A stretch of DNA of 64,000 bases from the sequence record MT446416.1. One strand, written 5' to 3'. Below are positions 1 through 64,000 of this stretch, piece by piece. The position numbers and the translations under genes are program-made. This stretch comes from Escherichia virus TH47. How positions within the stretch are numbered: position 1 is the first letter of the stretch; the number at the start of each line of letters is the position of its first letter. Under the pieces are notes generated by a model. That model was not told the origin of the DNA, did no database searches, and saw nothing but the letters and a program-made list of their open reading frames with translations.

Positions 1-31
1 TGATGACTTACCTCTTGATAGAAATAACCCA

Positions 32-1501
32 ATGTACAGTGATTATCAGCACATCCTAGATAGCATCACCAATGCTAAGTACTACGATGATATGAATGCA
101 TTTGATAACCTAGCACTTGAATCACAAACTTCCGAGTTAAAATGGGAAGTTGAAGGTGACGAAGTAGATCCGTACATAATCGACATTTCTGATATTAACC
201 CATCAGGAAGAAAGATTGGTCAGATTCGCTTCACAGTTGATGGTTATGGATTCAATAGTGTTTCACGAGTTCAATTGAGAGACAATAGTAGATATAAAAC
301 TGAAGGTATGGTTATTATCAACCCTTATAAAACAACAGAAGCAATTGTTAGTATTCCTTCTTACGCTAAGATTGAAAATGATATTAGTAAATCATACAGT
401 AAGTATGATGAAAAATACTTCTATAAAATTAAATCAATTGTTAGTGATACAGAAGCTGAAGTAATTGACAATACCCTATCTGATGGTGATAAGGTTATGA
501 TATTCACAACTGATGGTGAAGATTATGTGAGATACCAAAACAATGCATGGGAAACCATCTTGAGTGTATCAAAAATCAAAACTGACACCACACCAACCTT
601 GTACACAGTAAGAAACACTGCGAACGGAACTGTAGAACTACTAGATAGTACTGGAGTTGTACTTCGTTATGATAACATCACTAAACAACAGAATGAACCA
701 GCAATACCTCTAGCATTGAACATCGTTCGTATTAGAACCTTTGCTGATCCAGAATTCTTGGTTGATGGTGTTAAGTTGTATGAAACAAATAGAAATTATG
801 CTATCGACGCAATGAACTATGAAGTATTCTACGACACAACACTATACGGTGGTTCTTATAATGATGGAATTACACCAGATGACGTTGATGTTTGGGTAGT
901 GTCTAACGAGATATTTGAAGTTGATGGTGTTACCATTGATAACGGATATAACTTACCAATTACTGGTGCAGGTGTTCTTAGTGAGTTAGTGAGAACAAAA
1001 ATGACTGATAGTGTGGAAATTAACGTGTTCGAGTATGATGTTGGTATTATTCAACCTGTACTGAATGCTGAAGGGGTATGGGAATATGCATATCCACTAG
1101 TTAGTGATACATATATTGGTGTAGTTGGTGGAACAGTAACTAACATTACTGCTATCAGTGAAGAAAATGCTACTTATGTTTCACAACCAGATTCAGTTAG
1201 TCCATATAGTGTTACTAATAATGTTCTATCTGGTGCTGGTGCAAGTATGAATGATATTATTTCTCTTGGTTTTGAAAAAGTTGAAGTACGATTTGCAAAT
1301 AACTTACTCCGTGGGGTAATGTATAGTGCAGAACACGACTTTAAAGAGAATGTGACATATTCATTTAATGGATTGAACTTAGGTAAAGTTAATTTACTAA
1401 AACGTTATAGTGTTAACAGTTATCCAATCGAACTATCGGTTTACTCCGATAGTTTGCAAATAAGTGGTAATGACATTAAAAATCTATTAGAAGTTAAATA
1501 A
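32..1501 (+). CDS. hypothetical protein, probable virion (tail/baseplate module) protein
   Basis: 489-aa ORF with ATG start, followed directly by a hairpin terminator; no catalytic motif recognised; lies in the structural/fibre cluster. Confidence 0.55.
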   Translation: MYSDYQHILDSITNAKYYDDMNAFDNLALESQTSELKWEVEGDEVDPYIIDISDINPSGRKIGQIRFTVDGYGFNSVSRVQLRDNSRYKTEGMVIINPYKTTEAIVSIPSYAKIENDISKSYSKYDEKYFYKIKSIVSDTEAEVIDNTLSDGDKVMIFTTDGEDYVRYQNNAWETILSVSKIKTDTTPTLYTVRNTANGTVELLDSTGVVLRYDNITKQQNEPAIPLALNIVRIRTFADPEFLVDGVKLYETNRNYAIDAMNYEVFYDTTLYGGSYNDGITPDDVDVWVVSNEIFEVDGVTIDNGYNLPITGAGVLSELVRTKMTDSVEINVFEYDVGIIQPVLNAEGVWEYAYPLVSDTYIGVVGGTVTNITAISEENATYVSQPDSVSPYSVTNNVLSGAGASMNDIISLGFEKVEVRFANNLLRGVMYSAEHDFKENVTYSFNGLNLGKVNLLKRYSVNSYPIELSVYSDSLQISGNDIKNLLEVK

Positions 1502-1507
1502 CAAAAA

Positions 1508-1536
1508 GGAGAGCAAATGCTCTCCTTTTCTTTTTT
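1508..1536. terminator. bidirectional rho-independent terminator
   Basis: perfect stem GGAGAGCA/GCTCTCC with A-run upstream and T-run downstream, between convergent genes. Confidence 0.65.
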
Positions 1537-3823
1537 ACGCAATAACTTTTTCTACTGCTTTAGTTCGTTTAGGTTTGATTGCCAATTTACCATCAATCAC
1601 ATCAAACGTTACGTTACCACCATTAACCAGAGAACCACACAACATCTCTTTAGCTAGTGGGACACGGATGTTTTGCTCAATAGTGCGTTTCATTGGACGT
1701 GCACCCATTCCAACTTTAACACCATTTGTTGCCAACCACTCACGAGCCGCTTTGGTCAGTGAAACTTTAACTTTGCGGTCTTTGATTTGTTCATTCAAAC
1801 TTCCCATGAACTTATCAATGATGCTGTCAATCGCTTCGCTGCTTAGGTCTTTGAATGTCACAATACTATCGATACGGTTGATGAATTCAGGTGGCAAGAA
1901 TGCTTTAATCGCTTTATCTTGTGCTGTATCACTACCGCTCATCCCAATACTACGCTTGGTTGAATCTGCTGCACCAAGGTTAGTCGTCATAATAACAGTT
2001 ACGTTATTGAAGTAAACAGTTTTACCTTGTGAACCAGTCAAACGTCCTTCGTCCAGAACCTGTAGGAAGGTTAGTAGTACTTTACGATCAGCTTTTTCGA
2101 TTTCATCGAGCAACAGTACTGCATTCGGGAACTGCTCAATCTTGTCGAGTAGCAGACCGTTACCAGAATCGTGACCAACATAGCCTGGAGGTGAACCAAT
2201 CAGTTTAGCAACAGTATGTTCCTGTGAAAACTCGGACATATCGAAACGAATCAGTTCAGAACCAGTTGCATCAGCCAGTGCTTTGGTAATTTCAGTTTTA
2301 CCAGTACCAGATGGCCCAACAAACATGAATGCACCTTGAACACTTGATTTATCACGCAGACCAGCACGAGCTACCATCACGTTATCAACCAGTTTCTGTA
2401 CTGCTTCTTCTTGACCGTATACACGAGAACGGAGTGCATCTGGTAGATTACGCATACGTTCACTTTCAGTGCAAGCAACCACGTTAATATCTAGGTTTGC
2501 GATACCTGCAACAACTTCTTGAATCAGTGCAACAGTGATGATGTTATCATCAGTTTCACGAGAACGTACTTTCGCTGCCGCCGCATCCATTAGGTCGATT
2601 GCTTTGTCAGGGAAGTGTTTGTTCTTCAGGAACTTATCACTTAGTGTAATAACTGCATCCATTGCTTCAGTACTGAACTCTACGTTATGGAAAGTTTCAT
2701 AAGTAGATTTCAAACCATTCACAATCGCACGGGTTTCATCAATTGATGGCTCAACTACATCAATTTTCATGAAACGACGAGTTAGTGCACTATCTTTTTC
2801 GATGTTTTTACGATATTCATCGTAAGTTGTTGCACCGATTACACGAATCTCACCACGAGATAGTGCAGGTTTGAGCATGTTGCTCATATCCATAGAACCG
2901 TTGCTTGCTGAACCAGCACCAACCATAATATGGATTTCATCGATGAACACAATAGTGTTTTCACGTTTCTTCAGTTCTTTTAGTAGGTTATCGATACGTT
3001 CTTCGAACTCACCACGGTACTTAGTACCAGCAGTCAGTGCACCTACGTTCAGAGACAGAATTTCAACATCTTTAAGATGCTCTGGTACTTCACCATCAGC
3101 GATTGCCTGTGCTAGACCATCAATGATTTGAGTTTTACCAACACCAGCTTCACCAGTCAGGATGGCATTCTTCTTAGTCTTACGGGCCAGAGTTTCAATC
3201 AGTGCAGAAAGCTCTTTCTGGCGACCAATCATTGGGTCAAGTTTACCTTCTTTTGCAAGTGCTGTTAGGTTAGTGGTGTAATCTTCTAAACCTTTTTGTT
3301 TGGACGATGGTTGCTGTTGTGCCACTTTTTTCTCCCCAGTTGGCTCATCACTAATGCTTTGAAGGTTGATTCCGTTGTCGATTGCTTCTACGTGCTTCTG
3401 TAGAGTTCGTGCTGCTTCAGTACAAGTGATACCCTCTTCACGCAATGCTGCTTCTAGTGCAGTATTTGGGAAGGACAAACACTCAAACAGTACAAAATAA
3501 GCATCAATTGAGAAATCATCACGTTTAAGTTGCTCAATTACTGATTTCTTAGAAAGTTCCTGAACTACACGGTTCACGAGAAGTGATGTGCGGTTCGCTT
3601 CATCACCATCAGCACTTTTAGGTGCATGTGGGAATGTTGTATTCTTCAGATATGCAATCAAACGACCGTGTAGGTTGTCTGCATCGATGTTCATATCTTC
3701 AAATACTGCTTTGATGCTATCGATTGTCAGTACTGTAGCACTTAGATGGTCAATAGTCAAGAAGGTATGACCCAGAGAAGTTGCCAGTTCGTCGCTTTTT
3801 TTGAATAATTGGGTAAGATTCAT
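1535..3823 (-). CDS. ClpA-like two-domain AAA+ unfoldase (Clp ATPase family)
   Basis: Clp N-domain-like N-terminus; two Walker A motifs (GEAGVGKT, GPSGTGKT) and Walker B motifs (VFIDEIH, LLLDEIEKA); start placed at ATG with AGGAGA RBS (ORF track starts at upstream GTG 3847). Confidence 0.9.
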   Translation of the reverse strand: MNLTQLFKKSDELATSLGHTFLTIDHLSATVLTIDSIKAVFEDMNIDADNLHGRLIAYLKNTTFPHAPKSADGDEANRTSLLVNRVVQELSKKSVIEQLKRDDFSIDAYFVLFECLSFPNTALEAALREEGITCTEAARTLQKHVEAIDNGINLQSISDEPTGEKKVAQQQPSSKQKGLEDYTTNLTALAKEGKLDPMIGRQKELSALIETLARKTKKNAILTGEAGVGKTQIIDGLAQAIADGEVPEHLKDVEILSLNVGALTAGTKYRGEFEERIDNLLKELKKRENTIVFIDEIHIMVGAGSASNGSMDMSNMLKPALSRGEIRVIGATTYDEYRKNIEKDSALTRRFMKIDVVEPSIDETRAIVNGLKSTYETFHNVEFSTEAMDAVITLSDKFLKNKHFPDKAIDLMDAAAAKVRSRETDDNIITVALIQEVVAGIANLDINVVACTESERMRNLPDALRSRVYGQEEAVQKLVDNVMVARAGLRDKSSVQGAFMFVGPSGTGKTEITKALADATGSELIRFDMSEFSQEHTVAKLIGSPPGYVGHDSGNGLLLDKIEQFPNAVLLLDEIEKADRKVLLTFLQVLDEGRLTGSQGKTVYFNNVTVIMTTNLGAADSTKRSIGMSGSDTAQDKAIKAFLPPEFINRIDSIVTFKDLSSEAIDSIIDKFMGSLNEQIKDRKVKVSLTKAAREWLATNGVKVGMGARPMKRTIEQNIRVPLAKEMLCGSLVNGGNVTFDVIDGKLAIKPKRTKAVEKVIA

Positions 3824-3861
3824 GTATTCTCCTAAATGAGTAGTCACTCTAATTAATAAAC

Positions 3862-3889
3862 ATTATATCACATTCTTTGCGTTTGTCAA
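3862..3889 (-). promoter_or_regulatory. sigma70 consensus promoter (TTGACA-N16-TGaTATAAT) driving the ClpA-like gene
   Basis: minus-strand reading gives TTGACA, 16-nt spacer, extended -10 TGATATAAT, about 35 nt upstream of the ATG; same 13-nt -10 block as the two copies at 27336-27457. Confidence 0.65.
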
Positions 3890-3931
3890 CAAGGTAAATA
3901 AAGATATACCCGATTTATTTTGGAGACAAAC

Positions 3932-5428
3932 ATGACATACAGAATGTGGAAAAAAGGTAGAACCAATGATTACAAGTTCATTGACTCTGCCATAGCAGAA
4001 CAATACAACATCGGTGGTGTTGACATGTGGCTTTATGCCTATGTCGGACCAAAACAAGTCGCTGATAACACTGATTTATCATATGGCGGTGATTATTATG
4101 GTTCAGATAGTACCGTTGTGTCAAGCATTGGTGATTTAATTTTTGGTGACACTCCAAGTCGTAACTATAATCTCGAAGCTATCACCTTAAGTTGCGTCTA
4201 CCAAGTCCAAGAAGCAACTCCTGACTTGAAAATCCCAGGATTGTTCTTCAACTTTAACACTATGGACATCACAATTCATTATAACACAATGATTCAGCGT
4301 TTGGGAAGAAAAATTATGCCAGGTGACGTAATCGAACTCCCTAACTTACGTGATTTTGATGTACTTGGTAAAGATTCTGGTTTAAATCGCTTCTATGTAG
4401 TACAAGATGGGTTTAGAACATCAGAAGGTTACTCAGTTACATGGCAACATCACATTTACAAACTCCGTGTTAAACCTCTTACTGATTCACCAGAGTATTC
4501 AGACCTTCTAGGTAACAATAACTACCCTGATGACCCAGATGAACCAAACAACGGCAATGGTAATACTGATGATGGCTCTTCAGAGAACAGCAGCTATGGT
4601 AATGAAATGGACATTATGAACCGTATCATTATGCAAGCTGATGATGAAGTACCATACATTCATTTTACTAACGAACACTTGTTCGATGACAGACCAGATA
4701 CCGTTGATTTGTCTAAGTATATGCTAAATGGATACGAATTACCAGAGGAACCAGCAAATAAAATGTATTTCCTCAAGAAAACTTACCCAGTACTGAAAGA
4801 ACTATCTAATGATACATGGATTTCTGTAGAAGTCAAGCGTGGAACAATCTTTCCTCGCAAACCGATGGATGGTGACTTCTTCTTTAAAGAAAACGAGGCT
4901 GATGTCACTGGCTTCTCATTGTATCAATACGATAAATCTGCCAAAAAGTGGCTAAATTGTGATGTTGAGTATACTACAGAAAGCACACCACCACAAGGGG
5001 TTGATGATTTTTATATTGAATACAAAGAACCACACATTTATCAGTACTTAAATGGTAAATGGGGAGAACCAGAAGTAACTTACGTTAATGACCCATTCAC
5101 TTCTAATAGTGTTTATGGAAATATCGATTCACAACAAGATTATCGTCCTAAGATTCCTCCAGCACGAGGTACAGTTCCTGAAGGTAATATGTTCCCAAGT
5201 GATGCAGTTGATGGTGATTACTACTATCGTACCGATTATACACCAGTAACCCTATGGGAATACAGTGCATCCAAGAATTCTTGGGTGATTTTCGATTACG
5301 GTGGTAGAAAACCGTGGGAAGGTGCAGATCTTGCTCTAACAGAATTTGTTAATAGCCCGAACCGTGTACCATTACATGATGCAGTTAAACCTAATACAGC
5401 GTATCGTATACATAAGGATTCAGAATGA
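3932..5428 (+). CDS. hypothetical protein, possible virion (neck/tail completion) protein
   Basis: ORF with GGAGA RBS 6 nt before ATG 3932 (track starts at TTG 3920); stop overlaps next start (ATGA); no motif recognised. Confidence 0.6.
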   Translation: MTYRMWKKGRTNDYKFIDSAIAEQYNIGGVDMWLYAYVGPKQVADNTDLSYGGDYYGSDSTVVSSIGDLIFGDTPSRNYNLEAITLSCVYQVQEATPDLKIPGLFFNFNTMDITIHYNTMIQRLGRKIMPGDVIELPNLRDFDVLGKDSGLNRFYVVQDGFRTSEGYSVTWQHHIYKLRVKPLTDSPEYSDLLGNNNYPDDPDEPNNGNGNTDDGSSENSSYGNEMDIMNRIIMQADDEVPYIHFTNEHLFDDRPDTVDLSKYMLNGYELPEEPANKMYFLKKTYPVLKELSNDTWISVEVKRGTIFPRKPMDGDFFFKENEADVTGFSLYQYDKSAKKWLNCDVEYTTESTPPQGVDDFYIEYKEPHIYQYLNGKWGEPEVTYVNDPFTSNSVYGNIDSQQDYRPKIPPARGTVPEGNMFPSDAVDGDYYYRTDYTPVTLWEYSASKNSWVIFDYGGRKPWEGADLALTEFVNSPNRVPLHDAVKPNTAYRIHKDSE

Positions 5429-6768
5429 AAATAGATTATTATTATGATGGTCAATTTCGTCGAGTACTGAAACATCTTATCAGAGTGTTTGGTGAATTTC
5501 AAGTACAAAATGGTGTTGATGCTGACGGAAAACCAAAATATAAGAAAGTTCCTTGCCGCTATGCAGATATTTCACGTATGGCAGCAGCAATTATTAATGG
5601 TAACAGTGAGAACGTGCTTCCAACAGCACCAATCATGACCATTAGTGTAAACCAACTTAAACTAGATCGCAAGTCAGTTCGTTCAAACGCAAATGAAACA
5701 TTAGTTATGGGGACTAACAAGTCCCCTGGAATTAACGAATATACTAAAGACTTAGATAAACAGTATAAAGTAACTCGTCATAACCCAGTACCTTGGACAT
5801 TTACGTTTGATGTTAATATTTGGGTTACACAAACACAAACTAAAATGGAACTATTTGAGCAAATTTCAACATTGTTTGCTCCTAGTATTCAATTACAACT
5901 CTCCGAGAACCCACTGGATTGGACATCATTGAGTGATGTGGAGTTGATTGACTGTCAATTTACTACTCGTGGTTTCCCACAAGGAACCGATAGTGATTTG
6001 GATATAATGGTATTGACATTTGAAACCACAATTTGGTTCTCTTTGCCAGCTATTGTTGAGAAACCAAAACTTATCCAACAAATCACCACCAATATTAAAG
6101 GTGCTCGTGATGAACTTGATTTTGAAATTGGTAATTACTCGGATATCATTACTGATGTATTCACACCAAAGAACTTATGTATTAAAGTTGATGAAATAAC
6201 AAACTCTGAACTTAATATCCCAGATACTTACCAACTCACTCTTGTTAGTCAATCACTATCAGAAACATCACCAAATGGTGGGATTTATTCATGGGAAAAA
6301 TACCTTAAGTACTTGGACCCAGAATATGAAGACAAGACTGTAGGTATTAAATTCCAACAAGCTATAGAAGAGGATAACCCACTAAAAGGACATATCTCTT
6401 CATTTGGGGAAGGGGCTGATTCTAACAAGATTGTAGTTCAGCTTGATAATAGTAATTATACTGTTGATTATACAATACATGGATTCATTAGTAAAGACTC
6501 TTTGTTATATAACGCACTACCTGAACAATATTATGTAAATAATAGCATACATAACATCATTTACAAAGAGACTGAAATCCCAGCGAACTATTTGTTTAAA
6601 ATTACCAATGATGGAGCAGAACTTATTGAGCCATCGCGAGTACACCACTATGTTTATAATATGGAAGATAGTGGATATTATAGATATAATGACAAATTCA
6701 AATGGCATAAGAGTATTATGTCAGTATATCGTCAGGGATATTGGAAAATAACTTTCACTGACAAATAA
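5425..6768 (+). CDS. hypothetical protein, possible virion (neck/tail completion) protein
   Basis: 447-aa ORF translationally coupled to the upstream gene; AAGGA RBS; no catalytic motif. Confidence 0.6.
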   Translation: MKIDYYYDGQFRRVLKHLIRVFGEFQVQNGVDADGKPKYKKVPCRYADISRMAAAIINGNSENVLPTAPIMTISVNQLKLDRKSVRSNANETLVMGTNKSPGINEYTKDLDKQYKVTRHNPVPWTFTFDVNIWVTQTQTKMELFEQISTLFAPSIQLQLSENPLDWTSLSDVELIDCQFTTRGFPQGTDSDLDIMVLTFETTIWFSLPAIVEKPKLIQQITTNIKGARDELDFEIGNYSDIITDVFTPKNLCIKVDEITNSELNIPDTYQLTLVSQSLSETSPNGGIYSWEKYLKYLDPEYEDKTVGIKFQQAIEEDNPLKGHISSFGEGADSNKIVVQLDNSNYTVDYTIHGFISKDSLLYNALPEQYYVNNSIHNIIYKETEIPANYLFKITNDGAELIEPSRVHHYVYNMEDSGYYRYNDKFKWHKSIMSVYRQGYWKITFTDK

Positions 6769-6780
6769 GGAGGTGTTGTT

Positions 6781-7245
6781 ATGAATGAAGCAGTAGGTGC
6801 TATATTTTTATCTAAAAGTACTGGACACATGATGTTAAACTTGAGATCAGAAAGAAGTACGTATTCTAACAACTGGGCATTTGTTGGTGGGAAGCTTGAG
6901 TATAATGAAACTCCGTTACAGGGTCTTATGCGTGAGATTAAAGAAGAGCTAGGTGATTCTATTCCAACGATAATAGATATTATACCATTTGATGTATTTT
7001 GTACGAAGAATGGTAAATTTAAATATTATTCATTTGTCATTGTAGTTGAAAATGAATTCGTACCTACTTTAAATCATGAGAGTTCTGGTTATGCATGGGT
7101 TAAGATTGGCTCATGGCCCAAACCATTACATCCTGGTGCAAAAAACACATTACTTAACACAAATTTAATGAAGGATTTCTATTCATTGTGGGAAAGTATA
7201 CGACAAGGTACACAGTTTGTCAACAGCTTACCATATCGATATTAA
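6781..7245 (+). CDS. Nudix hydrolase
   Basis: Nudix box GGKLEYNETPLQGLMREIKEELG (G-x5-E-x7-REUxEExGU); strong RBS AAGGAGG. Confidence 0.85.
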   Translation: MNEAVGAIFLSKSTGHMMLNLRSERSTYSNNWAFVGGKLEYNETPLQGLMREIKEELGDSIPTIIDIIPFDVFCTKNGKFKYYSFVIVVENEFVPTLNHESSGYAWVKIGSWPKPLHPGAKNTLLNTNLMKDFYSLWESIRQGTQFVNSLPYRY

Positions 7246-7251
7246 TAAAAA

Positions 7252-7280
7252 AAGGAGCCAATGGCTCCTTTTTTCTTTTT
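7252..7280. terminator. bidirectional rho-independent terminator
   Basis: stem GGAGCCA/TGGCTCC flanked by A-run and T-run, between convergent genes. Confidence 0.65.
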
Positions 7281-8379
7281 ATACCCCAATTAGTGGGATA
7301 CCTGTTATATTAAGTAGAACAGATACTTGAAGCTTAACTGACTCACCTGCCGAAAGGTTGTTTACTATACCATCTACGCGGAACCCTAAGTTTTTATTAG
7401 AGTTAAGAGAGTTAATCACCCAGTTTTCGTAATCCGCTTTTGTAATACCATTCGGATTTGGGAGAGTTGGGTCAACACCATTAATTACCATAGATACATC
7501 CCAATTAGGGCGACTACTTGTAATTACATCCTTGATTGATTCTAGTTGTGTAATGCGACGTGGGTCTGGAATCTGACTTGCACCAATTGAACCAGGAACA
7601 AATTTACCTTGGTTATCAACATAGAACTGACCTTTAATGAAAAATGTTTTTGAATTATACGGAAGAGAAACAATTTCACCTGATGAATCACTAACTTCAC
7701 GAATCATAATTTTCAATTCATAAAAATAGTTACTACCAAATTCAAACACACCAGTACCATTTGTGAATGTTGTCCAGTTATTTGAATCAACCTGTGAAGT
7801 ACCACCCATATTGAAGTAAGCTAATGGCTTAGTACTGTTACTTTGTGTAAATTCAATATATTTCTTACCTGTATCATAGTTGATATCAAGTAGTGTGGAG
7901 TACTCTTTATTTTCTGGACGAGATGTTTGAATTTCACGCCATTCTTTATTTTTCATTAGGACACGAAGGGAATCACCATTACTGGTAAGAACCATACGAC
8001 CCATAATACTATTTTCACCATCTGGTACGGTGTTGAAAATTGAAATCATTGGGATAGATGCCCAGTCAGCTTCAGATGCAGTATCTACTGGCTGACGAGC
8101 ATTATCAACTAATGCAAGAAGTAGTTCGCCAGTGTTGCCAGTATTTCTGTACCAAATCTGACCATTAACGTTACCACGAGGTGCAGTTGCTCCACTGAAG
8201 TTCTCAACCAAGTGGAGGAAGTTTTCGTTCCATGCTTGACCGTAACCAACTTTATTTCGACCTGCAAAGTTTAACGGTACTGGGTTACTACCAGGTTGGT
8301 TTGGTCCTAATATTACGTTATTTGGAATGGTAGCATAAACGCTACCATTACTTCTATAAATTGTATAACTTACACTCAT
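7279..8379 (-). CDS. putative tail fibre / baseplate-associated protein
   Basis: 366-aa ORF, RBS AAGGTGA; Gly/Asn/Thr-rich beta-type composition typical of fibre proteins; no enzymatic motif. Confidence 0.5.
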   Translation of the reverse strand: MSVSYTIYRSNGSVYATIPNNVILGPNQPGSNPVPLNFAGRNKVGYGQAWNENFLHLVENFSGATAPRGNVNGQIWYRNTGNTGELLLALVDNARQPVDTASEADWASIPMISIFNTVPDGENSIMGRMVLTSNGDSLRVLMKNKEWREIQTSRPENKEYSTLLDINYDTGKKYIEFTQSNSTKPLAYFNMGGTSQVDSNNWTTFTNGTGVFEFGSNYFYELKIMIREVSDSSGEIVSLPYNSKTFFIKGQFYVDNQGKFVPGSIGASQIPDPRRITQLESIKDVITSSRPNWDVSMVINGVDPTLPNPNGITKADYENWVINSLNSNKNLGFRVDGIVNNLSAGESVKLQVSVLLNITGIPLIGV

Positions 8380-8391
8380 ATCATCACCTTA

Positions 8392-9000
8392 TTATTGTAG
8401 TTGGACACGAACTGTGTATTTGATTTGCAAAACACGGTTAGCACTTTTCTCAACTGGGTGAAAAATAATATGGGTAAGTGGAATACCGCTATCACCATTT
8501 GTATATAAACCCAATTCGTCAAATACATATGTCCCATCCATGCTAGTACCAGAGCTAACACCTTGGTCAGATGGCTCACCTAAACCTAATGTACAAATAC
8601 AGACGATATCAGTGTAAGCTTGGCCTGGAATGTGAACAGTTGTAATGTTGTTATATTGTGAATCAATACCAGCAGAGATACGTGGGTTGATTTTTTTCAG
8701 ATAAGTCTGAGAATATAGACCACCGAAAGAAGTAACGCGTGGTTTCTTGTATGTGATACGACCAGTACTCAAAACTACTGTTCCACCATTACCAAAACGC
8801 ATCTCACTAATAGATCCAATAGGAATACCAGTACTATCTTGATTATAAGCCAACGCATTAGCAATAGCAGTACTCATATTTTCAGGGTGAATTGCGTTTG
8901 ATTTATCCAAAACGATTTTTTGGTTAGATGGATCAGTAACGTCAGTAATTAGTACATGACCCTTAACAAATAGTTTTGGTTGTTCTGTTTCTAATTTCAT
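8392..9000 (-). CDS. hypothetical virion protein (fibre-attachment-like)
   Basis: 202-aa ORF with AAGGA RBS; C-terminal ELGLYTNGDSG motif resembles phage tail-collar/fibre N-domains. Confidence 0.45.
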   Translation of the reverse strand: MKLETEQPKLFVKGHVLITDVTDPSNQKIVLDKSNAIHPENMSTAIANALAYNQDSTGIPIGSISEMRFGNGGTVVLSTGRITYKKPRVTSFGGLYSQTYLKKINPRISAGIDSQYNNITTVHIPGQAYTDIVCICTLGLGEPSDQGVSSGTSMDGTYVFDELGLYTNGDSGIPLTHIIFHPVEKSANRVLQIKYTVRVQLQ

Positions 9001-9009
9001 TTCTAATCC

Positions 9010-9507
9010 TTAGTAGTTAATTAAAATTTGTTCTAACTTACCAGCTAAACTTTTTTGTACATCAGATGGATACTTGCTAATGTAATCACGGTCAATACCA
9101 ACTTTCAGATAGGTAAAGTTTCCGGTTAAGGTTTCAGCGAATGTACCAGTTGTACCTTGTTCTCTAATAAGGTCACCACCATTTGGGTTAAGAATGACAT
9201 TATCAGTAAATTCAAGATAGAAGTTGCAGCTTTCGGTAAATTTAATTGGGAACCAATCATCGTCCGATGGATTACTTGCCAGTGTAGCGAGTACGTAAAT
9301 TCTACCAATGAAGTTACGTAGGGTAAAGGATATTGTATGTAATCCTGTAGTACTACCATAATAGCCGCCACTAGCTAATGATAATGTTTGTTCGTTCCAA
9401 TGATAATCTAAGTTAGCAGGATACCAGCTATCTGATTCAGGAAATTCTTGCCATGAACCATCTTTAGTTTTTCTTTTGAAGAGGAAGTCTTTTGATCTTA
9501 ATGCCAT
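9010..9507 (-). CDS. hypothetical virion protein
   Basis: 165-aa ORF, RBS AAGGG; first gene of a 3-gene minus-strand operon divergent from the fibre genes. Confidence 0.5.
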   Translation of the reverse strand: MALRSKDFLFKRKTKDGSWQEFPESDSWYPANLDYHWNEQTLSLASGGYYGSTTGLHTISFTLRNFIGRIYVLATLASNPSDDDWFPIKFTESCNFYLEFTDNVILNPNGGDLIREQGTTGTFAETLTGNFTYLKVGIDRDYISKYPSDVQKSLAGKLEQILINY

Positions 9508-9616
9508 TGTTAAGCCCTTTTAGTAGTGAACTTTCATTTATTTATTAATGGCAACGAAATGTATTTTGTACTGATAAATATTGGTATATGACATTAACTC
9601 ATACAAGGGAAATATT

Positions 9617-10744
9617 ATGACAATTTCATTCAACAATGGGTCAGGTGGTTCATGTAATAATTCTGGCATCAAAAGTTTAGTTATTAACGCTGCTGGACAT
9701 TTAATTGTAACCTATTCCGACAATACAATCCAAGACCTAGGTCTAGTGGTTGGACAAAATGGTGCTAACGGTAGAAACTTTTATCCAAATGAGATAGGTT
9801 TTGAAGTTCCTAATGAACTCTTCCGTGTTGGTGAAGAACTAGGGTGGTGTTATCTTAGTCTTGCAAATGGCACTAGTACTTTATATTTTAAATCAAACGA
9901 TGCACAAGAAGAAATTAGTACTTGGAACCGTGTAGAGTTTGGTAAAGGTGATACTGGCGAAACTGGTAAACCATTCCACATTGACAGTTCTGGTACGGTG
10001 TTTCCAACAACTGGTCTTTTCAATAATTACACATTCTATAATACTGAAGATGGTAAATTATATTTCTATCAAAGCGTAACTGCAACATGGAGTGATGGTA
10101 TTCCTTTCCGTGGTGAACAAGGTCTACGTGGTCGTTTCCATATTGATAGTACTGGTAGTCAATTCCCAAGTATTGATAATCTACCACAAGATTATTGCTT
10201 CTATAACACTACTGATGGTAATTTGTATTATGTTGATATCGTAACTACATCATCAACCCCAACTAAAGAGTGGAGTGCTGGAATCTTATTCCGTGGTAAA
10301 GACGGTGAAGAAGGTAAGCAAGGTGAGCAAGGTGTTCAGGGTGAACCTGGTAAAGACACAGTTGTTATCATCAACACTATTGATCATTCATGGACTAACG
10401 CATTGTTAGTTATTGGTACATGCCCTGCTGGATACCTAGTAACTAATATCGAAGTTGACATTAATCAAGCATATGATGAACCAGTAAATGAAATGTTTGT
10501 ACGTTTCGGTGGTGAAGCACAAGAAGATATTGGTGGTACTGTAATTGCACCTGTTGATTATTTCGATATCAACCGCAAAATGCGTTACATTGTTAACGAA
10601 ACCAACCACGAAGTATCAAGTAAAGATGAAATCATTTCTTGTGTATTCAATGATTCCGTAAACAACAGTTCATTTGGTGAAATGAAGATCGTTTGTACTT
10701 TATCATGGCAAGCACCTATTCAGCCTATTCAAGATAACATTTAA
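9617..10744 (+). CDS. tail fibre protein with collagen-like G-X-Y repeats
   Basis: start at ATG 9617 with AAGGGAAA RBS (track starts at TTG 9581); three Gly-X-Y runs (e.g. GKDGEEGKQGEQGVQGEPGKD), each followed by an FHIDSxG-type repeat. Confidence 0.65.
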   Translation: MTISFNNGSGGSCNNSGIKSLVINAAGHLIVTYSDNTIQDLGLVVGQNGANGRNFYPNEIGFEVPNELFRVGEELGWCYLSLANGTSTLYFKSNDAQEEISTWNRVEFGKGDTGETGKPFHIDSSGTVFPTTGLFNNYTFYNTEDGKLYFYQSVTATWSDGIPFRGEQGLRGRFHIDSTGSQFPSIDNLPQDYCFYNTTDGNLYYVDIVTTSSTPTKEWSAGILFRGKDGEEGKQGEQGVQGEPGKDTVVIINTIDHSWTNALLVIGTCPAGYLVTNIEVDINQAYDEPVNEMFVRFGGEAQEDIGGTVIAPVDYFDINRKMRYIVNETNHEVSSKDEIISCVFNDSVNNSSFGEMKIVCTLSWQAPIQPIQDNI

Positions 10745-10758
10745 AAGAGGGTTGATAC

Positions 10759-10825
10759 ATGGCAGTTTTTTCCAATTTAGAAGGGACCATGATGCCAACA
10801 TTCAAGTTGGGTAAACGTGGTGCTT
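10759..10825 (+). repeat. shared N-terminal module, copy 1 (MAVFSNLEGTM...)
   Basis: about 65 nt near-identical to 12915-12981 at the 5' ends of two adjacent fibre genes. Confidence 0.7.
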
Positions 10826-12900
10826 CTATTAATTTTGTAAACGATTCTGTCGCAATCAAAGACTTTTTAGGTGAAACGTTCCTACCTGTTAAGGTGGGAA
10901 CTCCTAATGACGATGATTCCGCAGTAAACGTTATGTATCTTGAAGATAACCCAAATGCTTTATTTGGCGTACTTCCACCAACAAATGACATTGGTAAAAA
11001 TAACAACACTTATTTTCAAGTTGATTCTGAGGGTATTGTTGATATCTTTGCAAAAACAAATGATGTTTGGGTAAAATCATTATACATTAATAAAAATGTC
11101 CTTTCCAGTGTTAACGGTGCTGATTATATCGGACTTATTACTGGAGGAACACTCCAACAGGCACAGTTTTACATAACTCCAGAAGAGTTTGGTGCAAAAG
11201 GTGATGGCATCACTGATGACACGGCAGCGGTTAACGCATGTGCAGTTTATGCAAAAGAACACCAAATCCAAATTCAAGCTGGTGGTAATTATCGTATCAG
11301 AACTGCTGTTTATTTGAATGATATTCAATGGTTTGGTGGAACAATCACTGGCAACGGTGGCACAATGGTATCAGTACTGAATAGTACAATCCAACAAGCA
11401 ACATTAACAGGATGTTATTTAAAATTCTTTGGTGGTGATGGTAAATTTTATTTTAATAAATTTATTAATATTACAAGTACTGCTACATTTCTAATGCAAG
11501 GTATGACTGAATCAGGTACTATCGACTTTTGCTTTAATGAAATGACACAATGTAAGTACGGTGTTCTTCAGCAAGGCACTGGTGAGAAAATGACAGTTGG
11601 GCGTTATTCATACAACCACATCCATGATATATATGGTGATGCAATTGAATTGAACGTAGTCAACTCACATTACCCAGACGGTTTTGTAATAGAAGGTAAC
11701 TTGATTGAAAACGTAGATGGTACAGATGCACCAATTCCTCTTTCAAACTGGGGTATTGGTATCGGCGTTGCTGGTTCTGGTCCTTATGATGTGAATGCTG
11801 ATGATTCACAATATGTAAAAAAATTCGTTATAAAAAATAACCGCTTGTACAATGTCCGTCAATGTATTCACGTTGAGTTGGGTAAAGACTTTAAAATTCT
11901 CAATAATGAAGTTTATCCATCAACGTTGGTATCAATTGGTACTGGTTTGACAACCGCTGGTGTAATTACTTATGGTTCTGTTGATTTTATTATTGATGGC
12001 CTATCTGGGCATCTATTAAATGATCCATCAGTAACTAACCGTATGGTTTCTATTAACTGGGGTGTAACATCTGGTAAATTTGCTGGTCCTCCACGTAACT
12101 TTAAATTATGTAATCTCCACATTCCTGAGTCGTCTATTATTGTGTATACTTCAGGCTCTGATAATTGGCTAAATACTACTGAACTTTCTAATATTACATG
12201 TAGTAGAATTCAATGGCGTGGATTGCCGTCATCTTCCAAGTTTAATAATATCAGTACTAAAGAACTTGATGTTATTGGACAACACCTTGCAACTGAAGGT
12301 GAAGGAGGGGGCTTATATACTCGCTCTAAATATACATATACCAACTGGACTAATTGTGTTGTTCAAGATGATTGTAACATATCAAAATATAGTTTCTCAA
12401 GAATGTATGTTGACCGTATTGACCAATCATCTAATAACTTTAAAGTAACCACTGCAATTGATGGAACTGGACATCGTGGACCTGTAGTAATACCTGTAGT
12501 TGAACAGTATTACGTGCCTTATGATGTTTTTCCTGGTGGGAGATATTTCCCAGAAGGAACAATTATCCATAAACAATCAGGTGGAAAATTTATTGTTACA
12601 GTAGGTGGTTCTTTCTTTGGTCGATATGACACAATTAGACAAACAGTTGCAGGACAAACTTATATCGAAGCATTGGGTGTATCATGGGGTGATAATCAAT
12701 ATGCTAAAGCTGCTGGAACCGAAATCCTAATCACAGGAGCAGGGGAAAACGGCGAAGATTTAAAAACATATATCACTAGAGCAGTTTATGTTGTTAATAA
12801 TGCGTATCGTATCGATATTGCCGATCCGATTGTTACTGCTACCGCAGCAGGGGCATTATTGAAAGCTGCTCAACCAATAACATATATCACCCTATCTTAA
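10759..12900 (+). CDS. tail spike/fibre with pectate-lyase-like beta-helix domain (candidate depolymerase)
   Basis: motif EEFGAKGDGITDDTAAVNA typical of pectate-lyase-superfamily tailspikes; N-terminal MAVFSNLEGTM module shared with the next gene. Confidence 0.65.
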   Translation: MAVFSNLEGTMMPTFKLGKRGASINFVNDSVAIKDFLGETFLPVKVGTPNDDDSAVNVMYLEDNPNALFGVLPPTNDIGKNNNTYFQVDSEGIVDIFAKTNDVWVKSLYINKNVLSSVNGADYIGLITGGTLQQAQFYITPEEFGAKGDGITDDTAAVNACAVYAKEHQIQIQAGGNYRIRTAVYLNDIQWFGGTITGNGGTMVSVLNSTIQQATLTGCYLKFFGGDGKFYFNKFINITSTATFLMQGMTESGTIDFCFNEMTQCKYGVLQQGTGEKMTVGRYSYNHIHDIYGDAIELNVVNSHYPDGFVIEGNLIENVDGTDAPIPLSNWGIGIGVAGSGPYDVNADDSQYVKKFVIKNNRLYNVRQCIHVELGKDFKILNNEVYPSTLVSIGTGLTTAGVITYGSVDFIIDGLSGHLLNDPSVTNRMVSINWGVTSGKFAGPPRNFKLCNLHIPESSIIVYTSGSDNWLNTTELSNITCSRIQWRGLPSSSKFNNISTKELDVIGQHLATEGEGGGLYTRSKYTYTNWTNCVVQDDCNISKYSFSRMYVDRIDQSSNNFKVTTAIDGTGHRGPVVIPVVEQYYVPYDVFPGGRYFPEGTIIHKQSGGKFIVTVGGSFFGRYDTIRQTVAGQTYIEALGVSWGDNQYAKAAGTEILITGAGENGEDLKTYITRAVYVVNNAYRIDIADPIVTATAAGALLKAAQPITYITLS

Positions 12901-12914
12901 AGGAGATTATAAAA

Positions 12915-12981
12915 ATGGCAGTTTTTTCTAATTTAGAAGGAACCATGAAGAAGACCTTCATACTTGGTAAAAATGGTGCAC
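12915..12981 (+). repeat. shared N-terminal module, copy 2
   Basis: near-identical to 10759-10825. Confidence 0.7.
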
Positions 12982-13814
12982 AAATTGCCACTAATGGTAA
13001 TGTTGTTCAAATCCAGAACTACACGGGTACACAACTTCTTCCTGTTTCAGCAGGTGACCCAACCGCAAATACACACTTGGTTACATTGGGTTATTTGAAT
13101 ACACATAGCGGTGGTGGTGGCGGTTCCGGTATTTTACGTGGAACTATTGCACCATCTGAATCAATTGGTGTAGATGGTGACGCTTACTTCTTAGTTGACA
13201 GTACTAATATTATTCAGATCTATATTAAAGACCTTGGTGTTTGGAAACCTCTCCAAAGCACAACTCCAGGTACTGATAGTTCTTACGTTACTACTGAAAT
13301 CGTTCCTGTATCGGCATTTACATTAGTTCCTGGAACAACAGATCAATATACTTATTCTTTACCTGAATCAGTACATGGTCGTGGTCCAGATATTATGGTT
13401 CAGCTACAGGGTGACCCTGGTAACATCCCACTTGACACTGTATTCCAAACTAACGTCACTGTGAGTGGTATTGGTGACATTACGATTGATGTTATTGGTC
13501 AAATCACTGATTATACAAGTGTCAAAGTCAACATCATAGGAGCAACAACAATGACAGTACCTTATAGTAAATTAATTAACCAAGCGGATTGGGTAGTATC
13601 TAGTGATGAATACACCATTACTATCCCAGCGTCTGAACATAACCAAACACCTGATAATTTGTATATTTCAATTTATTCAAATAAAACTCCAGGTAGCACA
13701 GCAGCATCACCATTTGAACTGGTAATAACCGAAACTCAAATTGATGCAAGTGGTAATGTTACATTCACTTCTGACGAAGCGTTTAGTGGTAAAATAGTAA
13801 TTTCTGGTAAATAA
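12915..13814 (+). CDS. tail fibre protein (paralogous N-terminus, distinct C-terminal domain)
   Basis: N-terminus MAVFSNLEGTMKKTF matches 10759 gene; AGGAGA RBS; poly-Gly linker GGGGGSG. Confidence 0.6.
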   Translation: MAVFSNLEGTMKKTFILGKNGAQIATNGNVVQIQNYTGTQLLPVSAGDPTANTHLVTLGYLNTHSGGGGGSGILRGTIAPSESIGVDGDAYFLVDSTNIIQIYIKDLGVWKPLQSTTPGTDSSYVTTEIVPVSAFTLVPGTTDQYTYSLPESVHGRGPDIMVQLQGDPGNIPLDTVFQTNVTVSGIGDITIDVIGQITDYTSVKVNIIGATTMTVPYSKLINQADWVVSSDEYTITIPASEHNQTPDNLYISIYSNKTPGSTAASPFELVITETQIDASGNVTFTSDEAFSGKIVISGK

Positions 13815-13822
13815 AAAAAATA

Positions 13823-13857
13823 GTCCAGACTACGATTCATCGAGTCTGGATTTTTTA
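13823..13857 (+). terminator. rho-independent terminator
   Basis: stem TCCAGACT/AGTCTGGA followed by TTTTTT. Confidence 0.6.
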
Positions 13858-13932
13858 TATCAATAACTAAATATATGTATATTAACAAGGTCAAATGTAT
13901 TTTATGCTTTTTGCCTATTTGGAGGGAACTAA

Positions 13933-16900
13933 ATGTACTCGATTAAAACAGATCTCGATATAACTGGTGGTGCAACGGTTGGTAAAGATCTTCTTGTGAA
14001 AGGCGATGCAGTATTCAATAAAAATCTAACAGTTAATGGAACCGTAACTTTTGCTGACGCTGTATTCACTGCGATTGAAGCAGGAACTGTAGACATTTCA
14101 TCTACACTAGATGTTGCTGGTAAAGCATCATTGAATGGTGGGATTGAAGTTCATGGTAATTCCGTAATTGGTAATTTACCAGTTGGCTCTGATACTGCAA
14201 CGATTAATTCTAATGCACAATTCCAAAGCCCAGTATCAATGGCAGGTAACCTAACACAAACGGCTGGCACTGCTGTACTAAAAGATACCCAAGTGGCATC
14301 AATGGATGTTCTTGGAACTTCTTCATTTAAAGGTAATATTACTGCTGAAACTGGCACTACCGCAGCATTTGACAAAATAACTGCAACTGATGCAACATTC
14401 ACAAACACTGCAACTACTGATATCACATCAACTGGAACTGCAAACTTTAAAGATGTGAATATTTCCGGTACACTAGGTGGAACATTTAGTCTATCTGATG
14501 TTAATGCAACAACTCTAACTGTTTCTGGTTTAACCAGTCTACAAGGTGGTGTTACATTAGGTTCCAACATTACTGGTGTGAATAGTAGTGCAAACTTCCG
14601 TGATATTAAAATTGGTTCCAATGCTGCAAACACTAACTACCGTTTGAGCTTTAACTATTCTGCTCCAAGTCTTCGTCCAACTGTAATTCTACAGAACGAA
14701 ATCCAATCAGAATTGATGTCTCCAGCTACCCTAAGTGTATTGAAAACTGCATCTTTTGGTGATTCGTCATTATCCACTTTTGGTATTACTGGTAATGGTC
14801 TAAACAAACTAGATTACCTAACAGTATCTGGTAACTCTGTTCAAGATCCAACAACTCCACTATTACAAGTAACTTCAGGTAAAACTAAAGTTCATGATTT
14901 CGAAGTAACAGGAACTGCAACTATTCCTAACATTGAAAGTACTGGAACTGCTAATTTTAATAACATCAACGTATCTGGTACACTCGGCGGTACTTTCAGT
15001 CTTGATGATATTGAAGCAAACACTCTAACTGTTTCTGGATTAACTAGCCTTGTTGGTGGTGTAACTTTGGGTGCTGATATTTCCGGTGCTAATAGTACTG
15101 CTAATTTTAAAGCAGTAAGTTTAGGACAAAACGCAGCCGATGCTAACGTTAAGTATGGTTTTGCTTATTCTGCCCCTGGTGCACGTCCAACTGTAATTCT
15201 ACAAAATGAAATTCAGTCTGAACTAGTATCTCCAGCAGTACTAAATGTACAAAAAACTGCTACCTTCGGTGATGCATCTCTTGCAACCTATGGTATCACA
15301 GGTAACGGTCTAAACAAACTAGATTATCTATCTATTACTGGTAATGGTACACAAAGTCCAGCAACGCCACAACTACAAGTAGCTGGTAAATCAGTACTAA
15401 ATGATGTTGAATTCACTGGTACTGTAACTGGCCTAACAGTTGATGTAAGTGGTCAAGACCTAACTCCTAAATCTGTTGTTGCTGCTGAAGCAATCAAAGG
15501 ACAAACCCTTGAATCTGTTGGTCAAACCACCGTAGGAACTAACCTACAAGTTGGTGGAACAGCTAATGTTGTTGGTGCACTAACTGGTACTGCTGCAACC
15601 TTTACTGGTGACGTAAGTGCTGCTAAAGGTACTTTCAGTGGTGATGTTAGCGTTACTGGGCAAACTGTAACTGTACGTGATTTAGTAGTAACTGGCACAA
15701 CTACTGGTGTAACTGCCCAAGCTGACGTTGATGGTCTTGATATCGCCCCAAATAAAGTTGATGTTACAACAACACTATCTGTTGCTGGGGACACTACTTT
15801 AGCTGGTCTAACTGCTAGTTCAGTAACAAGTACTGGTGATGTTACTGGTGCGTCTGTATCTGGTAATACAGTAACTGCGGCTGGTGCACTATCTGGTGGT
15901 TCTCTTGCAGTAACTGGTGCTGGTTCTATGGCTTCACTAACTGTTCCAAGTATTACTGGGGACACTACTTTTGCTAATAACGTAACTATTACTGGAACAC
16001 TAACTCCGAGTAGTATAGATTTAAGCACTACTGATGTAAGTGCTGCTTCTTTAACAACTACTGGTAACGTAACTGTTGGTGGTTCTCTTGCAGTAACTGG
16101 TGCTATTGATTTGTCTGCTGCTGATGTAGTAACAAAATCAGTTAGTGCAACTAACCCAAGTACATTTGGTGTAATTAATGCATCTTCTGTTGCCGCAACT
16201 GGTGACGTTTCAGGTGGCACTCTAACTACTACTGGTGCAGCGAAAGTAGGAACACTAACTAGTACTGGTGTAGTATCTGGTTCGCGTTTGTCTTCTGGTA
16301 CTGCAACAATCTCAACTTCTGTAACAGTTCCAACTTTACAAGCTGAAGCTGCTGGTGCTGGTACACTAAATCTAGCAAGTAATGTTGTCGCGGCAAAAGA
16401 TCTAACTGTCACTGGTGTATTCAAACCTGAAGGTGGTCTTGACCTAACAACTGTTGATATTACTGCAAACTCACTAACTACTACTGCTGATGTTAATGTT
16501 GGTGGAAACTTAGTAGTTGATGGTACTTTTGACCTAAGTGCTGCTGATGTATCAGTTAAATCTCTTGTAAGTGCAGAGGCAATTACTAGTGGTGGTGTGA
16601 TTACCGTTACCGATTCAACCAATACTAGTTCGTTCCCTAAAATTACTTCAACTGATGCAACACTCTTTACAGTAAATGCAGGTACTATTAATGCAACTGG
16701 CAACAGTGTACTACAAAGTGTATCAGCTACTCAAGTAACTGCTACTAGTGCTGAATTTTCTGGTAGTGGCCTTGGTCTTCAAGTTGATAATGATGCAAAC
16801 GTTGGTGGTGCATTATCTGTTGGTGGCATTGCAACTGTTGGTTCTTTAACAACAACTGCTGCTTCTCTTAATATTGCAAAAAATACTGCAATCAATGGTG

Positions 16901-18891
16901 ATTTAGCTGTATCTGGTACACTAACTGCTGGTTCAATCGACCTAAGCAATACTGATGTAACCGTTAAATCTCTTGATTCACTAGGTAACGCACACATTGC
17001 TGGTAACCTAACTGTTGATGGTGCATTCGACTTAAGTGCAACTAACCTTGTAGCTGCAAGTCTAGCAAGTACTGGTTCTACTACTGTTGGAACTGATCTA
17101 GTACTAACAACTGGTGTTGTGACTGGTAGCCCAGCTATCTCTGGTAATACAACAATCGGTGGAACTCTTGGTGTAACTGGTGCTGTTAACCTAACTGATA
17201 TTGTTAATATCGGTAAGAAAGTAACAGTGAGTACTGGTGGTATTCAGGTAGTTGATGGTGGTATCAATACTAACACAATTAACGTTTCTGGTGCTACTAC
17301 TCTAGCAGGAACTTCCATTACTGGAACTTTAGGTGTAACTGGTGCTTCTACTCTAGCAGGTGTATCTGCAACATCACTAACAGTTTCTGGTGACAGTACT
17401 GTTCAGAAACTAACTGTCCAAGGTGAATTGATCCCACAAGGTGGTCTTGACCTAAGCGGTGCAGACATTACTGCTAATAGTCTAACTACTGCAACAACTA
17501 TCAATGCAACTGGCCTAAGTACTCTAAGTGGTGGTGTTAGTACTTCTACTGTGACTGCATCTGGTCTAGCAACTGTTGGAAGTTTAACTTCTACTGCAAA
17601 CGCATCAGTTGGTGGTAATTTGGGTGTAACTGGAACTCTAGGTGTTACTGGTGCAACTACTGTATCTTCACTAACAGCTACTGGTGCAGTGAAAACTGGT
17701 ACAACCCTAACTGTTGGTACTCCAGTTGGTGAACAACCTGAAACTGTACAGATCATTCCAGATACTTATATTGCTGGTAAATTGCGTGTAATCGGCGGTA
17801 TTAACGCTGATATTGATGTTAGTGGTCAAACACTAGAACCATATGCAATTGAAGCTGCTGCAACACTATCTGCTGTTGGTAACATTACTTCTGGTGCAAC
17901 CATCGTTTCTAAAGCTGCAACAATTGGTGATGTTGGTTCACAAAACAACAACCTAACTGTTAATGGTAACGTAGTAACTAATGGTGACTTCACAGTTACT
18001 GGGGTACTAAATGCACAATTGAACCAAGCAGATTCCGATGTAGCTGTTAAATCTTTAACTGCAACTAATAACGTTGCGGCTGGTACTTCAATCACTGCTG
18101 GTACTTCCATCACTGCAACTGGATTACTTAAAGGTAATACTTTAGAAGTTACTACTACTGGTTCATTTGGTGGTGCAGTAACTATGTCAAGTGGTGCAAA
18201 CATCACTGGTACAGTGGGTATTACTGCTGGTGACCTAACAGTAGGTGGTAATATCTCTGCAACTGGCACTGCTGGATTCGGTGCAACAACCGTTTCTACA
18301 ATTACAACATCAGGTTTGGCTACACTTGCAAGTACATCCGTTACTGGTAACGCAACAGTAGGTGGAACACTAGCAGTAACAGGAGCACTAACTGCGAATG
18401 GTAACGTAACATTAGGTGACGCAGCGGCTGACGTTCTAACCGTTAATGCAACTTCATCATTTAAAGAAAATGCTGTGTTTGATAAGGCAGTAACAGTAAC
18501 TGGTGAACTAACCACTACTAATGCTAACTTAACTACTACAACAGTAACTACCAAAAAGTATGATGTAATCCCAACTCAAGTTACATCATCAGTAATTGCT
18601 CCAACCGGAACATGGACTCCAGATGGTACAAGTAACGTGTACTTCATCACTCTAGACCAAGATACCACGTTGGCTCCAATTACTGGCCTAATTGGTGGCG
18701 GTAAAGCTGCATCAGTATACATCTATGTTAAACAAGATACAACTGGTAACAGAAACTTTACAACTGATGGTACTTATGCTGTTGTTGATGGTGAACTAAA
18801 CAAAACTGCTGGTAGCGTGACCATTTACCAAGTAATTTATGATGGTGTAAGTCCAGTTACTGATTTGTTCATTGCACAACGTACTGCTTAA
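13933..18891 (+). CDS. giant fibrous protein (1652 aa), probable long tail fibre
   Basis: GGAGGG RBS; Thr/Gly/Ser/Val/Ala-rich repetitive sequence with recurring LTVSG, VTGT and GNxT motifs; internal tandem duplication. Confidence 0.7.
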   Translation: MYSIKTDLDITGGATVGKDLLVKGDAVFNKNLTVNGTVTFADAVFTAIEAGTVDISSTLDVAGKASLNGGIEVHGNSVIGNLPVGSDTATINSNAQFQSPVSMAGNLTQTAGTAVLKDTQVASMDVLGTSSFKGNITAETGTTAAFDKITATDATFTNTATTDITSTGTANFKDVNISGTLGGTFSLSDVNATTLTVSGLTSLQGGVTLGSNITGVNSSANFRDIKIGSNAANTNYRLSFNYSAPSLRPTVILQNEIQSELMSPATLSVLKTASFGDSSLSTFGITGNGLNKLDYLTVSGNSVQDPTTPLLQVTSGKTKVHDFEVTGTATIPNIESTGTANFNNINVSGTLGGTFSLDDIEANTLTVSGLTSLVGGVTLGADISGANSTANFKAVSLGQNAADANVKYGFAYSAPGARPTVILQNEIQSELVSPAVLNVQKTATFGDASLATYGITGNGLNKLDYLSITGNGTQSPATPQLQVAGKSVLNDVEFTGTVTGLTVDVSGQDLTPKSVVAAEAIKGQTLESVGQTTVGTNLQVGGTANVVGALTGTAATFTGDVSAAKGTFSGDVSVTGQTVTVRDLVVTGTTTGVTAQADVDGLDIAPNKVDVTTTLSVAGDTTLAGLTASSVTSTGDVTGASVSGNTVTAAGALSGGSLAVTGAGSMASLTVPSITGDTTFANNVTITGTLTPSSIDLSTTDVSAASLTTTGNVTVGGSLAVTGAIDLSAADVVTKSVSATNPSTFGVINASSVAATGDVSGGTLTTTGAAKVGTLTSTGVVSGSRLSSGTATISTSVTVPTLQAEAAGAGTLNLASNVVAAKDLTVTGVFKPEGGLDLTTVDITANSLTTTADVNVGGNLVVDGTFDLSAADVSVKSLVSAEAITSGGVITVTDSTNTSSFPKITSTDATLFTVNAGTINATGNSVLQSVSATQVTATSAEFSGSGLGLQVDNDANVGGALSVGGIATVGSLTTTAASLNIAKNTAINGDLAVSGTLTAGSIDLSNTDVTVKSLDSLGNAHIAGNLTVDGAFDLSATNLVAASLASTGSTTVGTDLVLTTGVVTGSPAISGNTTIGGTLGVTGAVNLTDIVNIGKKVTVSTGGIQVVDGGINTNTINVSGATTLAGTSITGTLGVTGASTLAGVSATSLTVSGDSTVQKLTVQGELIPQGGLDLSGADITANSLTTATTINATGLSTLSGGVSTSTVTASGLATVGSLTSTANASVGGNLGVTGTLGVTGATTVSSLTATGAVKTGTTLTVGTPVGEQPETVQIIPDTYIAGKLRVIGGINADIDVSGQTLEPYAIEAAATLSAVGNITSGATIVSKAATIGDVGSQNNNLTVNGNVVTNGDFTVTGVLNAQLNQADSDVAVKSLTATNNVAAGTSITAGTSITATGLLKGNTLEVTTTGSFGGAVTMSSGANITGTVGITAGDLTVGGNISATGTAGFGATTVSTITTSGLATLASTSVTGNATVGGTLAVTGALTANGNVTLGDAAADVLTVNATSSFKENAVFDKAVTVTGELTTTNANLTTTTVTTKKYDVIPTQVTSSVIAPTGTWTPDGTSNVYFITLDQDTTLAPITGLIGGGKAASVYIYVKQDTTGNRNFTTDGTYAVVDGELNKTAGSVTIYQVIYDGVSPVTDLFIAQRTA
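14422..15453 (+). repeat. tandem duplication of a ~516-nt (~172-aa) unit inside the giant fibre gene
   Basis: two consecutive diverged copies (STGTANF..NxSGTLGGTFSL..TLTVSGLTSL..RPTVILQNEIQSEL..GITGNGLNKLDYL..). Confidence 0.6.
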
Positions 18892-18910
18892 TAATTATAA
18901 TAAAAAAAAC

Positions 18911-18934
18911 GGTGTCATCAATTATGGTGACACC
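18911..18934. terminator. hairpin between fibre genes (A-run upstream, no T-run downstream on + strand)
   Basis: stem GGTGTCA/TGACACC; orientation best suits a minus-strand terminator or an RNA-processing structure. Confidence 0.3.
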
Positions 18935-18957
18935 ATCTTAACAAGTGAGGTAGTTAT

Positions 18958-19737
18958 ATGTTTACATATGTAAAAGGTAGTTCTAAAGAAAATTATGAAT
19001 TGGGTAACATCATCTCCAACCCAGTTGGTGTTAAGGGTTTAAAAGAACGCCCTGGGGCAACTCCAGATGATGAACAAACATATCGTTATTTGTACAGTGA
19101 TATTCGTGCACTTTATGGTATTTCAAGTAAAGATGGTTCTGAAATTGAACCTAATAACGCTGTTCGCAAAGAAGAGGGTTTCTGGTGGTTGGAATATAAG
19201 AATGTTGGTAATGTGAACGCAATTAATGAGAATTTGGAATATATTAAACTACAAGATAGTAATCAACCAGTCATCACATTCTTAGAAGAAGCAGAAGGTG
19301 AATATAAAGAGTTAACAGTACTGAAAACTTATAATTATGTTGATATGGACATTGCAGCAGTTAAATCTGATCTGAAAGCACGCACAGTATCATCTCGTAG
19401 TGATCGTATTAATGCTGGTTATATGTTTAACGGTCATCGTTATAGTACTGATCTAGCTGGTCGTCAAATGCTTCTTAATTATTATACACAAGTAACTTCC
19501 GGTTCTGATAGCGTTTCGATTTTCCTTGATGACGCAATTGTAAAACTATCTGCTGCTGAAATGACTCAACTATACACTGAAGCATTTGCTATGGTTGAAT
19601 CCCTATTTGCAGAGTGTAATAAGCAATGTGCTGACATTGATGCAGTTCCTGATGCTGATGAAGATGCAATTTATAAAGCACAACAGGCGGCTGTATGGGT
19701 ATATGAAGGTATTGATATTCCTGAGCGTACTCGTTAA
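18958..19737 (+). CDS. hypothetical protein, possible tail-fibre assembly/chaperone
   Basis: 259-aa ORF with GTGAGG RBS immediately after the giant fibre gene; assignment by position only. Confidence 0.45.
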   Translation: MFTYVKGSSKENYELGNIISNPVGVKGLKERPGATPDDEQTYRYLYSDIRALYGISSKDGSEIEPNNAVRKEEGFWWLEYKNVGNVNAINENLEYIKLQDSNQPVITFLEEAEGEYKELTVLKTYNYVDMDIAAVKSDLKARTVSSRSDRINAGYMFNGHRYSTDLAGRQMLLNYYTQVTSGSDSVSIFLDDAIVKLSAAEMTQLYTEAFAMVESLFAECNKQCADIDAVPDADEDAIYKAQQAAVWVYEGIDIPERTR

Positions 19738-19751
19738 TTTATATTTTTTTT

Positions 19752-19784
19752 AAAGGTCAACTATGGTTGGCCTTTTCTTTTATC
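19752..19784 (+). terminator. rho-independent terminator
   Basis: stem AAGGTCAAC/GTTGGCCTT (one mismatch) followed by T-rich run. Confidence 0.5.
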
Positions 19785-19829
19785 TAAAATAAATACTTAA
19801 TATATAATCTATTCTGAGGAAATATTTAA

Positions 19830-21794
19830 ATGAGTATAAATCGAATTAGAGGTGATGGTGGTGTAATTATAGATAGTCAGGCATTTCTAGAATTACCTAA
19901 AGCACCGACTAAAGAAACCGCTGATGTGGTTAGATCAGGGATGATTAGATACAATAAAGGATGGAAAGCATTTGAAGGTGTACTAGACTTTGAAGATGGT
20001 TCAATGGCATATCGACGTTTTGCAAACCTAGATGCGAACGGTAAACTTCTTACTTCCCAATTACCAGATTCAGTAACTAGTGGTTTACAATTTGTTGGTA
20101 CATATAATCCCATCCCAGATGATATCGATCCACCTTTAGCACAAACTCCACTACCAGCACCATCACCATCGCTTAATGGTGATTATTATGTCGTTCGTGG
20201 TATAATGGATGCCGCACAAGCACATTATGAAGCAAATAATCCACAAACAAGTCCTGTTACATTTACACCTACAAATCCAACTGGACAAGGTAATTGGATT
20301 GAAATTTTATATTATGTTGACTCTAATCCAAATATATCTGGTGCTAAACTAGTAACATACGCTTTTGCTAGAATTATTACTGCATCTATTCCCAGTACTG
20401 GACATGATGGCCTTGAAAATTTAGCAACAGATACTGACTTGACCAAACCATTTGCATCTGGTGTTCCAATGAACCAAACTGCACTTTCAGATGGCGATTG
20501 GATTATTATAACTGAAGATAAGAATATACGTCTTCGTCAGTCAAGAACAAGCATTTCCGCTGCTTCAGTATTATATGACAATACTGTAATGATTGCAAAT
20601 CATCGTCAATTTAGAACAAACGCAGGGACCGTTCAAACATCCATAGATAACGTTGTGATTGAGTGTTTACGTAGAACTGGCGATTCCATGTATAATGATG
20701 GAACAGACGGCTCTGGGCGTTTTGGGGTGGTGTATGGCAGTGCAGCAGCACCAGCATTGACATTTAATAATAATCCGTTTGACCCAACGAATAACCCAGG
20801 TAATGACCCAACTAAGTGGTCCGATGCTAATACTGGTATATTTCATCCATCCGATGACGCAATTGGGTTCAGCACTGCTGGCACAGAACGTGTTCGAATT
20901 AATAATGGAACACTAACATTATTCCAAACTACCGCTACACCAGCAGCTACGCCAGTAATACGTTTTGATAATGCATCAAACACAAACGTAGGGATAAGTG
21001 CAAGTAGTAATATTATTTCTTTAAGTTCAATGAATAAAGTTCAAGTTGAATTTAAAAATGGTGAATCACATTTTCATGGAAATATTATTGTAGATGGTTC
21101 AACATCACTAACTGGTGATTTAGACGCAGGTAACATCAATGCCAGCGGGAATTTAGTTGTTAAAGGTAATACAACACTAGGTGACACTACTGGTGACACT
21201 ATTACAGTTAATGGTGTTAGTACTTATAATGCAAATACTAATTTCAATGGAACTAATAACAAATTCAAAAACATAAACTTACTAGAGAATGGTGTATTCA
21301 CATTAGAAAGTACTACAAACCAAAGTGATATAAAACTACTTGGTGCAGACTTACGTTTCACTATGGGAAGTTATGCTGATGTAAGTATATATGATAACGG
21401 TGTTATTCGTACTCGTTTCAACCGATATGGTATTCAATTACCAGTACTGGCTACAATTGATAACTCGGTTGGTGTTGATGGTATGATTGCATACTCAAAT
21501 ACCGAACGTACATCGATGCAGAAGGTTCAAGGACAATGGGTTCCAATTGGTTCTGGTTCTGTTCGTACTGACCCGTTTGTTGCGTCAGCGTGGGTTTTAA
21601 ACGGCTCATATTACACATTAACAGTAACTGCTAGTAACATAGTAACTGCTGAAATTCAAGAACTCGTAAGTACTGGTGTTTACACTCGTGTTGAAGTTGA
21701 TAGTGTTACATTCAATGGAACAAGCGTAGTGTTCAGTATCCCTGCAACTCCTGATGTGAGATTTGCCGGACGTACACTGGTTACATTAAGATAA
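19830..21794 (+). CDS. tail fibre protein
   Basis: 654-aa ORF, GAGGAAA RBS; Asn/Thr/Gly-rich with fibre-type repeats; ends at bidirectional terminator. Confidence 0.55.
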   Translation: MSINRIRGDGGVIIDSQAFLELPKAPTKETADVVRSGMIRYNKGWKAFEGVLDFEDGSMAYRRFANLDANGKLLTSQLPDSVTSGLQFVGTYNPIPDDIDPPLAQTPLPAPSPSLNGDYYVVRGIMDAAQAHYEANNPQTSPVTFTPTNPTGQGNWIEILYYVDSNPNISGAKLVTYAFARIITASIPSTGHDGLENLATDTDLTKPFASGVPMNQTALSDGDWIIITEDKNIRLRQSRTSISAASVLYDNTVMIANHRQFRTNAGTVQTSIDNVVIECLRRTGDSMYNDGTDGSGRFGVVYGSAAAPALTFNNNPFDPTNNPGNDPTKWSDANTGIFHPSDDAIGFSTAGTERVRINNGTLTLFQTTATPAATPVIRFDNASNTNVGISASSNIISLSSMNKVQVEFKNGESHFHGNIIVDGSTSLTGDLDAGNINASGNLVVKGNTTLGDTTGDTITVNGVSTYNANTNFNGTNNKFKNINLLENGVFTLESTTNQSDIKLLGADLRFTMGSYADVSIYDNGVIRTRFNRYGIQLPVLATIDNSVGVDGMIAYSNTERTSMQKVQGQWVPIGSGSVRTDPFVASAWVLNGSYYTLTVTASNIVTAEIQELVSTGVYTRVEVDSVTFNGTSVVFSIPATPDVRFAGRTLVTLR

Positions 21795-21801
21795 TAAAAA
21801 A

Positions 21802-21828
21802 GGGAGACATAAGTCTCCCTTTTCTTTT
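21802..21828. terminator. bidirectional rho-independent terminator
   Basis: stem GGGAGAC/GTCTCCC flanked by A-run and T-run between convergent fibre and thymidylate synthase genes. Confidence 0.65.
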
Positions 21829-22756
21829 ATACAGCCATTGGTGCTTTGATTGTTGGCATTGGATCGTAATTAACTAATTTGAAAGAATCCATAGTGAAAT
21901 CTTCAATATCAGTAATAGTAGGATCTAACCATAATTCTGGTAATGTACGTGGTTCACGTTGGAGTTGCTCTTTTACTTGTTCAATATGGTTTTGATAGAT
22001 ATGGCAGTCGCCACCATTCCAAATAAATTCACCAACATCTAACCCAGTAATTTGTGCAATCATATGAGTTAGTAGTGAGTAACTACTAATGTTAAATGGT
22101 ACACCAAGGAATAAATCAGCACTGCGTTGATGAAGAATACAACTTAGTTTACCCTGTACAACACAAAACTGCACAAAGCTATGACAGGGTGGCAAAGTCA
22201 TAGCATCAAGCTCACCAACGTTCCATGCACTTAGAATGTGACGACGACCGTATGGATCAGTATTGATACCTTCAATAACTTGTTTTAGCTGGTCAGTTAC
22301 ACGACGCATAATAACACCATGTGAACCAGTATAATCAATAACTTTATACCCTTTATCTTTTAGTTCTTGAATTTCTTCAGTACTGGAACTGAATTTATAA
22401 TCTTCCCATTCACGCCATTGTTTACCATAAACTGGGCCAAGCTCACCATCAGAATACCCAAGGCTTACACCTTGATTAAGGTAGTTGTCTGTCCAAATTG
22501 TTTTCTTTTCTACATCACGTGTCCCGTGTAAAATTTCACACAGACGACGCTCATCGTGAGAACCTTCAATAAACCATAACAATTCTGAAGTCATTGCTTT
22601 CCAAGCCAAACGTTTAGTAGTTACTGCTGGGAAACCTTCTTTTAGGTCAAAACGCATTTGTTGTCCGATTAGCTTGATAGTGCCAACACCAGTACGATCA
22701 ACGCTTTCGACACCTTGATCCAGAATTCTTTGATATAGTTCTTGTAGTTGTTTCAT
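21827..22756 (-). CDS. thyA: thymidylate synthase (ThyA/T4 td type)
   Basis: motifs RTGVGT, FPAVTTKRLAWK, ELGPVYGKQWR, ILSAWN, LPPCH, SADLFLGVPFNISSY and C-terminal PMAV; no intron interruption. Confidence 0.9.
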   Translation of the reverse strand: MKQLQELYQRILDQGVESVDRTGVGTIKLIGQQMRFDLKEGFPAVTTKRLAWKAMTSELLWFIEGSHDERRLCEILHGTRDVEKKTIWTDNYLNQGVSLGYSDGELGPVYGKQWREWEDYKFSSSTEEIQELKDKGYKVIDYTGSHGVIMRRVTDQLKQVIEGINTDPYGRRHILSAWNVGELDAMTLPPCHSFVQFCVVQGKLSCILHQRSADLFLGVPFNISSYSLLTHMIAQITGLDVGEFIWNGGDCHIYQNHIEQVKEQLQREPRTLPELWLDPTITDIEDFTMDSFKLVNYDPMPTIKAPMAV

Positions 22757-23349
22757 TTTACGTCCTTGAAAAATGTAATAAAGTGTTCCATGTGTTTTTG
22801 TGTAGCATTACGTGAACCAATCCCAGTCCAGTTACCGTGTGGTGCTGGTATTGAGAATGTTTCAGTAAACTCTTTCAGTACTGTATCATAATAAAATACA
22901 GAGCGAGTGTTCATATCATAACAATATATTTCTGGATTATCAACTGAATCCATATACATCTGTACTGCCCATGCAGTTCCACCTGAAACTTGCGTAGGTG
23001 ATGTAATATTTGCAATACAATATACTCTTTTAGTATTAAGTATCTGATAACTATTTCTTGCAAGTAATTTATATACATACGAACCGGGCTTCGGAACTGT
23101 TCGGCGTAAAGAGTAACATGCAATGTTTAATTGTTTTAATATTGAACTATCACAAAGGATATTGGATGGAATTTCTAATATAGTATTTTCATCTACGCTG
23201 CTTTGGTGACCCTTGAATGAAAAATTTATTACTTCAAATCCATTGTCTTTTGCATAGATAGAAAAAAGGCGGTCAGCACCTGCTGCCCCGCCACTGAAAC
23301 ATACATTAGATAAACCATTGATTGCTTCATCTAATTCTATTTTATTCAT
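22753..23349 (-). CDS. Rossmann-like SLOG/DprA- or nucleoside deoxyribosyltransferase-like protein
   Basis: N-terminal glycine-rich loop CFSGGAAGADRL; translationally coupled to thymidylate synthase (ATGA overlap); family assignment tentative. Confidence 0.4.
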   Translation of the reverse strand: MNKIELDEAINGLSNVCFSGGAAGADRLFSIYAKDNGFEVINFSFKGHQSSVDENTILEIPSNILCDSSILKQLNIACYSLRRTVPKPGSYVYKLLARNSYQILNTKRVYCIANITSPTQVSGGTAWAVQMYMDSVDNPEIYCYDMNTRSVFYYDTVLKEFTETFSIPAPHGNWTGIGSRNATQKHMEHFITFFKDVK

Positions 23350-23354
23350 TTATA

Positions 23355-24008
23355 TTATTTTGCTTTACGTTCTGCAAATGCCTGTTTAACTTTCTCAATT
23401 GCTTTGGTTTGTGAAATTCCTTCTGGGATTTCAATATAGAAAGTTTTGCTATCAGGTGCTACAGGTGTTGCTTGAACTTGTGGACGTAGAGATGGTTCTA
23501 AGTTGTAAGCACGTTCAAAGTGCTCTTTAGCCAACTGCTCATAACGTTGTGCATCTTTAAGTAGTTGCTCAACAATGGTAGCTTCTTCAACAGAAGTATC
23601 AACTTCTTGTGGCTTGAATGGGTTGTATTCTTTAACTTTACCATCTTCATGTTTTTTAGTATCATTATCATTGATTGCGTTGTTTAGAACATCAAGAGAA
23701 ATCTTACTGTTTCCGCCAACATGCATATCAATATCACAAGTACGTGCACGACGCAAATGTTGTAGATTATGAAGAACATCTAGCATTTTGCGACCGTCTA
23801 GATGACCAATCTTATGCATAACTTCCCACAAATCTACATTCGATTGACCTTGATTCATTACTAAATCTGCAACAGATTGAGCATATGCTTCAGGAAGTGA
23901 GTCGCGATAAACAATGAGACAATGTTCTGGATCATCAGGGAGTGAACGCCATACCACAAATACTCGTGAACCCGTATTACGTACTACACCAACGTGACGA
24001 ATAGCCAT
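23355..24008 (-). CDS. hypothetical protein
   Basis: 217-aa ORF with strong RBS AAAGGAGAA; no motif recognised. Confidence 0.55.
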   Translation of the reverse strand: MAIRHVGVVRNTGSRVFVVWRSLPDDPEHCLIVYRDSLPEAYAQSVADLVMNQGQSNVDLWEVMHKIGHLDGRKMLDVLHNLQHLRRARTCDIDMHVGGNSKISLDVLNNAINDNDTKKHEDGKVKEYNPFKPQEVDTSVEEATIVEQLLKDAQRYEQLAKEHFERAYNLEPSLRPQVQATPVAPDSKTFYIEIPEGISQTKAIEKVKQAFAERKAK

Positions 24009-24010
24009 TA

Positions 24011-24241
24011 TTATTCTCCTTTATTTTGTTCAGCAGCAGCTTGTGCAGCATCAGCTTCTTCTTGTGCTTTGATATCTTCGAGTGCAGAGTTAGCAAACTC
24101 AACAAACTTAGATACGACTGGAGCAACATCAACAAGTTCTTCGACTTTAAATGAATTACGAGCAACAGCAGCTTCCATGATTTTAGCAGCGTTGATTAGG
24201 TCGATTAGGGTTAGTTGAATTTTTTCTGGTTCTTGTTCCAT
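24011..24241 (-). CDS. small acidic hypothetical protein
   Basis: start chosen at ATG with GGAGAG RBS (track ORF extends to 24340 across an extended -10 element at about 24272). Confidence 0.45.
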   Translation of the reverse strand: MEQEPEKIQLTLIDLINAAKIMEAAVARNSFKVEELVDVAPVVSKFVEFANSALEDIKAQEEADAAQAAAEQNKGE

Positions 24242-24350
24242 TTTAATACTCTCCATGTATGTTGTTACAAATATAATTATATCACCTTTTTCCAAGCTGT
24301 CCCGCTGAAAAAAGTAGAGAACGGAATTTTCCGTTCTCATTATTTAGTAC

Positions 24351-25760
24351 TTAGCTACGTTGACGCTTTTTGTCAGCTTCATATTCGTAGTGTACAGTTT
24401 CGCCAAATGGTGCTTGTTTGTTAGGATTACTGTGGATAACAAACAGTGTCTTACAGTAATCAGGATCACCCCATGACTGCCACGGCTCACCATCGGTAAA
24501 CATAATAAGCTGTTTAGGCTTATAGTTGTCATGCTTCATATGAACCCATACTGCTTCAAAGTCAGTACCACCACCACCTTTCACTGGATATTCGAGAATC
24601 TTACTCTCTTCACCAGTTTTGTAATCTTTAACAGTATAAACTTCAGTATCGAACGTCATGATACGGATTTTAAATTGTTTAAACTGCTTAGTGATACCCA
24701 GTACTTCACTGATGAAATCACGGAGCATATCTTCAGAGATAGAACCGGATGCATCTAGTGCAATTGCAATATCAATATCATCATCTGGTTTCATGCCTGG
24801 GAAGATTGGATTCCCGTAGAATGAACCAGTACTACCAAAACCAGCACCCCATGAACGACGATTAGGACTTTGATAAGTTGCGTCAGACTTCAACCAGCTA
24901 CGCAGTGTGCGGTGAAGTTTGGAACGCCAGTCAATCTTAGGTTCTTTGAAGTTGTTAATCATACGTGCGATTTCAGCAGGAGTACCACCTGCACGAGCAG
25001 CATTCATCATTGCTGTTTTGAAATCATCCATATAATCACGTTTTTGTTTATCACTTGAACCACCTTCTTGACCTTCTTGTGGAACGTCATGCTGGTCGAT
25101 TGTTGTACCTTTGCCTTTACCATCTTTGATATCACCAAAAGTACCGCGTGATTTACCTTCACCCTCACCACTACCAGCCTGTGGATTTCCTTCACCTTCC
25201 CCGTCTTGATCCTGTTTATCTTCTTCTTCGAGAATGTTATAAATCTCTTCAGCAGTCATACCATCGTACTTTTTATCGTACAGCCATTGGCTTTGGATTT
25301 TACCAATTTTATCACGAACAAGAATCTGGTTAATTGCATAGTCAGCAGCACGGTTATAACGCTGCGGGTCACGCATACCACGACGCAAGAAGTGGTCATA
25401 TGCACAGTGAAGAATCTCATGACAGATAACTGCAATCAGGTTTTCATCAGTCAAACCTTCTGTCATTTCTTTAAGTTGTTCTTCAGTTACTTCAGGATGT
25501 TTCTCACGAATTGCTTCTTCGTATGCGGACTTTTTGGATTGGTCCTGAATACCCATGATGAATTCTACGTTGTAGAATAAATGCTTACCATCTACTGCCA
25601 AAGTACGACACCATGTATTGTTTGCAACTGGACGCAGACGAGAAGCCAGTACACCAAAGAATGGGAATGTTAGCATTAAAGATGTGCGAGCTAAGATCAG
25701 ACGATCTTGACATTCTTTCTGGAGAGCCGGAGTAACATCACTGAAACGTTTATCTGACAT
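24351..25760 (-). CDS. vWA-domain protein with N-terminal HExxH metallopeptidase-like domain (CobT-like)
   Basis: HEILHCAYDH (HExxH) plus MIDAS DASGS in DIDIAIALDASGSISEDM; GAGGAAA RBS; directly downstream of the AAA5 ATPase. Confidence 0.75.
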   Translation of the reverse strand: MSDKRFSDVTPALQKECQDRLILARTSLMLTFPFFGVLASRLRPVANNTWCRTLAVDGKHLFYNVEFIMGIQDQSKKSAYEEAIREKHPEVTEEQLKEMTEGLTDENLIAVICHEILHCAYDHFLRRGMRDPQRYNRAADYAINQILVRDKIGKIQSQWLYDKKYDGMTAEEIYNILEEEDKQDQDGEGEGNPQAGSGEGEGKSRGTFGDIKDGKGKGTTIDQHDVPQEGQEGGSSDKQKRDYMDDFKTAMMNAARAGGTPAEIARMINNFKEPKIDWRSKLHRTLRSWLKSDATYQSPNRRSWGAGFGSTGSFYGNPIFPGMKPDDDIDIAIALDASGSISEDMLRDFISEVLGITKQFKQFKIRIMTFDTEVYTVKDYKTGEESKILEYPVKGGGGTDFEAVWVHMKHDNYKPKQLIMFTDGEPWQSWGDPDYCKTLFVIHSNPNKQAPFGETVHYEYEADKKRQRS

Positions 25761-25835
25761 TTGTATTTCCTCGTTTAGTTAAGATAAAAGAAGGATACCA
25801 TGTGGTATCCTCCTTGTCAACACTCTTTTTAATTA

Positions 25836-27164
25836 TTAACCAAGAGAGCGTGCTTTACGTACTAGGTCAGAGTACTTCATAACGAAGTCTTTAAACGCTG
25901 GTACATCTTTAATCGTAATCGCTACTTTATGAAGCGTGATGGTACGAATCGCCAGTACTGCCAGTTCTGCTTGAGTTGCAGAGAAGTTATGGTCTAGGAA
26001 GGTGATGAAGTTGTTGCACAGCTTACCCCAATCTTCCACTGGTAGACGTTGTTCTTGCTTCTCATTGTAGAGGTCGATAATTTTGTAAACCAGATTCAGA
26101 GTGATGAAGTAGTTCGCGGAAATATCAAGCGAAGCATCAATCTCTTTAATCTCACCCTGTAGGATGGACATGGTATCTGGTAGTTTAGCTACGTTATCAA
26201 CATACTCGATGTATTCAGTTGCTACGCCTTCACCAACACGACCTGCAATCATCGCACGGAACACTTCTTTATCAATGTTCTTAACTTTCTTCAGATCTTC
26301 GTAGCGTGCTACTGCTTCCCATGAACGTGGAGAAGTACCACCACAGTGAGAAGGATCTTGTGGGCTAAGGGTGTTGAAGTGTTTAGCACCAGTGTTGTTG
26401 ATGAACGCAACAGTTGCTGGGTTCAAACGCTTGCCAATCGCATAATCGTTAATCCAATCTTGATGATAAGGAATCATTTCGATGTGGGTCATACGGTCAC
26501 GCAGTGGTGTAGCTAGAGAGAACGTTACACCGCCATCAGTTTCACGGTTACCTGCTGCGAGAATCAGTGCAGTCTTAGGTAGCTTCATCTCACCAACACA
26601 ACGGTCGAGGATTAGCTGGTAAGACGCTGCCTGTACAATCGGCATTGCAGAGTTGATTTCGTCAAACAGGATAACACCTTTCCAATCATCGGGCAATTTC
26701 AGTACTTTTGGTGCTGCCCACACAACTGCTGTTTCAGCGATGTAATCTTGTGCACTAGCCAGTTCAGATTCAATCAGTTGCTTACCATCCATATCAAGGA
26801 ACACTTTCTCTGGAACTGGAATACCACGAAGGTCACTTGGTTCAATCTGAGACAAACGGAAATCGATAAAGTTAGTGTCTTGGTCGATTAGTTTGGCTTC
26901 AAACGCTGCCAGTTCACGGCGAAGTTGATCGGCATTTTCAGTATCAGCTTCGATTTGTTGTTTCATGAACTCAATTTTTGCCACGTTATCTTTACGCAGT
27001 GGGTAGTTCTCATCAGCGTATTGACGTGCGATAGCAGATTTACCGATACCAGGGCTACCCCAAATCATCAGGCTATCTTGAATCATGTCAGCCAGTGCCA
27101 TTGCTTCTTTAGCTTTCTTAGGAGTCAGTTTTACGTTCAGGATATCGTTGTTTTGAGTAGACAT
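25836..27164 (-). CDS. MoxR/CobS-type AAA+ ATPase (AAA_5 family)
   Basis: Walker A GSPGIGKS, Walker B ILFDEINSA; AAGGAAA RBS. Confidence 0.8.
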   Translation of the reverse strand: MSTQNNDILNVKLTPKKAKEAMALADMIQDSLMIWGSPGIGKSAIARQYADENYPLRKDNVAKIEFMKQQIEADTENADQLRRELAAFEAKLIDQDTNFIDFRLSQIEPSDLRGIPVPEKVFLDMDGKQLIESELASAQDYIAETAVVWAAPKVLKLPDDWKGVILFDEINSAMPIVQAASYQLILDRCVGEMKLPKTALILAAGNRETDGGVTFSLATPLRDRMTHIEMIPYHQDWINDYAIGKRLNPATVAFINNTGAKHFNTLSPQDPSHCGGTSPRSWEAVARYEDLKKVKNIDKEVFRAMIAGRVGEGVATEYIEYVDNVAKLPDTMSILQGEIKEIDASLDISANYFITLNLVYKIIDLYNEKQEQRLPVEDWGKLCNNFITFLDHNFSATQAELAVLAIRTITLHKVAITIKDVPAFKDFVMKYSDLVRKARSLG

Positions 27165-27230
27165 GTATATTTTCCTTTTGTTGGATAAAATCGTTTAGGT
27201 TTCTATTATAGCCAATCCGTGGGCAAAAGT

Positions 27231-27273
27231 AAAGGAACTGTGTTAAAAGAATTTTTAACTTATCAGTTCCTTT
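27231..27273 (-). promoter_or_regulatory. extended palindromic hairpin in the 5' leader of the AAA5 ATPase operon
   Basis: perfect 10-bp stem AAAGGAACTG/CAGTTCCTTT enclosing an inner 7-bp palindrome GTTAAAA/TTTTAAC; lies between the promoters and the start codon. Confidence 0.5.
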
Positions 27274-27335
27274 GTTACTTCATGAATCATCCGTGTATTT
27301 AAAAAGGCATTTCTCTTTGCCGTCTTGATGTGGTC

Positions 27336-27363
27336 ATTATATCACATCGTTCAGGCTTGTCAA
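27336..27363 (-). promoter_or_regulatory. sigma70 consensus promoter, proximal copy (TTGACA-N16-TGaTATAAT)
   Basis: exact -35 and extended -10 with 16-nt spacer and A-rich UP-like tract upstream on the minus strand. Confidence 0.65.
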
Positions 27364-27429
27364 CAACTTTTTTTTATTTCTTTTTCAATCTCACATCTTG
27401 TGATTTTGAAAACTTGCTTCGTGGTGGTC

Positions 27430-27457
27430 ATTATATCACATCATTCGGCGTTGTCAA
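27430..27457 (-). promoter_or_regulatory. sigma70 consensus promoter, distal tandem copy
   Basis: second copy of the same CATTATATCACAT-N8-TTGTCAACA module 94 nt upstream of the first. Confidence 0.65.
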
Positions 27458-27484
27458 CATCTTTTTTTTTCTTTATTTTCGAAG

Positions 27485-27862
27485 CTACATGTGCATCGAA
27501 ATTAACATTCTAAAATCATCACCACACAATGTTAACTCTGTAACTATCATTGCGTCAGAGAGGTATATGTACTGCCCTTCAACATAGTAGGGTGAAGTAC
27601 ATATCCTATCAAGCGATGTAAAGATTATAGAACTTTTGAACTCTCTTTGCAAGGGGATTTTTGTAAATTCGTAAAGAATGTTTTCTTTACAAATTGTATA
27701 TCCAAACTTGCTAAGTCTTAAACCACCGCCAGTTCTGAAATTTTCAAAAATTGACATCAGAAGCATACGGTCTGTTAATTCAGCGTCTGATCCATGTACT
27801 TCTCTAACTTTTAAAAGTACATCGTTTTGAAATTCAGTACTGTTGTGTGGTTCAGGGATCAT
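27485..27862 (-). CDS. hypothetical protein
   Basis: 125-aa ORF, ATG start overlapping upstream stop. Confidence 0.5.
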   Translation of the reverse strand: MIPEPHNSTEFQNDVLLKVREVHGSDAELTDRMLLMSIFENFRTGGGLRLSKFGYTICKENILYEFTKIPLQREFKSSIIFTSLDRICTSPYYVEGQYIYLSDAMIVTELTLCGDDFRMLISMHM

Positions 27863-27865
27863 ATA

Positions 27866-28258
27866 TTACATCCCCACAAAACCCTGTCTTGCTGCATATG
27901 AAGGAGCATCTTTAACTTTATAGTCTTGGACACCATCTTTACCAATTTTCGGACCCATATCTTTGGTTCCGAAGCAGCAATCAGTGGATTCATCAACTTC
28001 TTCAGTACTTTCATCATTATATCGAACATCCGATAAAATGTCACACGCTTTTTGAAGCTTTTCTACGATTTCTTTTTGATCTTCACCTGATTTAACCTTA
28101 TCCACAATGTGGATAAGGCATTCGGTGATATCTTTAAGTAAATCGGTGGCTACAGCATCAGAAGGAGTCTCAACTGCAAAACTTTCTTCTTCAGTAGATT
28201 CTTCACTAGAAGTGATTTCATCTAATGCTTCAACCAATTCACGATAATTATATCCCAT
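27866..28258 (-). CDS. hypothetical acidic protein
   Basis: 130-aa ORF in tight operon packing. Confidence 0.5.
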   Translation of the reverse strand: MGYNYRELVEALDEITSSEESTEEESFAVETPSDAVATDLLKDITECLIHIVDKVKSGEDQKEIVEKLQKACDILSDVRYNDESTEEVDESTDCCFGTKDMGPKIGKDGVQDYKVKDAPSYAARQGFVGM

Positions 28259-28259
28259 C

Positions 28260-29249
28260 TTATTTGTCCCCTAGAAATTGTTGATATTTCTTCTGGAGAC
28301 TTTCGAAAATGTCTTCGACTTCTTCATCGCTTTCATCTTCTAGTTCTTCGTTACCTTCCACGGACTCATCACTCTCATTAACATTGAGTGGGTTGTCACC
28401 TAGAGCAGTACCTGGAAACTTAGGTTCAAATTTGTGAACACGGTTCTCGTTACCGTCATTGTCATAGTACTCTGGTTCAGGACGATTGTCAACATCTTCA
28501 TCAACGACACGTCTCCAGTAGAACTTGTTACCCTTGGTAATAACAACAAAGTGGTCACCTTCTACACCATTAGTTTTAGCTTGACCGTCACGAACGGCAT
28601 CAGCTTCAGTGTTGTAAGGTCCAAAATCAGTACTGTCACCTTGTTCTTCATCTTCAGAGATGGTTAGGTCTGGTAGGAAAGTGTTTTCTTCAACTTTAAC
28701 TTCAGTATCTGGGTTACCTTCTACTGAATATTCATCTTCTGGTTCGTCTTGAAGACCAGCTAGAGATAGCATACGACTGAAATCGAATTCTTCTTCGATG
28801 ATTTCTTCTTCTTCCTCTTCTTCAACTGATTCTAGTTGAGGTTGACCGGAAAGATCTAAAGAAAACTCTTCTTCATCTGCAACCCCAGGCTCTTCGAACT
28901 CTGCATCCATACTTACTTCTTCAGAATCACCACCAAAATCACCAGCTTCAGCAGATAGTGAGTCAGCAGCTACTTCCAATGGGTCTTCAACTGGTGCATC
29001 AATCGCACCATCCATTGCACCACCAACTTCTTCTTCAGCACCAGCACCAATGGAATCCATGTCGAGTGGAGCGATTGGTGGTAGAGAAGGGGTCATAGAC
29101 CCCATAGAAGGAACTGGAGCAGCAACAGGAGAAGCTTGACGCTCTGCTTGACCAGCTAATGCAAGCATACGAGATAGTGTTTCTAGATCTTCAGATTCTA
29201 GACCTGCGATATCGATTTTAACTTGTGCTTCATTAATTTTTTTAGCCAT
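28260..29249 (-). CDS. highly acidic low-complexity protein (scaffold/internal-protein-like)
   Basis: 329 aa with long Glu/Asp-rich tracts; AAGGA RBS; function inferred only from composition and position. Confidence 0.5.
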   Translation of the reverse strand: MAKKINEAQVKIDIAGLESEDLETLSRMLALAGQAERQASPVAAPVPSMGSMTPSLPPIAPLDMDSIGAGAEEEVGGAMDGAIDAPVEDPLEVAADSLSAEAGDFGGDSEEVSMDAEFEEPGVADEEEFSLDLSGQPQLESVEEEEEEEIIEEEFDFSRMLSLAGLQDEPEDEYSVEGNPDTEVKVEENTFLPDLTISEDEEQGDSTDFGPYNTEADAVRDGQAKTNGVEGDHFVVITKGNKFYWRRVVDEDVDNRPEPEYYDNDGNENRVHKFEPKFPGTALGDNPLNVNESDESVEGNEELEDESDEEVEDIFESLQKKYQQFLGDK

Positions 29250-29271
29250 TTTAAATAAATCCTTTTAGTTA

Positions 29272-39706: not shown

Positions 39707-41701
39707 TTAATATTTTTTTGTGTATTTTATATTACCAGAGTTGTAAATCTTATAATATCCCAATACATCACAGCAAATTTGTCTCTCAGTTAAGTTAATA
39801 TCATGACCTTTCTTGACCAATTTATGTTTTTGACATTTCTGACGTGAAATCCTCTCATGTGTTTGTGGGTCATAATAAAAATATCCGGGTTCTGTATAGC
39901 TATCAAACTCAAAGCCAAGAACTGTATAAAGATCACCACTACTCCAATCCATATCCGCATATGTCAATAATGATTGTGGATTATATACTGTTTCAAAATA
40001 TTTTAGTAATTTTGATGCACCACCAACAACTGTACCGGATGAACAGTATCTGATTAATTCATATTCATAGTTTTTATCAAACCTTGATTTACCAAAGGTC
40101 ATAACTGCAACTAAATCACTTCCATAGTAAAGTCCAATGTGAATACTTGCTTGTGCAACACCTTGAATATGGTGTGATTTAGTAAACATATTACTTACTT
40201 GTTTGTCTATATTTCTAACAGTACATTTTCTAGCATAAATTCTATTTGACACTAGAAGTTTATTCTTTAAACGTTCCTTGATAATTTTATTTGTTAATGG
40301 GTTATCCCATTCATCTTCATAAATGTGAATAAGATTCACCCCATGTTTTAAACAATCCAATACCTTATCTTGATGTTTAGTGGAATTTACATTTTCATCA
40401 TTATGCCAATACACACCATTAAATTCAATAGCTAGATTACGGTCTGGGATATACACATCCAACTCTTTAGGTTTCAGCACTGAACGGTCGTTTTCTATAA
40501 TTTGCATATTTTGTATTAATGATTTTATATAATCAACTAAATCTTTCTCTTTCAATGAATGACCATTATTTTTCTGACACTTACATTTCACTTTATGATT
40601 TTTATACTTACTATAAAACAATTCATCACAATACTCACACCAAAATGGGTATTCGTCTGTATTAACTTTCATCATTAGGTCGGTGTTTTCAAATAATGGA
40701 ATATAGTTTTTATCAATATTTGCAACAATGATATTATATCTTTCGTCTAGACGAGCAAGTGACATTTTCTCTTTATACTCATCAGTCTGTGAGTAGTGTT
40801 CTGAACCATATCTATTTTTTGTGGTTTCTTTCATTTTTTCAATGATAGAATTATTTTGGGCTGGGTGTTTTACACCATATCGCTCCACATTGGTATTATG
40901 AACTTTTTCCTGAACACTCATATTGCTCATTGGGTAAAATGAATTATACTTCAACGTGTTGGTGTTTTTTATTTTATCTTGGACAATTTTATTTGATAGT
41001 GGATTGCCACCATATCGTTCAAGATTTGTTTTATTGATTTTTTCACGAATCGTCGGTGATGATAAAGAATACTCAGCACCGTATCTTAATATATTTGTGT
41101 TTTTGGCTTTCTCTTTTACTTCATTTCTTTTGCTTTGGAATTCAACACCATACTTTTTTAAATTTGTTGCTTTTACTTTATTGAATATTTCAGAGTTTTG
41201 GTTTGGATATTCACAACCATATCGCTCTATATTAGTTTGTTTGATTTTATCTTTAGTTTCTGATGTTTGTAAATTAGATGAGACACCATAACGCTCAATG
41301 TTAGTTTTTTCTTTCTTTTGTTTTACTTCTTGTATTTGGGACACATTAGATACACCATACATATCCATTAATGTTGATTTTGTTTTATTAGTTCGATTTT
41401 TATAATACATTTCATGGCATACATTACATGTATTTTTCTTATTAATCACATAGTCATCACAAAATTTATAAAATCCTTTTTGGAAATTTTTGTATCTTGC
41501 TTTTTTTCCGCAATATGCAGTTGGAACGGTTGTTATATCATTCATGAACATATATAGAATTTTATATATTTCGAAATCAGTTTTTGGTTCTATTCCAAAA
41601 GTAGAAAGGAGAACCCTCACACGAGAGTCCCCTTTGTATAAATGTACCCATGAATTAATATGTTTTGACAACAAAAGTTTTTTTAATTCTTCATTGTTCA
41701 T
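39707..41701 (-). CDS. repeat-rich endonuclease-like protein with Vsr/DUF559-type PD-(D/E)xK domain (homing-endonuclease candidate)
   Basis: nine tandem ~29-aa repeats with core TN(I/L)ERYG; Cys cluster CEYCDELF...CKC; motif LDVYIPDRNLAIEFNGVYWH. Confidence 0.55.
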   Translation of the reverse strand: MNNEELKKLLLSKHINSWVHLYKGDSRVRVLLSTFGIEPKTDFEIYKILYMFMNDITTVPTAYCGKKARYKNFQKGFYKFCDDYVINKKNTCNVCHEMYYKNRTNKTKSTLMDMYGVSNVSQIQEVKQKKEKTNIERYGVSSNLQTSETKDKIKQTNIERYGCEYPNQNSEIFNKVKATNLKKYGVEFQSKRNEVKEKAKNTNILRYGAEYSLSSPTIREKINKTNLERYGGNPLSNKIVQDKIKNTNTLKYNSFYPMSNMSVQEKVHNTNVERYGVKHPAQNNSIIEKMKETTKNRYGSEHYSQTDEYKEKMSLARLDERYNIIVANIDKNYIPLFENTDLMMKVNTDEYPFWCEYCDELFYSKYKNHKVKCKCQKNNGHSLKEKDLVDYIKSLIQNMQIIENDRSVLKPKELDVYIPDRNLAIEFNGVYWHNDENVNSTKHQDKVLDCLKHGVNLIHIYEDEWDNPLTNKIIKERLKNKLLVSNRIYARKCTVRNIDKQVSNMFTKSHHIQGVAQASIHIGLYYGSDLVAVMTFGKSRFDKNYEYELIRYCSSGTVVGGASKLLKYFETVYNPQSLLTYADMDWSSGDLYTVLGFEFDSYTEPGYFYYDPQTHERISRQKCQKHKLVKKGHDINLTERQICCDVLGYYKIYNSGNIKYTKKY
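40624..41389 (-). repeat. nine tandem ~87-nt coding repeats (ERYG repeats)
   Basis: periodic K.K.TN.ERYG....Q motif in the translated product. Confidence 0.6.
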
Positions 41702-41727
41702 ATAGTTCTCTTTTTAAATGTTTAAAT

Positions 41728-42519
41728 TTATCCGATAATCATTCCAAGTGGTTCCCCACCATCTTTATATCGCTTCAACTGTTCTTTTAGTTGTTCTTGT
41801 AATTGGATACCTTCATTTCTTAATGTATCACCATCCATTGAAAATGTCCCTTGCGGTCCAGGCAATGAAGCAAACTTAGCACGGTTACGACCAAGCATAA
41901 TCATTGCTTCAGACAATGCCCAATCACGAAGCCACGGGTAACTTTGCTGACGTTGGAATAACAATGGTTCTGGGATGTTATGATATACATGTAATAATAC
42001 TTCTTCTGTACCACGAATATCACGATCAATAATAAGTTTCTTAGTCATTTGGTTGAATTGGAATATAATTTCACGTCCAAACATACGACCAACCAATTCT
42101 TGAAATTGAAAGCTGAAATCATATGTTGTTAGGTCATATCCACCTGCATTCCTAGCAGACGTCAATAGATATGTATTTGTGAATGCCAATGAGAATGGGT
42201 CTACGCTGTTACCTGACCCAGAACTTAAATAACCATTACCATAACGATAAATCTTTTTAACAATTTCTACTTCTGTTGGTAGCATATATACCGATTGTGA
42301 ATCATAAAATTTCATATTTAAAAATGCTTCTTCTTTAGAAGCAGAACTCCACGCTCTGTAATTTGATACAGCATTATCAATTGCAATTTCTAATTGACCA
42401 TCAGTAATTTCTACCTCAACTGCACCTGCTCCCAACATTTGAGTGATAACATCTTTCAGTTTTTCACGATGATCAAAATTAGGAGCATCTGGGTTTCCAC
42501 CCATATAATTGTAAGACAT
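41728..42519 (-). CDS. hypothetical protein, possible virion protein
   Basis: 263-aa ORF, GAGGTG RBS. Confidence 0.5.
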   Translation of the reverse strand: MSYNYMGGNPDAPNFDHREKLKDVITQMLGAGAVEVEITDGQLEIAIDNAVSNYRAWSSASKEEAFLNMKFYDSQSVYMLPTEVEIVKKIYRYGNGYLSSGSGNSVDPFSLAFTNTYLLTSARNAGGYDLTTYDFSFQFQELVGRMFGREIIFQFNQMTKKLIIDRDIRGTEEVLLHVYHNIPEPLLFQRQQSYPWLRDWALSEAMIMLGRNRAKFASLPGPQGTFSMDGDTLRNEGIQLQEQLKEQLKRYKDGGEPLGMIIG

Positions 42520-42572
42520 AAAAAAAGCACCTCATTAATGTTTATATATACATTATTTAGAGGTGCTAATAC

Positions 42573-42746
42573 TTATTTTGAATTATACAAGCAGTACAGG
42601 TATACCAACGGAGTAAAATGTTCTGAATCTATAGCATATATTAACTGTGTAACATATATTCCGTATAAATCTCGACTTTTATCTCGGTACATTAACAATG
42701 AATTATTAAAGTATGGGTCAACCCAGTACTTTATATTATTTAACAT
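42573..42746 (-). CDS. small hypothetical protein
   Basis: short ORF filling a 265-nt gap; start uncertain. Confidence 0.25.
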   Translation of the reverse strand: MLNNIKYWVDPYFNNSLLMYRDKSRDLYGIYVTQLIYAIDSEHFTPLVYLYCLYNSK

Positions 42747-42783
42747 CAATGTATTGTTTCTGTATCCTGATAATTTTAAGCAT

Positions 42784-43161
42784 TTAGCCAACTTTTTCAC
42801 AATTACTTAGTAAGTGTGTGATTACATCGGCAGTGAATGGTCCTAGAACTAAAACTTCTTCTCCATTACCGAAGATACTCAATGGTACAGATTGTTGTCC
42901 TGCTAGATATTCGATTTGTTCTAATTCGAAAATGTCATCAGCAGCATAAACAACCTGTTCCATTTCATTATCTTTAATCCATGACTGCCAATGTTCTTTA
43001 AACTGCTTCGCTTCGTATTCCAGCACATAGTTAGGTGATTCTGGATTGTACTGATGTAGCATTGTCATACCAGCCATGACCAGTTCTTTTGGTGATGGAG
43101 TAGAATCTTTCAGTACTACGATAGCTTGGATAGTTTTAACTTTAACGTTTTGAGCAGCCAT
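42784..43161 (-). CDS. hypothetical protein
   Basis: 125-aa ORF, AGAGGT RBS. Confidence 0.5.
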   Translation of the reverse strand: MAAQNVKVKTIQAIVVLKDSTPSPKELVMAGMTMLHQYNPESPNYVLEYEAKQFKEHWQSWIKDNEMEQVVYAADDIFELEQIEYLAGQQSVPLSIFGNGEEVLVLGPFTADVITHLLSNCEKVG

Positions 43162-43173
43162 TAGATACCTCTA

Positions 43174-43482
43174 TTATAGAATGATTTTGTTATCAGGAAC
43201 AATCAGTGCTGGTTTTTCTTCGATAGCCTTGATTGCTTCAACATAAGCTTCAACTAGTGCAGGGTTTGCATCACTGATGCTGATGATGTTGGATTTATAA
43301 AAAATAACGCCTTTTTCAGAACTAATGAATTCTAGGTAATCACGTAGAATGATTTCACCTTGTTCGTCAGTACCTAGCTGTGCTGGGTAGTTAACTACTA
43401 CTGCTTCAGGTGCATCATTTTGTAGAATTGCTAGTACTGGGCCAACGCTGTTGATGTTTAGTAGTTTAACGGTCATAGTCAT
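43174..43482 (-). CDS. hypothetical protein
   Basis: ORF with AAGGA RBS; start at first ATG (track begins at TTG 43491). Confidence 0.45.
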   Translation of the reverse strand: MTMTVKLLNINSVGPVLAILQNDAPEAVVVNYPAQLGTDEQGEIILRDYLEFISSEKGVIFYKSNIISISDANPALVEAYVEAIKAIEEKPALIVPDNKIIL

Positions 43483-43501
43483 TTTTGTCAAGTCCTTTTG
43501 T

Positions 43502-43978
43502 TTATTTTATAATGTATAAGTGTTTTTCTGCATTAACCAGTCTGTGGTCAATGATTTCTTTGATAACGTTCCAGTTACCACCGCCTAAATCGGCTCCAAT
43601 TTTCGGGAAGTGTACATGAACAGTGCGTTCAACGTTACATAAGTAATTGAGTTGTTTGAAAACATCATCGATTGCATCATAACTCACATACTTAGAACCG
43701 TCATTACCATAGTACTTTTGGGTAATGCAGTTTGCGATAAGCAAATCATCACTTATAGAAGAATATGAAATTTGTCCTGTTCTTAGAAATCCCATTTCCT
43801 TTTCATATGCTTTATAATCATCATATGCCATCGGGTAACGATTTCTTAGTTCTTTTGCAAAACCCGAACCCATCTTACCCTGTGCATTACAACCATGAGC
43901 GATTATATGCAACGCGGTTTGATCATCAGTAACAGTGTTGAACAATTCAAACAAATTACCTAGGTGTTCATGTATCAT
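43502..43978 (-). CDS. macrodomain protein, TARG1/OARD1-like (ADP-ribose processing)
   Basis: motifs GNLF, LHIIAHGCNAQGKMGSGFA and FPKIGADLGGGNW align with TARG1 LAHCISEDCRMGAGIA and MPRIGCGLDRLQW; GGAGAA RBS. Confidence 0.75.
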   Translation of the reverse strand: MIHEHLGNLFELFNTVTDDQTALHIIAHGCNAQGKMGSGFAKELRNRYPMAYDDYKAYEKEMGFLRTGQISYSSISDDLLIANCITQKYYGNDGSKYVSYDAIDDVFKQLNYLCNVERTVHVHFPKIGADLGGGNWNVIKEIIDHRLVNAEKHLYIIK

Positions 43979-44029
43979 TATATTCTCCGAAAAGAAAGGA
44001 CTCTGTAATCAGAGTCCTTAATTTATATT

Positions 44030-44272
44030 TTATTCTTCTTCACCGAATCGAATTTTTTTCAATTCTTTTCGTTGTTTGCGAGCAATGGTACTTTTGTGAA
44101 GTCTATTACCACGTTTTGTGTCTTTCGTGATGTACCATGAATCTTCTGGTGCATTATAATCACAATAACCATCTTCTGTAATCGTCCCTAAGAAAGCAGA
44201 CTTTTTAGGAATGGATGTTTGAGCTTTAGCAGCGAATTGGCCTTTTGCTAATTGTTCACGAAAACTGAGCAT
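44030..44272 (-). CDS. hypothetical basic protein
   Basis: start at ATG with GGGAGA RBS (track begins at TTG 44287). Confidence 0.45.
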   Translation of the reverse strand: MLSFREQLAKGQFAAKAQTSIPKKSAFLGTITEDGYCDYNAPEDSWYITKDTKRGNRLHKSTIARKQRKELKKIRFGEEE

Positions 44273-44317
44273 AATAGTATCTCCCAAATTGTTACGAAGA
44301 ACTTGTGTTCTTCATTA

Positions 44318-44560
44318 TTATTTAGGGTTGCTCGAAACCTCTACTGAAGCGATGAATGCCAAAATATCATCTTTACTGAAAGCTTCAATAATATAAGCAA
44401 CCGCTTTATCGTACTGTTCTTTCTTAGTAGTGTATTCTTTCATTTTGTGAATTTTACGTTGTGCTTTAACTTTTGCAGCTTCCATATCAGGCATTTTAAA
44501 TTCAACACCCAATGTGTCAGCTAAATGTTTTGCACGAGATGATACTTTATCAATATTCAT
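44318..44560 (-). CDS. hypothetical protein
   Basis: 80-aa ORF coupled to glutaredoxin gene. Confidence 0.45.
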   Translation of the reverse strand: MNIDKVSSRAKHLADTLGVEFKMPDMEAAKVKAQRKIHKMKEYTTKKEQYDKAVAYIIEAFSKDDILAFIASVEVSSNPK

Positions 44561-44808
44561 TAATTCCAGCGACCTTCTTTAAGACCTTCAACGAAACCAG
44601 TACAGCCACCTGGAACGTAAACATCGTTTACGAAAATTTGTGGAACCTGTCGTACTGGCTCGCCACATAGTTCAGATAGTTTAGCACCATCAATACCAGC
44701 GGTAACAATATCGATAAACTCCATATCAAATTTGTTATTTTCACATACTGCTTTTGCAGTGTCGCAGAATTTACAACCAGTAGTGCGACCATAAATTTTA
44801 ACTTTCAT
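44560..44808 (-). CDS. glutaredoxin/thioredoxin-like protein
   Basis: 82 aa with N-terminal CKFC redox motif and Grx-like length; AAGGGAAA RBS. Confidence 0.65.
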   Translation of the reverse strand: MKVKIYGRTTGCKFCDTAKAVCENNKFDMEFIDIVTAGIDGAKLSELCGEPVRQVPQIFVNDVYVPGGCTGFVEGLKEGRWN

Positions 44809-45208
44809 TTCTTTTCCCTTTATTTCGTTGAAACATCGTAACAGCCTTTATTATACTGTTACACATTCGTTCAGTCAAATACTTTTGACAATCTAGTACA
44901 TCAATGTACATGAACTTATCCAATTCTGGGTGACTTCTACCATATCGGTTTGTGTAAGTACTCTTACACTCTAACTCTTCTGGTATAGGCTTATCTTTGG
45001 CTGTATAGAAAAATAAAACTAAACGTTTCCCCTTTCTATACGATACATCACCAAGAAACAGAAGATCATCTTCATCGATTTCATATCCTGTCTCTTCGTA
45101 GCATTCGCGAACAGCAGCCTCTTTAAATGTTTCTGTACCTTCAGTTTTACCTTTAGGTAAGTCCCAGTGATTCTGTCCGTGTTGTATGCCCGATAAGTAT
45201 CTGACCAT
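44798..45208 (-). CDS. Nudix hydrolase (second copy)
   Basis: Nudix box GKTEGTETFKEAAVRECYEETG; short N-terminus, start uncertain (GTG/ATG at 45211/45208); extended -10 TGGTATAAT just upstream. Confidence 0.65.
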   Translation of the reverse strand: MVRYLSGIQHGQNHWDLPKGKTEGTETFKEAAVRECYEETGYEIDEDDLLFLGDVSYRKGKRLVLFFYTAKDKPIPEELECKSTYTNRYGRSHPELDKFMYIDVLDCQKYLTERMCNSIIKAVTMFQRNKGKRNES

Positions 45209-45317
45209 CACGATAAAATATTATACCACAACTATAACGCATAATCTTATCTCTTTATCATCAAGTGATGTTCAGATACTAGTAATTATATCAGAAGATG
45301 TTAACTTGTCCCAGCTT

Positions 45318-46433
45318 TTAGAACATTTGCTTGATTGCTTCAATACGCAATTCAGCAACAAAATCACGAATCTCTGATGTTTGGAGTTCACCATCTTTCA
45401 CTAACTGCTGAATATCAGGTAATTCAACATCAGTATAACGATCATAAACTTTAATAATCAAATCTTCAAGATCAGAATCAATTTCTTTGTTCAAAATGAA
45501 GTTTTCCAGTACTTTGTAAAGGAAATCTTCGCCACCATTGTTTTTGATATTCATCTCCAGTAAGATTTGTCCCATTTCAACGGGGGTCTTCTTACGGAAG
45601 GTTTTAATATCTTCACGGAAACGCTTGATGTAATTACTAAACTTCACGTACTTAACTGGAACCTTAATAGAACCATTAAGTACTGAATCATTATTTACTT
45701 CTTCATTTTCAAGAAGTACTGTCCATAAGAAATATGGTTTATATTCTTCTGTACAATTTGCAGCGATAGCATCAATTAATTCCAGACGTTTCTTGGTAAC
45801 TGGAACTGTAGTAAATGCCTTTTCGTAATAACCAAATTGTACCAGAGTTTTGATAAACTTGGAAGGGTTTTCTTCAGAAAGTGCTTTTTCGAATTCAACA
45901 AAAACACGATCTGGAACTAGATGGTCTAGTTCACCAGTACTAACCATATCTTTACACATTGTCATAGTATCATCATGGATTGTAAAGTCTGAGTAACGTG
46001 TAGCGAAACGTGCCAAACGTAGTACACGCAATGGATCTTCTTTAAAGTGTTCTGATACATGACGAAGTACTTTGTTCTTGATATCAGCTTTCCCGCCATA
46101 AGGGTCGATGTGAATCTGGAGTACTGGATCATACGCTATGCTATTTACCGTAATATCCCTTCTGTATAGATCTTGCTCTAGTGTCACGCCTTTAGTATTC
46201 ACTTCGAAGCCACCGTAGCCAGTACCAGTTTTACGTTCGGTACGTGCCAATGCGTGCTCATTACCCTCTGGACTTAGATACACTGGAAAATCCTTACCTA
46301 CTTGCTTATAGCCAATACTTTGTAAGTACTTAATATCGGATTCGGTAGCACCGACAATGACATAATCTTTGTCTTTTGCACGAATACCCATTAAACGGTC
46401 CCTCACATAGCCGCCCACCAAATACTTTTTCAT
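45318..46433 (-). CDS. tRNA nucleotidyltransferase (CCA-adding enzyme) / poly(A) polymerase head-domain protein
   Basis: N-terminal GGYVRDRLMG, DKDY and RRDITVNSIAYD motifs; GAGGAAGG RBS. Confidence 0.8.
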   Translation of the reverse strand: MKKYLVGGYVRDRLMGIRAKDKDYVIVGATESDIKYLQSIGYKQVGKDFPVYLSPEGNEHALARTERKTGTGYGGFEVNTKGVTLEQDLYRRDITVNSIAYDPVLQIHIDPYGGKADIKNKVLRHVSEHFKEDPLRVLRLARFATRYSDFTIHDDTMTMCKDMVSTGELDHLVPDRVFVEFEKALSEENPSKFIKTLVQFGYYEKAFTTVPVTKKRLELIDAIAANCTEEYKPYFLWTVLLENEEVNNDSVLNGSIKVPVKYVKFSNYIKRFREDIKTFRKKTPVEMGQILLEMNIKNNGGEDFLYKVLENFILNKEIDSDLEDLIIKVYDRYTDVELPDIQQLVKDGELQTSEIRDFVAELRIEAIKQMF

Positions 46434-47497
46434 AATATACCTTCCTCTGAAAGATGTTTTTTTAATACAGTTAAGTGGTCTTCATAATATGTTACACGTA
46501 TTAATTTAATAAAATTCTTTTCACAATATTGTGTCTTTATAGTATCGTTATCCTTGATGTTTTTCAATTTATCTTCTCCACCCCAATGAGGTGATTTCTC
46601 AAAATGTTGTTTACCATCATACTCAATACAAATATCATAATCAACCAAATAAAAATCAAATCTTAATAACATTTTATTTTTACAGTCACTAAATGTTTGT
46701 TCTTTATTAAATTTTATACCATTTTCAATTAAAAAACGTGTTATTTCTCTACTAGCTCTGGATTCAGTATGTTCAGATGAGCATATTGGGCAACCTTGTT
46801 TTTTATTTTTTGCTATATGAAAATTTGGAATGATATAAAAAGAATTATTATGTTTTTTACAAATTATTTCAACATGAGTGCTACTATTAATGTAGATGAC
46901 TTTTGAATAGTCATATACATTACCATGAATTTCTTTTGCTCGTTCAACAAATTCAGCGGTGGTGAATGCGTGTGCTAATCTGGTTTTTTCAAATCGACAA
47001 ATAGAGCAACCCTGACCACTTTGTATATTACTAATTTCCATTTCATCAACGTGACCACATTTTAAGCATTTATAAGTTAATTTGGTTCTTTTATCTTTAA
47101 TTATTGGTTGTTCTAAAAGTAATTCACATTCACCAGTCATTAGACTTTTTGAAGTCTTATAAAGATAATATCTATAATTTGCATTGTCATATTTCCCAAT
47201 GATATATTTCATACCTTTCGTTTTTATATCATTTATATTTCTTTTTGTATATATAATACCATCTTTTTCAACAACAGTTCTTGTAAAACTAGATTTCCAT
47301 TCATCACTTGATGTTATAGCAAATCCTAAAATATTATATCCTTTTTCTATTATTTCTTCAAAATGTTCTTTAGGTGTTTTTGATGTTTTAATTAATTTTG
47401 GTGATAAATCTTCGGGACGCATCCATTCGAAACGCATACCTAATTCTTCATGGAAATATACCTTCTCGTTATTTTCATTAAAATAAAATTTATACAT
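46430..47497 (-). CDS. Vsr/DUF559-type endonuclease-like protein with zinc ribbon (homing-endonuclease candidate)
   Basis: CLKCGH...CSIC and CPIC Cys pairs; C-terminal LLRFDFYLVDYDICIEYDGKQHFE resembles DUF559 endonuclease motif. Confidence 0.5.
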   Translation of the reverse strand: MYKFYFNENNEKVYFHEELGMRFEWMRPEDLSPKLIKTSKTPKEHFEEIIEKGYNILGFAITSSDEWKSSFTRTVVEKDGIIYTKRNINDIKTKGMKYIIGKYDNANYRYYLYKTSKSLMTGECELLLEQPIIKDKRTKLTYKCLKCGHVDEMEISNIQSGQGCSICRFEKTRLAHAFTTAEFVERAKEIHGNVYDYSKVIYINSSTHVEIICKKHNNSFYIIPNFHIAKNKKQGCPICSSEHTESRASREITRFLIENGIKFNKEQTFSDCKNKMLLRFDFYLVDYDICIEYDGKQHFEKSPHWGGEDKLKNIKDNDTIKTQYCEKNFIKLIRVTYYEDHLTVLKKHLSEEGIL

Positions 47498-47508
47498 TTT
47501 CTAATCTT

Positions 47509-47640
47509 ATTCCCCCATCAACCAATCAAGCAAATGTTCCCAGAATCCTTTAGGCTTATATTCTGGGTATTCATATTCATCAGTTCCTTGTTCGGAAACA
47601 CCCCAATCTTCTTCTAATACTGTAACCACAATGCCTCCAA
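47509..47640 (-). CDS. possible small protein (GTG start)
   Basis: 43-codon ORF with GGAGG RBS filling the gap between genes; not in ORF track. Confidence 0.2.
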
Positions 47641-48063
47641 TTAAATCAATCTGTCACGTAGACGGTCGTAATATTTTGCATGTATATCTAGTATACACTG
47701 AAATGATGGATAGTCAATACTAAATGTATCATCAATGAACATGTACTGATCAAGTGTTTCAGGACCATTATCAACAACTGGCAATGAACCTTCTTTTTTT
47801 GACAGTGTGTTCCACATCAACTCACATGTAGTATCGAAAATTGCGTATGTTAATTCTATCTTACTTTTTCTAAGTGTAATTAATAATTCATCATTCTCTT
47901 CTAACGAGTTTCGTATTTTTATACGTACAGTACCCTGAAATTTATTAGTGGTTAGTACTCTATATTGATTATACGAAATTATACCTCGTATTTCAGTACT
48001 GATTTCTTGTTCAGAAAAGAACCTTACTGTACTGTGGAAATTTGGTATTTTACGAATGTCCAT
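47641..48063 (-). CDS. hypothetical protein, paralogue A
   Basis: shares C-terminal motif YMFIDDTFSIDY with adjacent gene. Confidence 0.5.
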   Translation of the reverse strand: MDIRKIPNFHSTVRFFSEQEISTEIRGIISYNQYRVLTTNKFQGTVRIKIRNSLEENDELLITLRKSKIELTYAIFDTTCELMWNTLSKKEGSLPVVDNGPETLDQYMFIDDTFSIDYPSFQCILDIHAKYYDRLRDRLI

Positions 48064-48457
48064 TCAAATTCCTTTCGTATATATGGTATACGTTCATTAT
48101 ACTATTATATAGATCAAAGTCAAATCCAAATGTGTCATCAATGAACTGATATTGTAGATATTCTTCATATGAAGCATCAATTGGTAATGAGCCATTACGC
48201 ACATCATCTGATTTAAAATCGTCAATGTATCTTAATGTTATGTCTTCATCAACCGTGATATCTATCATCAACGTATCGTCACTGTACCATAGGTTGTGTA
48301 TACGGATGTAAAGTCTCTTAGCACGATTAAACCAAGATACATTGGTATAGCGATGAAGTTTGTCTAAATTGAAGAAAAAACCTGACTCGTTCTTACTTAT
48401 GTTTTTAATATGTTCTGCAATCGGTTCAATTATATGAACAATGTTGAATGTTTTCAT
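48050..48457 (-). CDS. hypothetical protein, paralogue B
   Basis: C-terminal motif YQFIDDTFGFDF; start at ATG coupled to upstream stop (TTATGA). Confidence 0.5.
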   Translation of the reverse strand: MKTFNIVHIIEPIAEHIKNISKNESGFFFNLDKLHRYTNVSWFNRAKRLYIRIHNLWYSDDTLMIDITVDEDITLRYIDDFKSDDVRNGSLPIDASYEEYLQYQFIDDTFGFDFDLYNSIMNVYHIYERNLNGHS

Positions 48458-48639
48458 AAACAAATCTCATAACGGTTTGTGTTTGGATTGTAGCAATAGG
48501 TATCATTAATTTTAACACCAGGTTTAAGTGTGATGGTTGTACCTACTTCAGTACTGGGTTCCGCATCACAGTAAATCATCACACCAACTCCTGCGAGTAA
48601 GGCTATGATACATACAATTACACATATGGTATATTCCAT
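48454..48639 (-). CDS. small single-pass membrane protein
   Basis: 61 aa with hydrophobic helix CVIVCIIALLAGVGVMIY; GAGGAA RBS. Confidence 0.5.
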   Translation of the reverse strand: MEYTICVIVCIIALLAGVGVMIYCDAEPSTEVGTTITLKPGVKINDTYCYNPNTNRYEICL

Positions 48640-48652
48640 TTCAATTCCTCGG

Positions 48653-49045
48653 TTATAAAAAGTAATTGTACATTTTATTGTACAATATAAAAAGGTCTTT
48701 CACATTATCATAAGTAATATTAGATACATCATGAATTAATGATAACTGAAAAAATGATGCTTCGTCTATATCTACTGGGATTATAACATCATCGTCTTCG
48801 TCCATTTTATTGGTGTAGTATTTTATGTGATCAGCATTCATCTCAATAGAGAACGCAAGGTTGGATTTTGTATAATCTTCAATTAATCCGATAAATTTAG
48901 ATTTTTCATTAATAAAAAATCCAATCCCAAAACAACGGTTATCTGAATATGGATAGTACCATCTATTAAAAACTAGGCTTTCAGGTAAATCATCATCATG
49001 TGTTGATACGAGAGATTTTACTACATCTACCCAAACATAATTCAT
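48653..49045 (-). CDS. hypothetical protein
   Basis: 130-aa ORF with GGAG RBS. Confidence 0.5.
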   Translation of the reverse strand: MNYVWVDVVKSLVSTHDDDLPESLVFNRWYYPYSDNRCFGIGFFINEKSKFIGLIEDYTKSNLAFSIEMNADHIKYYTNKMDEDDDVIIPVDIDEASFFQLSLIHDVSNITYDNVKDLFILYNKMYNYFL

Positions 49046-49098
49046 AATTAAAACTCCATAAGAAAAGGGACAGAATTAATCTGTCCCTTTATTATATC

Positions 49099-49431
49099 TT
49101 ACTCTTCGTCTTCAGTCAAGTCTTCTTGAACTGGATGTTCTGGGTGGTTACGGCGATGCAATTTGATGCTTTTGTCTTTACCTAAGACAGTTTCCATTTT
49201 TTCAAATGAATCACCAATTGCTTTGTATAAATCTGCATCATCGGCTGTAACACTCTTACCGCCTGATGTTAAAGTTACGGAATATTGGTTCTTATGCTCT
49301 TTCTTCACATGAACACCAATATGCAGTACTGAAGAATCACTAAACTTCGTTAGTGCATTTGCTTCAGCATGAATTGCGTCATTGATTGCTGGAGTAATAT
49401 CAACATTACCTTGGATAACTAAATCTAGCAT
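49099..49431 (-). CDS. hpf: ribosome hibernation promoting factor / RaiA-like protein
   Basis: aligns along its length with HPF/YfiA (IQGNVDIT.A, VHVKKE, TLTSGG, DLYKAIGD, KLHRRNH); AAGGTAGG RBS. Confidence 0.8.
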   Translation of the reverse strand: MLDLVIQGNVDITPAINDAIHAEANALTKFSDSSVLHIGVHVKKEHKNQYSVTLTSGGKSVTADDADLYKAIGDSFEKMETVLGKDKSIKLHRRNHPEHPVQEDLTEDEE

Positions 49432-49455
49432 AATTTACCTACCTTTTTTTTAGTT

Positions 49456-50382
49456 TTAAAGATTACTAACTAACAATTCTGCACGGTTTCCTACTTGACG
49501 ATACCATAGAGAATTCTTAATTTCTTTTTTGAACTTGTTATCATTTTGATTATCAACGCTTTTCCATAATTTATTGAAAGTATTTAACTTATCAACTCCT
49601 AATGTAAATGCCATCTCAAATAAAATTCGTTGTTGTTCAGCCGTAAGGTTTGTTGCATTTCTTTTCTTCAATAATAAAACTAAATCATTATTAGTTCGTT
49701 CCATGTCAGACAATAAAAGTTTATGTGCTTGTGACTTCGTAATACCATTACGATACTTACTTGCATCTGATTCTTTCTTTCCAAGATAATGTCCGTACCC
49801 AATAGTGAAGTTACCTTTTATATCACGATACGGATAAAATTTAGAATTTCGATATGGAACTCCAACTTTCCCACCAAGTAAACGTCGTTTGTTCTTGGAC
49901 TGAAATTCAATAGAACCTTCAGCTTCTTTGATGTGATTGACAATTTCTGGATCTTTATAATCAAACAGTACAGTCACATCTGGTAACAATACGTGCTTCA
50001 AATCCTCTTTTGTTGGGATAAAGATACCCTGAGAAGTATGAAGAGTTGCATTTAAGTTGATGTTCTTCAACAAAATGACATAATCTTCAATCTGTACATT
50101 TTTAGGTTTAAATTTCTGTGCAATAGAATAATAACTATCACCAGGTTGAACCGTATAATGTTTCTCGCTGCTTGGAACTGCTTTTGGTACTGATACCTTT
50201 GGTAGTTCCTGCTTTTGAATTTGAGTAAACTGTGGTTTTAAATTATGCACCTGACTTTCGTCTAATGATGGTACATGATCACTTTGAGAAAAACCATAAA
50301 ATCCAATAGCAGCGAATAGGGCTGATGAAACTAATACGCCTACGGCAATTTTAGTTTTCAGTGCTTTTTTCGCTTTTTTCAA
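49456..50382 (-). CDS. signal-anchored LysM + T4-lysozyme-like (GH24-type) protein, endolysin candidate
   Basis: TTG start after AAAGGAGG RBS; N-terminal basic stretch then helix IAVGVLVSSALFAAIGFYGF; LysM-like YTVQPGDSYYSIAQKF; C-terminal FTIGYGH...LWYRQVGNRAELL resembles T4 lysozyme. Confidence 0.65.
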   Translation of the reverse strand: MKKAKKALKTKIAVGVLVSSALFAAIGFYGFSQSDHVPSLDESQVHNLKPQFTQIQKQELPKVSVPKAVPSSEKHYTVQPGDSYYSIAQKFKPKNVQIEDYVILLKNINLNATLHTSQGIFIPTKEDLKHVLLPDVTVLFDYKDPEIVNHIKEAEGSIEFQSKNKRRLLGGKVGVPYRNSKFYPYRDIKGNFTIGYGHYLGKKESDASKYRNGITKSQAHKLLLSDMERTNNDLVLLLKKRNATNLTAEQQRILFEMAFTLGVDKLNTFNKLWKSVDNQNDNKFKKEIKNSLWYRQVGNRAELLVSNL

Positions 50383-50498
50383 AACGCCTCCTTTGTTGGT
50401 TGTTAACAATGAGCAATCACAAAGAGGGCAAAGAGGCCATTTGCAAAAGCCTCATTGGACTTTCTACAGTACTCAGTTGTTCTTTGGAACATTTAAGT

Positions 50499-50526
50499 AG
50501 TATAGCATACTTTTTAGTTATATCAA
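50499..50526 (-). promoter_or_regulatory. sigma70-like promoter upstream of the lysozyme gene
   Basis: minus strand TTGATA-N16-TATACT; about 110-nt leader containing hairpin GAGGC..GCCTC. Confidence 0.4.
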
Positions 50527-50549
50527 GACCTATTTACCAAATAACCACA

Positions 50550-50960
50550 TTAATCGTAATATGTTCTACCAATGGTGATGTGATATTTGAAATATTTAGA
50601 TGCTAAACCAAGTTCATCACGAATTTGTGCAATGAAATCATCTTCAAACTCTATGATAAAGAATGACCCAGGTTTCTTATTGTCTTTTACTTCTTCGATG
50701 AAAGGTTCGAACTTAATCTTAACTTTCATACCATCGTACTTTTTCCAGTACTCTGGATTTGGTGGCACTTCACCACGAACGATACTGACATGTGCTCCCC
50801 ATTGGGGGTCTTTAATATCAATATGTAAGTCAGTTCTGATGAAGTACTGGTAGTATCGAACCAACTGTAATGGAAGTTGCAGTACTAACCAGAAGTCCTT
50901 CTTCTTTTTCATAGTGCCACGATCTGGATCATACACCAGAGTTCCTTCCATTTCAATCAT
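50550..50960 (-). CDS. 2H phosphoesterase family protein (LigT/Acb1-like)
   Basis: two H-x-(S/T)-x motifs, GAHVSIV and YHITIG, about 70 aa apart in a 136-aa protein. Confidence 0.6.
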   Translation of the reverse strand: MIEMEGTLVYDPDRGTMKKKKDFWLVLQLPLQLVRYYQYFIRTDLHIDIKDPQWGAHVSIVRGEVPPNPEYWKKYDGMKVKIKFEPFIEEVKDNKKPGSFFIIEFEDDFIAQIRDELGLASKYFKYHITIGRTYYD

Positions 50961-50967
50961 ATTTTAC

Positions 50968-51171
50968 CTATAAATTTACATATATGTTTTTATTTTCAAT
51001 ACGAACATAAGTTTCTAAAACATCTTTCGGAATTTTATTACTTGTTTTGTACCATGTAGTATTATCTACTAAAACAAAAGTTTCACCTTCAGTTTCACCA
51101 AATGTACTTAGTGCATAAATGAAGTAGTTTGGTGATGCACTACAATAAACATCAGCATTAATTTCAATCAT
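50968..51171 (-). CDS. hypothetical protein
   Basis: 67-aa ORF. Confidence 0.4.
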   Translation of the reverse strand: MIEINADVYCSASPNYFIYALSTFGETEGETFVLVDNTTWYKTSNKIPKDVLETYVRIENKNIYVNL

Positions 51172-51317
51172 ATTTTACACCACAATAAAGCTTAATACAA
51201 CGAGTGTAATAAACACACCCACAATGGCGGTCATTTCAGGGTTAGCATCGTATGTATAACGGATGCACTTTAGAAAATCTTTACCAAACTTTTTTAGTCC
51301 ATTCATATATTTTCCTT

Positions 51318-51662
51318 TCATTTCTTGTGTAAAGGGTCGGCACTTTCATAATAGATTGTATCATTGTTTCGCTCAATAGTAAAACTCTTTTGACACAACT
51401 CTTCAGCTAAACCCTTAGCATAGTTTAATACATCTCGGTTGAGATATACTTCTTCTTTTGGAAAGCGTGGGTACTGAATAATACGAGCACACATTCCACT
51501 TTCAAGACCACCCGTGTAGATGTATTCACACGGAATCAATTGTACACAAAAACCAAGATTGAATGTGAACTTTCTTGTGTACTCTCTTGCTGTTTGGATA
51601 TCACCAGCAATATGAATATTCCAGTACTGCGTTTCAACTGTACCTTTGTCGATGTATTTCAT
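51318..51662 (-). CDS. hypothetical protein
   Basis: start at ATG with GGAGA RBS (track begins at TTG 51674). Confidence 0.45.
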   Translation of the reverse strand: MKYIDKGTVETQYWNIHIAGDIQTAREYTRKFTFNLGFCVQLIPCEYIYTGGLESGMCARIIQYPRFPKEEVYLNRDVLNYAKGLAEELCQKSFTIERNNDTIYYESADPLHKK

Positions 51663-51691
51663 ACTCATCTCCAATTATAGCATAAAAAATC

Positions 51692-52081
51692 CTACTTGCC
51701 CAAATCTTCTATAATTCTTTTTATGGTATCATTGTTTTCCAGACATAAAGTACTGAAATTTCTACCTGTTTTTTCATTTAGTTCGCTGATTTCAAGCATA
51801 AGATAACCATACGTGATATCTTGAATCCTACTTCGTTTTACCCTTGAGTACAGTTTTATGGGTACAGATACACGAGTATTCAAAAAGAATTCTGGTAAAT
51901 CATAACGATATACCAGGTATTCATTCTTGGAACGTCTACGACTGTACGATTCTAAACACTGTGGGAAACGTCTGTCAAAAATACTACTCCTTAACTTAAG
52001 GAACATTGGATCTATCTTATGTGAGTAATATGATTTGATTATTTCATCAAATCTTTTTGTATGTCGTTTACGCCATCTCAT
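51692..52081 (-). CDS. hypothetical basic protein
   Basis: start at ATG with AAGGT RBS. Confidence 0.45.
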   Translation of the reverse strand: MRWRKRHTKRFDEIIKSYYSHKIDPMFLKLRSSIFDRRFPQCLESYSRRRSKNEYLVYRYDLPEFFLNTRVSVPIKLYSRVKRSRIQDITYGYLMLEISELNEKTGRNFSTLCLENNDTIKRIIEDLGK

Positions 52082-52083
52082 AA

Positions 52084-52527
52084 TCAAACCTTAAAAAATA
52101 TAATAGGAAAGTATTTTGTTTCCGAATCTGAAATACTGTTACAGTAATCTTTCAATTCATCATGGATAACATTCAAATGAATAGTAGGATAGTTCATAGG
52201 TTTCTGTACTGGGCCAGTGGCATATACGCAATCTGTTCTATCCCAACTTACATATTGGGTTGGATAATTATCTTTAGTACGTTCTTCAATAATAATATTA
52301 TATTCTGGTGTATTCAATACATATATATCACATTGAGAAATGTACTGAACATTAAAATCACCGTCAGTGAGATGGATCATGTTCCCATCGCAATATAAGC
52401 ATGATGGTTCAGTGTATCCTAAAATTGAAGATAAAGTTCTGAAGTTTGCTCCTGGACCCAAATATACCAAATTCGTGTGTAAACAAATATCAATGAAACG
52501 TTTGAAGACTTCAGTTTCGTTATGCAT
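52084..52527 (-). CDS. hypothetical protein
   Basis: 147-aa ORF with AAGGT RBS. Confidence 0.5.
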   Translation of the reverse strand: MHNETEVFKRFIDICLHTNLVYLGPGANFRTLSSILGYTEPSCLYCDGNMIHLTDGDFNVQYISQCDIYVLNTPEYNIIIEERTKDNYPTQYVSWDRTDCVYATGPVQKPMNYPTIHLNVIHDELKDYCNSISDSETKYFPIIFFKV

Positions 52528-52570
52528 ATAGATACCTTAAAAAGACCCCACATAGTGAGGTCAAACACTT

Positions 52571-52795
52571 TTAAACGTTATCATCATCCAATATTTCACG
52601 GTAAACATAATAAACATGTGTACCTAGAAGAACAATGAGTACAATGAAGACTAACCAGAATGGTACAAAATGCAGTACAAGTGCAAATGCCATTACGGTA
52701 ATAATCATTACTACTGAACTGAAAATAAGACTGGTCGCTTTTTTAAATCCAGATAGTACATCATTCAAAACGCGTTTCATAAATGAATCAACCAT
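52571..52795 (-). CDS. small two-helix membrane protein (holin-like candidate)
   Basis: 74 aa with two hydrophobic segments and charged C-terminus; GAGGAAG RBS. Confidence 0.45.
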   Translation of the reverse strand: MVDSFMKRVLNDVLSGFKKATSLIFSSVVMIITVMAFALVLHFVPFWLVFIVLIVLLGTHVYYVYREILDDDNV

Positions 52796-53372
52796 TTTTC
52801 TTCCTCATATAATCCATATAGCAAGTTCTGCATAGACTCTTGTATGATTCATCACCACCAATAAAGACTTTATCAGTACTTTCAACTATACGGGCATTCA
52901 TAGTGGCTTCTTTGCCACACTTCTGATTCTCACACACGTTCTTAAGTTCATGTATGTCATCAGCTATTTCGAACAGTCTTTGTGAACCTTCAAAAAGATT
53001 GGATTCAAAATCTGTTCGGATTCCATAACAGGAAACATCAACACCATAATTATCTGCTATATCAGCTAAATGGTCAATTTGTTCTCTGTTTAAAAATTGA
53101 CATTCATCAACATAGATACTGTTAATGTCAACGTCATTTTTGAGTGTTTCTTTAACTTTAAGAAGAACACTAATGTCATTTTTTGGAATTACTTCAGCCT
53201 CAGCTTCGATGCCAATTCTCGAAGTAATCTTTCCTGTTCCATAACGATCATCAAGTGCACTGGTTAAGTAAATTACCTTCATTCCATTTTTCTTATGGTT
53301 ATATGCTTTTTGTAAAAGATGAGTACTTTTACCACTAGACATACTACCATAGTAATATACTAATTTACTCAT
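52788..53372 (-). CDS. tdk: thymidine kinase
   Basis: P-loop GSMSSGKST, Walker-B-like VDECQF, C-terminal Cys pairs CENQKC / CRTC; AAGGA RBS. Confidence 0.85.
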   Translation of the reverse strand: MSKLVYYYGSMSSGKSTHLLQKAYNHKKNGMKVIYLTSALDDRYGTGKITSRIGIEAEAEVIPKNDISVLLKVKETLKNDVDINSIYVDECQFLNREQIDHLADIADNYGVDVSCYGIRTDFESNLFEGSQRLFEIADDIHELKNVCENQKCGKEATMNARIVESTDKVFIGGDESYKSLCRTCYMDYMRKKNG

Positions 53373-53703
53373 TTTTAATCCTTAAGTACGTGTGCTTGCA
53401 TTTTAATCTATTACCATAGGATGAAATTGGGATATTGAACATTTCTATTTTACCCTCTTTTAAAAGACGTAAAATATCTGGATCGTTTTTGGTTTGTACA
53501 CAATGAAGACCATTGACTTGAATTTCTACACCATTATTCAGAAATTCATAAATCTTCTGTCTACGCTTCCCACCGAAACTTTCATTTCGGATAACATCTC
53601 TTAGGTCTTTATATTCTTGTTTTAATTTCCTGTCAAAAAGTGTTCCATCTTTCTTTCTGATTTCTTCAATACACTTATATTGAGTTTGTCCTCTAAGAGC
53701 CAT
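53365..53703 (-). CDS. hypothetical protein
   Basis: 112-aa ORF with GAGGT RBS. Confidence 0.5.
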   Translation of the reverse strand: MALRGQTQYKCIEEIRKKDGTLFDRKLKQEYKDLRDVIRNESFGGKRRQKIYEFLNNGVEIQVNGLHCVQTKNDPDILRLLKEGKIEMFNIPISSYGNRLKCKHTYLRIKNE

Positions 53704-54172
53704 ATTTGACCTCGTTGGGATATTTCTTCATTAACTCATGTAAACGTTGAATTTCCTGATTTTTCTTATGTTCTTCATCATACTTCTTAGAAAGATTCTT
53801 TCTTGTATTTGATTCTAATAATCTAAAATTAGTACAGAATCTATCATTTTTAGCAACGTTCTTACGTAACGCATCAAAAACAGTACTGAAATAGTTATCC
53901 AATGGAAAAGAAGTGTCAGTGTAATTATAAAAATCCATTACATTTGTCAGGTTCACATGTTCAATTACCGCACCATTGTGCGTTACAATAAACATTATAT
54001 CACCATAATTACAATTTGCATCAGTACGGTGCAGATATAAATGATCACGTAAATAATCTTTTAATTTATGTTCAATACCACTTTGTTCAGTACTTTGAAA
54101 TACCAAAACTTCACCATAGGTTGTATTACCGTCATATTCATTTGGTTCGCGGATAATTGTAAGGTTATACAT
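53693..54172 (-). CDS. hypothetical protein
   Basis: 159-aa ORF with AAGGAG RBS. Confidence 0.5.
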   Translation of the reverse strand: MYNLTIIREPNEYDGNTTYGEVLVFQSTEQSGIEHKLKDYLRDHLYLHRTDANCNYGDIMFIVTHNGAVIEHVNLTNVMDFYNYTDTSFPLDNYFSTVFDALRKNVAKNDRFCTNFRLLESNTRKNLSKKYDEEHKKNQEIQRLHELMKKYPNEVKYGS

Positions 54173-54180
54173 ATAACTCC

Positions 54181-54462
54181 TTATACCGGAGATACGGTAC
54201 TCAGCATTAGTAGAGCAGTGTTTTCATCAATTTCATGTTGATTGTCGCAAACTAGAGTTTCCAGCAGATCTGGATTGTAATAATAATGTTCATAATCTGT
54301 ATCATTTGGAATATGGTGATAGGTGAATACAATGTCAAATACATCATCATCATTTTCACTTTTGAAACGCTTTAATTCTTCTACACTTTCAACAAAGCCA
54401 TACTCTTCAAAAGCAGTAGTACCATCTTGTAGTTTCATCCATGCACTTGCGACAATTTTCAT
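54181..54462 (-). CDS. hypothetical protein
   Basis: start at ATG (track begins at TTG 54471). Confidence 0.45.
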   Translation of the reverse strand: MKIVASAWMKLQDGTTAFEEYGFVESVEELKRFKSENDDDVFDIVFTYHHIPNDTDYEHYYYNPDLLETLVCDNQHEIDENTALLMLSTVSPV

Positions 54463-54475
54463 AAATTTCAAATCC

Positions 54476-55063
54476 TTATTCTTTTGTAATGTTTAGTTTA
54501 GAAACGAAATGGTTTTTTGCTTCTTCAAATGTCATTGAAGTATATACTGGGTTCCAATTATCGTCAAGATCTGTAAGTACTTTAACTTCCATTACATCTT
54601 CAGGTGTGTAGAATTGCCATGTATTATGGTCTGGCTCATAATTAGGATCTAGTACAAAAACTGTTCCATTCTGACCATAAACTTCCCCATCATTTAATAG
54701 TTCACTGAAGAAATCTTCACCTGTTGTTGGGTCTTCGTATGCATTATAAAAACGAAAAACAACATTCTCAACATCAGTTCGGGTAGTACCATCGTCTTCA
54801 TCATATTCCACCAAACGGTCCTGATGAAATACTAGGTCAATAGCACCAATGCGAGGTTTATTATGTGGAGTTTTGATTTCTTGCTGGGAATTGTAATCCA
54901 TACGTTCAGTACTGATGAATACACCACTTGGTGTGATTTCAATACCAGACACATTTTCTGGTGAATAGTACGCTTCACACATATCATCAATATACATGTG
55001 CTCATGATACACTTCCATTTCAGGGTTCTGCATCAACAGTGCTGCTAGGTCTTTTGCTTTCAA
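54476..55063 (-). CDS. hypothetical protein
   Basis: TTG start 7 nt after GGAGA, overlapping upstream stop (TTGA coupling). Confidence 0.5.
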   Translation of the reverse strand: MKAKDLAALLMQNPEMEVYHEHMYIDDMCEAYYSPENVSGIEITPSGVFISTERMDYNSQQEIKTPHNKPRIGAIDLVFHQDRLVEYDEDDGTTRTDVENVVFRFYNAYEDPTTGEDFFSELLNDGEVYGQNGTVFVLDPNYEPDHNTWQFYTPEDVMEVKVLTDLDDNWNPVYTSMTFEEAKNHFVSKLNITKE

Positions 55064-55452
55064 TCTTCAATCTCCATAGAGTCATCACTTTCGTAATCAT
55101 CACTAGTGTACTTAGTTTTTACCTCAATACCATTCTCATGTAGGTATGTGATAAAACCATTACCATGAACGAATTGATTATAATATGTATTTTCTTCTAC
55201 ATGTGAGTCATAATCATCTTCGTAATATGTGGGCATTGTAACATCATGACCAGCACTTTGCAAGTACTGGAACAATTCTTTCAGTACTACTTCGATATCA
55301 CCTTCTTCTGTACCATAACAATATGCAGGTTCACCGTGAGTGAATTTGAATCCTTTACAGGAAACTGTATAAATGTCACTCATGTTCATACCACAATCAT
55401 CACATTCATGTATAGAACAATGCTGGTGGAATTTAATCTTTTTGATTTGCAT
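55060..55452 (-). CDS. hypothetical Cys/His-rich protein
   Basis: N-terminal HQHCSIHECDDCG cluster suggests metal binding. Confidence 0.45.
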   Translation of the reverse strand: MQIKKIKFHQHCSIHECDDCGMNMSDIYTVSCKGFKFTHGEPAYCYGTEEGDIEVVLKELFQYLQSAGHDVTMPTYYEDDYDSHVEENTYYNQFVHGNGFITYLHENGIEVKTKYTSDDYESDDSMEIED

Positions 55453-55801
55453 TTAGAAAATCCTGTAAAGATGTAGTAGACATTGGACTATCAGCACCAT
55501 CATACCACAGTGATGTATATGGCTGAACTGAACTAATATCAATACACAACCCTTCACGCTCACATTTTTGAGCGAATTCTTCAGTAGTTTGTTTGTTACC
55601 AAAAGAAATCTCAAATTCATAACTCTCAAATTCATAACTAGACATATCAATATCAGTACTGTAAATTAATGCACCATCATATGTAATATGGAGTTTAGAA
55701 TCTGCGTCAAAAAGACGATCTGAAATAGCTTCATAATCATCTTCAGGAACTGCTTCAATAAGACGGGCCATTAGTCCAGATGTTACGCGGTAATCACTCA
55801 T
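55433..55801 (-). CDS. hypothetical protein
   Basis: start at ATG with GGAGAA RBS directly after terminator hairpin (track begins at GTG 55831). Confidence 0.45.
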   Translation of the reverse strand: MSDYRVTSGLMARLIEAVPEDDYEAISDRLFDADSKLHITYDGALIYSTDIDMSSYEFESYEFEISFGNKQTTEEFAQKCEREGLCIDISSVQPYTSLWYDGADSPMSTTSLQDFLNANQKD

Positions 55802-55812
55802 ATATATTCTCC

Positions 55813-55842
55813 AAAAGAAAAGGAGAGTCACAATGACTCTCC
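55813..55842 (-). terminator. rho-independent terminator after Dps-like gene
   Basis: perfect stem GGAGAGTCA/TGACTCTCC with 3-nt loop, followed by T-run on the minus strand. Confidence 0.6.
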
Positions 55843-55849
55843 ATATATT

Positions 55850-56293
55850 TTATTGTAAAACTTTAAGTTTGTAAAGCATTCCTTCACAAAAACTCATAAT
55901 GTCTTCTAGTGTGTTAGTACTGCCATAGTCTTCAGCCTCTTCAAGCATAGCATGAATGGCTTTACATTGACTAACATATTCTTCAAGAATTGGTACACAA
56001 TCCTCGATAGGGGTAAAACGATAACTGTTACCAGTACCTACCTGTAATGCCCCGCGAGTGTTCATAATACCCTCTACAAATGCATCAACGTACTCAGGTA
56101 ACTCTTTGTATAGTTCATCCAATTGTAGATGCTTAGTGTAGAAATGGCTCTGTAAATGCCAGTTGTGAGCAGCAGCACTTAAAAATAAACTATTCTCAAT
56201 AAATGTAAGTAGTACTTCATCATAAGAACTATCTTCTTCAGTATCTCCAATAAAGTCCATAACGTGGCGAAGTGTTGATATATCTTCATTCAT
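55850..56293 (-). CDS. Dps/ferritin-like protein
   Basis: segment AAHNWHLQSHFYTKHLQLDELYKELPEYVDAFVEG aligns with Dps ferroxidase region (H, H, D, E conserved); start at ATG with AGAGGA RBS. Confidence 0.45.
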   Translation of the reverse strand: MNEDISTLRHVMDFIGDTEEDSSYDEVLLTFIENSLFLSAAAHNWHLQSHFYTKHLQLDELYKELPEYVDAFVEGIMNTRGALQVGTGNSYRFTPIEDCVPILEEYVSQCKAIHAMLEEAEDYGSTNTLEDIMSFCEGMLYKLKVLQ

Positions 56294-56322
56294 ATAATTA
56301 CATCCTCTATGTGTATTCATAT

Positions 56323-56964
56323 TCATATTTTATTTATAGTAATGGTGATATTAAAACTTTCTATATCATTCTTTAATATATCAACTCGTTTTCGTAAACC
56401 ATCTATAACTTCTGGTATTACATCATTTTTATACATCTCTATTAACTCTTCTATATATTTTTTCTTTTCTATCTGCCACGCACGATGTGCATCTTCTGGA
56501 GTTTCATAAACACCAATGTATGTTGTTTTATTATATATTGTTATTTTAGCACAATAAGGTTTGGTATATTCACTCACCATGTCTTTTGGACGTTTTCTGT
56601 ATATCACTCCCATTCCATATGGTGATGCATTTGCAGCACTGTCTAGTATACAGTAATTCAATTCTTTGGGAACAAATGCACATGTTTCAGGAGAATAGAT
56701 TTTCTTACTCCCACCAATAATATCTTTATCTAATTGATATCCTTCTTTATAATGTGATTTGTACCAAATTTTAAATTTTGAATAATACTTCCACTCATCA
56801 CATACAACAGTTCCAATATAAGAACCCTTAGCCTTATCGGAATAGCATCGGTCTAACATACGTTGCCATGCACAATATATTGCTCGATCTGGATTTGTTA
56901 TACTAGCATCACCTTTTATATCACAGATGCCATGACCATAAAACTTCTTCATTAATTTATCCAT
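56323..56964 (-). CDS. AP2-like DNA-binding domain protein (homing-endonuclease-associated family)
   Basis: C-terminal YIGVYETPEDAHRAWQ resembles AP2 domain; N-terminal W..M..RC...Y....C..W pattern. Confidence 0.4.
   Translation of the reverse strand: MDKLMKKFYGHGICDIKGDASITNPDRAIYCAWQRMLDRCYSDKAKGSYIGTVVCDEWKYYSKFKIWYKSHYKEGYQLDKDIIGGSKKIYSPETCAFVPKELNYCILDSAANASPYGMGVIYRKRPKDMVSEYTKPYCAKITIYNKTTYIGVYETPEDAHRAWQIEKKKYIEELIEMYKNDVIPEVIDGLRKRVDILKNDIESFNITITINKI
56331..56338 (-). promoter_or_regulatory. T4-late-promoter-like TATAAATA box
   Basis: exact TATAAATA on the minus strand about 38 nt upstream of the Dps-like start. Confidence 0.3.
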
Positions 56965-56974
56965 ATTTTTGTAA

Positions 56975-57403
56975 TTAGTTAATAATAAAGGTAACTTCAG
57001 GATTCATTTCTGAAACTGCATTTCTTTTACTTCTATTCCATAGTACTCTATTGTTATATAATGAAGAATCACAAATTATAAGTAAGCAATTCCTTAATCT
57101 ACTTACAGTACTTTGATTACTTAAATCAGTTTCTGTAACAAAAAATACATTATCAGGAACTTCTACAGGAATTGATTTATCAAAGAAGAAAACTACAATA
57201 GGTCTGTTTGTATGAACTAAATTAATAAAGTCTAAAATACTGTTATAAAATTCAGTTCCTTTGTTTAAACTTAATGGATCTTTGATCCTCTTCAAATATG
57301 TCTGAACCAATTTATGATCGTTTTTGATTTGATACTCAAAATATTCTTTGAATAACATTTGTGTTAATTCAGATGTATTGGATATTTTCGTTGTGTTACT
57401 CAT
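56975..57403 (-). CDS. hypothetical protein
   Basis: 142-aa ORF. Confidence 0.45.
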   Translation of the reverse strand: MSNTTKISNTSELTQMLFKEYFEYQIKNDHKLVQTYLKRIKDPLSLNKGTEFYNSILDFINLVHTNRPIVVFFFDKSIPVEVPDNVFFVTETDLSNQSTVSRLRNCLLIICDSSLYNNRVLWNRSKRNAVSEMNPEVTFIIN

Positions 57404-58093
57404 TCACTTCGTTCTCTCGTAACTCAAGAAGTCACTACGTTTACTTCGTAAACTAGTTCCTTCTGAAAATGATAATGTACTTTAAAAGCTTGACGGGATT
57501 TGTTGAGGACTATTTCATCCCCCCGCAGGGGAATGAAGGTAATAAAAAAGAGACAATTAAGTCTCTCTTGACGATGATGGCATCGGATATTATCGAATTG
57601 CGAATTTCTCAAATTTTGGACGGATCTTTCTTGTACCAAAATTTAGAGAGCGAAAGCGGGTTGCTCGGTTTCTCTCTATCGCAGTCATATGCAACGGTCG
57701 CTGGTCTTTTCATCAACAGCACTCAGTACTAAACTCTATTCGATCAAAGTAGTACCTGTTCTCAAATTTTGGACGCAACTTTCTTGTAAAATCGCGTCCA
57801 CAATCCTTGAACTCCCTTAGCAAATTCGTAAGGTGCGAACCTTATACATCTATCTAGGAACTCTCTGTGTGCTTATTGGAGTTCTTTATACAGCCGTGTC
57901 GCCGTGATTCGTGGTCTTATCTCGTGTTTGTTTGATTGCCAGTACTCTAACAGGTTTCTTTTGCTGTTCGCTACAACGGTAAAGCTCATCTATCCTTTAC
58001 ATTTTCAAGAGAAGTAGGTTCTCATTATCCATTTTTCAATGTCCGTTGTCATTTTACAATATACATTATATCACTAGGATGTATTATGTCCCG
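57404..58093. other. ~0.7-kb low-coding region with direct repeats, hairpins, a minus-strand terminator and an extended -10 element
   Basis: no ORF over 90 codons; TTCTCAAATTTTGGACG repeated at about 57608 and 57751; hairpin AGAGAC/GTCTCT plus T-run (minus) near 57540-57570; TGATATAATG near 58058-58070. Confidence 0.4.
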
Positions 58094-58492
58094 TTACATG
58101 TATACCTTTTTCAAATCCTTGGAACAACGGTCAAAAATTGTTTTGATGAATTCGACATCCTCTTTGATATTGGAGTCTATAGCATCATTCTCGTTTCTTG
58201 TCGTGTTCCTGTATTTGTGTTCAGGGTGATTGTATACCACCTTGACTACATTATTTAGGTCTACAAAAAATGACGATTTTTGCGTATAGGAAGCCTGAAG
58301 CTTAATGAGTTTACCATCGTTTTGTAGATTAGTCTTGTGAATTAGTTCTTCAATACCATCTAAATGGCTATAGCTATCCTGTTCTTTGACGAATGTAACA
58401 GTTACCAGTACTGACTTCTCATCTCCAAAGTCAGAGATATTTTTAACAGCACTGATGATTTCTAAGTTTGAAAAATCTAATTCTTTTAGCAT
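58094..58492 (-). CDS. hypothetical protein
   Basis: start at ATG overlapping upstream stop (TAATG). Confidence 0.45.
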   Translation of the reverse strand: MLKELDFSNLEIISAVKNISDFGDEKSVLVTVTFVKEQDSYSHLDGIEELIHKTNLQNDGKLIKLQASYTQKSSFFVDLNNVVKVVYNHPEHKYRNTTRNENDAIDSNIKEDVEFIKTIFDRCSKDLKKVYM

Positions 58493-58848
58493 TACAAGTA
58501 TTTCCATAAAGTTCGATAAGTGATAATTTCTTCTCTGGTAACAGAAACTTCATAGCACTTAACACCATCAGTTTCATTTCTGAATGGTTCTGCTGGTCTA
58601 TCTTCTGTTAAACCTCGTTCATACGTACAATGATAATATTTGTTCGTGTTCATGTCAAGAAAAACTAGATCAAATTCTTCTGTCCATCGTCTATGCCCTT
58701 TACTTTCATTACTAATGATTTTGTACTTAACATCTGGATTGAATGATTCAGTACTGTCATCCCATGTACCATAGTCAGTATATTCATCATCTTCATCTAA
58801 CTCTGCCAGATGCCACATTAACTGCGGTAAAAAGATTTTAGATTTCAT
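58492..58848 (-). CDS. hypothetical protein
   Basis: 118-aa ORF with GGAGAAA RBS. Confidence 0.5.
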   Translation of the reverse strand: MKSKIFLPQLMWHLAELDEDDEYTDYGTWDDSTESFNPDVKYKIISNESKGHRRWTEEFDLVFLDMNTNKYYHCTYERGLTEDRPAEPFRNETDGVKCYEVSVTREEIITYRTLWKYL

Positions 58849-58902
58849 TTATTTTCTCCAAAAAAATAGGGACTCGATTTCTCAAGTCCCTATCATAACA
58901 CA

Positions 58903-59514
58903 TTAATTGTGATTATTCAATTTCTTTTGTTCTTTTTTTAGAGCTTTCATATGTCGTCCAAAATCACGGACATGCCATATATGGTCGGTTTCCCATAGTT
59001 CTGTACGTAAACGGCGTTCTTCCAATTCTTCTGGAGTAGGAATTTTAGATTTCTTCTTATCTTTATTGAAAAAATCATTCATATGTTCTTCCAGTAGATT
59101 TCTACCCTTAACTTTTTCCAGGAATTCATCTACTGATTCAGTTTTATTAGAACGAAGACTGTTACAACGTGAACACATTGTGTTGTAATTTGACTCTAAA
59201 TCAGGTCCACCCTTAGATGCTAGTTGGTTATTATCTACTGTCATCAGTACTTCATATAGACCACAAACTGCATAGACATTTAAGTGAGGTTTACCATATA
59301 CCGGATCTGTGCTATGTGAACGCTCAATGCGAACTTCAGTAGCTTCAATGCCACACGCAACGCATTTGCAATTCTTAACGAATGTCAGTACTTTTTGTGG
59401 GAAGTATCGGAAAGTAACACCGTTATATGTATAGCGTTTCATCTGTGTACTTCTTTGATTTAACTCATTAAGAAGTGATAGTTTGGCAACATAGTAGACC
59501 TGATATTTTGACAT
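58903..59514 (-). CDS. HNH-type endonuclease-like protein
   Basis: CxxC...H...N...CxxC arrangement (CVACG, HLNVY, NN, CSRCN); GAGGA RBS. Confidence 0.45.
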   Translation of the reverse strand: MSKYQVYYVAKLSLLNELNQRSTQMKRYTYNGVTFRYFPQKVLTFVKNCKCVACGIEATEVRIERSHSTDPVYGKPHLNVYAVCGLYEVLMTVDNNQLASKGGPDLESNYNTMCSRCNSLRSNKTESVDEFLEKVKGRNLLEEHMNDFFNKDKKKSKIPTPEELEERRLRTELWETDHIWHVRDFGRHMKALKKEQKKLNNHN

Positions 59515-59516
59515 TT

Positions 59517-59831
59517 TTAATCCTCGGATTTAATTTTAACCTTAACATCTTGATTTTGTAAATCACGAATAGTTTTAATTAATGCATCATGTTTTAGTGC
59601 ACAGTCATTGTACATTGCATCCCATTTTGCAAGTACTGCAAGAATTTCAGCACCATCATATCCTCTGAACCCGTTTTTATCGACCATGATCTTACTTGGT
59701 AGTGGTGTGTTTTCATCACAACGTTCAAGTAAGATTTCTTGTTCTACAATTGGCTTAGGTTGATACTTAATTTCTTCAGCACAACCACTAATTAATAGAA
59801 AAGAAATTGCAAATACTAAAGCGTATTTCAT
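59517..59831 (-). CDS. o-spanin (outer-membrane lipoprotein lysis component)
   Basis: signal peptide with lipobox LISGC, short mature protein; start overlaps i-spanin stop. Confidence 0.65.
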   Translation of the reverse strand: MKYALVFAISFLLISGCAEEIKYQPKPIVEQEILLERCDENTPLPSKIMVDKNGFRGYDGAEILAVLAKWDAMYNDCALKHDALIKTIRDLQNQDVKVKIKSED

Positions 59832-60202
59832 TTGAATTTATTCCTCGCTGCAAGGGAATTCTGTTTAAGTTCATTCAGAAGTTTAACGCCATCTTCATCT
59901 AGACATACGTTTTTGTAAACTTCTCTTTCTACTATAATAGGCACTTGTGTCTCGATAACTTTAGCATTATCTTGCATTATCTTTTTGGTTTCGATATAGT
60001 TTTTTGCATTTTCTTGCTGCATCTTAGCGAGTGCAGAATCAACTTTCTTTTCTATTTTTTGGTCAATACTTTCTTTATAACCAGTATAATAAGTATTTGC
60101 TGACCATCCACCATAAACACAACCTGCCATTACTCCTACTACCAAAATTGGTTTCCAATATGGTATTAAAACTTTTGAAACAATAATTTCTAGTACACTC
60201 AT
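59828..60202 (-). CDS. i-spanin (inner-membrane lysis component)
   Basis: N-terminal TM helix ILVVGVMAGCVYGGW followed by coiled-coil-like charged region; AGGAGA RBS. Confidence 0.65.
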   Translation of the reverse strand: MSVLEIIVSKVLIPYWKPILVVGVMAGCVYGGWSANTYYTGYKESIDQKIEKKVDSALAKMQQENAKNYIETKKIMQDNAKVIETQVPIIVEREVYKNVCLDEDGVKLLNELKQNSLAARNKFK

Positions 60203-60255
60203 AATAACATCTCCTATAGTTGGTAATATTATTTAGAGTGTACTATATTATATGT

Positions 60256-60672
60256 TTACAACATTTTTTGAATATGATCTACGAGTTTACATAGCATTGT
60301 ATCATTATCTTCGTACTTTTGATCAACTTCAACTTTGAATTCTTCTTCAAGTTCCATGATCATTTCAATCCAGTCAAGCCAATCGAATTTAAATTTATCT
60401 TCAATTTCCCATTTCTTAAGATGGAAGTTCATTGATACATCTTTCTCTGATGCATTTTTGTCGCGACTTGTAATGAATTTGACAATTGCTTTTTCAACGT
60501 CAGTTAGTTCACGTGTGCGATATTCTGGATCAAGATACCATTCGCCATTATTGATAGCTTCCAACGAAAGTCTAAGTTCATGCATTAGTTTATAACGATC
60601 AGTACTTTTCTGGATGCGGTTAACTTCGCGATTCAGTACACGTAGTGCGTCTTTGATTTGTTCGTTTAGCAT
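60256..60672 (-). CDS. acyl-carrier-protein-like domain protein lacking the carrier serine
   Basis: C-terminus FDWLDWIEMIMELEEEFKVEV...LVDHI aligns with ACP [20 protein letters not shown]...AIDYI but has W in place of S; start at ATG with GAGGA RBS. Confidence 0.4.
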   Translation of the reverse strand: MLNEQIKDALRVLNREVNRIQKSTDRYKLMHELRLSLEAINNGEWYLDPEYRTRELTDVEKAIVKFITSRDKNASEKDVSMNFHLKKWEIEDKFKFDWLDWIEMIMELEEEFKVEVDQKYEDNDTMLCKLVDHIQKML

Positions 60673-60682
60673 AACAATCCTC

Positions 60683-62959
60683 TTATTTTTTACTGTACCA
60701 TTGCATTTCACGGATATCTAATAGTACCTTCGTAGCCAACTTTATGTTTGGTCGCTTCGGTAGATGGGTTTTATGATACGCCACATTTCGGATGTAGTCA
60801 ACCTTTTCGTTGAAATAATCCATAACTTCTTGATACAACCACTTCCCGTTACGAATGTCCATCAACATAGCAGCATCTGGTCGGTGAACTTGGATGATGC
60901 CAGTTTCAAGTGCTTCCTCGGCTGTATTCAGCAGCCTGATTGTATGCATAGCATGTTTGCAATTTCCATGTAATGCGGTTTTTCCATTTCTACGAGTAAT
61001 GAGTGTTCCGTTGGGAACAGAAAAACACACAGTTCTGTAATTAGTAACTGGAATTTTTTCAAGATTTTGTTTCATGTTCATTTTTTCGGTTTTGGGTTTC
61101 ATATTGATATGAATTTGATATATATCAACACTACCAAAATTGGTTTCGTTTGTGTATGGTCCCCATTTTGATGTTTCATAACCACATAGCAATGCTAGTT
61201 TTTGAACATCATCAGCTAATAATGAATTGGTAGTATAATATACAAATGTATCATTGTCATTAACTAAATTTCGTTTTGTTCCATCACCTTGTAACAAACC
61301 TTTCAGAAGGAAATCCATTTTACGTTTTGTTAAATCAAATACCCAATTTGGAATTCGTTTATTATATGAACCATGTCCACAATCATTATATAATGCTTCA
61401 GCTACTTCACTTGGGAATGTATATCTTGATTCGTCATTAGCTTGATAATCTTTCTTTTCTATAATGTATTCATTAAACATTAATTGACCAGATTTTTTGT
61501 ATTTTGATAAAGCACAACGCATACCTTGACTAGTTTTTGACTGGGAAATATATAAAGATTTTACTTTACCATCCCTGAAATTTATGCACCCATCTGAAAT
61601 AAACCATCCCATGAGTTGAAGATAAACTTTGATATCCATGTAGTCAATTGGACTTTTTTTATCTTTGTGTTCTTTAGTTATTGGGGATATTGTATTCAAA
61701 ATTTTATATGTTTCTTTTAATTGTGCTGCTTCTACAAATTTCCAATCAGACATATCTTTTTGTTGATTTCGTGCATAATCCTTAACATACATTCGGTGGT
61801 TAGCAGTCACTAAAGTATCTTGGTGATGACCAGTGAAATGGTATAGATTGCCATTATATAAATTATCAAAACGTTCAGTGTATTTCTGATATTCAACTTT
61901 GTGATTTTTGTCAAAAGTAGCTAATAGATCGTTTTCAGTAATATCATCAAATAACTTCCAACCATCTTTAGTTAAGAATTCAGTATCAAAACTATAACAG
62001 TCATAACCGTGGTGTGATTCAAGAATAGCACGTTTGGCATTACGGTTCTGCTTCCATTTGTGATAACTCTTACGGTTCTCACTATTTTCTTTGTATTCCT
62101 TTTCATTGAATTTTACAATGAGTTCAGGACGAACTTTTAATTCTTCCGAAGTACGTTCTTTATTGAAGTAACGTAGTGAACCATCAGCATTCACTGTACT
62201 TTCATTCGGGTTGATAATTACCCCAAAGATGTTTTCACCGTAATGGATTAGTTCATATCCAGAATTGTAATTCAATAAATTGAAATCACGATCTAATACT
62301 TTGTCAGTACTATAATTATGTACTAAACGTACAAAATGATATTGTTTCAATGCTTGTGTTGAAACTAATTGTAATGAAGTATCACGCATGTATTTTTCGA
62401 AATCAATTTTTGTAGCATTGAATGGGTGAAGATTGGATTTATTCAAACGGTCAACCAAATACTGCGGGAATGTATCATACATCCATGAAAGTACTTCGTC
62501 AACTGGATGTTCTTCTAAAATTTCATTTAGTTTACGTTCAGCAATTCGTTCCTTATCGAGCCATCCGTGGTGATTCGACATACGCTTAACCTGATTGTAT
62601 GCATAACCACTGTATGAATGAGCAATCTTTGAACTCAATAATTGCTGATTGAATGAGCGTAGATAGTCATAGATTTCAGTACTTTCTACGATGTGTTCCG
62701 GTTTAACCCATAGTGATTCAAGAATGTTTGGGTTAGCTTCTGTATAAAGACTTAAGTACTGATTGACTTCATAAAATTTAGTATCTTCTTCAGAAGGATC
62801 TGAAACTTCCTTAACATTAAAAAAAGGAGTTAGGATAAATTCTTTGTTTGCAAGGAAGATACCACGATAATCGGTATCACTTTCTGGTGTGCTTGTGCCA
62901 TACGCCTGTGAACCCGCTAAGTGTTTAACAATTGTTTGTTCTAGAAAATTGTTTTTCAT
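60683..62959 (-). CDS. Pol-beta-superfamily nucleotidyltransferase-fold protein interrupted by a probable intein
   Basis: N-terminal HLAGSQAYGTSTPESDTDYRGIF (GS...DxD NTase motif); in-frame 346-aa insert with Hint and LAGLIDADG blocks. Confidence 0.55.
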   Translation of the reverse strand: MKNNFLEQTIVKHLAGSQAYGTSTPESDTDYRGIFLANKEFILTPFFNVKEVSDPSEEDTKFYEVNQYLSLYTEANPNILESLWVKPEHIVESTEIYDYLRSFNQQLLSSKIAHSYSGYAYNQVKRMSNHHGWLDKERIAERKLNEILEEHPVDEVLSWMYDTFPQYLVDRLNKSNLHPFNATKIDFEKYMRDTSLQLVSTQALKQYHFVRLVHNYSTDKVLDRDFNLLNYNSGYELIHYGENIFGVIINPNESTVNADGSLRYFNKERTSEELKVRPELIVKFNEKEYKENSENRKSYHKWKQNRNAKRAILESHHGYDCYSFDTEFLTKDGWKLFDDITENDLLATFDKNHKVEYQKYTERFDNLYNGNLYHFTGHHQDTLVTANHRMYVKDYARNQQKDMSDWKFVEAAQLKETYKILNTISPITKEHKDKKSPIDYMDIKVYLQLMGWFISDGCINFRDGKVKSLYISQSKTSQGMRCALSKYKKSGQLMFNEYIIEKKDYQANDESRYTFPSEVAEALYNDCGHGSYNKRIPNWVFDLTKRKMDFLLKGLLQGDGTKRNLVNDNDTFVYYTTNSLLADDVQKLALLCGYETSKWGPYTNETNFGSVDIYQIHINMKPKTEKMNMKQNLEKIPVTNYRTVCFSVPNGTLITRRNGKTALHGNCKHAMHTIRLLNTAEEALETGIIQVHRPDAAMLMDIRNGKWLYQEVMDYFNEKVDYIRNVAYHKTHLPKRPNIKLATKVLLDIREMQWYSKK
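60962..61999 (-). mobile_element. probable intein with LAGLIDADG homing-endonuclease domain
   Basis: block A CYSFDTEFLTKDGWKLFDDI, block B LVTANHRMYV, two LAGLIDADG-like motifs LMGWFISDG and LLKGLLQGDG, C-terminal NGKTALHGN followed by Cys. Confidence 0.5.
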
Positions 62960-63357
62960 AAGTAAATCGTTAACTCCTTTAGAAAACCATTATAGTATCG
63001 TTTAAAATCATGATCCAGTACTTGGTAGTCATTGTAACTAAAACCTAGATTTATAATAGTATCTTCTTGGAAGAATTTCTCTTCATTCATTACTTCGATA
63101 GGTTCATATACTTTTCCACCTTTATATACTTTAGTAAAGAACATACCATCATTGTTAATTTCAACGTACATGAAATTATTTTCTGGATCTCGTGGACACA
63201 CAATGTTTAATGAACTGGTTCCGTTGTTATTATATTCGTATGAGATAATATCAAAAGAATCGATACCATAACACTTGGACTTTTCTTTGTCACCAAAGAC
63301 TTTTCTATCTGTACTCATATTGCGTATAGTACTATAGATATCATCAACTGTAGTCAT
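62956..63357 (-). CDS. hypothetical protein
   Basis: 133-aa ORF coupled to downstream gene. Confidence 0.5.
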   Translation of the reverse strand: MTTVDDIYSTIRNMSTDRKVFGDKEKSKCYGIDSFDIISYEYNNNGTSSLNIVCPRDPENNFMYVEINNDGMFFTKVYKGGKVYEPIEVMNEEKFFQEDTIINLGFSYNDYQVLDHDFKRYYNGFLKELTIYL

Positions 63358-63359
63358 AA

Positions 63360-63869
63360 TTAACCACCGTACTTTGACTTGTATGTTTCTAATGATAAAG
63401 AAATACGATTTTGCTTTTTAATTCTTTCATCAATATCCTTTGAATTCTTCACACTTCTGTATACATCAGCTAATAAATTATAATCTTCTTTATTTGAACT
63501 ATGCGGTGACCAACCTATATCTGTTTTGATTCGAACATATGCTTTATTTGATGTGAAATAAAAACTGAATCCGTTGGACCCATCAAAAATATCATAAGTA
63601 TCTACCCAATCGCCATAAGGGAAACTCATTGGTACTGACTCGTGATCAATAGTGATATCCGATAAATTTTTAGAACAGTACTTTGCAAAGTGATATACAA
63701 TCGGATCGCATTTTGATAATTCATATTTGTATTCAATGATAGATTTTCTATTAGTATCATTGATGGCATATTCTTTCATCAAAGGACTTTTTTTGATGAT
63801 AAGAGTCCACAGAAACGATTCTAATCCAGTTTCATCAACTTTTTCTTTCTTTTTGAAAAATGAAATCAT
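63360..63869 (-). CDS. hypothetical protein
   Basis: 169-aa ORF; start overlaps stop of an upstream partial gene. Confidence 0.5.
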   Translation of the reverse strand: MISFFKKKEKVDETGLESFLWTLIIKKSPLMKEYAINDTNRKSIIEYKYELSKCDPIVYHFAKYCSKNLSDITIDHESVPMSFPYGDWVDTYDIFDGSNGFSFYFTSNKAYVRIKTDIGWSPHSSNKEDYNLLADVYRSVKNSKDIDERIKKQNRISLSLETYKSKYGG

Positions 63870-64000
63870 TTATATAAACCCTTAATTTTCTGTCTATTAT
63901 GTATATCATTTTGCTGAATTTTCAAATTAGTAAGATTGTGTCTTACACCTTCAACACCACGCATTATTTGTAACATAATTAGTGATTCATCATAGGTTAG
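63866..64000 (-). CDS. partial CDS (3' end only), truncated by window edge
   Basis: open minus-strand frame from window end to TGA overlapping the next start (ATGA). Confidence 0.35.
   Translation of the reverse strand, partial: LTYDESLIMLQIMRGVEGVRHNLTNLKIQQNDIHNRQKIKGLYK

What the first reader, a model, noticed from the sequence alone, without database searches (positions are those of the whole stretch)
22753..27470. Early operon: tandem consensus promoters, CobS-like AAA5 ATPase, CobT-like vWA/HExxH protein, two unknowns, SLOG-like protein, thymidylate synthase
The MoxR-class ATPase paired with a vWA protein carrying an HExxH metallopeptidase-like N-domain forms a two-component chaperone-like system of unclear function in phages, usually labelled cobS/cobT. 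Here it is driven by duplicated strong promoters and is co-transcribed with a glycine-loop Rossmann protein and thymidylate synthase. The arrangement hints at a role in nucleotide or cofactor handling, or in remodelling a host target, rather than cobalamin synthesis.
Basis: partly seen in the sequence, partly recalled or inferred. Interest (0 to 1): 0.55.

Follow-up and report, generated by a model that had tools for sequence, protein, structure and literature searches.

The report
Phage MoxR ATPase–vWA peptidase pair
This stretch of a jumbo coliphage encodes an already described but functionally unsolved two-protein machine, an ATP-driven MoxR motor plus a partner that joins a zinc-protease domain to a metal-dependent binding domain; it is the same pair as phage N4 gp24/gp25, it is not a vitamin-B12 enzyme, and transposon data from a related phage link it to overcoming a bacterial defence system.

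Summary
The window is an Asteriusvirus-type jumbo coliphage, 99% identical to published genomes. The 442-aa ATPase has intact AAA+ motifs, and its model is closest to the MoxR proteins CbbQ and NorQ. The 469-aa partner is DUF2201_N (invariant HExxH) plus DUF2201/vWA (intact MIDAS). Two perfect extended -10 sigma70 promoters sit in tandem upstream.

Three points need correcting:
- The pair is not CobS/CobT. It belongs to the phage N4 gp24/gp25 family, which is core in N4-like phages, occurs in 730 phage records, and was already noted in this jumbo-phage group (Iyer et al. 2021).
- The six genes are not one simple operon. Terminator-like hairpins are conserved in the leader, between the ATPase and vWA genes, and after the vWA gene. 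A conserved promoter follows the last hairpin and serves the small ORF, the 217-aa ORF, SLOG and thyA.
- Context outside Rak2-like phages is early or replication genes, not virion genes.

In the rV5-like phage Bas54, both homologs are dispensable on K-12. The ATPase is needed against defence system DS-28. The best reading is an early-made, ATP-driven, MIDAS-targeted remodeller and protease acting on a host protein. The family is known; the function is still open.

The parts
27430..27457 (-). Promoter P1: TTGACA-16 nt-TATAAT with a TG extended -10, preceded by an A-tract (UP-like)
   Evidence: 12/12 consensus match; pattern search; sequence read. Conserved in Asteriusvirus relatives.
27336..27363 (-). 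Promoter P2: second perfect extended -10 sigma70 promoter, a tandem copy of P1
   Evidence: 57-nt direct repeat 27330-27386 / 27424-27480, 84% identical, spacing 94 nt. Copy number varies among relatives: 3 in SP27, 2 in Asteriusvirus, 1 in K64-1, RCIP0023 and Munch.
27227..27280 (-). Leader stem-loop with interrupted U-tract (terminator/attenuator-like), about 62 nt upstream of the ATPase start codon
   Evidence: dG -16 kcal/mol. A hairpin at the same distance (48-67 nt; 130 nt in the Vibrio phage) occurs in all 11 related leaders examined, with compensatory stem changes. Annotated as a terminator in G17. No Rfam family matches.
25836..27164 (-). gp24-like MoxR-class AAA+ ATPase, 442 aa. Walker A GSPGIGKS at 27036-27059; Walker B DE at 26658-26663; MoxR-type motif DFRLSQIEPSDLRGIP
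25788..25815 (-). Intercistronic hairpin plus U-tract between the ATPase and vWA genes. In Asteriusvirus and Alcyoneusvirus it overlaps a TTGACA-17-TGgTATCCT promoter-like site (25792-25820)
   Evidence: 12-bp stem. A hairpin plus U-tract at this position in 8 of 9 lineages, with unrelated sequences. Annotated as a terminator in phage Munch.
24351..25760 (-). gp25-like protein, 469 aa: N-terminal zincin-like DUF2201_N (HEILH at 25407-25421), a disordered acidic/Gly linker with invariant D222-x-H224, and a C-terminal vWA domain (MIDAS DASGS at 24741-24755, T399, D423)
24308..24338 (-). Terminator-like hairpin (9 bp) plus U-tract after the vWA gene
   Evidence: A positionally conserved hairpin in the 8 lineages checked. 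Annotated as a terminator in G17 and Munch.
24276..24303 (-). Internal promoter: GGGACA-16-TGaTATAAT, serving the downstream gene block
   Evidence: A promoter follows the terminator in all 8 lineages: GGGACA type in Asteriusvirus and Munch, a lone extended -10 (TGaTATAAT) with no matching -35 in RCIP0023, and TGAAAC...TGgTATAAT type in BF, GAP32 and two metagenomic relatives.
24011..24241 (-). Small acidic protein (76 aa from the ATG at 24241 with GGAG SD; pI 4.3), function unknown
   Evidence: phrog_13789 1.1e-31, with the match starting at residue 29 of the mechanical ORF. Start region read. Properties.
23355..24008 (-). 217-aa protein of unknown function (phrog_15894)
   Evidence: At least 500 cluster representatives with E<=1e-3. 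Among isolates it occurs in Rak2-like phages, the PA5oct group, Atu_ph07 and a few other genera. No Pfam or PDB match.
22753..23349 (-). SLOG-superfamily protein, 198 aa, YAcAr/cpYpsA-like: SGGAxGAD and SGGTAWAVQ loops, with a GIGSR strand at the C-terminus (suggesting a circular permutation)
   Evidence: phrog_768 4.2e-27. Pfam YAcAr 1.3e-3, below cut-off; 7 of 27 family members hit it. Motifs. The stop codon overlaps the thyA start by 4 nt.
21827..22756 (-). Thymidylate synthase ThyA, 309 aa, uninterrupted
   Evidence: Pfam 3.6e-101. NCBIfam NF002497 343 bits against a 327-bit cut-off. PPCH catalytic motif in the translation.
21796..21825 (.). Bidirectional terminator between thyA and the convergent tail-fibre-like gene
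   Evidence: 13-bp stem, T-runs on both strands. Annotated in G17 and Munch.

Best explanation
The core of the finding is a two-component, ATP-driven protein remodeller and protease of the phage N4 gp24/gp25 family.

Proposed mechanism:
- The gp24-like protein is a MoxR-class AAA+ ATPase and presumably forms a hexamer.
- Its partner carries a vWA domain. An intact MIDAS should capture an acidic residue of a client protein, as in CbbQ-CbbO, NorQ-NorD and midasin.
- The partner also carries an N-terminal zincin (HExxH) domain that would cut the captured client.

Expression:
- Host RNA polymerase drives the pair from one to three strong sigma70 promoters, so it is made early or in the middle of infection.
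- Expression is shaped by a conserved leader hairpin and by a leaky terminator between the two genes. That terminator would yield more ATPase than partner, which suits a 6:1 complex.
- The small ORF, the 217-aa ORF, the SLOG gene and thyA form a separate downstream unit with its own conserved promoter.

Most likely role: neutralising or remodelling a host protein early in infection (counter-defence or host take-over), not cobalamin synthesis and not an obligatory step in virion assembly.

Shown: domain identities, motif integrity, homology to N4 gp24/gp25 and to Bas54 0063/0055, promoter and hairpin conservation.
Inferred: hexamer formation, MIDAS-client capture, proteolysis, stoichiometry control, timing, and transfer of the Bas54 phenotype to this phage.
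For: Identity:
- Pfam DUF2201_N and DUF2201.
- Invariant H114/E115/H118 and D336/S338/S340/T399/D423.
- Invariant Walker A/B, N206, R224 and R280, plus the MoxR-type DLRGIP motif.
- More distant homologs carry AAA_5, AAA_3 and bpMoxR, and bacterial relatives pass the AAA_5 cut-off.

Family:
- hhalign to N4 gp24, probability 99.9.
- The vWA protein matches 730 phage records, including N4-like, rV5-like, PA5oct and Atu_ph07 phages.
- K64-1 annotates the two genes as gp24-like and gp25-like.
- gp24 and gp25 are core middle genes of N4-like phages (PMC4193335).

Timing and context:
- Perfect sigma70 promoters.
- rV5 annotates sigma70 promoters in the early region that holds both genes, one of them directly upstream of the ATPase gene.
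- Neighbours elsewhere are dCTP deaminase and thyA (N4), helicase and DNA polymerase, and ligase and DnaN.

Function (HIDEN-SEQ preprint 10.1101/2025.11.20.689424):
- In Bas54 the homologous ATPase (BLASTP 2e-31) and metallopeptidase-vWA (1e-53) are non-essential on K-12.
- Both are depleted on a clinical isolate (log2FC -7.23 and -2.20, adjusted p 0 and 0.009).
- The ATPase knockout fails against cloned defence system DS-28.

Transcription units.
Against: - No experiment exists on this phage or any Rak2-like phage.
- Bas54 homologs are only 24-29% identical, so the target may differ.
- The Bas54 evidence is one preprint. The partner's effect was much weaker than the ATPase's, and the supplement sheet title (CFE303) disagrees with its command line (311 library).
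- Being a core gene in all N4-like phages is unusual for a counter-defence factor.
- In Rak2-like phages the pair lies between virion structural genes. This fits the published virion-assembly proposal (PMC7824862).
- PADLOC has no match.
- Proteolytic activity of DUF2201_N has never been shown, and the domain has no solved relative.
Confidence: 0.5

Rival explanations
1. Virion-assembly chaperone with a maturation peptidase. The MoxR-vWA pair folds or assembles structural proteins (tail, fibres or head) and the fused zincin trims them. Iyer et al. 2021 proposed this for group 2.2 jumbo phages, by analogy with Acidianus two-tailed virus p618/p892.
For: - The published proposal (PMC7824862).
- In all Rak2-like genomes checked, the block is flanked on both sides by genes annotated or PHROG-classed as virion structural.
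- MoxR-vWA pairs are generally assembly or maturation factors (PMC7159879).
Against: - The pair has its own host-type sigma70 promoters instead of sharing late transcription with its neighbours.
- In N4-like, rV5-like and Luzseptimavirus phages and in prophage-like elements, it sits among early or replication genes.
- N4 gp24 and gp25 are middle transcripts.
- Both Bas54 homologs tolerate transposon insertions on K-12, so they are not needed to build infectious particles there.
- They are not labelled structural in 121Q-derived annotations, while their neighbours are.
Confidence: 0.15
2. Metal-centre or cofactor insertion chaperone for a phage or host enzyme of nucleotide metabolism or replication (for example ribonucleotide reductase). 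It would work like NorQ-NorD, CoxD-CoxE or the CobS-CobT and BchI-BchD chelatases.
For: - The closest structural relatives, CbbQ and NorQ, act with vWA partners on metalloenzymes; 9qh8 NorQ-NorD appears among the vWA hits.
- There is a recurrent neighbourhood with thyA, dCTP deaminase, helicase, polymerase, ligase and DnaN.
- Atu_ph07 has a glutaredoxin nearby.
Against: - No CobS_N, CobT or CobT_C match, and no cobalamin genes in the flanks.
- An invariant HExxH zincin domain has no role in known insertases.
- thyA lies in a separate transcription unit here.
- Co-location may reflect only shared middle-gene timing.
- Bas54 homologs are dispensable on K-12, which is hard to square with maturation of an essential replication enzyme.
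Confidence: 0.15
3. A true CobS/CobT cobaltochelatase module (an auxiliary metabolic gene for cobalamin), as the common database label used by the first reader implies.
For: Only the generic architecture of an AAA_5-type ATPase followed by a vWA protein.
Against: - No CobS_N, CobT or CobT_C profile hit at E<=0.1.
- The PHROG families matched are 1297 and 1314, not cobalamin families.
- NCBIfam has no match.
- The partner has a zincin domain that CobT lacks.
- There is no CobN-like gene in the neighbourhood.
Confidence: 0.02

Closest known systems
Bacteriophage N4 gp24 / gp25 (core genes of Schitoviridae)
   Same: - They are homologous over nearly the full length: hhalign probability 99.9 for gp24, and tblastn hits of the vWA protein in N4-type genomes.
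- The order is the same, ATPase followed by the vWA/metallopeptidase protein.
- Expression is not late.
- dCTP deaminase and thymidylate synthase lie a few genes downstream in N4.
- Function is unknown in both.
   Different: - The jumbo-phage ATPase carries two inserts, about 40 aa of coiled coil after Walker A and about 30 aa before Walker B.
- The jumbo-phage partner has an extra ~45-aa insert and a longer acidic linker.
- N4 transcribes its middle genes with its own RNAP II, whereas here the promoters are host sigma70 type.
- Here the block is embedded between virion genes.
MoxR-vWA pair with N-terminal metallopeptidase in group 2.2 jumbo phages (Iyer, Anantharaman, Krishnan, Burroughs, Aravind 2021, Viruses 13:63)
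   Same: The domain architecture and phage group are the same. The paper's example accessions (ASV44729/ASV44728) look like the adjacent Atu_ph07 pair, but this is my inference from the accession range and is not verified. The Atu_ph07 vWA protein is 30% identical to the window's over 94% of its length.
   Different: That paper proposes a role in virion assembly and processing. The evidence gathered here (sigma70 promoters, contexts in other phages, dispensability in Bas54) points elsewhere.
Bas54 (Escherichia phage MaxBurger) bas54_0063 MoxR ATPase and bas54_0055 putative metallopeptidase
   Same: They are homologs (BLASTP 2e-31 and 1e-53) and lie in an early region. They are the only family members with phenotypes: non-essential on K-12, with the ATPase needed against defence system DS-28.
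   Different: - Identity is 24-29%.
- The two genes are 8 genes apart, on opposite strands.
- The second anti-DS-28 gene, bas54_0140, has no homolog in the window.
CbbQ-CbbO and NorQ-NorD (bacterial MoxR AAA+ / vWA-MIDAS remodelling pairs)
   Different: - Sequence identity is about 15%.
- CbbO and NorD have no peptidase domain.
- Their clients are Rubisco and nitric-oxide reductase.
- The phage ATPase has a long alpha-helical C-terminal extension (residues ~280-442).
CobS / CobT aerobic cobaltochelatase subunits
   Same: An AAA_5-type ATPase next to a vWA protein.
   Different: The defining CobS_N, CobT and CobT_C domains are absent, there is no CobN context, and the partner carries a zincin domain.
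Acidianus two-tailed virus p618 (MoxR) / p892 (vWA)
   Same: A viral MoxR-vWA pair, cited as the precedent for a chaperone role.
   Different: It has no peptidase domain. It belongs to an archaeal virus and acts in extracellular tail development. No sequence comparison was run here.

Membership tests
MoxR-class AAA+ ATPase (Pfam AAA_5/AAA_3; CbbQ/NorQ/RavA group) | Intact Walker A, Walker B, sensor 1, arginine finger and sensor 2 | tested here: met
   G36, G39, K42, S43, D168, E169, N206, R207, R224 and R280 are invariant in 42 homologs.
MoxR-class AAA+ ATPase (Pfam AAA_5/AAA_3; CbbQ/NorQ/RavA group) | Profile match to AAA_5 or AAA_3 above the curated cut-off | tested here: inconclusive
   The window protein scores AAA_5 15.4 (cut-off 22) and AAA_3 16.8 (cut-off 27). 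Homologs without the two inserts carry AAA_5, AAA_3 or bpMoxR. Rhizobiales relatives score 28-29 on AAA_5 and align to the family profile at E 6e-40.
MoxR-class AAA+ ATPase (Pfam AAA_5/AAA_3; CbbQ/NorQ/RavA group) | Fold closest to known MoxR proteins | tested here: met
MoxR-class AAA+ ATPase (Pfam AAA_5/AAA_3; CbbQ/NorQ/RavA group) | Genomic pairing with a vWA/MIDAS protein | tested here: met
   The two genes are adjacent here and in Rak2-like, N4-like and Atu_ph07 phages and in metagenomic phage contigs.
MoxR-class AAA+ ATPase (Pfam AAA_5/AAA_3; CbbQ/NorQ/RavA group) | Hexamer formation and ATPase activity | not testable with these tools
   Needs biochemistry or multimer modelling.
DUF2201_N + DUF2201 protein (N4 gp25-like; 'predicted metal-dependent peptidase') | Both Pfam domains above cut-off, in this order | tested here: met
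   125.3 bits (cut-off 23.2) and 77.8 bits (cut-off 26.4).
DUF2201_N + DUF2201 protein (N4 gp25-like; 'predicted metal-dependent peptidase') | HExxH zinc-binding and catalytic motif intact | tested here: met
   H114, E115 and H118 are invariant in 31 homologs.
DUF2201_N + DUF2201 protein (N4 gp25-like; 'predicted metal-dependent peptidase') | vWA fold with a complete MIDAS (DxSxS...T...D) | tested here: met
DUF2201_N + DUF2201 protein (N4 gp25-like; 'predicted metal-dependent peptidase') | Peptidase activity | not testable with these tools
   No solved or characterised relative of the N-domain was found.
CobS/CobT cobaltochelatase | CobS_N on the ATPase; CobT / CobT_C on the vWA protein | tested here: not met
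   None is listed at E<=0.1 in Pfam. No NCBIfam match.
CobS/CobT cobaltochelatase | Association with CobN or other cobalamin genes | tested here: not met
   None among the ORFs and annotations from 19.8 to 29.2 kb or in the homologous regions of relatives. The rest of the genome was not examined.
HNH endonuclease (label of phrog_1314 and many GenBank records) | HNH/His-Me finger domain | tested here: not met
   No HNH-family Pfam hit. The label appears to be a mis-annotation.
SLOG superfamily (YAcAr / cpYpsA-like) | Profile match above cut-off | tested here: inconclusive
   YAcAr scores 19.0 against a 28.2 cut-off. Seven of 27 family members hit it at E<0.01 and one hits DprA. phrog_768 'DprA-like' 4.2e-27.
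SLOG superfamily (YAcAr / cpYpsA-like) | Glycine-rich nucleotide-binding loops | tested here: met
   SGGAxGAD and SGGTAWAVQ are invariant or nearly so, and GIGSR sits at the C-terminus. Reading these as the SLOG signature rests on my knowledge of the superfamily.
Thymidylate synthase ThyA | Full-length profile match above the curated cut-off, with the catalytic Cys motif | tested here: met
   Pfam 338 bits; NCBIfam NF002497 343 bits against 327; PPCH present.
Single sigma70-driven six-gene operon | No internal terminators or promoters between the first and last gene | tested here: not met
   Hairpin plus U-tract in the leader, between ATPase and vWA, and after vWA. A conserved promoter follows the last one. 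Actual read-through was not measured.
Anti-defence gene (as Bas54 bas54_0063) | Dispensable on a defence-poor host, required on a host carrying the cognate system | not testable with these tools
   Shown only for the Bas54 homolog. Homology to it was tested and met.

The most novel reading that the evidence does not exclude
The gp24/gp25-type MoxR-vWA-zincin pair is a widespread, ATP-powered counter-defence protease. It is present in more than 700 sequenced phages and in every N4-like phage. The MIDAS would seize a host immune or stress protein (DS-28 being the first known target system), the AAA+ ring would pull on it, and the fused zincin would cut it. In Rak2-like jumbo phages the conserved leader terminator behind the strong sigma70 promoters would act as a delayed-early switch, read through only once a phage factor is made.
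Probability: 0.25. Interest if true: 0.7.

Novelty: already known. Interest (0 to 1): 0.3.

Why it matters
The pair is one of the few genes shared by very different virulent phages: all N4-like phages, rV5-like phages, Rak2-like jumbo phages, and the PA5oct and Atu_ph07 lineages. It still has no demonstrated activity. Three results would be useful if the counter-defence or host-remodelling reading holds:
- It would define a new mechanistic class of phage effector, an AAA+-assisted, MIDAS-targeted protease.
- It would explain a core gene pair of Schitoviridae.
- It would matter for choosing therapeutic phages against strains that carry the cognate defence system.

For annotation, the analysis shows that the labels 'CobS/CobT' and 'HNH endonuclease' should not be used for these genes. 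As a scan finding it is ordinary: the sequence is 99% identical to published genomes and the architecture has been described.

Tried and rejected
- Sequence and profile searches of the PDB for both proteins gave only generic Walker A (p97, RuvB) and integrin I-domain matches.
- PADLOC and NCBIfam gave nothing for the five non-ThyA proteins.
- Rfam at a permissive threshold found no family for the leader. The sraA hits are the thyA terminator.
- The third promoter-like site, TTTACT-17-TATAAT (27233-27205), was rejected as a conserved element. Its -10 is not kept outside Asteriusvirus.
- The long-range pairing that RNAfold predicted in the leader was not pursued, because the 3' partner is not conserved in K64-1.
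- The PA5oct omics paper, the fEgEco12 paper, a transposon-mutagenesis preprint and the CRISPRi-ART paper held nothing on these genes in their main text.
- A search for what DS-28 consists of gave nothing useful.
- bas54_0140, the second anti-DS-28 gene, has no homolog in the window.
- Profile searches for the 217-aa protein and the SLOG-like protein against the PDB gave no credible match.
- The CobS/CobT and HNH endonuclease readings were rejected.

Full report
**What the window is.** The region 21.8-27.6 kb is 99% identical to several published jumbo coliphages (Turkey3, Ecwhy_1, fEgEco12, WPEC3/5). It is about 85% identical to 121Q, PBECO4 and G17, genus Asteriusvirus. These belong to the Rak2-like group of roughly 350-kb myoviruses.

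**Check of the observation.** Six ORFs lie head to tail on the minus strand:
- ATPase, 25836-27164
- HExxH/vWA protein, 24351-25760
- a small ORF
- a 217-aa ORF, 23355-24008
- a glycine-loop protein, 22753-23349
- thymidylate synthase, 21827-22756

The last gene lies outside the coordinates given in the finding.

Upstream of the ATPase gene are two perfect TTGACA-16-TGTGATATAAT promoters, each preceded by an A-tract. They sit inside a 57-nt direct repeat spaced 94 nt. The 64-kb window contains only three such sites against 0.12 expected, and none of 100 shuffles reached three. RpoD-like promoters with UP-like elements are already described for this phage group (PMC5259590). The duplication is conserved in Asteriusvirus, is triplicated in SP27, and is single in Alcyoneusvirus and in phage Munch.

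**The ATPase.** On its own it matches AAA-type Pfam profiles only weakly (AAA_5 15.4 bits, cut-off 22). Two lineage-specific inserts split the core. The classification as MoxR-class rests on the following:
- All catalytic motifs are invariant in 42 homologs, and there is a MoxR-type DFRLSQIEPSDLRGIP motif.
- Shorter homologs carry AAA_5, AAA_3 and bpMoxR domains.
- Bacterial relatives pass the AAA_5 cut-off and align to the family profile at E 6e-40.

**The partner.** It is DUF2201_N (4e-36) plus DUF2201/vWA (1e-21).
- H114, E115 and H118 of the HExxH motif are invariant, as are the five MIDAS residues D336, S338, S340, T399 and D423.
- The N-terminal domain has no detectable solved relative.
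- A disordered acidic/glycine linker carries an invariant D222-x-H224 motif of unknown role.
- There is no CobS_N, CobT or CobT_C match and no HNH domain, despite the PHROG and GenBank label 'HNH endonuclease'.

**What family this is.**
- The vWA protein matches 730 phage records: Rak2-like jumbo phages, the PA5oct group, Atu_ph07, rV5-like Vequintavirinae and many N4-like Schitoviridae.
- The ATPase profile aligns with N4 gp24 (probability 99.9), rV5 ORF4 'MoxR ATPase' and the PA5oct-type ATPase.
- GenBank already labels the K64-1 genes gp24-like and gp25-like.
- N4 gp24 (unknown) and gp25 (vWFA) are two of only 14 core genes of N4-like phages and are middle transcripts (PMC4193335).
- Iyer et al. 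2021 explicitly described a MoxR AAA+ / vWA pair with an N-terminal metallopeptidase in group 2.2 jumbo phages. They proposed a virion-assembly and processing role, by analogy with ATV p618/p892 (PMC7824862).

The architecture is therefore known.

**Transcription architecture.** The six genes are not one simple operon.
- *Leader hairpin.* A stem-loop with a U-rich tail lies 48-67 nt upstream of the ATPase start codon in 10 of the 11 related leaders examined (130 nt in a Vibrio phage), downstream of the promoter. The stem shows compensatory changes: GGAACUG/CAGUUCC, GGCACUG/CAGUGCC, AGCACUG/CAGUGCU, GGCACAGA/UCUGUGCC.
- *Leader conservation.* The leader is nearly invariant between the window and G17, although their coding regions differ by about 15%.
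- *Second hairpin.* Another hairpin plus U-tract separates the ATPase and vWA genes in 8 of 9 lineages. The sequences are unrelated, as expected of terminators kept by position.
- *Third hairpin and internal promoter.* A third hairpin follows the vWA gene in all 8 lineages checked, and each is followed by a promoter. The promoter is GGGACA-16-TGaTATAAT here and in Munch. In Eneladusvirus, GAP32 and related phages it is the TGAAAC...TGgTATAAT class, which the CBB paper associates with DNA-synthesis genes.

I infer two tandem units: leader-ATPase-(leaky terminator)-vWA, and small ORF-217 aa-SLOG-thyA. The intercistronic terminator would give an excess of ATPase over partner, which suits a hexamer-plus-one complex. 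That last point is inference only.

**Other genes.**
- The 198-aa protein has SLOG-type glycine loops and a C-terminal GIGSR strand that suggests a circular permutation. It matches phrog_768, but Pfam YAcAr only below threshold.
- The 217-aa protein belongs to a large family with no known function.
- ThyA is complete and passes all cut-offs. Some relatives carry an intron-type endonuclease insertion in thyA.

**Biological role.**
- In Rak2-like phages the block lies between virion genes. This fits the published assembly idea.
- Everywhere else the pair lies among early or replication genes:
  - N4, next to dCTP deaminase and thyA
  - Luzseptimavirus and VCO139, next to helicase and DNA polymerase
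  - rV5 and Bas54, in an early region with sigma70 promoters, an anti-sigma factor, rIIA/B and helicase
  - Rhizobiales prophage-like elements, with DNA ligase and a DnaN copy
- The only phenotypes come from the HIDEN-SEQ preprint (10.1101/2025.11.20.689424), for homologs of the window's proteins (2e-31 and 1e-53):
  - In Bas54, bas54_0063 and bas54_0055 tolerate insertions at 60 of 64 and 81 of 86 TA sites on K-12.
  - On a clinical isolate they are depleted, with log2FC -7.23 and -2.20 (adjusted p 0 and 0.009).
  - The 0063 knockout is specifically required to overcome the cloned defence system DS-28.
  - The supplement's sheet title and command line disagree on the isolate.

This argues against an obligatory morphogenetic role. 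It favours an early, host-directed function such as counter-defence. Transfer to this phage is an inference across 24-29% identity.

**Verdict.** The family label CobS/CobT is wrong, and the operon claim is too simple. The pair is a known, widely distributed and experimentally almost untouched phage module. As a scan finding it is ordinary. Its open function is now directly testable.

Noticed in passing
window 27227-27280 (and the leaders of L001, L003, L007, L008, L010, L011, L037-L040): A terminator-like hairpin sits between the strong promoters and the ATPase start codon. It keeps a nearly constant distance (48-67 nt) across Rak2-like genera, shows compensatory stem changes, and is flanked by a repeated (A/U)GGAU motif. 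The 165-nt leader is far better conserved than the coding sequence. It could be an attenuator, a short RNA or a 5' stabiliser.
   Followed up: partly
window 3862-3889 (-): The only other perfect TTGACA-16-TGTGATATAAT promoter in the 64-kb window. The gene it serves was not examined.
   Followed up: no
L009 (Escherichia phage SP27) 205-635: SP27 carries three copies of the promoter unit where Asteriusvirus relatives have two and Klebsiella relatives have one. The promoter repeat therefore expands and contracts.
   Followed up: partly
window 25792-25820 (-): A TTGACA-17-TGgTATCCT promoter-like site is embedded in the terminator hairpin between the ATPase and vWA genes. It is conserved in G17, and in RCIP0023 as TTTACA, but is absent from Eneladusvirus, GAP32 and Munch.
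   Followed up: partly
window 24351-25760 (-), residues 180-235: The disordered acidic/glycine linker between the zincin and vWA domains contains an invariant D222-x-H224 motif. It may be an extra metal ligand or an intramolecular plug.
   Followed up: no
L002 (Klebsiella phage RCIP0023) 8229-10186: In this relative thyA is split by an 'intron-associated endonuclease', as with the T4 td intron. WPEC5 and CMSTMSU also list two thymidylate synthase features. The window's thyA is uninterrupted.
   Followed up: no
window 23355-24008 (-): The 217-aa protein (phrog_15894) belongs to a large uncharacterised family, with at least 500 cluster representatives and invariant H5, G7, L38 and H80. Among isolates it occurs in Rak2-like, PA5oct-group and Atu_ph07 jumbo phages and a few other genera; in the three jumbo groups examined it co-occurs with the MoxR-vWA pair.
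   Followed up: partly
window 24351-25760 (-); phrog_1314; many GenBank records: The gp25-like protein is widely mis-annotated as 'HNH endonuclease'. No HNH domain is detectable.
   Followed up: yes
L025 and L029 (Brucella pecoris, Rhizobium sp. CF080 chromosomes): Bacterial copies of the pair sit in prophage-like blocks. Several small ORFs lie between the two genes, and an ATP-dependent DNA ligase (L025) and an extra DnaN sliding clamp lie downstream.
   Followed up: partly
window 40000-64000: G+C drops to 0.31-0.35 with strongly negative GC skew, unlike the 0.37-0.41 of the first 30 kb. This is probably a block of small early genes on the minus strand.
   Followed up: no
window 21734-21879: Sub-threshold Rfam 'sraA' hits on both strands coincide with the bidirectional terminator after thyA. 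They are most likely just the hairpin.
   Followed up: yes

Follow-up and report, generated by a model that had tools for sequence, protein, structure and literature searches.

The gene that overlaps the start of thymidylate synthase (thyA) in Escherichia virus TH47 encodes a 198-aa protein that fold and sequence comparisons support as a stand-alone SLOG (Rossmannoid) domain of the YpsA-like clade, belonging to a phage-specific family. Our best guess, held at a probability of about 0.4, is that this protein binds or processes nucleotide monophosphates and is tied to the deoxynucleotide pool. The window analyzed here (64,000 nt from record MT446416.1) is that of a Rak2/121Q-like jumbo coliphage, ~99% identical to WPEC5, in which the counterpart of the SLOG gene is annotated as 'DprA-like' or 'DUF2493'. 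The TH47 gene is one more near-identical copy of a gene deposited earlier for related coliphages, and taken by itself this occurrence is ordinary. Its wider interest lies in an annotation gap: a phage family of ~2,800 clusters at 50% identity has been catalogued while its function is still only predicted, and two ideas compete for it, namely control of the deoxynucleotide pool, from the dNMP kinase (DNMK) and thyA neighbors found here, and removal of ADP-ribose-type signals, as predicted in the literature. Settling either idea would annotate thousands of phage genes.

The SLOG gene overlaps thyA at the end of a leftward unit

The open reading frame and its N-terminal glycine loop, CFSGGAAGADRL, are as the original prediction described them (Table 1). 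The frame is not a chance ORF, because it has homologues, a block of invariant residues and a predicted fold of high confidence (AlphaFold model, pLDDT 96.7). A word-indexed search returned 95 homologues, down to E 4.6e-129; P0036, 52% identical, is the orthologue from a GAP32-like phage, and tblastn and profile searches of the window found no second SLOG paralogue. The TGA stop of the SLOG gene (22755..22753) shares bases with the thyA ATG (22756..22754), and that ATG is preceded, 6 nt away, by the Shine-Dalgarno sequence AAGGA. Read from the sequence, the two genes appear translationally coupled through this ATGA overlap; the earlier description of the gene as fused in an operon with thymidylate synthase thus holds for overlapping, apparently coupled genes and not for a protein fusion. 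The thyA product is thymidylate synthase at full length (Pfam PF00303, 338 bits, E 3.6e-101; PHROG 160, E 1e-115), and by sequence reading it retains the catalytic Cys in PPCH and, in PFNI, the Asn characteristic of dUMP-specific enzymes.

The unit runs from the AAA ATPase gene through those of the VWA protein, a 109-aa protein, the 217-aa protein and the SLOG protein to thyA. The promoter-like sites are intergenic, upstream of the AAA ATPase gene, and the terminator-like hairpin stands directly after thyA, between convergent genes. The likeness of these sites to sigma-70 promoters suggests that host RNA polymerase transcribes the SLOG-thyA unit, which would place its expression early in infection. 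The block of VWA protein and AAA ATPase genes (24351..27164) is found also in GAP32-like phages, and the 217-aa gene stays with the SLOG gene across Rak2-, 121Q- and GAP32-like phages. We considered the 217-aa gene as a divergent dNMP kinase and as a second thymidylate synthase, the latter being its WPEC5 annotation, and rejected both: the protein has neither a P-loop nor Pfam support, and the PHROG function is unassigned. In TH47 itself, DNMK immediately precedes the tail sheath gene. The window also codes for a Macro-like protein and a Nudix protein.

Table 1 Features of the SLOG-thyA unit and related sites in the TH47 window.
Feature	Position	Strand	Basis or remark
SLOG-fold protein gene	22753..23349	minus	198 aa, ATG start, PHROG 768 family
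Thymidylate synthase gene (thyA), final gene of unit	21827..22756	minus	309 aa; Pfam PF00303, PHROG 160
ATGA overlap, SLOG gene stop / thyA start	22753..22756	minus	sequence reading
Glycine loop, residues 17-28 (C-F-S-G-G-A-A-G-A-D-R-L)	23266..23301	minus	alignment of 40 members
LLARNSYQ, residues 95-102	23044..23067	minus	alignment of 40 members; model helix H91-102
VSGGTAWAVQM, residues 121-131	22957..22989	minus	alignment of 40 members; model E115-117, H125-135
TGIGSR, residues 175-180	22810..22827	minus	alignment of 40 members; model E174-178 then H184-191
217-aa protein gene, PHROG 15894 (function unassigned)	23355..24008	minus	5 nt upstream of SLOG start
DUF2201_N metallopeptidase-like + VWA protein gene	24351..25760	minus	Pfam and PHROG matches
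MoxR-like AAA ATPase gene	25836..27164	minus	Pfam and PHROG matches
Tandem pair of promoter-like sites, perfect sigma-70 consensus	27336..27457	minus	TTGACA-16-TATAAT with TG extension; consensus match only
Bidirectional intrinsic-terminator-like hairpin	21796..21825	.	13-bp stem then T run
T4 gp1-like dNMP kinase (DNMK) gene	38719..39399	minus	Pfam DNMK, 42.7 bits

Fold and family assignment

The model of the 198-aa protein has a three-layer alpha/beta Rossmannoid fold with SLOG members as its closest structures. Foldseek against the PDB returned 3imk as the best and sole credible match, and as the sole SLOG structure; the Rossmann/SLOG fold call made in the original prediction is therefore correct, and neither a non-Rossmann fold nor an unrelated best match emerged. 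The entry 3imk is the 'putative molybdenum carrier protein' of Syntrophus aciditrophicus, a protein whose own function is not established, and is the structure on which Pfam PF12694 (cpYpsA, formerly MoCo_carrier) was founded. Only structure links the phage protein to 3imk: PDB sequence searches with the single protein, with the family profile and with a fused member gave no meaningful match. The cpYpsA model likewise did not match the window protein, and it stayed below its 26.2-bit threshold elsewhere in the family (E 0.076 for one of 40 members; 14.7-19.5 bits for fused members). The phage protein is also 40 residues longer than 3imk, with a helical insert (~residues 60-102) and a beta-hairpin (150-164).

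No Pfam model scored above threshold for the 198-aa protein, and NCBIfam gave no match. YAcAr (Pfam PF10686, formerly DUF2493) reached 19.0 bits (E 1.3e-3) over residues 15-44 only, below its gathering threshold of 28.2 bits, and sub-threshold YAcAr matches were present in 16 of the 40 members. PHROG 768 aligned at E 4.2e-27 (residues 4-164 with profile positions 23-184 of 191); its functional label, 'DprA-like DNA recombination-mediator protein', is an annotation and probably misleading.

The protein had been likened to DprA, LOG, nucleoside deoxyribosyltransferase and dNMP N-glycosidase types, and this grouping was not supported. First, the DprA/Smf model (PF02481, DNA_processg_A) was always sub-threshold, with a best E of 0.0063 among the 40 members against a cutoff of 29.6 bits, and DprA did not emerge as the nearest structure. 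Second, Pfam LOG matched neither the 198-aa protein nor the 40 members, and whereas LOG proteins are defined by the motifs PGGxGTxxE, with its catalytic Glu, and GGGxGxMG, the equivalent loop here is VSGGTAWAVQM and has no Glu. Third, nucleoside 2-deoxyribosyltransferases and dNMP N-glycosidases (DNPH1, MilB) were not its closest structural and sequence relatives.

It is very improbable that the protein acts as a DprA-like ssDNA-binding recombination mediator, the function carried in the PHROG 768 label and in GenBank product names. In Caulobacter phage Cr30 the gene does come after the gp46/gp47 recombination nuclease genes, and DprA/Smf proteins have been suggested as extra ssDNA binders of jumbo phages (Iyer et al. 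2021, PMC7824862). However, beyond its sub-threshold scores, the protein lacks the extra DprA domains, and recombination genes were not recurrent neighbors in the 39-locus census described below. It differs both from DprA/Smf and from ShosA, the DprA-like antitoxin of the Shosha defence system, in being sub-threshold by Pfam, apparently permuted, single-domain and set in another genomic context.

Conserved motifs and a probable circular permutation

Invariant residues were called on an alignment of 40 diverse family members. Glycine-rich polar loops follow the core strands (SGGAxGAD, SGGT and GIGSR, each with invariant residues), and four motifs gather the invariant polar and glycine residues G20, G21, G24 and D26; R98 and Q102; G123 and T125; and G176, G178 and R180, while R83, N99, Q130, D134 and S179 are nearly invariant. 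The first motif, SGGAxGAD, in which A22 is invariant as well, is a strand followed by a glycine-rich loop that carries the GxD signature characteristic of the YpsA-like clade. In the second, the LLARNSYQ helix precedes the fourth strand, and its residues, of which L95, L96 and N99 are nearly as conserved as the invariant pair, are candidate ligand or active-site residues. The third, VSGGTAWAVQM, is a second glycine-rich loop at a helix N-terminus with A128 also invariant; it is positioned like the DprA 'SGsxxTA' and the LOG 'PGGxGTxxE', but without the LOG glutamate. The fourth, TGIGSR, with I177 also invariant, forms the C-terminal strand and loop. These motifs are preserved even in the copy within the virion RNA polymerase of phage Pylas, where LLARNSYQ reads LLQRNYYQ. 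At the level of sequence, the residue pattern matches the description of the Rossmannoid class by Iyer et al. 2022 (PMC9503650), in which the loop after strand 1 provides nucleotide contact and active-site residues come after strand 3.

The C-terminal strand and loop (GIGSR) resemble the canonical strand 1 ('GSR') of non-permuted SLOG/DprA domains, so that sequence and model point to a probable circular permutation. When the C-terminal segment was moved to the front, the DprA Pfam alignment (profile 48-104) appeared or extended in three of five proteins, all sub-threshold. The GxD/E motif described for YpsA (PMC6459960) follows a glycine-rich strand in YpsA/YAcAr and corresponds to G24-A25-D26 in the phage protein, and viral SLOGs are reported to fall mainly within the YpsA-like clade (PMC9503650). 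The phage protein is nevertheless unlike YpsA/YAcAr in its apparently permuted topology, in its own motifs (LLxRNxxQ, VSGGTAWAVQM, TGIGSR) and in its gene context, in which dNMP kinase and thyA predominate, whereas bacterial YpsA is found with PRTase, NAD-salvage and conflict-system genes.

Deoxynucleotide enzymes are recurrent neighbors

We took a census of 39 phage loci, non-redundant at 70% identity. In 14 of them the gene immediately upstream was DNMK, encoded on the same strand and in most cases overlapping, and in 21 it lay within 4 kb; DNMK was the commonest neighbor outside the Rak2/GAP32 clade. Other deoxynucleotide neighbors were thyA (three loci), a dUTPase and a dCTP-deaminase-like gene (one each), and guanylate kinase also occurred once. 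NAD/ADPr neighbors were rarer, with single cases of NADAR, NAD synthase and ART-PolyVal. The enrichment for deoxynucleotide enzymes supports a deoxynucleotide link wider than the single thyA overlap, and to this extent the nucleotide role suggested earlier from the coupling to thymidylate synthase is plausible in its general form. Nothing pointed to the base swapping or DNA modification proposed along with it, and we rejected both, as the gene context gives no support and the motifs of the thymidylate synthase suggest a canonical enzyme of the dUMP type.

The neighbor signal is not independent across loci, because the linked members fall into clades: one that is large and deep comprises those with DNMK, another those with thyA, and a third clade has neither neighbor. 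Adjacency to thyA is confined to the Rak2/GAP32 clade, and in GAP32-like phages a 114-117-aa gene sits between the SLOG gene and thyA. Many phages, unlike TH47, have the SLOG gene between DNMK and the tail sheath gene, an order seen in Phosso and in the Atu_ph07 group. Inherited synteny in T4-like and jumbo myoviruses could account for much of the neighbor signal, since DNMK sits in the tail-gene block of those phages, as in TH47. Distant homologues were found near NAMPT, NMNAT-Nudix and Tpt1 genes.

Proposed function

The preferred reading, a nucleotide-monophosphate protein tied to the deoxynucleotide pool, can be put in structural terms. The SGGAxGAD, SGGT and C-terminal GIGSR loops together with the R98-N99-Q102 helix would line a binding pocket whose ligand is a phosphorylated ribonucleotide or deoxyribonucleotide, and the substrate would be the free nucleotide monophosphates of the infected cell. 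At best guess, the bound ligand would then have its N-glycosidic bond cleaved, the chemistry of catalytic SLOG/LOG relatives, and the deoxynucleotide pool would be shaped together with thymidylate synthase and dNMP kinase. The protein would be produced from an apparently early operon read by the host polymerase, with its translation coupled to that of thymidylate synthase.

LOG/PpnN proteins, nucleotide 5'-monophosphate N-glycosidases (phosphoribohydrolases), share with the phage protein a phosphate-type loop, rich in glycine, at the N-terminal end of a helix and a conserved Arg in the helix ahead of the fourth strand, and LOG chemistry, the cleavage of base from ribose in NMPs, is a natural model for a nucleotide-pool enzyme. 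The phage protein is unlike them in lacking a Pfam LOG match and the PGGxGTxxE glutamate, in its apparent permutation and in occurring in phages only. LOG-type catalysis has no direct support, because the glutamate has no counterpart in SGGTAWAVQ, and judged from this loop the protein may solely bind its ligand. The missing catalytic glutamate would also suit a non-catalytic carrier or regulatory subunit that binds a nucleotide or a pterin/folate-type cofactor (compare the MoCo carrier protein) and hands it over to, or regulates, thymidylate synthase or dNTP-synthesizing enzymes, and translational coupling to thyA would match the stoichiometry of such a pair. We regard this as unlikely: thyA is adjacent in one clade only, with a gene interposed in the GAP32-like phages, and the invariant charged residues D26, R98 and R180 are typical of enzymes, though compatible with tight binding.

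Fused and giant forms and a possible role at the start of infection

A full HMM scan placed the family at 2,802 clusters at 50% identity, nearly all from phages (jumbo, T4-like, N4-like and crAss-like), and its members are mostly stand-alone. The domain is embedded, however, in the virion RNA polymerase of the N4-like phage Pylas and in ORFs of 4,328 and 5,801 aa in crAss-like phages. PHROG 768 was the sole PHROGs match in the giant proteins, where Pfam gave only two sub-threshold matches, both in P0236 (ARM_PUB and Nuc_deoxyrib_tr), and the extra regions of the ~300-aa forms and of most mid-size fusions had no Pfam match. A domain within giant, probably injected proteins is hard to square with thymidylate synthase as the partner of a carrier subunit.

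The same location fits an action at the start of infection and so favors counter-defence, in which the SLOG domain would bind, as a sponge or sensor, cADPR isomers or ADPr derivatives from host TIR/Thoeris-type systems, or cleave their ribosyl-adenine bond. For viral YpsA-like SLOGs, which co-occur with Macro, NADAR and Nudix, degradation or sensing of ADP-ribose-derived, cADPr-type signals has been predicted (Iyer et al., PMC9503650), and the phage protein is YpsA-like and cpYpsA-like in structure. The Macro-like and Nudix proteins of the same window, the NAD-related genes near distant homologues and the single NADAR, NAD synthase and ART-PolyVal neighbors are in line with it. We nevertheless consider counter-defence possible but on the unlikely side: those three single cases are minor next to DNMK and the other deoxynucleotide enzymes in the census, no Macro or NADAR fusion occurred among the fused members scanned, and viral SLOG domains are experimentally uncharacterized according to PMC9503650. 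The third clade without DNMK or thyA, the embedding in giant proteins, the NAD-gene neighbors of distant homologues and the Macro-like and Nudix proteins of TH47 suit a role right after injection at least as well as they suit the preferred reading of a deoxynucleotide-pool protein.

Our literature search found neither a characterized phage SLOG anti-defence protein nor a SLOG-dNMP link. A functional analogy is offered by T5 Dmp, a 5'-deoxyribonucleotidase with anti-Kongming activity that removes dNMPs early in infection, protects against dITP-based immunity and shows a genomic correlation with the dNMP kinases of phages (bioRxiv 10.1101/2024.12.20.629578). The SLOG family, too, goes along with DNMK, and in some phages giant proteins that are probably injected carry it, but the likeness ends there: Dmp is a Mg-dependent phosphatase with the catalytic residue D22, unrelated in fold and chemistry to the SLOG protein. 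Extended to the whole PHROG 768 family, the analogy would make it a new class of phage enzymes or sponges for dNMPs or base-modified nucleotides; a dNMP N-glycosidase clearing away dNMPs that come from the host or are unwanted would be one case. Such proteins would work alongside dNMP kinase and thymidylate synthase, would enter the cell within the giant virion proteins of N4-like and crAss-like phages before phage genes are expressed and, as Dmp does, would shield phages with dNMP kinases from immunity based on the nucleotide pool, such as Kongming-type dITP signaling; we think this far-reaching version quite improbable. Among the smaller fusions, one family member, P0137, is joined to a histidine phosphatase domain, and published viral SLOG fusions include guanylate kinase (PMC9503650).

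SLOG gene and thymidylate synthase in a six-gene unit

The SLOG gene encodes a glycine-loop protein whose residues 17-28 read CFSGGAAGADRL, and its TGA stop shares bases with the ATG of the thymidylate synthase gene (thyA) in an ATGA overlap on the minus strand, with a Shine-Dalgarno AAGGA located 6 nt 5' of that ATG. The ORF, its loop and its position next to thyA are thus as originally predicted from the sequence. The further prediction that the protein is fused in an operon with thymidylate synthase holds for the genes, which overlap and are translationally coupled, and does not hold for the proteins, which are separate. The thyA product is a full-length thymidylate synthase in which the cysteine of PPCH and the asparagine of PFNI are both present, as expected of dUMP-specific enzymes.

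The two genes are the fifth and sixth of a leftward unit of six genes. Both sigma-70 promoter matches fall within the 320 nt of intergenic sequence that precede the AAA ATPase gene, and these consensus matches suggest that the unit is transcribed early by the host polymerase. GAP32-like phages keep the gene block with a SLOG protein of ~50% identity, and in these phages additional small genes flank the SLOG gene on both sides; the coupling to thyA is therefore not strict. The 217-aa gene accompanies the SLOG gene across Rak2-, 121Q- and GAP32-like phages, and the VWA protein and AAA ATPase genes form a conserved pair separated by a second terminator-like hairpin. The PHROG label of the VWA protein, 'HNH endonuclease', disagrees with its Pfam domains.

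Features of the window discussed in the text
Feature	Position	Strand	Description
thyA (gene 6 of unit)	21827..22756	minus	309 aa; Pfam PF00303, 338 bits; PHROG 160, E 1e-115
Terminator		 	13-bp stem, directly after thyA
SLOG gene (gene 5)	22753..23349	minus	198 aa, ATG start
217-aa gene (gene 4)	23355..24008	minus	PHROG 15894, unknown function
109-aa gene (gene 3)			
VWA protein (gene 2)	24351..25760	minus	DUF2201_N metallopeptidase-like + VWA
Terminator-like hairpin	25788..25815		
AAA ATPase (gene 1)	25836..27164	minus	MoxR-like
Sigma-70 promoter match	27363-27336	minus	perfect consensus, 12/12, TG extension; tandem
Sigma-70 promoter match	27457-27430	minus	perfect consensus, 12/12, TG extension; tandem
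Tail sheath	35961..38624	minus	887 aa
dNMP kinase (DNMK)	38719..39399	minus	Pfam DNMK, 42.7 bits
2.0-kb segment	39706..41727		missing from WPEC5
664-aa ORF	39707..41701	minus	Pfam DUF7487
Macro-like protein	43502..43978	minus	20.3 bits, just under 22-bit cutoff
NUDIX hydrolase	44798..45211	minus	45.8 bits
PolyA_pol/CCA-adding-type nucleotidyltransferase	45318..46433	minus	

Megablast of 21827..24008 matched 40 phage records, the best being the Escherichia jumbo phages WPEC5, EC.P1, fEgEco12, Ecwhy_1 and CMSTMSU (354-386 kb; top identity 98.7-99.2%), while the 121Q/PBECO4/phAPEC6 group was ~84% identical. Already deposited phage genomes encode a 98.5%-identical protein, and the relatives' records name it variously 'hypothetical protein', 'DprA-like DNA recombination-mediator protein' or 'DUF2493 domain-containing protein', so the gene is already deposited and loosely annotated. 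The WPEC5 GenBank record labels the 217-aa gene 'thymidylate synthase', probably a mis-annotation, as Pfam detects no thymidylate synthase in its product, which belongs to a PHROG of unknown function. In CMSTMSU (MH494197.1), the SLOG gene was matched at two places covering only residues 29-193 (83% identity), and the thyA region carries two thymidylate synthase CDS annotations; both observations suggest that this record contains frameshifts or sequencing errors.

A SLOG-type fold with a likely circular permutation

The NCBIfam search with the 198-aa protein returned no match, and its sole Pfam match was to YAcAr (PF10686, a SLOG family) at 19 bits against a 28.2-bit cutoff over residues 15-44; none of the Pfam thresholds for cpYpsA (PF12694), YAcAr and DprA was reached. 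PHROG 768, a large phage family, matched at E 4.2e-27, which assigns the protein to that family at the profile level. The AlphaFold2 model, built with an alignment of 40 diverse homologues as input, was very confident (pLDDT 96.7, pTM 0.92). Structure comparison of the model gave the highest score to 3imk, a 'putative molybdenum carrier protein' (12.4; 127 residues aligned, 22% identity), followed by the Type-II LOG 5wq3 (7.9), TT1465 (7.7), ShosA 8zva (7.6), the YgdH/PpnN-type 9us2 (7.4), DprA 4ljk (7.2), YpsA 2nx2 (7.0), the MoCo carrier protein 2iz5 (6.6), the N-deoxyribosyltransferase 6evs (4.3) and MilB 4ohr (4.2). The modeled fold and the loop together place the protein in the SLOG superfamily, which supports the fold proposed in the original prediction.

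Four blocks are conserved across the 40 homologues: SGGAxGAD (residues 19-26), a strand and loop with the GxD signature; R83..P86 with LLxRNxxQ (95-102), located in a helical insert; VSGGTAWAVQM (121-131); and TGIGSR (175-180), followed by the last helix. In the YpsA clade, the GxD signature is predicted to bind the substrate (Brzozowski et al., PMC6459960). The protein is real and conserved, with invariant glycine-loop and charged residues, and we infer that the pocket of conserved motifs binds a phosphorylated nucleotide, in agreement with the general description of the Rossmannoid class (PMC9503650).

In the secondary structure of the model, the GSR-type strand and loop form the last element of the protein. 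This element comes first in ordinary SLOG and DprA domains, and the altered order indicates a circular permutation. Both structure aligners, which follow chain order, preferred 3imk, the structure on which Pfam cpYpsA ('circularly permuted YpsA') was founded, and Foldseek with the model missed every non-permuted SLOG structure. The C-terminal segment was shifted to the front in five members of the family; in three of them an alignment to DprA in Pfam was gained or lengthened (profile positions 48-104), all sub-threshold. The SLOG protein is likely, though not proven, to be circularly permuted. The catalytic glutamate of LOG, which sits in PGGxGTxxE, has no counterpart in the PHROG-768 family.

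Family distribution

A full HMM search of 1.84 billion representative proteins yielded 2,802 clusters at E ≤ 1e-3, of which 783 remained at E ≤ 1e-30, the bulk being stand-alone proteins of 175-210 aa. Annotated carriers include Rak2/121Q/GAP32/CBB-type jumbo phages, Xanthomonas XaC1, Agrobacterium Atu_ph07, Sinorhizobium Phosso, the T4-like Caulobacter phage Cr30 and a 735-kb uncultured phage. The domain, with all motifs kept, is also housed in giant proteins: the 3,819-aa virion RNA polymerase of the N4-like Klebsiella phage Pylas (NC_049444; ~residues 981-1144, locus 4001..4492), ORFs of the crAss-like phages cr109_1 (4,328 aa) and cr130_1 (5,801 aa), near the C-terminus, and metagenomic proteins of 1.7-4 thousand aa, at various positions. 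Another member carries a fused histidine-phosphatase domain. RefSeq names the SLOG-bearing giant ORFs after this one SLOG domain, as 'DprA-like DNA recombination-mediator protein'.

A domain embedded in injected giant proteins fits well with the main rival explanation, which follows a prediction in the literature (PMC9503650): YpsA-like SLOG domains of viruses would break down or sense immune signals of the cADPR type. For the present protein we consider this rival unlikely; among the SLOG neighbors, dNMP kinase outweighs NAD/ADPr genes.

Gene neighborhood and possible function

For the census, 79 IMG/VR loci were reduced to 39 clusters at 70% identity and the flanking ORFs were scanned against Pfam. 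DNMK, a T4 gp1-like dNMP kinase, lay directly upstream on the same strand, usually overlapping, in 14 of the 39 loci and within 4 kb in 21, whereas thyA was found in three (Rak2-like and GAP32-like groups only) and dUTPase, dCTP-deaminase-like, guanylate kinase, NADAR, NAD synthase and ART-PolyVal genes in one each. In the neighbor-joining tree, the members linked to DNMK group in one large, deep clade and those linked to thyA in a second; a third clade, including the Pylas copy, has neither neighbor. The DNMK of the window itself lies immediately upstream of the tail sheath gene, and the order DNMK-SLOG-tail sheath occurs in Phosso and the Atu_ph07 group, so that some of the DNMK signal may reflect inherited synteny and not repeated selection. 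Of two distant metagenomic homologues, one has NAMPT and NMNAT-Nudix nearby and the other Tpt1.

The SLOG protein is co-translated with thymidylate synthase, and its commonest neighbor across phages is dNMP kinase. Our preferred, tentative explanation (probability of about 0.4) is that it acts on free nucleotide monophosphates as a part of phage control over the deoxynucleotide pool, plausibly via cleavage of the N-glycosidic bond as in catalytic SLOG relatives. A non-catalytic carrier or regulator appears improbable to us, and a true DprA-like ssDNA binder very improbable. Of the nucleotide role predicted from the thyA coupling, the deoxynucleotide link remains plausible, while gene context and motifs offered nothing for base swapping or DNA modification. 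One speculative, unifying possibility is that the protein clears dNMPs or similar nucleotides at an early stage of infection, by analogy with T5 Dmp, whose early dNMP removal acts against Kongming dITP signaling (bioRxiv 10.1101/2024.12.20.629578); in the literature searched, SLOG domains were nowhere linked to dNMPs.

A published survey covers YpsA-like-clade viral SLOG domains and states that they are experimentally uncharacterised (PMC9503650). The present analysis adds the likely permuted topology, the closeness to 3imk, the family size, the occurrence within giant virion-type proteins in two further phage orders, and a neighborhood in which dNMP kinase predominates over NAD/ADPr genes. 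The single locus is of moderate-to-low interest, and the family would be of more interest if the dNMP-directed counter-defence reading were true.

Elsewhere in the window, Macro-like, NUDIX hydrolase and nucleotidyltransferase genes are neighbors; Macro and Nudix are reported to co-occur with viral SLOG domains (PMC9503650). In WPEC5, the closest relative, only 4 nt separate the two flanks of the missing 2.0-kb segment, and these flanks match the window at 86-89% identity. The segment bears the DUF7487 ORF and may be a mobile insertion, placed between the dNMP kinase gene and the gene after it.

Follow-up and report, generated by a model that had tools for sequence, protein, structure and literature searches.

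In the PR' cassette of bacteriophage lambda, a strong promoter is followed, about 50-200 nt on and ahead of the downstream gene(s), by an intrinsic terminator (PR'-6S RNA-tR'); a short RNA is made by default, and Q acts in antitermination. A second known arrangement is that of the 3'-UTR small RNAs, in which a promoter at the end of a transcription unit, upstream of the terminator of that unit, gives rise to a short RNA that shares its terminator with the mRNA. Closest to the element described here are two terminators predicted in jumbo phages. The GenBank record of phage G17 carries a putative "terminator" feature at 228253-228289 (ARNold, -9.2), and Torf215 of phage CBB (AGCACTGAAAACTCAGTGCTtTTCTTTTTATCAA, -10.9, ARNold) is listed in Table S8 of PMC5259590. 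Both are orthologues of the palindrome that is the subject of this study, lying in the same gap between a 125-aa gene and an ATPase gene and having the same hairpin-plus-T-tail form. The kind of element is known already, and its orthologues had been predicted as terminators.

The window, by which we mean the whole stretch of DNA that was analysed, comprises 64 kb out of a genome of ~350-385 kb. It is 99% identical to Escherichia phages WPEC3, EC.P1, Ecwhy_1 and fEgEco12 and shows ~86% identity to 121Q, PBECO4 and G17 (Asteriusvirus, 350-385 kb), and it comes from an Asteriusvirus-like jumbo coliphage. All genes at the locus are on the minus strand, in the order two virion structural genes, the 125-aa gene, a 320-bp intergenic region and a gene for a 442-aa ATPase. 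The 125-aa gene (27485-27862, minus strand), identified from its ORF and homology and of unknown function, is the last of the upstream structural-gene cluster. A survey of hairpins in the window found no terminator-like site between its stop codon and the palindrome, which makes the latter the first terminator of the cluster. The stretch upstream of the 125-aa gene is occupied by a structural gene (27866-28258). Inside that gene there is another palindrome, CCTTATCCACAATGTGGATAAGG (28096-28118), with perfect 10-bp arms and a 3-nt spacer; since it has no T-tract, it falls outside the terminator class.

On the 3' side of the palindrome, the MoxR-type AAA+ ATPase gene occupies 25836-27164 on the minus strand, with its ATG at 27164 and a Shine-Dalgarno sequence at ~27171-27177. 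The gene had been labelled AAA5 in the original prediction; Pfam returned weak matches to AAA, AAA_3 and Mg_chelatase only, AAA_5 being absent. The ATPase gene has a terminator of its own at 25810-25793 (minus strand), 25 nt past its stop codon, which the original prediction had overlooked. The region of this terminator (25792-25820) is overlapped by a promoter-like sequence, TTGACA-17-TATCCT. The gene beyond it (24351-25760, minus strand) encodes DUF2201_N metallopeptidase-like and VWA-like domains and forms a MoxR-VWA pair with the ATPase gene; genes of the DUF2201/VWA type are the usual partners of MoxR ATPases.

The palindrome at 27231-27273 has the anatomy that had been described for it. 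The outer arms, AAAGGAACTG (27231-27240) and CAGTTCCTTT (27264-27273), are perfect complements set 23 nt apart, and the inner arms, GTTAAAA (27242-27248) and TTTTAAC (27253-27259), are also complementary, the spacer reading GTTAAAA-GAAT-TTTTAAC. The placement between tandem promoters and the ATPase ATG was likewise confirmed; what had been missed is that the minus strand is the relevant one. In minus-strand RNA, the outer stem (27273-27264 with 27240-27231) is topped by the inner stem (27259-27253 with 27248-27242) and an apical loop (27252-27249). When the leader RNA was folded, the minus-strand sequence 27285-27220 formed a two-tier hairpin with a free energy of -17.8 kcal/mol (z = -4.65), and none of 200 shuffled sequences folded as well. 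The core stem, GGAACUG/CAGUUCC, has 7 bp with four G:C pairs and is extended by A:U pairs at the foot and by the inner stem, giving a composite helix of ~17 bp with an internal loop. Directly after the G/C part of the stem comes a U-rich tract, UUUACUUUUG (27224-27233, minus strand), read from the sequence; eight of its ten residues are U, it is interrupted at positions 4-5 (UUUAC...), and the AAA at the foot of the stem pairs with its first three U.

Taken alone, an inverted repeat with perfect 10-bp arms is not unusual in this DNA. The window holds nine perfect inverted repeats with arms of at least 10 bp and spacers of 3-30 nt, compared with 2.9 +/- 1.5 (maximum 6) in 60 order-1 shuffles, and seven of these nine, including 27231-27273, share a form made up of an A-tract, a GG-rich stem and a T-tract. 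One repeat of a different form, ATCTTACTTG...CAAGTAAGAT (59689-59735), has perfect 10-bp arms and a 27-nt spacer. The exact nested pattern at 27231-27273 occurs once in the window and was seen in none of 100 shuffles.

About 14 other minus-strand hairpins in the window are of a like style, with GG-rich stems and TTTTCTTTT-type tails. In the survey of terminators in the window, the hairpin at 27231-27273 scored -11.2 kcal/mol, most others falling between -9 and -17 kcal/mol. It stands apart from them in two respects: its loop of 23 nt exceeds the 3-11 nt of the others, and its distance from the preceding stop codon is 214 nt, where most of the others lie at 5-25 nt. The palindrome is most probably the DNA image of a Rho-independent terminator hairpin in the minus-strand RNA, and a promoter-proximal one. 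It has what is expected of an intrinsic terminator, namely a stable, G/C-containing hairpin, a U-rich tract on the 3' side, a non-coding position at the end of a transcription unit and compensatory changes in the stem. The assignment of 27231-27273 was made from exact complementarity, the RNA fold, covariation and the terminator annotation of the orthologues. The element is intergenic, it is the first terminator-like site past the structural-gene cluster, and it has the same position in all relatives.

For the comparison with relatives, regions upstream of the ATPase gene were collected from GenBank phages, IMG/VR and metagenomes, and removal of duplicates left 21 distinct lineages, which include Asteriusvirus, Alcyoneusvirus (RaK2), Mimasvirus (GAP32, CBB), Eneladusvirus (BF, Yen9-04), Erwinia phage Hallingskeid and uncultivated relatives. 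The identity of the ATPase goes down to 54% across this set and falls from there to ~28% beyond it, in N4-like and rV5-like phages. A hairpin at the equivalent place, followed by a T-rich tail, was present in all 21 lineages. The sequence of the stem changes from one lineage to another: it reads GGAACTG in the window, GGACTG in RaK2, GGCACT(G) in BF, Yen9-04, Hallingskeid and L014, GACACTG in L013 and L015, GCACTGA in GAP32 and CBB, and GCACAGC in L034. In L040 and L041 it has been replaced by an unrelated GGCTCC/GGAGCC stem, with flanks and tail unchanged. The spacing between the arms, or loop, ranges from 4 to 23 nt, and the nested inner stem is found only in the clades nearest to the window (Asteriusvirus and nearby). 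The tails of the relatives read TTCTTTTG, CTCTTTTG or TCTTTTTT(GCC). The leader is single-copy in each of the genomes of 45 relatives that have it. A search for other copies, which had been proposed as a check, gave no further copies within the window and one per genome in the 45 relatives.

In a MAFFT alignment of these sequences, 90.9% of the cells were paired and 6 of the 10 pairs had changed on both sides, a covariation score that was reached by none of 500 shuffles. In slid controls the paired fraction fell to 20-52%, and pairing peaked sharply at slide 0. RaK2 accounts for most of the cells that do not pair; its stem is 1 bp shorter and is shifted by one alignment column. RNAalifold, run on the whole leaders, predicted this helix alone, with compensatory changes in five of eight pairs. 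A helix that is kept while its sequence and arm spacing vary fits an RNA structure and disfavours the half-sites of a protein dimer.

The original prediction had offered a dimeric-repressor operator as one meaning of the palindrome. The site would then bind a dimeric repressor or activator that controls a promoter at the palindrome foot (P3, see below) or blocks elongation from the promoters upstream. We consider this highly improbable. The 10-bp arms are indeed perfect, in Asteriusvirus the -35 hexamer of P3 shares bases with the palindrome foot, and both arms co-vary, as would also be expected of a DNA palindrome that co-evolves with its binding protein. It is on the variable spacing and the one-sided T-rich tail that the case against such a palindrome depends. 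There is no conserved half-site among the 21 lineages (arms GGAACTG, GGACTG, GGCACT(G), GACACTG, GCACTGA, GCACAGC and GGCTCC) and no fixed half-site spacing (4-23 nt), while the T-rich tail is constant; moreover, there is one copy per genome, P3 is missing from most of the lineages that bear the hairpin, and the form of the palindrome is common to six other terminator palindromes in the window.

An RNase III site, the second of the proposed meanings, is very unlikely too, whether as a processing site or, in a related version, as a 5' stabilising hairpin of the ATPase mRNA. RNase III needs roughly two helical turns (~20 bp). The composite helix of the window comes nearest to this, with its ~17 bp and internal loop; it is confined to Asteriusvirus and nearby clades, the stems of most other lineages having 8-13 bp, and the constant U-rich tail would be left unexplained.

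The promoters around the hairpin were identified as matches to the sigma-70 consensus. P1 (27363-27336, minus strand) reads TTGACA-16-TGaTATAAT, matches the consensus at 12 of 12 positions and has an A-rich upstream tract. P2 (27457-27430, minus strand), 94 nt upstream, is a second copy of the same type, again 12/12 and with an extended -10 and an A-rich tract upstream. The two are part of a 57-nt direct repeat (27330-27386 and 27424-27480) whose copies are 84% identical, lie 94 nt apart and contain one perfect extended -10 promoter each. Only three 12/12 promoters exist in the whole window, the third being at 3889-3862. Between the two repeat copies there is a 14-bp imperfect hairpin (27382-27412). 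A third promoter-like sequence near the hairpin, P3 (27233-27205, minus strand; TTTACT-17-TATAAT, 10/12), which the original prediction had not included, sits between the hairpin and the ATPase ATG and overlaps the foot of the palindrome, its -35 hexamer being formed by the hairpin foot and U-tract. P3 is invariant in four Asteriusvirus subclades. At its position, RaK2 has TATCAT and Hallingskeid TGGTATAAT; P3 is absent from the Mimasvirus and Eneladusvirus lineages, and most of the hairpin-bearing lineages are without it.

Every lineage has a predicted promoter in the interval from the final stop codon of the upstream cluster to the hairpin. It is of the type TTGACA-16-TGnTATAAT in Asteriusvirus and RaK2 and GGGACA-17-TATAAT in L013-L015, and in the Mimasvirus and Eneladusvirus lineages it reads GTGAAACG-N16-TATAAT, a promoter of the class called "divergent RpoD-like" in CBB and GAP32 (PMC5259590). 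In CBB, GTGAAACG-N16-TATAAT lies ~100-135 nt upstream of the ATPase start, 5' of Torf215. This copy is not in the published promoter table of CBB, for which only 100 bp upstream of ORFs were scanned (PMC5259590), and it was probably missed owing to that limit. A search of the literature turned up no transcriptomes or RNA-end maps of Asteriusvirus- or RaK2-like phages; for PA5oct, RNA-seq data exist.

Several records place small "hypothetical protein" ORFs on the promoter repeats or the conserved leader (SHEFM2K, SD-1/2/6/15, JP4, E9.1, BAU.Micro_ELP-22 and, at 3038-3130, WPEC3); the ATG of the WPEC3 ORF is estimated from its position to fall within the -10 hexamer of P2. These ORFs look spurious, and recognition of the leader may help to annotate such records.

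Elsewhere in the window, strong promoters lie either 32-46 nt from their ATG or abutting a hairpin. At four terminators (55842-55822, 58892-58867, 49087-49067 and 44017-43998, all minus strand), the U-tract runs straight into the next GGAG ribosome-binding site and ATG. Where a promoter adjoins a hairpin, the -10 ends 1-4 nt before it, as at 49119-49091 (TTGACT-17-TATAAT), so that RNA synthesis would begin within the stem and avoid termination. This compact layout of terminator and promoter looks like a general one in this phage, and the locus at 27231-27273 is the exception to it. Here, the end of the -10 is 63 nt from the stem for P1, and 30-37 nt from it in the compact lineages; with the -10 this far 5' of the stem, the transcript would hold the whole hairpin.

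From this arrangement, we infer that the promoters fire and that transcription stops, in part, at the hairpin. The hairpin would end the transcripts of the upstream structural genes and, as P2 and P1 lie past the final stop codon of the cluster and ahead of the hairpin, it would also truncate most of the transcripts from these promoters. The predicted products are short RNAs of ~105 nt from P1 and ~200 nt from P2, and of ~58 nt in the compact, GAP32-like relatives. The remaining polymerases would read through into the ATPase gene, which in Asteriusvirus may be served in addition by the weaker P3 just past the hairpin. Since the conserved terminator sits after, not before, a conserved strong promoter, the arrangement predicts an abundant short RNA together with attenuated expression of the MoxR-type ATPase.

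The leader from the ribosome-binding site to just 5' of the hairpin (27165-27300, 136 nt) is 95.6% identical to that of 121Q, as against 90% for the ATPase gene, 86% for the 125-aa gene, 73% for the structural gene and 66-81% for the promoter repeats; by this measure, the genes around it are less well conserved than the non-coding leader. A comparison of four Asteriusvirus subclades shows no change in either arm, the tail, the P1 core, the P3 hexamers or two CGGAT motifs; variation is limited to the apical loop and, in phage A4, a short spacer.

Two GGA-containing elements flank the hairpin. On the upstream side, an ANGGA motif, ACACGGAUGA (27287-27296, minus strand), was read from the sequence 14 nt 5' of the hairpin; 19 of the 21 lineages have A-N-GGA 8-25 nt 5' of the hairpin, and in Asteriusvirus it is invariant. 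Directly past the U-tract is a second, small hairpin, GCCCACGGAUUGGC (27211-27224, minus strand), with GGA in its loop. A small hairpin at this place, carrying an invariant GGA in a loop of 3-7 nt, was again seen in 19 of the 21 lineages, with a stem of 3-10 bp (3 bp in the window) that covaries (caaa/tttg, caga/tctg, ctta/taag, ctcaa/ttgag, ccaaa/tttgg). No such GGA flanks were found at the other terminators of the window, and only two other GGA-loop hairpins with a stem of at least 5 bp exist on the minus strand of the 64 kb. A scan of IMG/VR for the same junction at other loci (TTTTN{0,4}CAAAYGGATTTG) gave more than 120 scattered matches on unrelated contigs, which is the level expected by chance.

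Lying beyond the U-tract, the GGA hairpin would be present only in read-through RNA, and the fact that it is conserved speaks for the importance of such transcripts. There are two points to set against an efficient terminator. The interrupted U-tract and long loop could make its efficiency low, and, since a second hairpin is kept 3' of the U-tract, the main role of the element in read-through transcripts may be a different one from stopping transcription. Of the readings that follow, regulated read-through and a short RNA with its own function would refine the promoter-proximal terminator rather than exclude it.

One of these readings is that the promoter, short 5' region and terminator make up the gene of a small RNA, with a terminator used in common with the upstream operon; the hairpin would form the 3' end of a functional small RNA, and the ATPase would be transcribed mainly from elsewhere. 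We regard this as possible, if unlikely. The unit is compact in the GAP32-like phages, where the ~58 nt would comprise ~26 nt of single-stranded RNA, the hairpin and a U-tail behind a strong, conserved promoter; short motifs (UUAAGA, ANGGA) are conserved in the 5' part, and the layout is like that of 3'-UTR small RNAs with their own promoter. Against it, the 5' part is conserved between genera only in very short stretches and varies in length from 26 to ~125 nt, there is no Rfam match, and the conserved hairpin past the U-tract would be excluded from such an RNA. A search for antisense targets, in which the 5' part of the RNA was compared with 107 start regions in the window, gave a best value of -23.5 kcal/mol, the shuffled mean being -24.5 kcal/mol.

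Of the meanings given in the original prediction, an attenuator structure in the mRNA leader came closest. The part that stood is the terminator anatomy 3' of the promoters, that is, a terminator in the 5' leader downstream of a predicted promoter; what was lacking is a conserved antiterminator helix, a leader peptide or an Rfam family. RNAalifold, applied to the leaders in search of a conserved antiterminator helix or sensor domain, found the terminator helix only, and an Rfam search of 26900-27900 at E <= 10 returned only chance-level matches, with no family near threshold. Two candidates were considered and rejected. A leader peptide might start at AUGGAU, which is found 5' of the hairpin in many lineages; the ATG is ACG or AAG in several of them, and the frames differ. 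A possible pairing of AGCAUUG with CAGUGCU, noticed by eye in GAP32 and CBB, is not conserved; it falls in the stretch from the -10 to the start site. The element would be at most a constitutive or factor-dependent promoter-proximal terminator.

The factor-dependent version is a regulated attenuator or antitermination target, at which termination would be efficient unless a phage or host factor acts, thereby timing the expression of the ATPase from P1 and P2. Candidates for the factor would be an RNA-binding protein at the ANGGA motifs or a promoter-loaded modifier of the polymerase, as lambda Q is. This version strikes us as rather doubtful. It would account for the placement of the hairpin, in every lineage, after conserved promoters and ahead of the gene, for a non-coding leader more conserved than the genes, and for the ANGGA kept on both sides, the downstream one being in a covarying loop and in read-through RNA only. 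On the other hand, the leaders yielded neither a conserved alternative helix nor a conserved leader peptide and matched no known riboswitch or leader family, and in Asteriusvirus P3, past the hairpin, could by itself serve the ATPase.

The GGA motifs bear on a further, more speculative reading. The published recognition pattern of CsrA is ANGGA or [A/C]UGGA displayed in the apical loop of a hairpin (PMC5207318), and the (N)GGA(N) loop of the hairpin past the U-tract resembles it. The whole cassette of promoter, ANGGA, terminator and ANGGA hairpin might be a conserved regulatory RNA module of RaK2-like Enterobacterales jumbo phages that engages the CsrA/RsmA of the host, which seems to us quite unlikely. 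If it did, the abundant short RNA and the leader would titrate CsrA or, alternatively, the MoxR-type ATPase of the phage would be under CsrA control, and the terminator would set the ratio of short RNA to read-through mRNA.

Whichever refinement applies, a promoter-proximal terminator at this locus makes concrete predictions about the transcription architecture of a poorly studied group of giant phages. Compared with the known systems, the element goes beyond what was annotated in G17 and CBB, where it appears as a plain terminator of the upstream gene, and where the promoter between stop codon and hairpin, the nested stem and the ANGGA flanks are not described. It resembles small RNAs of the DapZ/MicL type in having a promoter at the end of a unit, upstream of its terminator, and differs from them in that the promoter is intergenic rather than inside the upstream coding sequence. 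With CsrA/RsmA sites it shares the flanking hairpin, whose loop displays A(U/C)GGA(U) in 19 of the 21 lineages; another ANGGA is found 5' of the terminator, and the known hosts of these phages are all Enterobacterales; this likeness concerns the flanks, not the palindrome, the stem in the window has 3 bp only, and the Shine-Dalgarno sequence of the ATPase gene carries GGA in some lineages only. As in the lambda PR' cassette, a strong promoter and a nearby terminator are predicted from the sequence ahead of the gene, with a short RNA as the presumptive default product. The downstream unit here is a single ATPase gene, not a late operon, and the likeness to lambda is one of arrangement alone.

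Follow-up and report, generated by a model that had tools for sequence, protein, structure and literature searches.

An Asteriusvirus jumbo coliphage carries a probable Hef-like homing endonuclease gene that combines a Mom-like domain with a repeat array

The closest described relatives of the gene analyzed here belong to the Hef family of endonucleases, of which we take U5 Hef to be the founding member. In the paper on I-Bth0305I, Hef-type enzymes are grouped in the Vsr-like EDxHD family (PMC3239194), and according to both that paper and PMC3296691, Sandegren et al. (2005) reported homing-endonuclease activity of U5 Hef. A further point of comparison is Mom, a GNAT-fold enzyme that uses Gly-tRNA(Gly) and carbamoylmethylates the N6 of adenine in double-stranded DNA (PMC13219725). 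Momylation needs S124, R151, D149, and R111, and also H58, Y59, Y159, W48, and W181; R151 is essential, the R151A variant being without detectable activity (PMC13219725). Fusions of Mom with restriction endonuclease (REase)-fold nucleases have been interpreted as combining restriction with protective modification (Iyer, Anantharaman, Krishnan, Burroughs, and Aravind 2021; PMC7824862), and the passages of that work on such fusions do not tie them to Hef-type homing or to a repeat array.

The window, by which we mean the whole stretch of 64,000 nucleotides analyzed, belongs to a jumbo coliphage of the genus Asteriusvirus (121Q/PBECO4 group). The gene and its immediate neighbors are as follows.

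39707..41701, minus strand: putative Hef-like free-standing homing endonuclease gene (open reading frame, PHROG 3339, orthologues, dN/dS, GC)
41702..41727, minus strand: 26-nt spacer that separates the neck stop codon from the endonuclease ATG and contains a ribosome-binding site, AAGAG (sequence)
41728..42519, minus strand: neck/head-tail adaptor Ad2 gene (PHROG 211, E 3.6e-42; annotation in relatives)
39679..39705, minus strand: intrinsic terminator hairpin (terminator scan, junction alignments)
39363..39632, minus strand: conserved 89-aa open reading frame downstream of the terminator (PHROG 34967, E 3.9e-53)

The open reading frame at 39707..41701, the span given in the original prediction, is intact and lies on the minus strand, encoding 664 aa plus a stop codon. 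Its GC content is 27–31%, versus 34–44% in the flanks. It is under strong purifying selection, with a dN/dS of ~0.10 overall and a range of 0.06–0.15 across all its domains, and it has five recognizable modules. The protein has more than 3400 database homologues and matches PHROG 3339, "homing endonuclease," with E 4.7e-163, as well as PHROG 12131. By tblastn, proteins annotated as Hef-like, Hef, or F-LimIII/X occur in 438 phage records, often in several copies per genome. A tblastn search of the 64 kb window detected no paralogue elsewhere in it. A search of NCBIfam with the protein returned zero matches. Based on these matches we assign the gene to the free-standing Hef-like homing endonucleases, a family that is itself already known.

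The prediction had placed the gene between the dNMP kinase and structural genes and had read it as a mobile insertion that interrupts core genes. The position is borne out: the dNMP kinase lies on one side, together with the small 89-aa open reading frame, and the neck gene on the other. The gene does stand between conserved genes, but it interrupts none of them; the insertion is intergenic, a cassette of ~2.0 kb in the spacer between the neck stop codon and the neck gene's terminator. That terminator directly follows the endonuclease stop codon here and directly follows the neck gene in gene-less relatives, and alignments with these relatives define the empty site as the precise junction of neck stop and terminator. 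The 89-aa frame is outside the insertion, being annotated in 121Q, vB_Ec-M-J, UE-S1, and ph0011 and thus also present in gene-less relatives. The prediction had suggested comparing related phages and had held that universal presence of the gene would count against mobility. Among other Asteriusvirus genomes, the site is occupied only in UE-S1 and ph0011 (their orthologues are 94–96.5% identical), whereas 26 records (24 distinct genomes) align in two pieces with the gene missing. Clean empty-site alleles are thus present in at least 24 genomes, the majority of the relatives. In the sister genus Alcyoneusvirus, a homologue occupies the same site in all three genomes examined or listed, which could also reflect retention of a useful function. 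Gene-carrying and gene-less alleles do not differ at the 3′ end of the neck gene, where a search for changes that could mark a target or immunity site found none, and thus a change conferring immunity is not evident.

The flanks of the cassette bear on how it arrived.

38836..42847, no strand assigned: putative donor-type (UE-S1-like) co-conversion tract of ~4 kb (runs of informative sites, 500-bp identity profile)

Across 29000–38827 and 42853–46000 the window is 97–100% identical to the gene-less vB_Ec-M-J, whereas across 38836–42847 it is 81–87% identical to vB_Ec-M-J and 94–98% identical to UE-S1. All 156 informative sites before 38827 are of vB_Ec-M-J type except one of UE-S1 type and one that is ambiguous; ~90% of those within 38836–42847 are of UE-S1 type, and the vB_Ec-M-J type returns after 42853. 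The tract comprises the endonuclease gene, ~870 bp toward the dNMP kinase, and ~1120 bp toward the neck gene, and its bins are the most divergent in the whole 64 kb window. This comparative signature between sequenced genomes, rather than an experiment, is the evidence for co-conversion, and it indicates that the cassette reached this genome recently along with ~2 kb of donor flanking DNA. Since the tract is only 94–98% identical to UE-S1, the actual donor is unsampled. Other divergent patches, at 49000–50000 and 17000–19000, contain no obvious endonuclease gene, and thus general recombination alone can yield mosaics. A second window-specific endonuclease-like insertion is present at 46435–47491, likewise with diverged flanks.

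Within the gene, the modules of the predicted protein are arranged as follows, from the N-terminus to the C-terminus.

41537..41701, minus strand: N-terminal four-helix domain, aa 1–55 (AF2 helices 3–12, 15–24, 26–35, and 42–53)
41414..41524, minus strand: predicted Zn ribbon 1, before the array, aa 60–96, with C64, C81, C92, and C95 (beta hairpin 67–72/76–81)
40760..41377, minus strand: nine DUF7487 repeats of 23 aa, aa 109–314 (core motif, Pfam DUF7487)
40571..40651, minus strand: predicted Zn ribbon 2, after the array, aa 351–377, with C355, C358, C373, and C375 (strands 351–355/360–364)
40256..40555, minus strand: predicted Vsr-like/EDxHD-family PD-(D/E)xK nuclease domain, aa 383–482 (matches to 3r3p and 1cw0)
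39710..40243, minus strand: predicted Mom-like GNAT-fold domain, aa 487–664 (8bv8 fold match, hhalign)

The AF2 model of the whole protein has a pLDDT of 92.5, and in the four-helix domain, for which neither Pfam nor PDB fold comparison gave a family or fold match, the value exceeds 95. A Cys cluster had been foreseen, and there are in fact two, one on either side of the array. The Cys columns of Zn ribbon 1 are near-invariant across the family. In the clade of the window protein the CxxC knuckle of this ribbon is missing its first Cys, and 7 extra aa are inserted ahead of C92. In Zn ribbon 2, which has the pattern C355-x2-C358 ... C373-x-C375, the Cys columns are conserved among homologues.

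At least nine tandem repeats with a period of about 29 aa had been proposed. The count holds, with nine clean units and a degenerate tenth (approximately aa 315–327, reaching nt 40721), but the period does not: the measured spacings of 23, 23, 23, 23, 23, 22, 23, 23, and 24 aa give 23 aa. Each unit has the core T-N-x-E/K-R/K-Y-G ... Q ... K-x-K. The repeat type, which had been called unfamiliar, is indeed uncharacterized, and a literature search found no paper that mentions it, but it is already catalogued as Pfam DUF7487, which the array matches with E 4.4e-38 and 131.8 bits against a gathering cut-off of 27. This match spans only profile positions 1–118 of 220, the repeat part of the model; the remainder overlaps a TnsA-like nuclease in Va1_269. 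TRF detected no DNA-level tandem repeat in the gene. In the AF2 model each 23-aa unit forms one helix and a turn, and the units build a continuous helical array that is modeled with high confidence and has no structural match in the PDB. The pI of the array is 9.5. Repeat copy number varies from 3 to 16 across homologues, and repeat positions 12, 13, and 15 are variable among repeats and yet conserved between orthologues of only ~50% identity. The same repeats are fused to the TnsA-like nuclease of Vibrio phage Va1, occur in proteins of ~300 aa whose genes interrupt nrdA (KARL-1) or the tape-measure gene (AM2), and are also found in giant-virus nucleases. These associations support the view, anticipated in the original prediction, that the repeats are a modular nuclease-associated unit. 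Context, charge, and fusion partners suggest that the array, which has no known fold, binds DNA.

The motif LAIEFNGVYWH, which had been called Vsr/DUF559-type, lies at aa 423–433 within the nuclease domain. Against I-Bth0305I (3r3p) this domain gives E 0.0045 as a single sequence and 2.5e-8 with a profile, and its AF2 model matches Vsr (1cw0_A) with a Foldseek E of 1e-3 and a probability of 1.00. Both profile and model thus assign a Vsr-like PD-(D/E)xK fold to the catalytic domain, and the outcome named as refuting, that no nuclease fold is predicted, did not occur. E413, D415, E426, H433, H443, K446, and E462 are conserved in 88–100% of 116 homologues, with E413 in 110, D415 in all 116, and H433 in 115 of them. 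The final Asp of the EDxHD motif has no clear equivalent in the window protein: in the sequence alignment D222 of I-Bth0305I falls at T441–H443, where the family has His (H443, 113 of 116) and not Asp. E462 is another candidate acidic catalytic residue (Glu in 102 and Asp in 11 of the 116). The Pfam search gave no NUMOD match; the N-terminal region instead has the two Zn ribbons on either side of the DUF7487 array.

A further conserved C-terminal domain had also been predicted, and the proposed profile searches, which recovered DUF7487 for the array, connect this domain with the Mom family, a relationship that had gone unrecognized. Among PDB folds, the whole protein is matched best by phage Mu Mom (8bv8_A, E 2.1e-7), and comparison of the Hef and Mom families with hhalign gives a probability of 93.4% and E 2.4e-7; with the single Mu Mom sequence the hhalign result is weak (22%), and it is convincing only with the family profile. 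The domain scores 18.3 bits against Pfam Mom (PF25680), below the cut-off of 27.1, whereas the homologue P0009 exceeds it with 32.4 bits, and of the 120 homologues listed, about a dozen have a precomputed PF25680 match. Model and profiles together thus place its GNAT fold nearest to Mom. By alignment the domain retains most, but not all, of the Mom catalytic residues. H58, R111, and Y159 of Mom correspond to H511, R551, and Y592, each present in 116 of 116 homologues, while the equivalents of S124 (S563) and D149 (D583) are kept in 97 and 90 of the 116. The R151 position is D585 in the window protein and D or N in its six closest homologues, with M preceding it; R or K is found at 584 or 585 in 82 of 116 family members but not in this clade. 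The Y59 position is I512, and W48 and W181 could not be placed in the alignment. An insertion with short helices (aa 604–648) lies roughly where Mom has its essential HTH-like insertion. The domain has the lowest dN/dS of all domains, 0.06–0.08.

Taking these observations together, we favor with good confidence the hypothesis that this is a free-standing Hef-like homing endonuclease gene that recently homed into an Asteriusvirus jumbo coliphage. The mobile-endonuclease reading of the original prediction is thus supported, and its description of the sequence is partly confirmed. A scan of the region for sigma-70 promoters gave promoter-like matches no more often than in shuffled sequence, and therefore we claim no promoter for the gene itself; we propose instead that it is read through from the late transcript of the neck gene, its upstream neighbor and the probable source of its transcript. 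During co-infection with a gene-less phage, the basic DUF7487 array and the Zn ribbons would anchor the protein to an extended DNA target close to the neck/dNMP-kinase junction, and the Vsr-like (EDxHD) domain, probably as a dimer like I-Bth0305I, would make the double-strand break. Recombinational repair from the gene-carrying genome would then copy the gene in and co-convert its flanks. The part played by the Mom-like GNAT domain is the least certain step: most probably it adds DNA binding or handling, and it may modify adenine near the site.

An alternative that gives this domain a larger role is that the protein is a single-chain, restriction-modification-like weapon of conflict, in which the Mom-like domain covalently modifies adenines of the phage's own DNA and the nuclease attacks unmodified host or competitor DNA. 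This is how jumbo-phage Mom domains fused to REase-fold nucleases are described where PMC7824862 treats them, and the Mom-like character of the domain, its equivalents of H58, R111, S124, D149, and Y159, its dN/dS, the lowest of any domain, and the action of Mom on double-stranded DNA (PMC13219725) all agree with it. We nevertheless consider it unlikely, given that the essential R151 is replaced by D or N in the window protein and its six closest homologues, that Y59 is I or L in this group, and that the match stays below the Pfam Mom cut-off. Sporadic site-specific presence, co-converted flanks, and many paralogues at different sites within a genome fit a selfish element better than a defense system acting genome-wide. 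The length of the repeat array, moreover, implies that the target is long and rare, unlike a restriction site that occurs frequently. Such a weapon is compatible with homing, in that modification could serve as the self-immunity part. A bolder combination, in which Hef-type proteins are three-function machines comprising a DUF7487 helical array that acts as a modular DNA-reading solenoid of a hitherto unrecognized kind, a nuclease, and a catalytically active Mom-like domain that marks one or more adenines at or near the target, possibly using aminoacyl-tRNA, seems to us doubtful. If true, it would describe a homing endonuclease with built-in covalent self-immunity, that is, a mobile single-chain restriction-modification unit carrying a long, programmable-looking recognition module.

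It is also conceivable, although improbable in our judgment, that the gene is carried passively, as a nuclease-like gene that is inactive or has been domesticated and that moved by ordinary homologous recombination between co-infecting phages, without a break of its own making. Asteriusvirus genomes are generally mosaic, with divergent patches that lack an obvious endonuclease; the EDxHD motif has no clear final Asp; and in Alcyoneusvirus the homologue seems to be fixed at this same position. Yet no stretch of the 64 kb is more divergent than the patch here, which has the insertion at its center, E413, D415, H433, H443, and K446 are kept in 95–100% of homologues, the nuclease domain has a dN/dS of ~0.1, and activity is on record for U5 Hef (Sandegren et al. 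2005, via PMC3239194 and PMC3296691). That the frame is a chance one or a decaying pseudogene, with repeats that are low-complexity noise, might be suspected from the AT-richness of the region (GC 27–31%) and the lack of a DNA-level repeat by TRF; the probability is negligible, and the idea is refuted by the thousands of homologues, the curated Pfam and PHROG matches, the pLDDT of the model, and the dN/dS of 0.10.

As annotation, the finding of a probable homing endonuclease is routine: this is one more Hef-like gene, and near-identical copies are already in GenBank. Because genomes of both recipient type (vB_Ec-M-J) and donor type (UE-S1) have been sequenced, the proposed homing event and its tract can be read to within a few bases, which makes the locus a clean natural example and defines an empty-site substrate for a cleavage assay. 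The analysis further draws attention to two little-studied parts of a very large family of viral proteins, namely the DUF7487 array, which in phages and giant viruses is joined to nucleases of several types, and the Mom-like domain, which is strongly constrained within an endonuclease family reported to home.

Among known systems, the Hef-like proteins of T4-related and other large phages, which fall in the same PHROG as the window protein, are the nearest (U5 Hef; F-LimIII/VII/VIII/X of Dickeya phage LIMEstone1; the Campylobacter CP220 group). Homology, judged through proteins named Hef or Hef-like, extends over at least aa 264–663 at 28–44% identity, so that the shared span starts in the final repeats and takes in Zn ribbon 2 and both the Vsr-like nuclease and Mom-like domains. 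Like Hef-like genes, the gene is free-standing, lies between conserved late or structural genes, and belongs to a group that is sporadically distributed and often has multiple paralogues in one genome. Unlike the Hef-like proteins of T4-type phages, the window protein adds the four-helix domain and Zn ribbon 1, and it has 9–10 repeats versus ~2 in many of them; its Asteriusvirus lineage and its neck/dNMP-kinase insertion site also set it apart from other Hef-like genes. I-Bth0305I shares a homologous catalytic domain and a DNA-binding region N-terminal to the nuclease, and its D196 and H213 correspond to D415 and H433, conserved in the family studied here. It is, however, intron-encoded, has two NUMOD2/HTH motifs and no DUF7487 repeats, and ends with the nuclease domain, whereas the window protein continues into an extra Mom-like domain of 180 aa and has a residue other than Asp at the D222 position.

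Mu Mom (8bv8; PF25680), the best structural match for the C-terminal domain, is only ~20% identical to it and is a stand-alone enzyme, whereas the Mom-like part here is a domain within a nuclease and lacks a com-like regulator. The jumbo-phage Mom–REase fusions, as presented in the relevant passages of PMC7824862, are of the same architecture class, an REase-fold nuclease with a Mom-family GNAT domain, and proteins of the PA5oct group, cited as an example, are direct homologues of the window protein. Finally, the DUF7487 array resembles the known short tandem modules of phage homing endonucleases in that it varies in number and is joined to different nuclease domains, but it is unrelated to them in sequence, and it is modeled as a continuous helical array rather than as beads on a string.

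Sequence comparison supports the view, already held in the original prediction, that the gene at 39707..41701 encodes a homing endonuclease that is mobile and whose modular repeats are of a nuclease-associated type: relatives have an empty site, the flanks appear co-converted and the product is predicted to contain a nuclease fold. The ORF is real and intact (664 aa, minus strand), and its GC content is 27-31% compared with 34-44% in adjoining genes. Based on megablast and the taxonomy of the relatives, the window belongs to Asteriusvirus, in the 121Q/PBECO4/G17 group of coliphages of roughly 350 kb. In transcription order, with the terminator taken from a terminator scan, the locus reads:

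41728..42519, minus strand, neck/head-tail adaptor
39707..41701, minus strand, Hef-like endonuclease gene
39705..39679, minus strand, intrinsic terminator
3' of the terminator, minus strand, conserved 89-aa ORF
3' of the 89-aa ORF, minus strand, dNMP kinase
3' of the dNMP kinase, minus strand, tail sheath

Because a promoter scan and the junction sequence show a ribosome-binding site for the endonuclease gene but no clear promoter of its own, the gene is probably transcribed by read-through from the late neck transcript.

The comparison with gene-less relatives that the original prediction had proposed reveals an empty-site allele in 24 distinct genomes (26 other records), in which the flanks match in two pieces and about 2.0 kb is absent. 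Among Asteriusvirus matches, only UE-S1 and ph0011 carry the gene at the neck/dNMP-kinase site (proteins 96.5% and 94% identical, respectively). The empty site consists of neck-TAA, 3-8 nt and a terminator hairpin; at the occupied site, the neck stop codon and this hairpin are separated by ATTTAAACATTTAAAAAGAGAACTAT-ATG...TAA-T. Both alleles have an identical sequence over the final 40 nt of the neck gene, and the insertion boundary is exact to within a short AAAAAGA duplication, which leaves it ambiguous. Homologues with about 47-54% identity to the window protein are found at the same position in the Alcyoneusvirus Klebsiella phages Muenster (locus L006, 3465..5468) and K64-1 (locus L016, 2213..4216), and therefore occupation of this site is old and spans genera. 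In the Alcyoneusvirus locus the terminator lies upstream of the homologue gene and the 89-aa ORF of Asteriusvirus is missing.

Over 29000-38827 and 42853-46000 the window is 97-100% identical to vB_Ec-M-J, a gene-less relative of the recipient type, whereas over 38836-42847 it is 81-87% identical to vB_Ec-M-J and 94-98% to UE-S1, a relative of the donor type; the bins around the endonuclease gene are the most divergent from vB_Ec-M-J in the entire 64 kb. At informative sites, that is, positions where these two relatives differ, the vB_Ec-M-J state is found at 156 in a row except for one UE-S1-type and one ambiguous site, about 90% of the next roughly 340 have the UE-S1 state, and the vB_Ec-M-J state then resumes. 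Given this mosaic, which is the decisive result, a vB_Ec-M-J-like genome acquired the gene with flanks of about 870 bp towards the dNMP kinase and about 1120 bp towards the neck gene. Co-conversion of flanking DNA in this manner is the classical hallmark of homing. The second carrier, ph0011, has the UE-S1 haplotype on the neck side only (95-98% over 41500-43500), which weakly suggests that the break was located there. The gene is under purifying selection (dN/dS 0.06-0.15 across all domains). As vB_Ec-M-J and UE-S1 form an unusually clean recipient/donor pair, the homing event is directly testable.

Other insertions and mosaic patches are present in the window. A second free-standing endonuclease-like gene (46430..47497, minus strand; 355 aa), immediately after the CCA tRNA nucleotidyltransferase gene, is missing from vB_Ec-M-J, UE-S1, ph0011 and 121Q; its product matches PHROG 559/9084 'homing endonuclease' and combines a treble-clef/CapR-like Zn finger with a PD-(D/E)xK-like motif (ICIEYDGKQHF), and its flanks show reduced similarity to vB_Ec-M-J (90-94%). 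Within a RlaP-like nucleotidyltransferase ORF (60683..62959, minus strand), about 1036 bp (about 345 aa) is inserted in frame at 60962..61997; the inserted segment starts with Cys, bears LAGLIDADG motifs (Pfam LAGLIDADG_3, 24.6 bits), ends ...HGN|C and looks like an intein absent from the closest relative, vB_Ec-M-J. At 56270..56970, a 213-aa ORF (56323..56964, minus strand) that is absent from vB_Ec-M-J and has no Pfam match may be another mobile insertion. Certain divergent patches contain no obvious endonuclease gene, and none was identified in either of two mosaics, the UE-S1-like 49000..50000 (86% identity to vB_Ec-M-J; covering a LysM/lysozyme-like gene) and 17000..19000 in tail-fibre genes (89-95%), where the window is without about 4.9 kb of vB_Ec-M-J sequence.

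The AlphaFold2 model of the window protein, made from 116 sequences (mean pLDDT 92.5), has the following parts:

aa 1-55, four helices
aa 60-96, Zn ribbon 1, beta-hairpin (C64/C81/C92/C95)
aa 97-327, ten repeats
aa 351-377, Zn ribbon 2 (C355/C358/C373/C375)
aa 383-482, alpha/beta nuclease domain
aa 487-664, alpha/beta C-terminal domain

Apart from the repeat period, all of the predicted sequence features are present: the Cys cluster proves to be two clusters, both modelled as Zn ribbons, LAIEFNGVYWH lies at aa 423-433 within the nuclease domain, and the further conserved C-terminal domain spans aa 487-664. The expected Vsr-type nuclease is borne out by a fold match to Vsr (1cw0; Foldseek of the model against the PDB) and by the protein's sole PDB sequence match, to 3r3p, which is the catalytic domain of I-Bth0305I, an intron-encoded homing endonuclease (E 0.0045 with the single sequence, 2.5e-8 with the family profile). 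The final acidic residue of the EDxHD motif has no clear equivalent in the window protein in a sequence alignment. The protein falls in phrog_3339 'homing endonuclease' (PHROGs, E 4.7e-163). A tblastn search of phage genomes finds homologues at 1226 places in 438 records, often with 4-12 copies per genome, many annotated as 'Hef-like homing endonuclease', 'Hef', 'F-LimIII' or 'putative nuclease/acetyltransferase', and over 3400 are present in a large protein database.

Intervals between successive tandem repeats are 23, 23, 23, 23, 23, 22, 23, 23 and 24 residues, which gives a period of 23 aa instead of the roughly 29 first estimated; the estimate of at least nine copies stands, with nine clean units at aa 109-314 followed by a degenerate tenth. 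Each modelled repeat is a 15-residue helix and a short turn. Pfam detects DUF7487 alone, over the repeats (E 4.4e-38), and a tandem-repeat search at the DNA level did not detect them in the gene. The consensus of 409 units drawn from 121 family members is x-T-N-L-E-R/K-Y-G-V-E-x-x-x-Q-S-x-E-I-K-E/D-K-I-K, with T2, Y7, G8, K21 and K23 near-invariant and positions 11-13 and 16 least conserved. Copy number among homologues ranges from 3 to 16, and the array is basic (pI 9.5). Predicted viral structures show this array in many 'endonuclease-like' proteins of phages, as well as in nucleases and Zn-ribbon proteins from Klosneuvirus, Marseillevirus and an iridovirus; in Vibrio phage Va1 gp269, whose gene adjoins the major capsid gene, it is joined to a TnsA-like PD-(D/E)xK nuclease. 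Occurrence, copy number, fusion partners and charge point to a nuclease-associated module, in line with the modular repeats originally proposed, and we infer DNA binding from this context rather than from any known fold. At repeat positions 12, 13 and 15, conservation is 0.44-0.75 between orthologous repeats (window protein versus Alcyoneusvirus orthologues, 52-55% identity) and only 0.08-0.19 between repeats within one protein, a pattern expected of repeat-specific recognition residues that, with only nine repeats, can be taken just as a hint. DUF7487 proteins of about 300 aa also lie between two nrdA halves in Acinetobacter phage KARL-1 (locus L015, 1204..2103) and between two tape-measure fragments in Lactococcus phage AM2 (locus L014, 1363..2304), so these essential genes appear to be split by insertions bearing the module; such splits are typical homing-endonuclease positions.

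The top Foldseek PDB match of the whole model is phage Mu Mom (8bv8, E 2.1e-7), on the C-terminal domain, followed by many GNAT acetyltransferases. The Hef-like family profile matches a profile of 55 Mom proteins (93.4% probability, E 2.4e-7); against the Pfam Mom model PF25680 the window protein scores 18.3 bits, below the 27.1 cut-off, which the homologue P0009 exceeds. The aligned Mom residues are each important or essential for momylation, R151 being essential (PMC13219725).

Mom residues and their Hef-like equivalents in the profile alignment
H58, H511, conserved in 116/116
R111, R551, conserved in 116/116
S124, S563, conserved in 97/116
D149, D583, conserved in 90/116
Y159, Y592, conserved in 116/116
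R151, D585, not conserved in the window protein's clade

The position of R151 is D or N in the six nearest homologues of the window protein, with M at 584, whereas an R or K occupies 584 or 585 in 82 of the 116 family members; at the position of Mom Y59 the Hef-like family has I or L. Given the profile alignment, these equivalences and a domain dN/dS of 0.06-0.08, we take the C-terminal domain to be a true relative of Mom that is strongly constrained. A full-text search for literature joining Mom, GNAT and homing endonucleases found only unrelated papers. Where they treat jumbo-phage Mom domains fused to REase-fold nucleases, Iyer et al. read them as restriction plus protective modification and there draw no tie to Hef-type homing (PMC7824862). 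The Vsr-like 'EDxHD' family, as defined in the I-Bth0305I paper, includes 'bacteriophage Hef type homing endonucleases' (PMC3239194). The window gene is a new member of this known Hef-like/EDxHD kind rather than a new kind; what keeps it of interest is the clean recipient/donor pair together with its DUF7487 array and Mom-like domain, both of them uncharacterised modules.

Follow-up and report, generated by a model that had tools for sequence, protein, structure and literature searches.

The gene analysed here occupies positions 43502-43978, on the minus strand, of the window, that is, of the whole stretch of 64,000 nucleotides under study. Its ORF has 158 codons, with the ATG at 43978 and the stop at 43502, and encodes a single-domain macrodomain protein of 158 aa that is assigned to PHROG 335, the T4 Tk.4/AdfM family, and is of the Gln-type, SCO6735/BT1257-like. 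A Shine-Dalgarno-like GGAG (43985-43988, minus strand) is seen in the sequence itself 6 nt 5' of the ATG. The protein is predicted to be mildly acidic, with a pI of 6.0. The GC content of the gene (0.358) equals that of the window (0.360), and therefore we rejected a recent horizontal acquisition. The window derives from a PBECO4/121Q-type jumbo coliphage, and over 6 kb around the gene it has 85-95% identity to Escherichia phages of 350-385 kb, such as WPEC5, fEgEco12, vB_Ec-M-J and PBECO4. The orthologues in related phages are labelled 'phosphatase', 'macro domain-containing protein', 'Appr-1-p processing domain protein' or 'hypothetical protein'. Regarding RNA genes, zero tRNA genes and zero Rfam families were found across the whole window.

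Upstream of the gene a scan found a hairpin with a perfect 10-bp stem and a 4-nt loop, followed by a T-tract (43996-44019). Together with 44020-44029 it separates the stop of the upstream ORF, at 44030, from the ribosome-binding site of the macrodomain gene. Read on either strand, the hairpin looks like a terminator, and phage fEgEco12 has it with 100% identity. Ahead of it on the coding strand stands AATATAAATT, a sequence that we take to resemble the T4 late-promoter core TATAAATA. The hairpin may serve to terminate transcription, to stabilise a 5' end or as a processing site.

The macrodomain gene stands in a same-strand run that comprises a neck protein gene, two ORFs with no assigned function, the macrodomain gene itself, two small ORFs of the same kind, and the genes of a glutaredoxin, a generic NUDIX hydrolase and a CCA-adding enzyme. 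All four small ORFs nearest to the gene belong to PHROGs with no assigned function. The ORF at 42784-43161 (minus strand) has an fEgEco12 orthologue labelled 'aminoacyl-tRNA hydrolase'; as the ORF has no Pfam or NCBIfam match and its PHROG (14786) is functionless, this label looks unsupported. The gap of about 260 nt from the neck-protein gene to the next gene (42520-42783) has no annotated gene in the relatives and is overlapped only by short, unconserved-looking ORFs. The glutaredoxin, NUDIX and CCA-adding tRNA nucleotidyltransferase genes form a tight run upstream of the macrodomain gene (44560-46433, minus strand), and in the relatives a thymidine kinase gene follows about 9 kb further on, a loose echo of the tk/tk.4 proximity in T4. 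A second NUDIX gene of the relatives (fEgEco12 g324, L003 29356-29820) is beside the tail sheath stabiliser gene. If collinearity with fEgEco12 is assumed, it would fall at about 2935-3399 of the window, which would make two NUDIX genes in 64 kb.

The nearby NUDIX protein is a generic one, whose best, weak matches are YtkD, MutT and RppH, and not an ADP-ribose pyrophosphatase. For this reason, and because the four nearest small ORFs fall in PHROGs with no assigned function and the neighbours of distant homologues are entirely different, we found no support for the idea that the NUDIX, glutaredoxin and CCA enzyme genes are conserved operon partners of the macrodomain or form an ADP-ribose metabolism module with it. 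In a metagenomic T5-like contig (L006, 3414-5500) a 43%-identical homologue is found in an early-gene island with a dCMP deaminase, cpYpsA (PF12694), an HD_4 hydrolase and Gad2 (PF26128, the anti-Gabija family), and a T5 A2-like gene is near it; the island may be a counter-defence gene cluster. In a second metagenomic phage contig (L010, 767-7108) a homologue of 39% identity is flanked by PDDEXK/ERF recombination genes on one side and a DnaB-type helicase gene on the other, a placement consistent with a DNA-directed role in replication. In these two contigs the module keeps company with anti-defence and DNA-replication genes. As the distant homologues are in such different places, the macrodomain gene is a mobile orphan module. 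The orphan context is established directly: neither DarT nor any other ADP-ribosyltransferase lies beside the gene, here or in the two distant contigs, and the ORFs neighbouring the macrodomain gene carry no ADP-ribosyltransferase (ART) domain. Furthermore, the annotation of the window-equivalent region of fEgEco12 shows neither an ADP-ribosyltransferase nor a NADAR.

Fold and class of the protein

The macrodomain assignment of the 158-aa protein is genuine. The Pfam Macro profile (PF01661) matched it over profile positions 2-116 of 118 with 20.3 bits (E=5.7e-4), slightly below the gathering threshold of 22 bits, and a precomputed match to the same profile is present in many of its homologues. 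PHROG 335, which is labelled 'phosphatase', matched with E=7e-46. A single-sequence search of the PDB returned BT1257 (1e-15), SCO6735 (3e-11), yeast Poa1p (2e-6) and DarG macrodomains (8e-4 and 8e-3), and TARG1 was absent among its matches. When the PDB was searched with a family profile built from an alignment of 36 homologues, the order was the same, with BT1257 at 3e-26, SCO6735 at 3e-20, Poa1p at 5e-16 and DarG at 1e-14, and TARG1 (3e-12) and ALC1 (1.5e-3) were newly gained. The bit scores on the family profile were 93.9 for BT1257, 84.7 for T4 Tk.4, 74.3 for SCO6735, 58.6 for Poa1p, 58.2 for Mtb DarG, 49.5 for TARG1 and 49.2 for PhiKZ gp104; TARG1 is described as the lowest-ranking of the class members compared in this way.

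An AlphaFold2 model made on the 36-sequence alignment, from which the T4 row had been left out, was confident (pLDDT 94.1, pTM 0.90). The Foldseek ranking obtained with this model was as in the sequence searches, with SCO6735 third at a TM-score of 0.77. The protein folds into the three alpha/beta/alpha layers of a macrodomain and has two Gly-rich loops for ADP-ribose binding, and its nearest relatives in sequence and structure are in the ALC1-like class (TARG1, DarG, SCO6735, ALC1) and not among the MacroD-, PARG- or macroH2A-type proteins. Both the fold and the class are thereby established. The earlier note had called the product a TARG1/DarG-type macrodomain and, as the PDB searches, AlphaFold2 and Foldseek agree, its assignment to the TARG1/DarG structural ('ALC1-like') class was correct. 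The HMM search and structural comparison, of the kind that it had proposed, ranked the Gln-type proteins BT1257 and SCO6735 ahead of DarG and TARG1. These two are the nearest solved relatives, with 23-26% identity to both, and the sequence places our protein beside them, in the Gln-type branch of the ALC1-like class.

DarG was the only match in the defence and naming libraries (PADLOC 1.2e-10, NCBIfam 3.7e-8). The DarG models match by their macro portion only (19-136 of 329 and 20-140 of 338 positions for PADLOC and NCBIfam), and the NCBIfam score was 33 bits against a cut-off of 250 bits. DarG and PhiKZ gp104 have a catalytic Lys in an F-P-T-K motif (Lys80 of DarG), where the phage protein has a Gln. 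In DarG, furthermore, a DarT-binding domain forms the C-terminal part and a darT gene lies alongside; the 158-aa single-domain protein has neither. With the catalytic Lys, this domain and the neighbouring darT all missing, and with a score below the cut-off, it is not a DarG.

The glutamine column and the binding loops

Regarding the active site, we mapped residues with hmmalign onto the family profile, using TARG1 and Mtb DarG sequences identical to their PDB entries, and counted conservation in the macrodomain protein plus 120 homologues (n=121). Gln87 (codon 43718-43720, minus strand) falls at the column of Lys84 in TARG1, Lys80 in DarG and the essential Gln85 in SCO6735. In this column there is a Gln in our protein, T4 Tk.4, BT1257 and SCO6735, a Ser in Poa1p, and a Lys in DarG, PhiKZ gp104 and TARG1. 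Gln87 is invariant (121/121), and so is Asn31, the last residue of the H28-G-C-N31 motif (43886-43897, minus strand). Asn31 is the counterpart of Asn27 in SCO6735, Asn22 in DarG and Asn23 in PhiKZ AdfM, and His28 that of His24 in SCO6735 and His23 in Poa1p. The column of Asp125 in TARG1 is occupied by Gly132, with Gly in 105 and Ala in 15 of the 121 sequences.

Human TARG1/OARD1 relies on the dyad K84/D125, whereas the phage protein has Q87/G132 in these columns, and therefore we ruled out a TARG1-type Lys/Asp dyad and a TARG1/OARD1-like mechanism. The earlier note had reported, by eye, the Lys and Asp positions used for catalysis. Actually, the Lys next to Gln87 (K88) is a Lys in 22 sequences and a Glu in 48, and D130 is an Asp in 45 and a Gly in 54 of the 121, so that these were off-register, non-conserved residues. 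The Gly-rich ADP-ribose loop that it described is genuine, and there are two of them. Loop 1 (G34-K-M-G-S-G39; 43862-43879, minus strand), the first ADP-ribose/phosphate-binding loop, aligns with C38-G43 of TARG1 and G25-G30 of DarG, and its G34, M36 and G39 are each kept in at least 116 of the 121 sequences. Loop 2 (P125-K-I-G-A-D-L-G-G-G134; 43577-43606, minus strand) is the diphosphate-binding loop, and contains Gly132.

The residue correspondences with SCO6735 of Streptomyces coelicolor (PDB 5E3B) are established in the same alignment: Q87, N31, H28 and the loop glycines correspond to its Q85, N27, H24 and G128. SCO6735 and Bacteroides BT1257 (PDB 2FG1/2AFC) share with the phage protein the Gln at the position of TARG1 K84, the Gly-rich PB loop, the conserved Asn and His within H-x-C-N and, in a long 'mobile' loop, a conserved Lys (K96). 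Both are cellular, basic proteins (pI 8.7-9.9), whereas the phage protein has a pI of 6.0. BT1257 is functionally uncharacterised, and SCO6735 is the closest solved relative with biochemistry. SCO6735 lacks Lys84/Asp125 of TARG1 and Lys80 of DarG, and its activity is abolished by Q85A/E, nearly gone in N27S and lower in G128E, a mutant of the conserved loop Gly, while K34E almost abolishes the activity on DNA (PMC9411070). It cleaves thymidine-linked ADP-ribose on DNA faster than DarG or TARG1, rescues DarT toxicity in E. coli and S. coelicolor, and is proposed to follow a water-mediated mechanism in which Gln85 positions the distal ribose (PMC9411070). This lysine-independent mechanism of Gln-type hydrolases is so far only a model.

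Q87 and N31 thus match the essential Gln85 and Asn27 of SCO6735, a correspondence which we count in favour of a putative hydrolase. Two other positions differ: Gly29 (119/121) replaces Val25 of SCO6735, a residue that is described as specific to SCO6735 and is Ile in BT1257, and Ser38 (110/121) replaces its DNA-contacting Lys34, so that the Val/Ile25 and Lys34 of SCO6735-type proteins are both missing. The ALC1 macrodomain also has the Gln (PMC9411070) and therefore the Gln alone is no proof of catalysis. A protein that only binds ADP-ribose could, like a sponge, sequester immune signals derived from ADP-ribose (Thoeris gcADPR or His-ADPR), or it could be a stoichiometric block of DarT2. Such a binder could draw on the shared Gln of ALC1, on catalytically dead SCO6735, which still inhibits DarT through interaction (PMC9411070), and on Thoeris ThsA, which binds His-ADPR with a macrodomain. 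Nevertheless, the residues needed for hydrolysis by SCO6735 are invariant in the family, which is furthermore distant from the ALC1 and ThsA macrodomains, and we regard a non-catalytic role as very improbable.

The 'phosphatase' label in GenBank and PHROG goes back to another idea, namely that of a Poa1p-like 'A1pp phosphatase' or ADP-ribose-derivative enzyme (an ADP-ribose 1''-phosphate phosphatase or an O-acetyl-ADP-ribose deacetylase) that would work together with the NUDIX and tRNA enzymes encoded close to it. Yeast Poa1p (PDB 6LFQ) has a large insertion ahead of the PB loop and a Ser at the Q87 column. Of its residues probed by mutation, as named in PDB titles, H23 aligns with the conserved H28, but S30 (the residue changed in PDB 6LFT) falls on K35, a variable column with K in 47, V in 35 and R in 33 of the 121 sequences. 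Besides, the scores against SCO6735 and BT1257 are higher than against Poa1p, the NUDIX is generic, with no ADP-ribose pyrophosphatase as its best match, and the neighbours are not kept with the macrodomain in distant relatives. We therefore find a Poa1p-like function quite unlikely, and the 'phosphatase' label of the PHROG 335 phage family is probably misleading.

Macrodomains of T4 and PhiKZ

Homologues were detectable in 1,499 of 50,697 phage records (3%), and in about 49 records the protein identity of the copy is at least 60%. The carriers include T4-like, Felix O1-like, Vi1-like, Pseudomonas and Rheinheimera phages. T4 Tk.4 belongs to the same family: PHROG 335 matches it with E=2e-66, BLASTP aligns it with our protein at 28-30% identity (E=9e-13), and hhalign of the macrodomain family against Tk.4 gives a probability of 99.5% and E=3.3e-23 over 140 columns. 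Membership in the Tk.4 family is therefore established. The T4 homologue is located directly 3' of vs. The T4 reference (NC_000866) names the gene tk.4 and describes it as 'phosphatase; contains A1pp phosphatase motif'; the copy that we aligned has 97% identity to it.

The two proteins are alike in being single domains of about 155 aa with the motifs H-G-C-N, M-G-S-G, T-Q and P-x-I-G-A-x-x-G-x-G-N-W and a Gln at the catalytic column, and in being orphan phage genes with no DarT neighbour. Both also have G and S at the positions of Val25 and Lys34 of SCO6735. However, the loop after T-Q is 4 residues shorter in Tk.4 (G-P-N-F-E-Y against G-N-D-G-S-K-Y-V-S-Y), and the neighbourhoods differ, Tk.4 being found in Tevenvirinae and our gene in a PBECO4-like jumbo phage. 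In its mildly acidic pI (6.0) our protein resembles the functional phage AdfMs Tk.4 (5.9) and PhiKZ gp104 (5.05), a point in favour of an anti-DarT2 role.

The evidence that Tk.4 acts against DarTG2 is genetic and comes from a preprint of November 2025. On a DarTG2 host, tk.4 was the single significant transposon hit in T4, and a clean tk.4 knockout makes T4 sensitive to DarTG2; T4 thus requires the gene to plaque on such hosts, for which it was renamed adfM, anti-DarT factor Macrodomain (10.1101/2025.11.20.689424). PhiKZ gp104, also named AdfM, removes DarT2 ADP-ribose from DNA in vitro and rescues DarT2 toxicity, and its N23A mutant has reduced activity (Cell Reports 2026, PMC13309987). Translated from the published construct, gp104 is a Lys-type, DarG-like protein with an FPTK motif. 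By phmmer, Tk.4 and gp104 share only about 6.5 bits, and on the macrodomain-family profile gp104 scores 49 bits against 85 for Tk.4. Since gp104 is Lys-type and DarG-like and Tk.4 is Gln-type, the name 'AdfM' spans two macrodomain lineages, and by sequence our protein belongs to that of Tk.4.

Proposed function

Taken together, we consider it moderately probable that the gene product is an orphan antitoxin-like ADP-ribosyl glycohydrolase macrodomain which guards the phage against DarT2-type toxins by a Gln-dependent, lysine-independent reaction. Its substrate, its catalysis and its action against DarTG2 would be those of the relatives, from which we infer them. During infection, the host DarT2 would ADP-ribosylate thymidines in single-stranded phage DNA and so block replication. 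The phage macrodomain would then bind the ADP-ribose by both Gly-rich loops and hydrolyse the base-ribose bond in the lysine-independent way proposed for SCO6735, with Gln87, held by Asn31, positioning the distal ribose. The products would be unmodified DNA and free ADP-ribose. The earlier note had suggested a reversal of ADP-ribosylation-based defence; this functional idea is well supported by homology, as PHROG 335 holds T4 Tk.4 and SCO6735 rescues DarT toxicity, although the TARG1/DarG-specific mechanism that went with it is not borne out. Against a role directed at DarT2 we count the low identity to T4 Tk.4 (about 28-30%) and to BT1257 and SCO6735 (23-26%), the genetic, preprint nature of the Tk.4 evidence, the replacement of Lys34 and Val25 of SCO6735 by Ser38 and Gly29, the presence of the Gln in ALC1 as well, and the Pfam score slightly under its threshold.

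At 25-30% identity, the substrate specificity cannot be read from the sequence, and the protein could thus be a hydrolase for an ADP-ribosylation other than that of DarT2, such as uracil-linked RNA, Glu/Asp-linked protein, the products of other ART defences or competitor toxins, or those of the phage's own ARTs. SCO6735 hydrolyses PARP1 automodification on protein too (PMC9411070) and acts on U-ADPr RNA (PMC13036486), and RNA-targeting ART defences exist, for instance CmdTAC. However, SCO6735 is inactive on 2'-OH RNA ADP-ribosylation, and macrodomain and ARH hydrolases are inactive on guanosine-ADPr RNA (PMC11833690; the text of this paper is inconsistent on the activity of SCO6735 toward 5'-phosphate ADPr). 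Furthermore, the phenotype of the T4 homologue is specifically on DarTG2 (10.1101/2025.11.20.689424), and the window-equivalent region of the relative has no annotated ART. We therefore judge another substrate to be unlikely. A wider proposal, which we consider unlikely, is that the macrodomains of PHROG 335 (H-G-C-N ... M-G-S-G ... T-Q) form a phage clade of their own, very widespread, whose members hydrolyse base-linked ADP-ribose without a lysine. As both Val25 and Lys34 of SCO6735 are absent from them, their chemistry or nucleic-acid recognition is perhaps unlike that of every characterised enzyme. Perhaps they act on thymidine-ADPr DNA as well as on uracil-ADPr RNA, and one small enzyme would then protect against several ART-based defences.

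Returning to the anti-DarT2 hydrolase, the observed/expected ratios of TNTC motifs in the window were 0.93-1.17 under a second-order Markov model. These motifs are not depleted, and thus the phage DNA is an available DarT2 substrate. We also considered avoidance of the DarT2 target and rejected it: TCTC was at 0.57 of the mononucleotide expectation but at 0.96 under the second-order Markov model.

Fold, family and label are already on record, as is the action of the T4 member against DarTG2, and our protein is a fairly divergent addition to them. No new question is opened, because publications of 2025-2026 had put forward both the idea of an orphan, antitoxin-like macrodomain and the assignment of the family. 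If the proposed function is true, PBECO4/121Q-type jumbo coliphages have a ready counter to DarTG2, and this would be relevant to the prediction of host range and to the choice of therapeutic phages against E. coli strains with DarTG2. The protein is also a divergent data point for the Gln-type hydrolases, with about 30% identity to T4 AdfM and a longer mobile loop.
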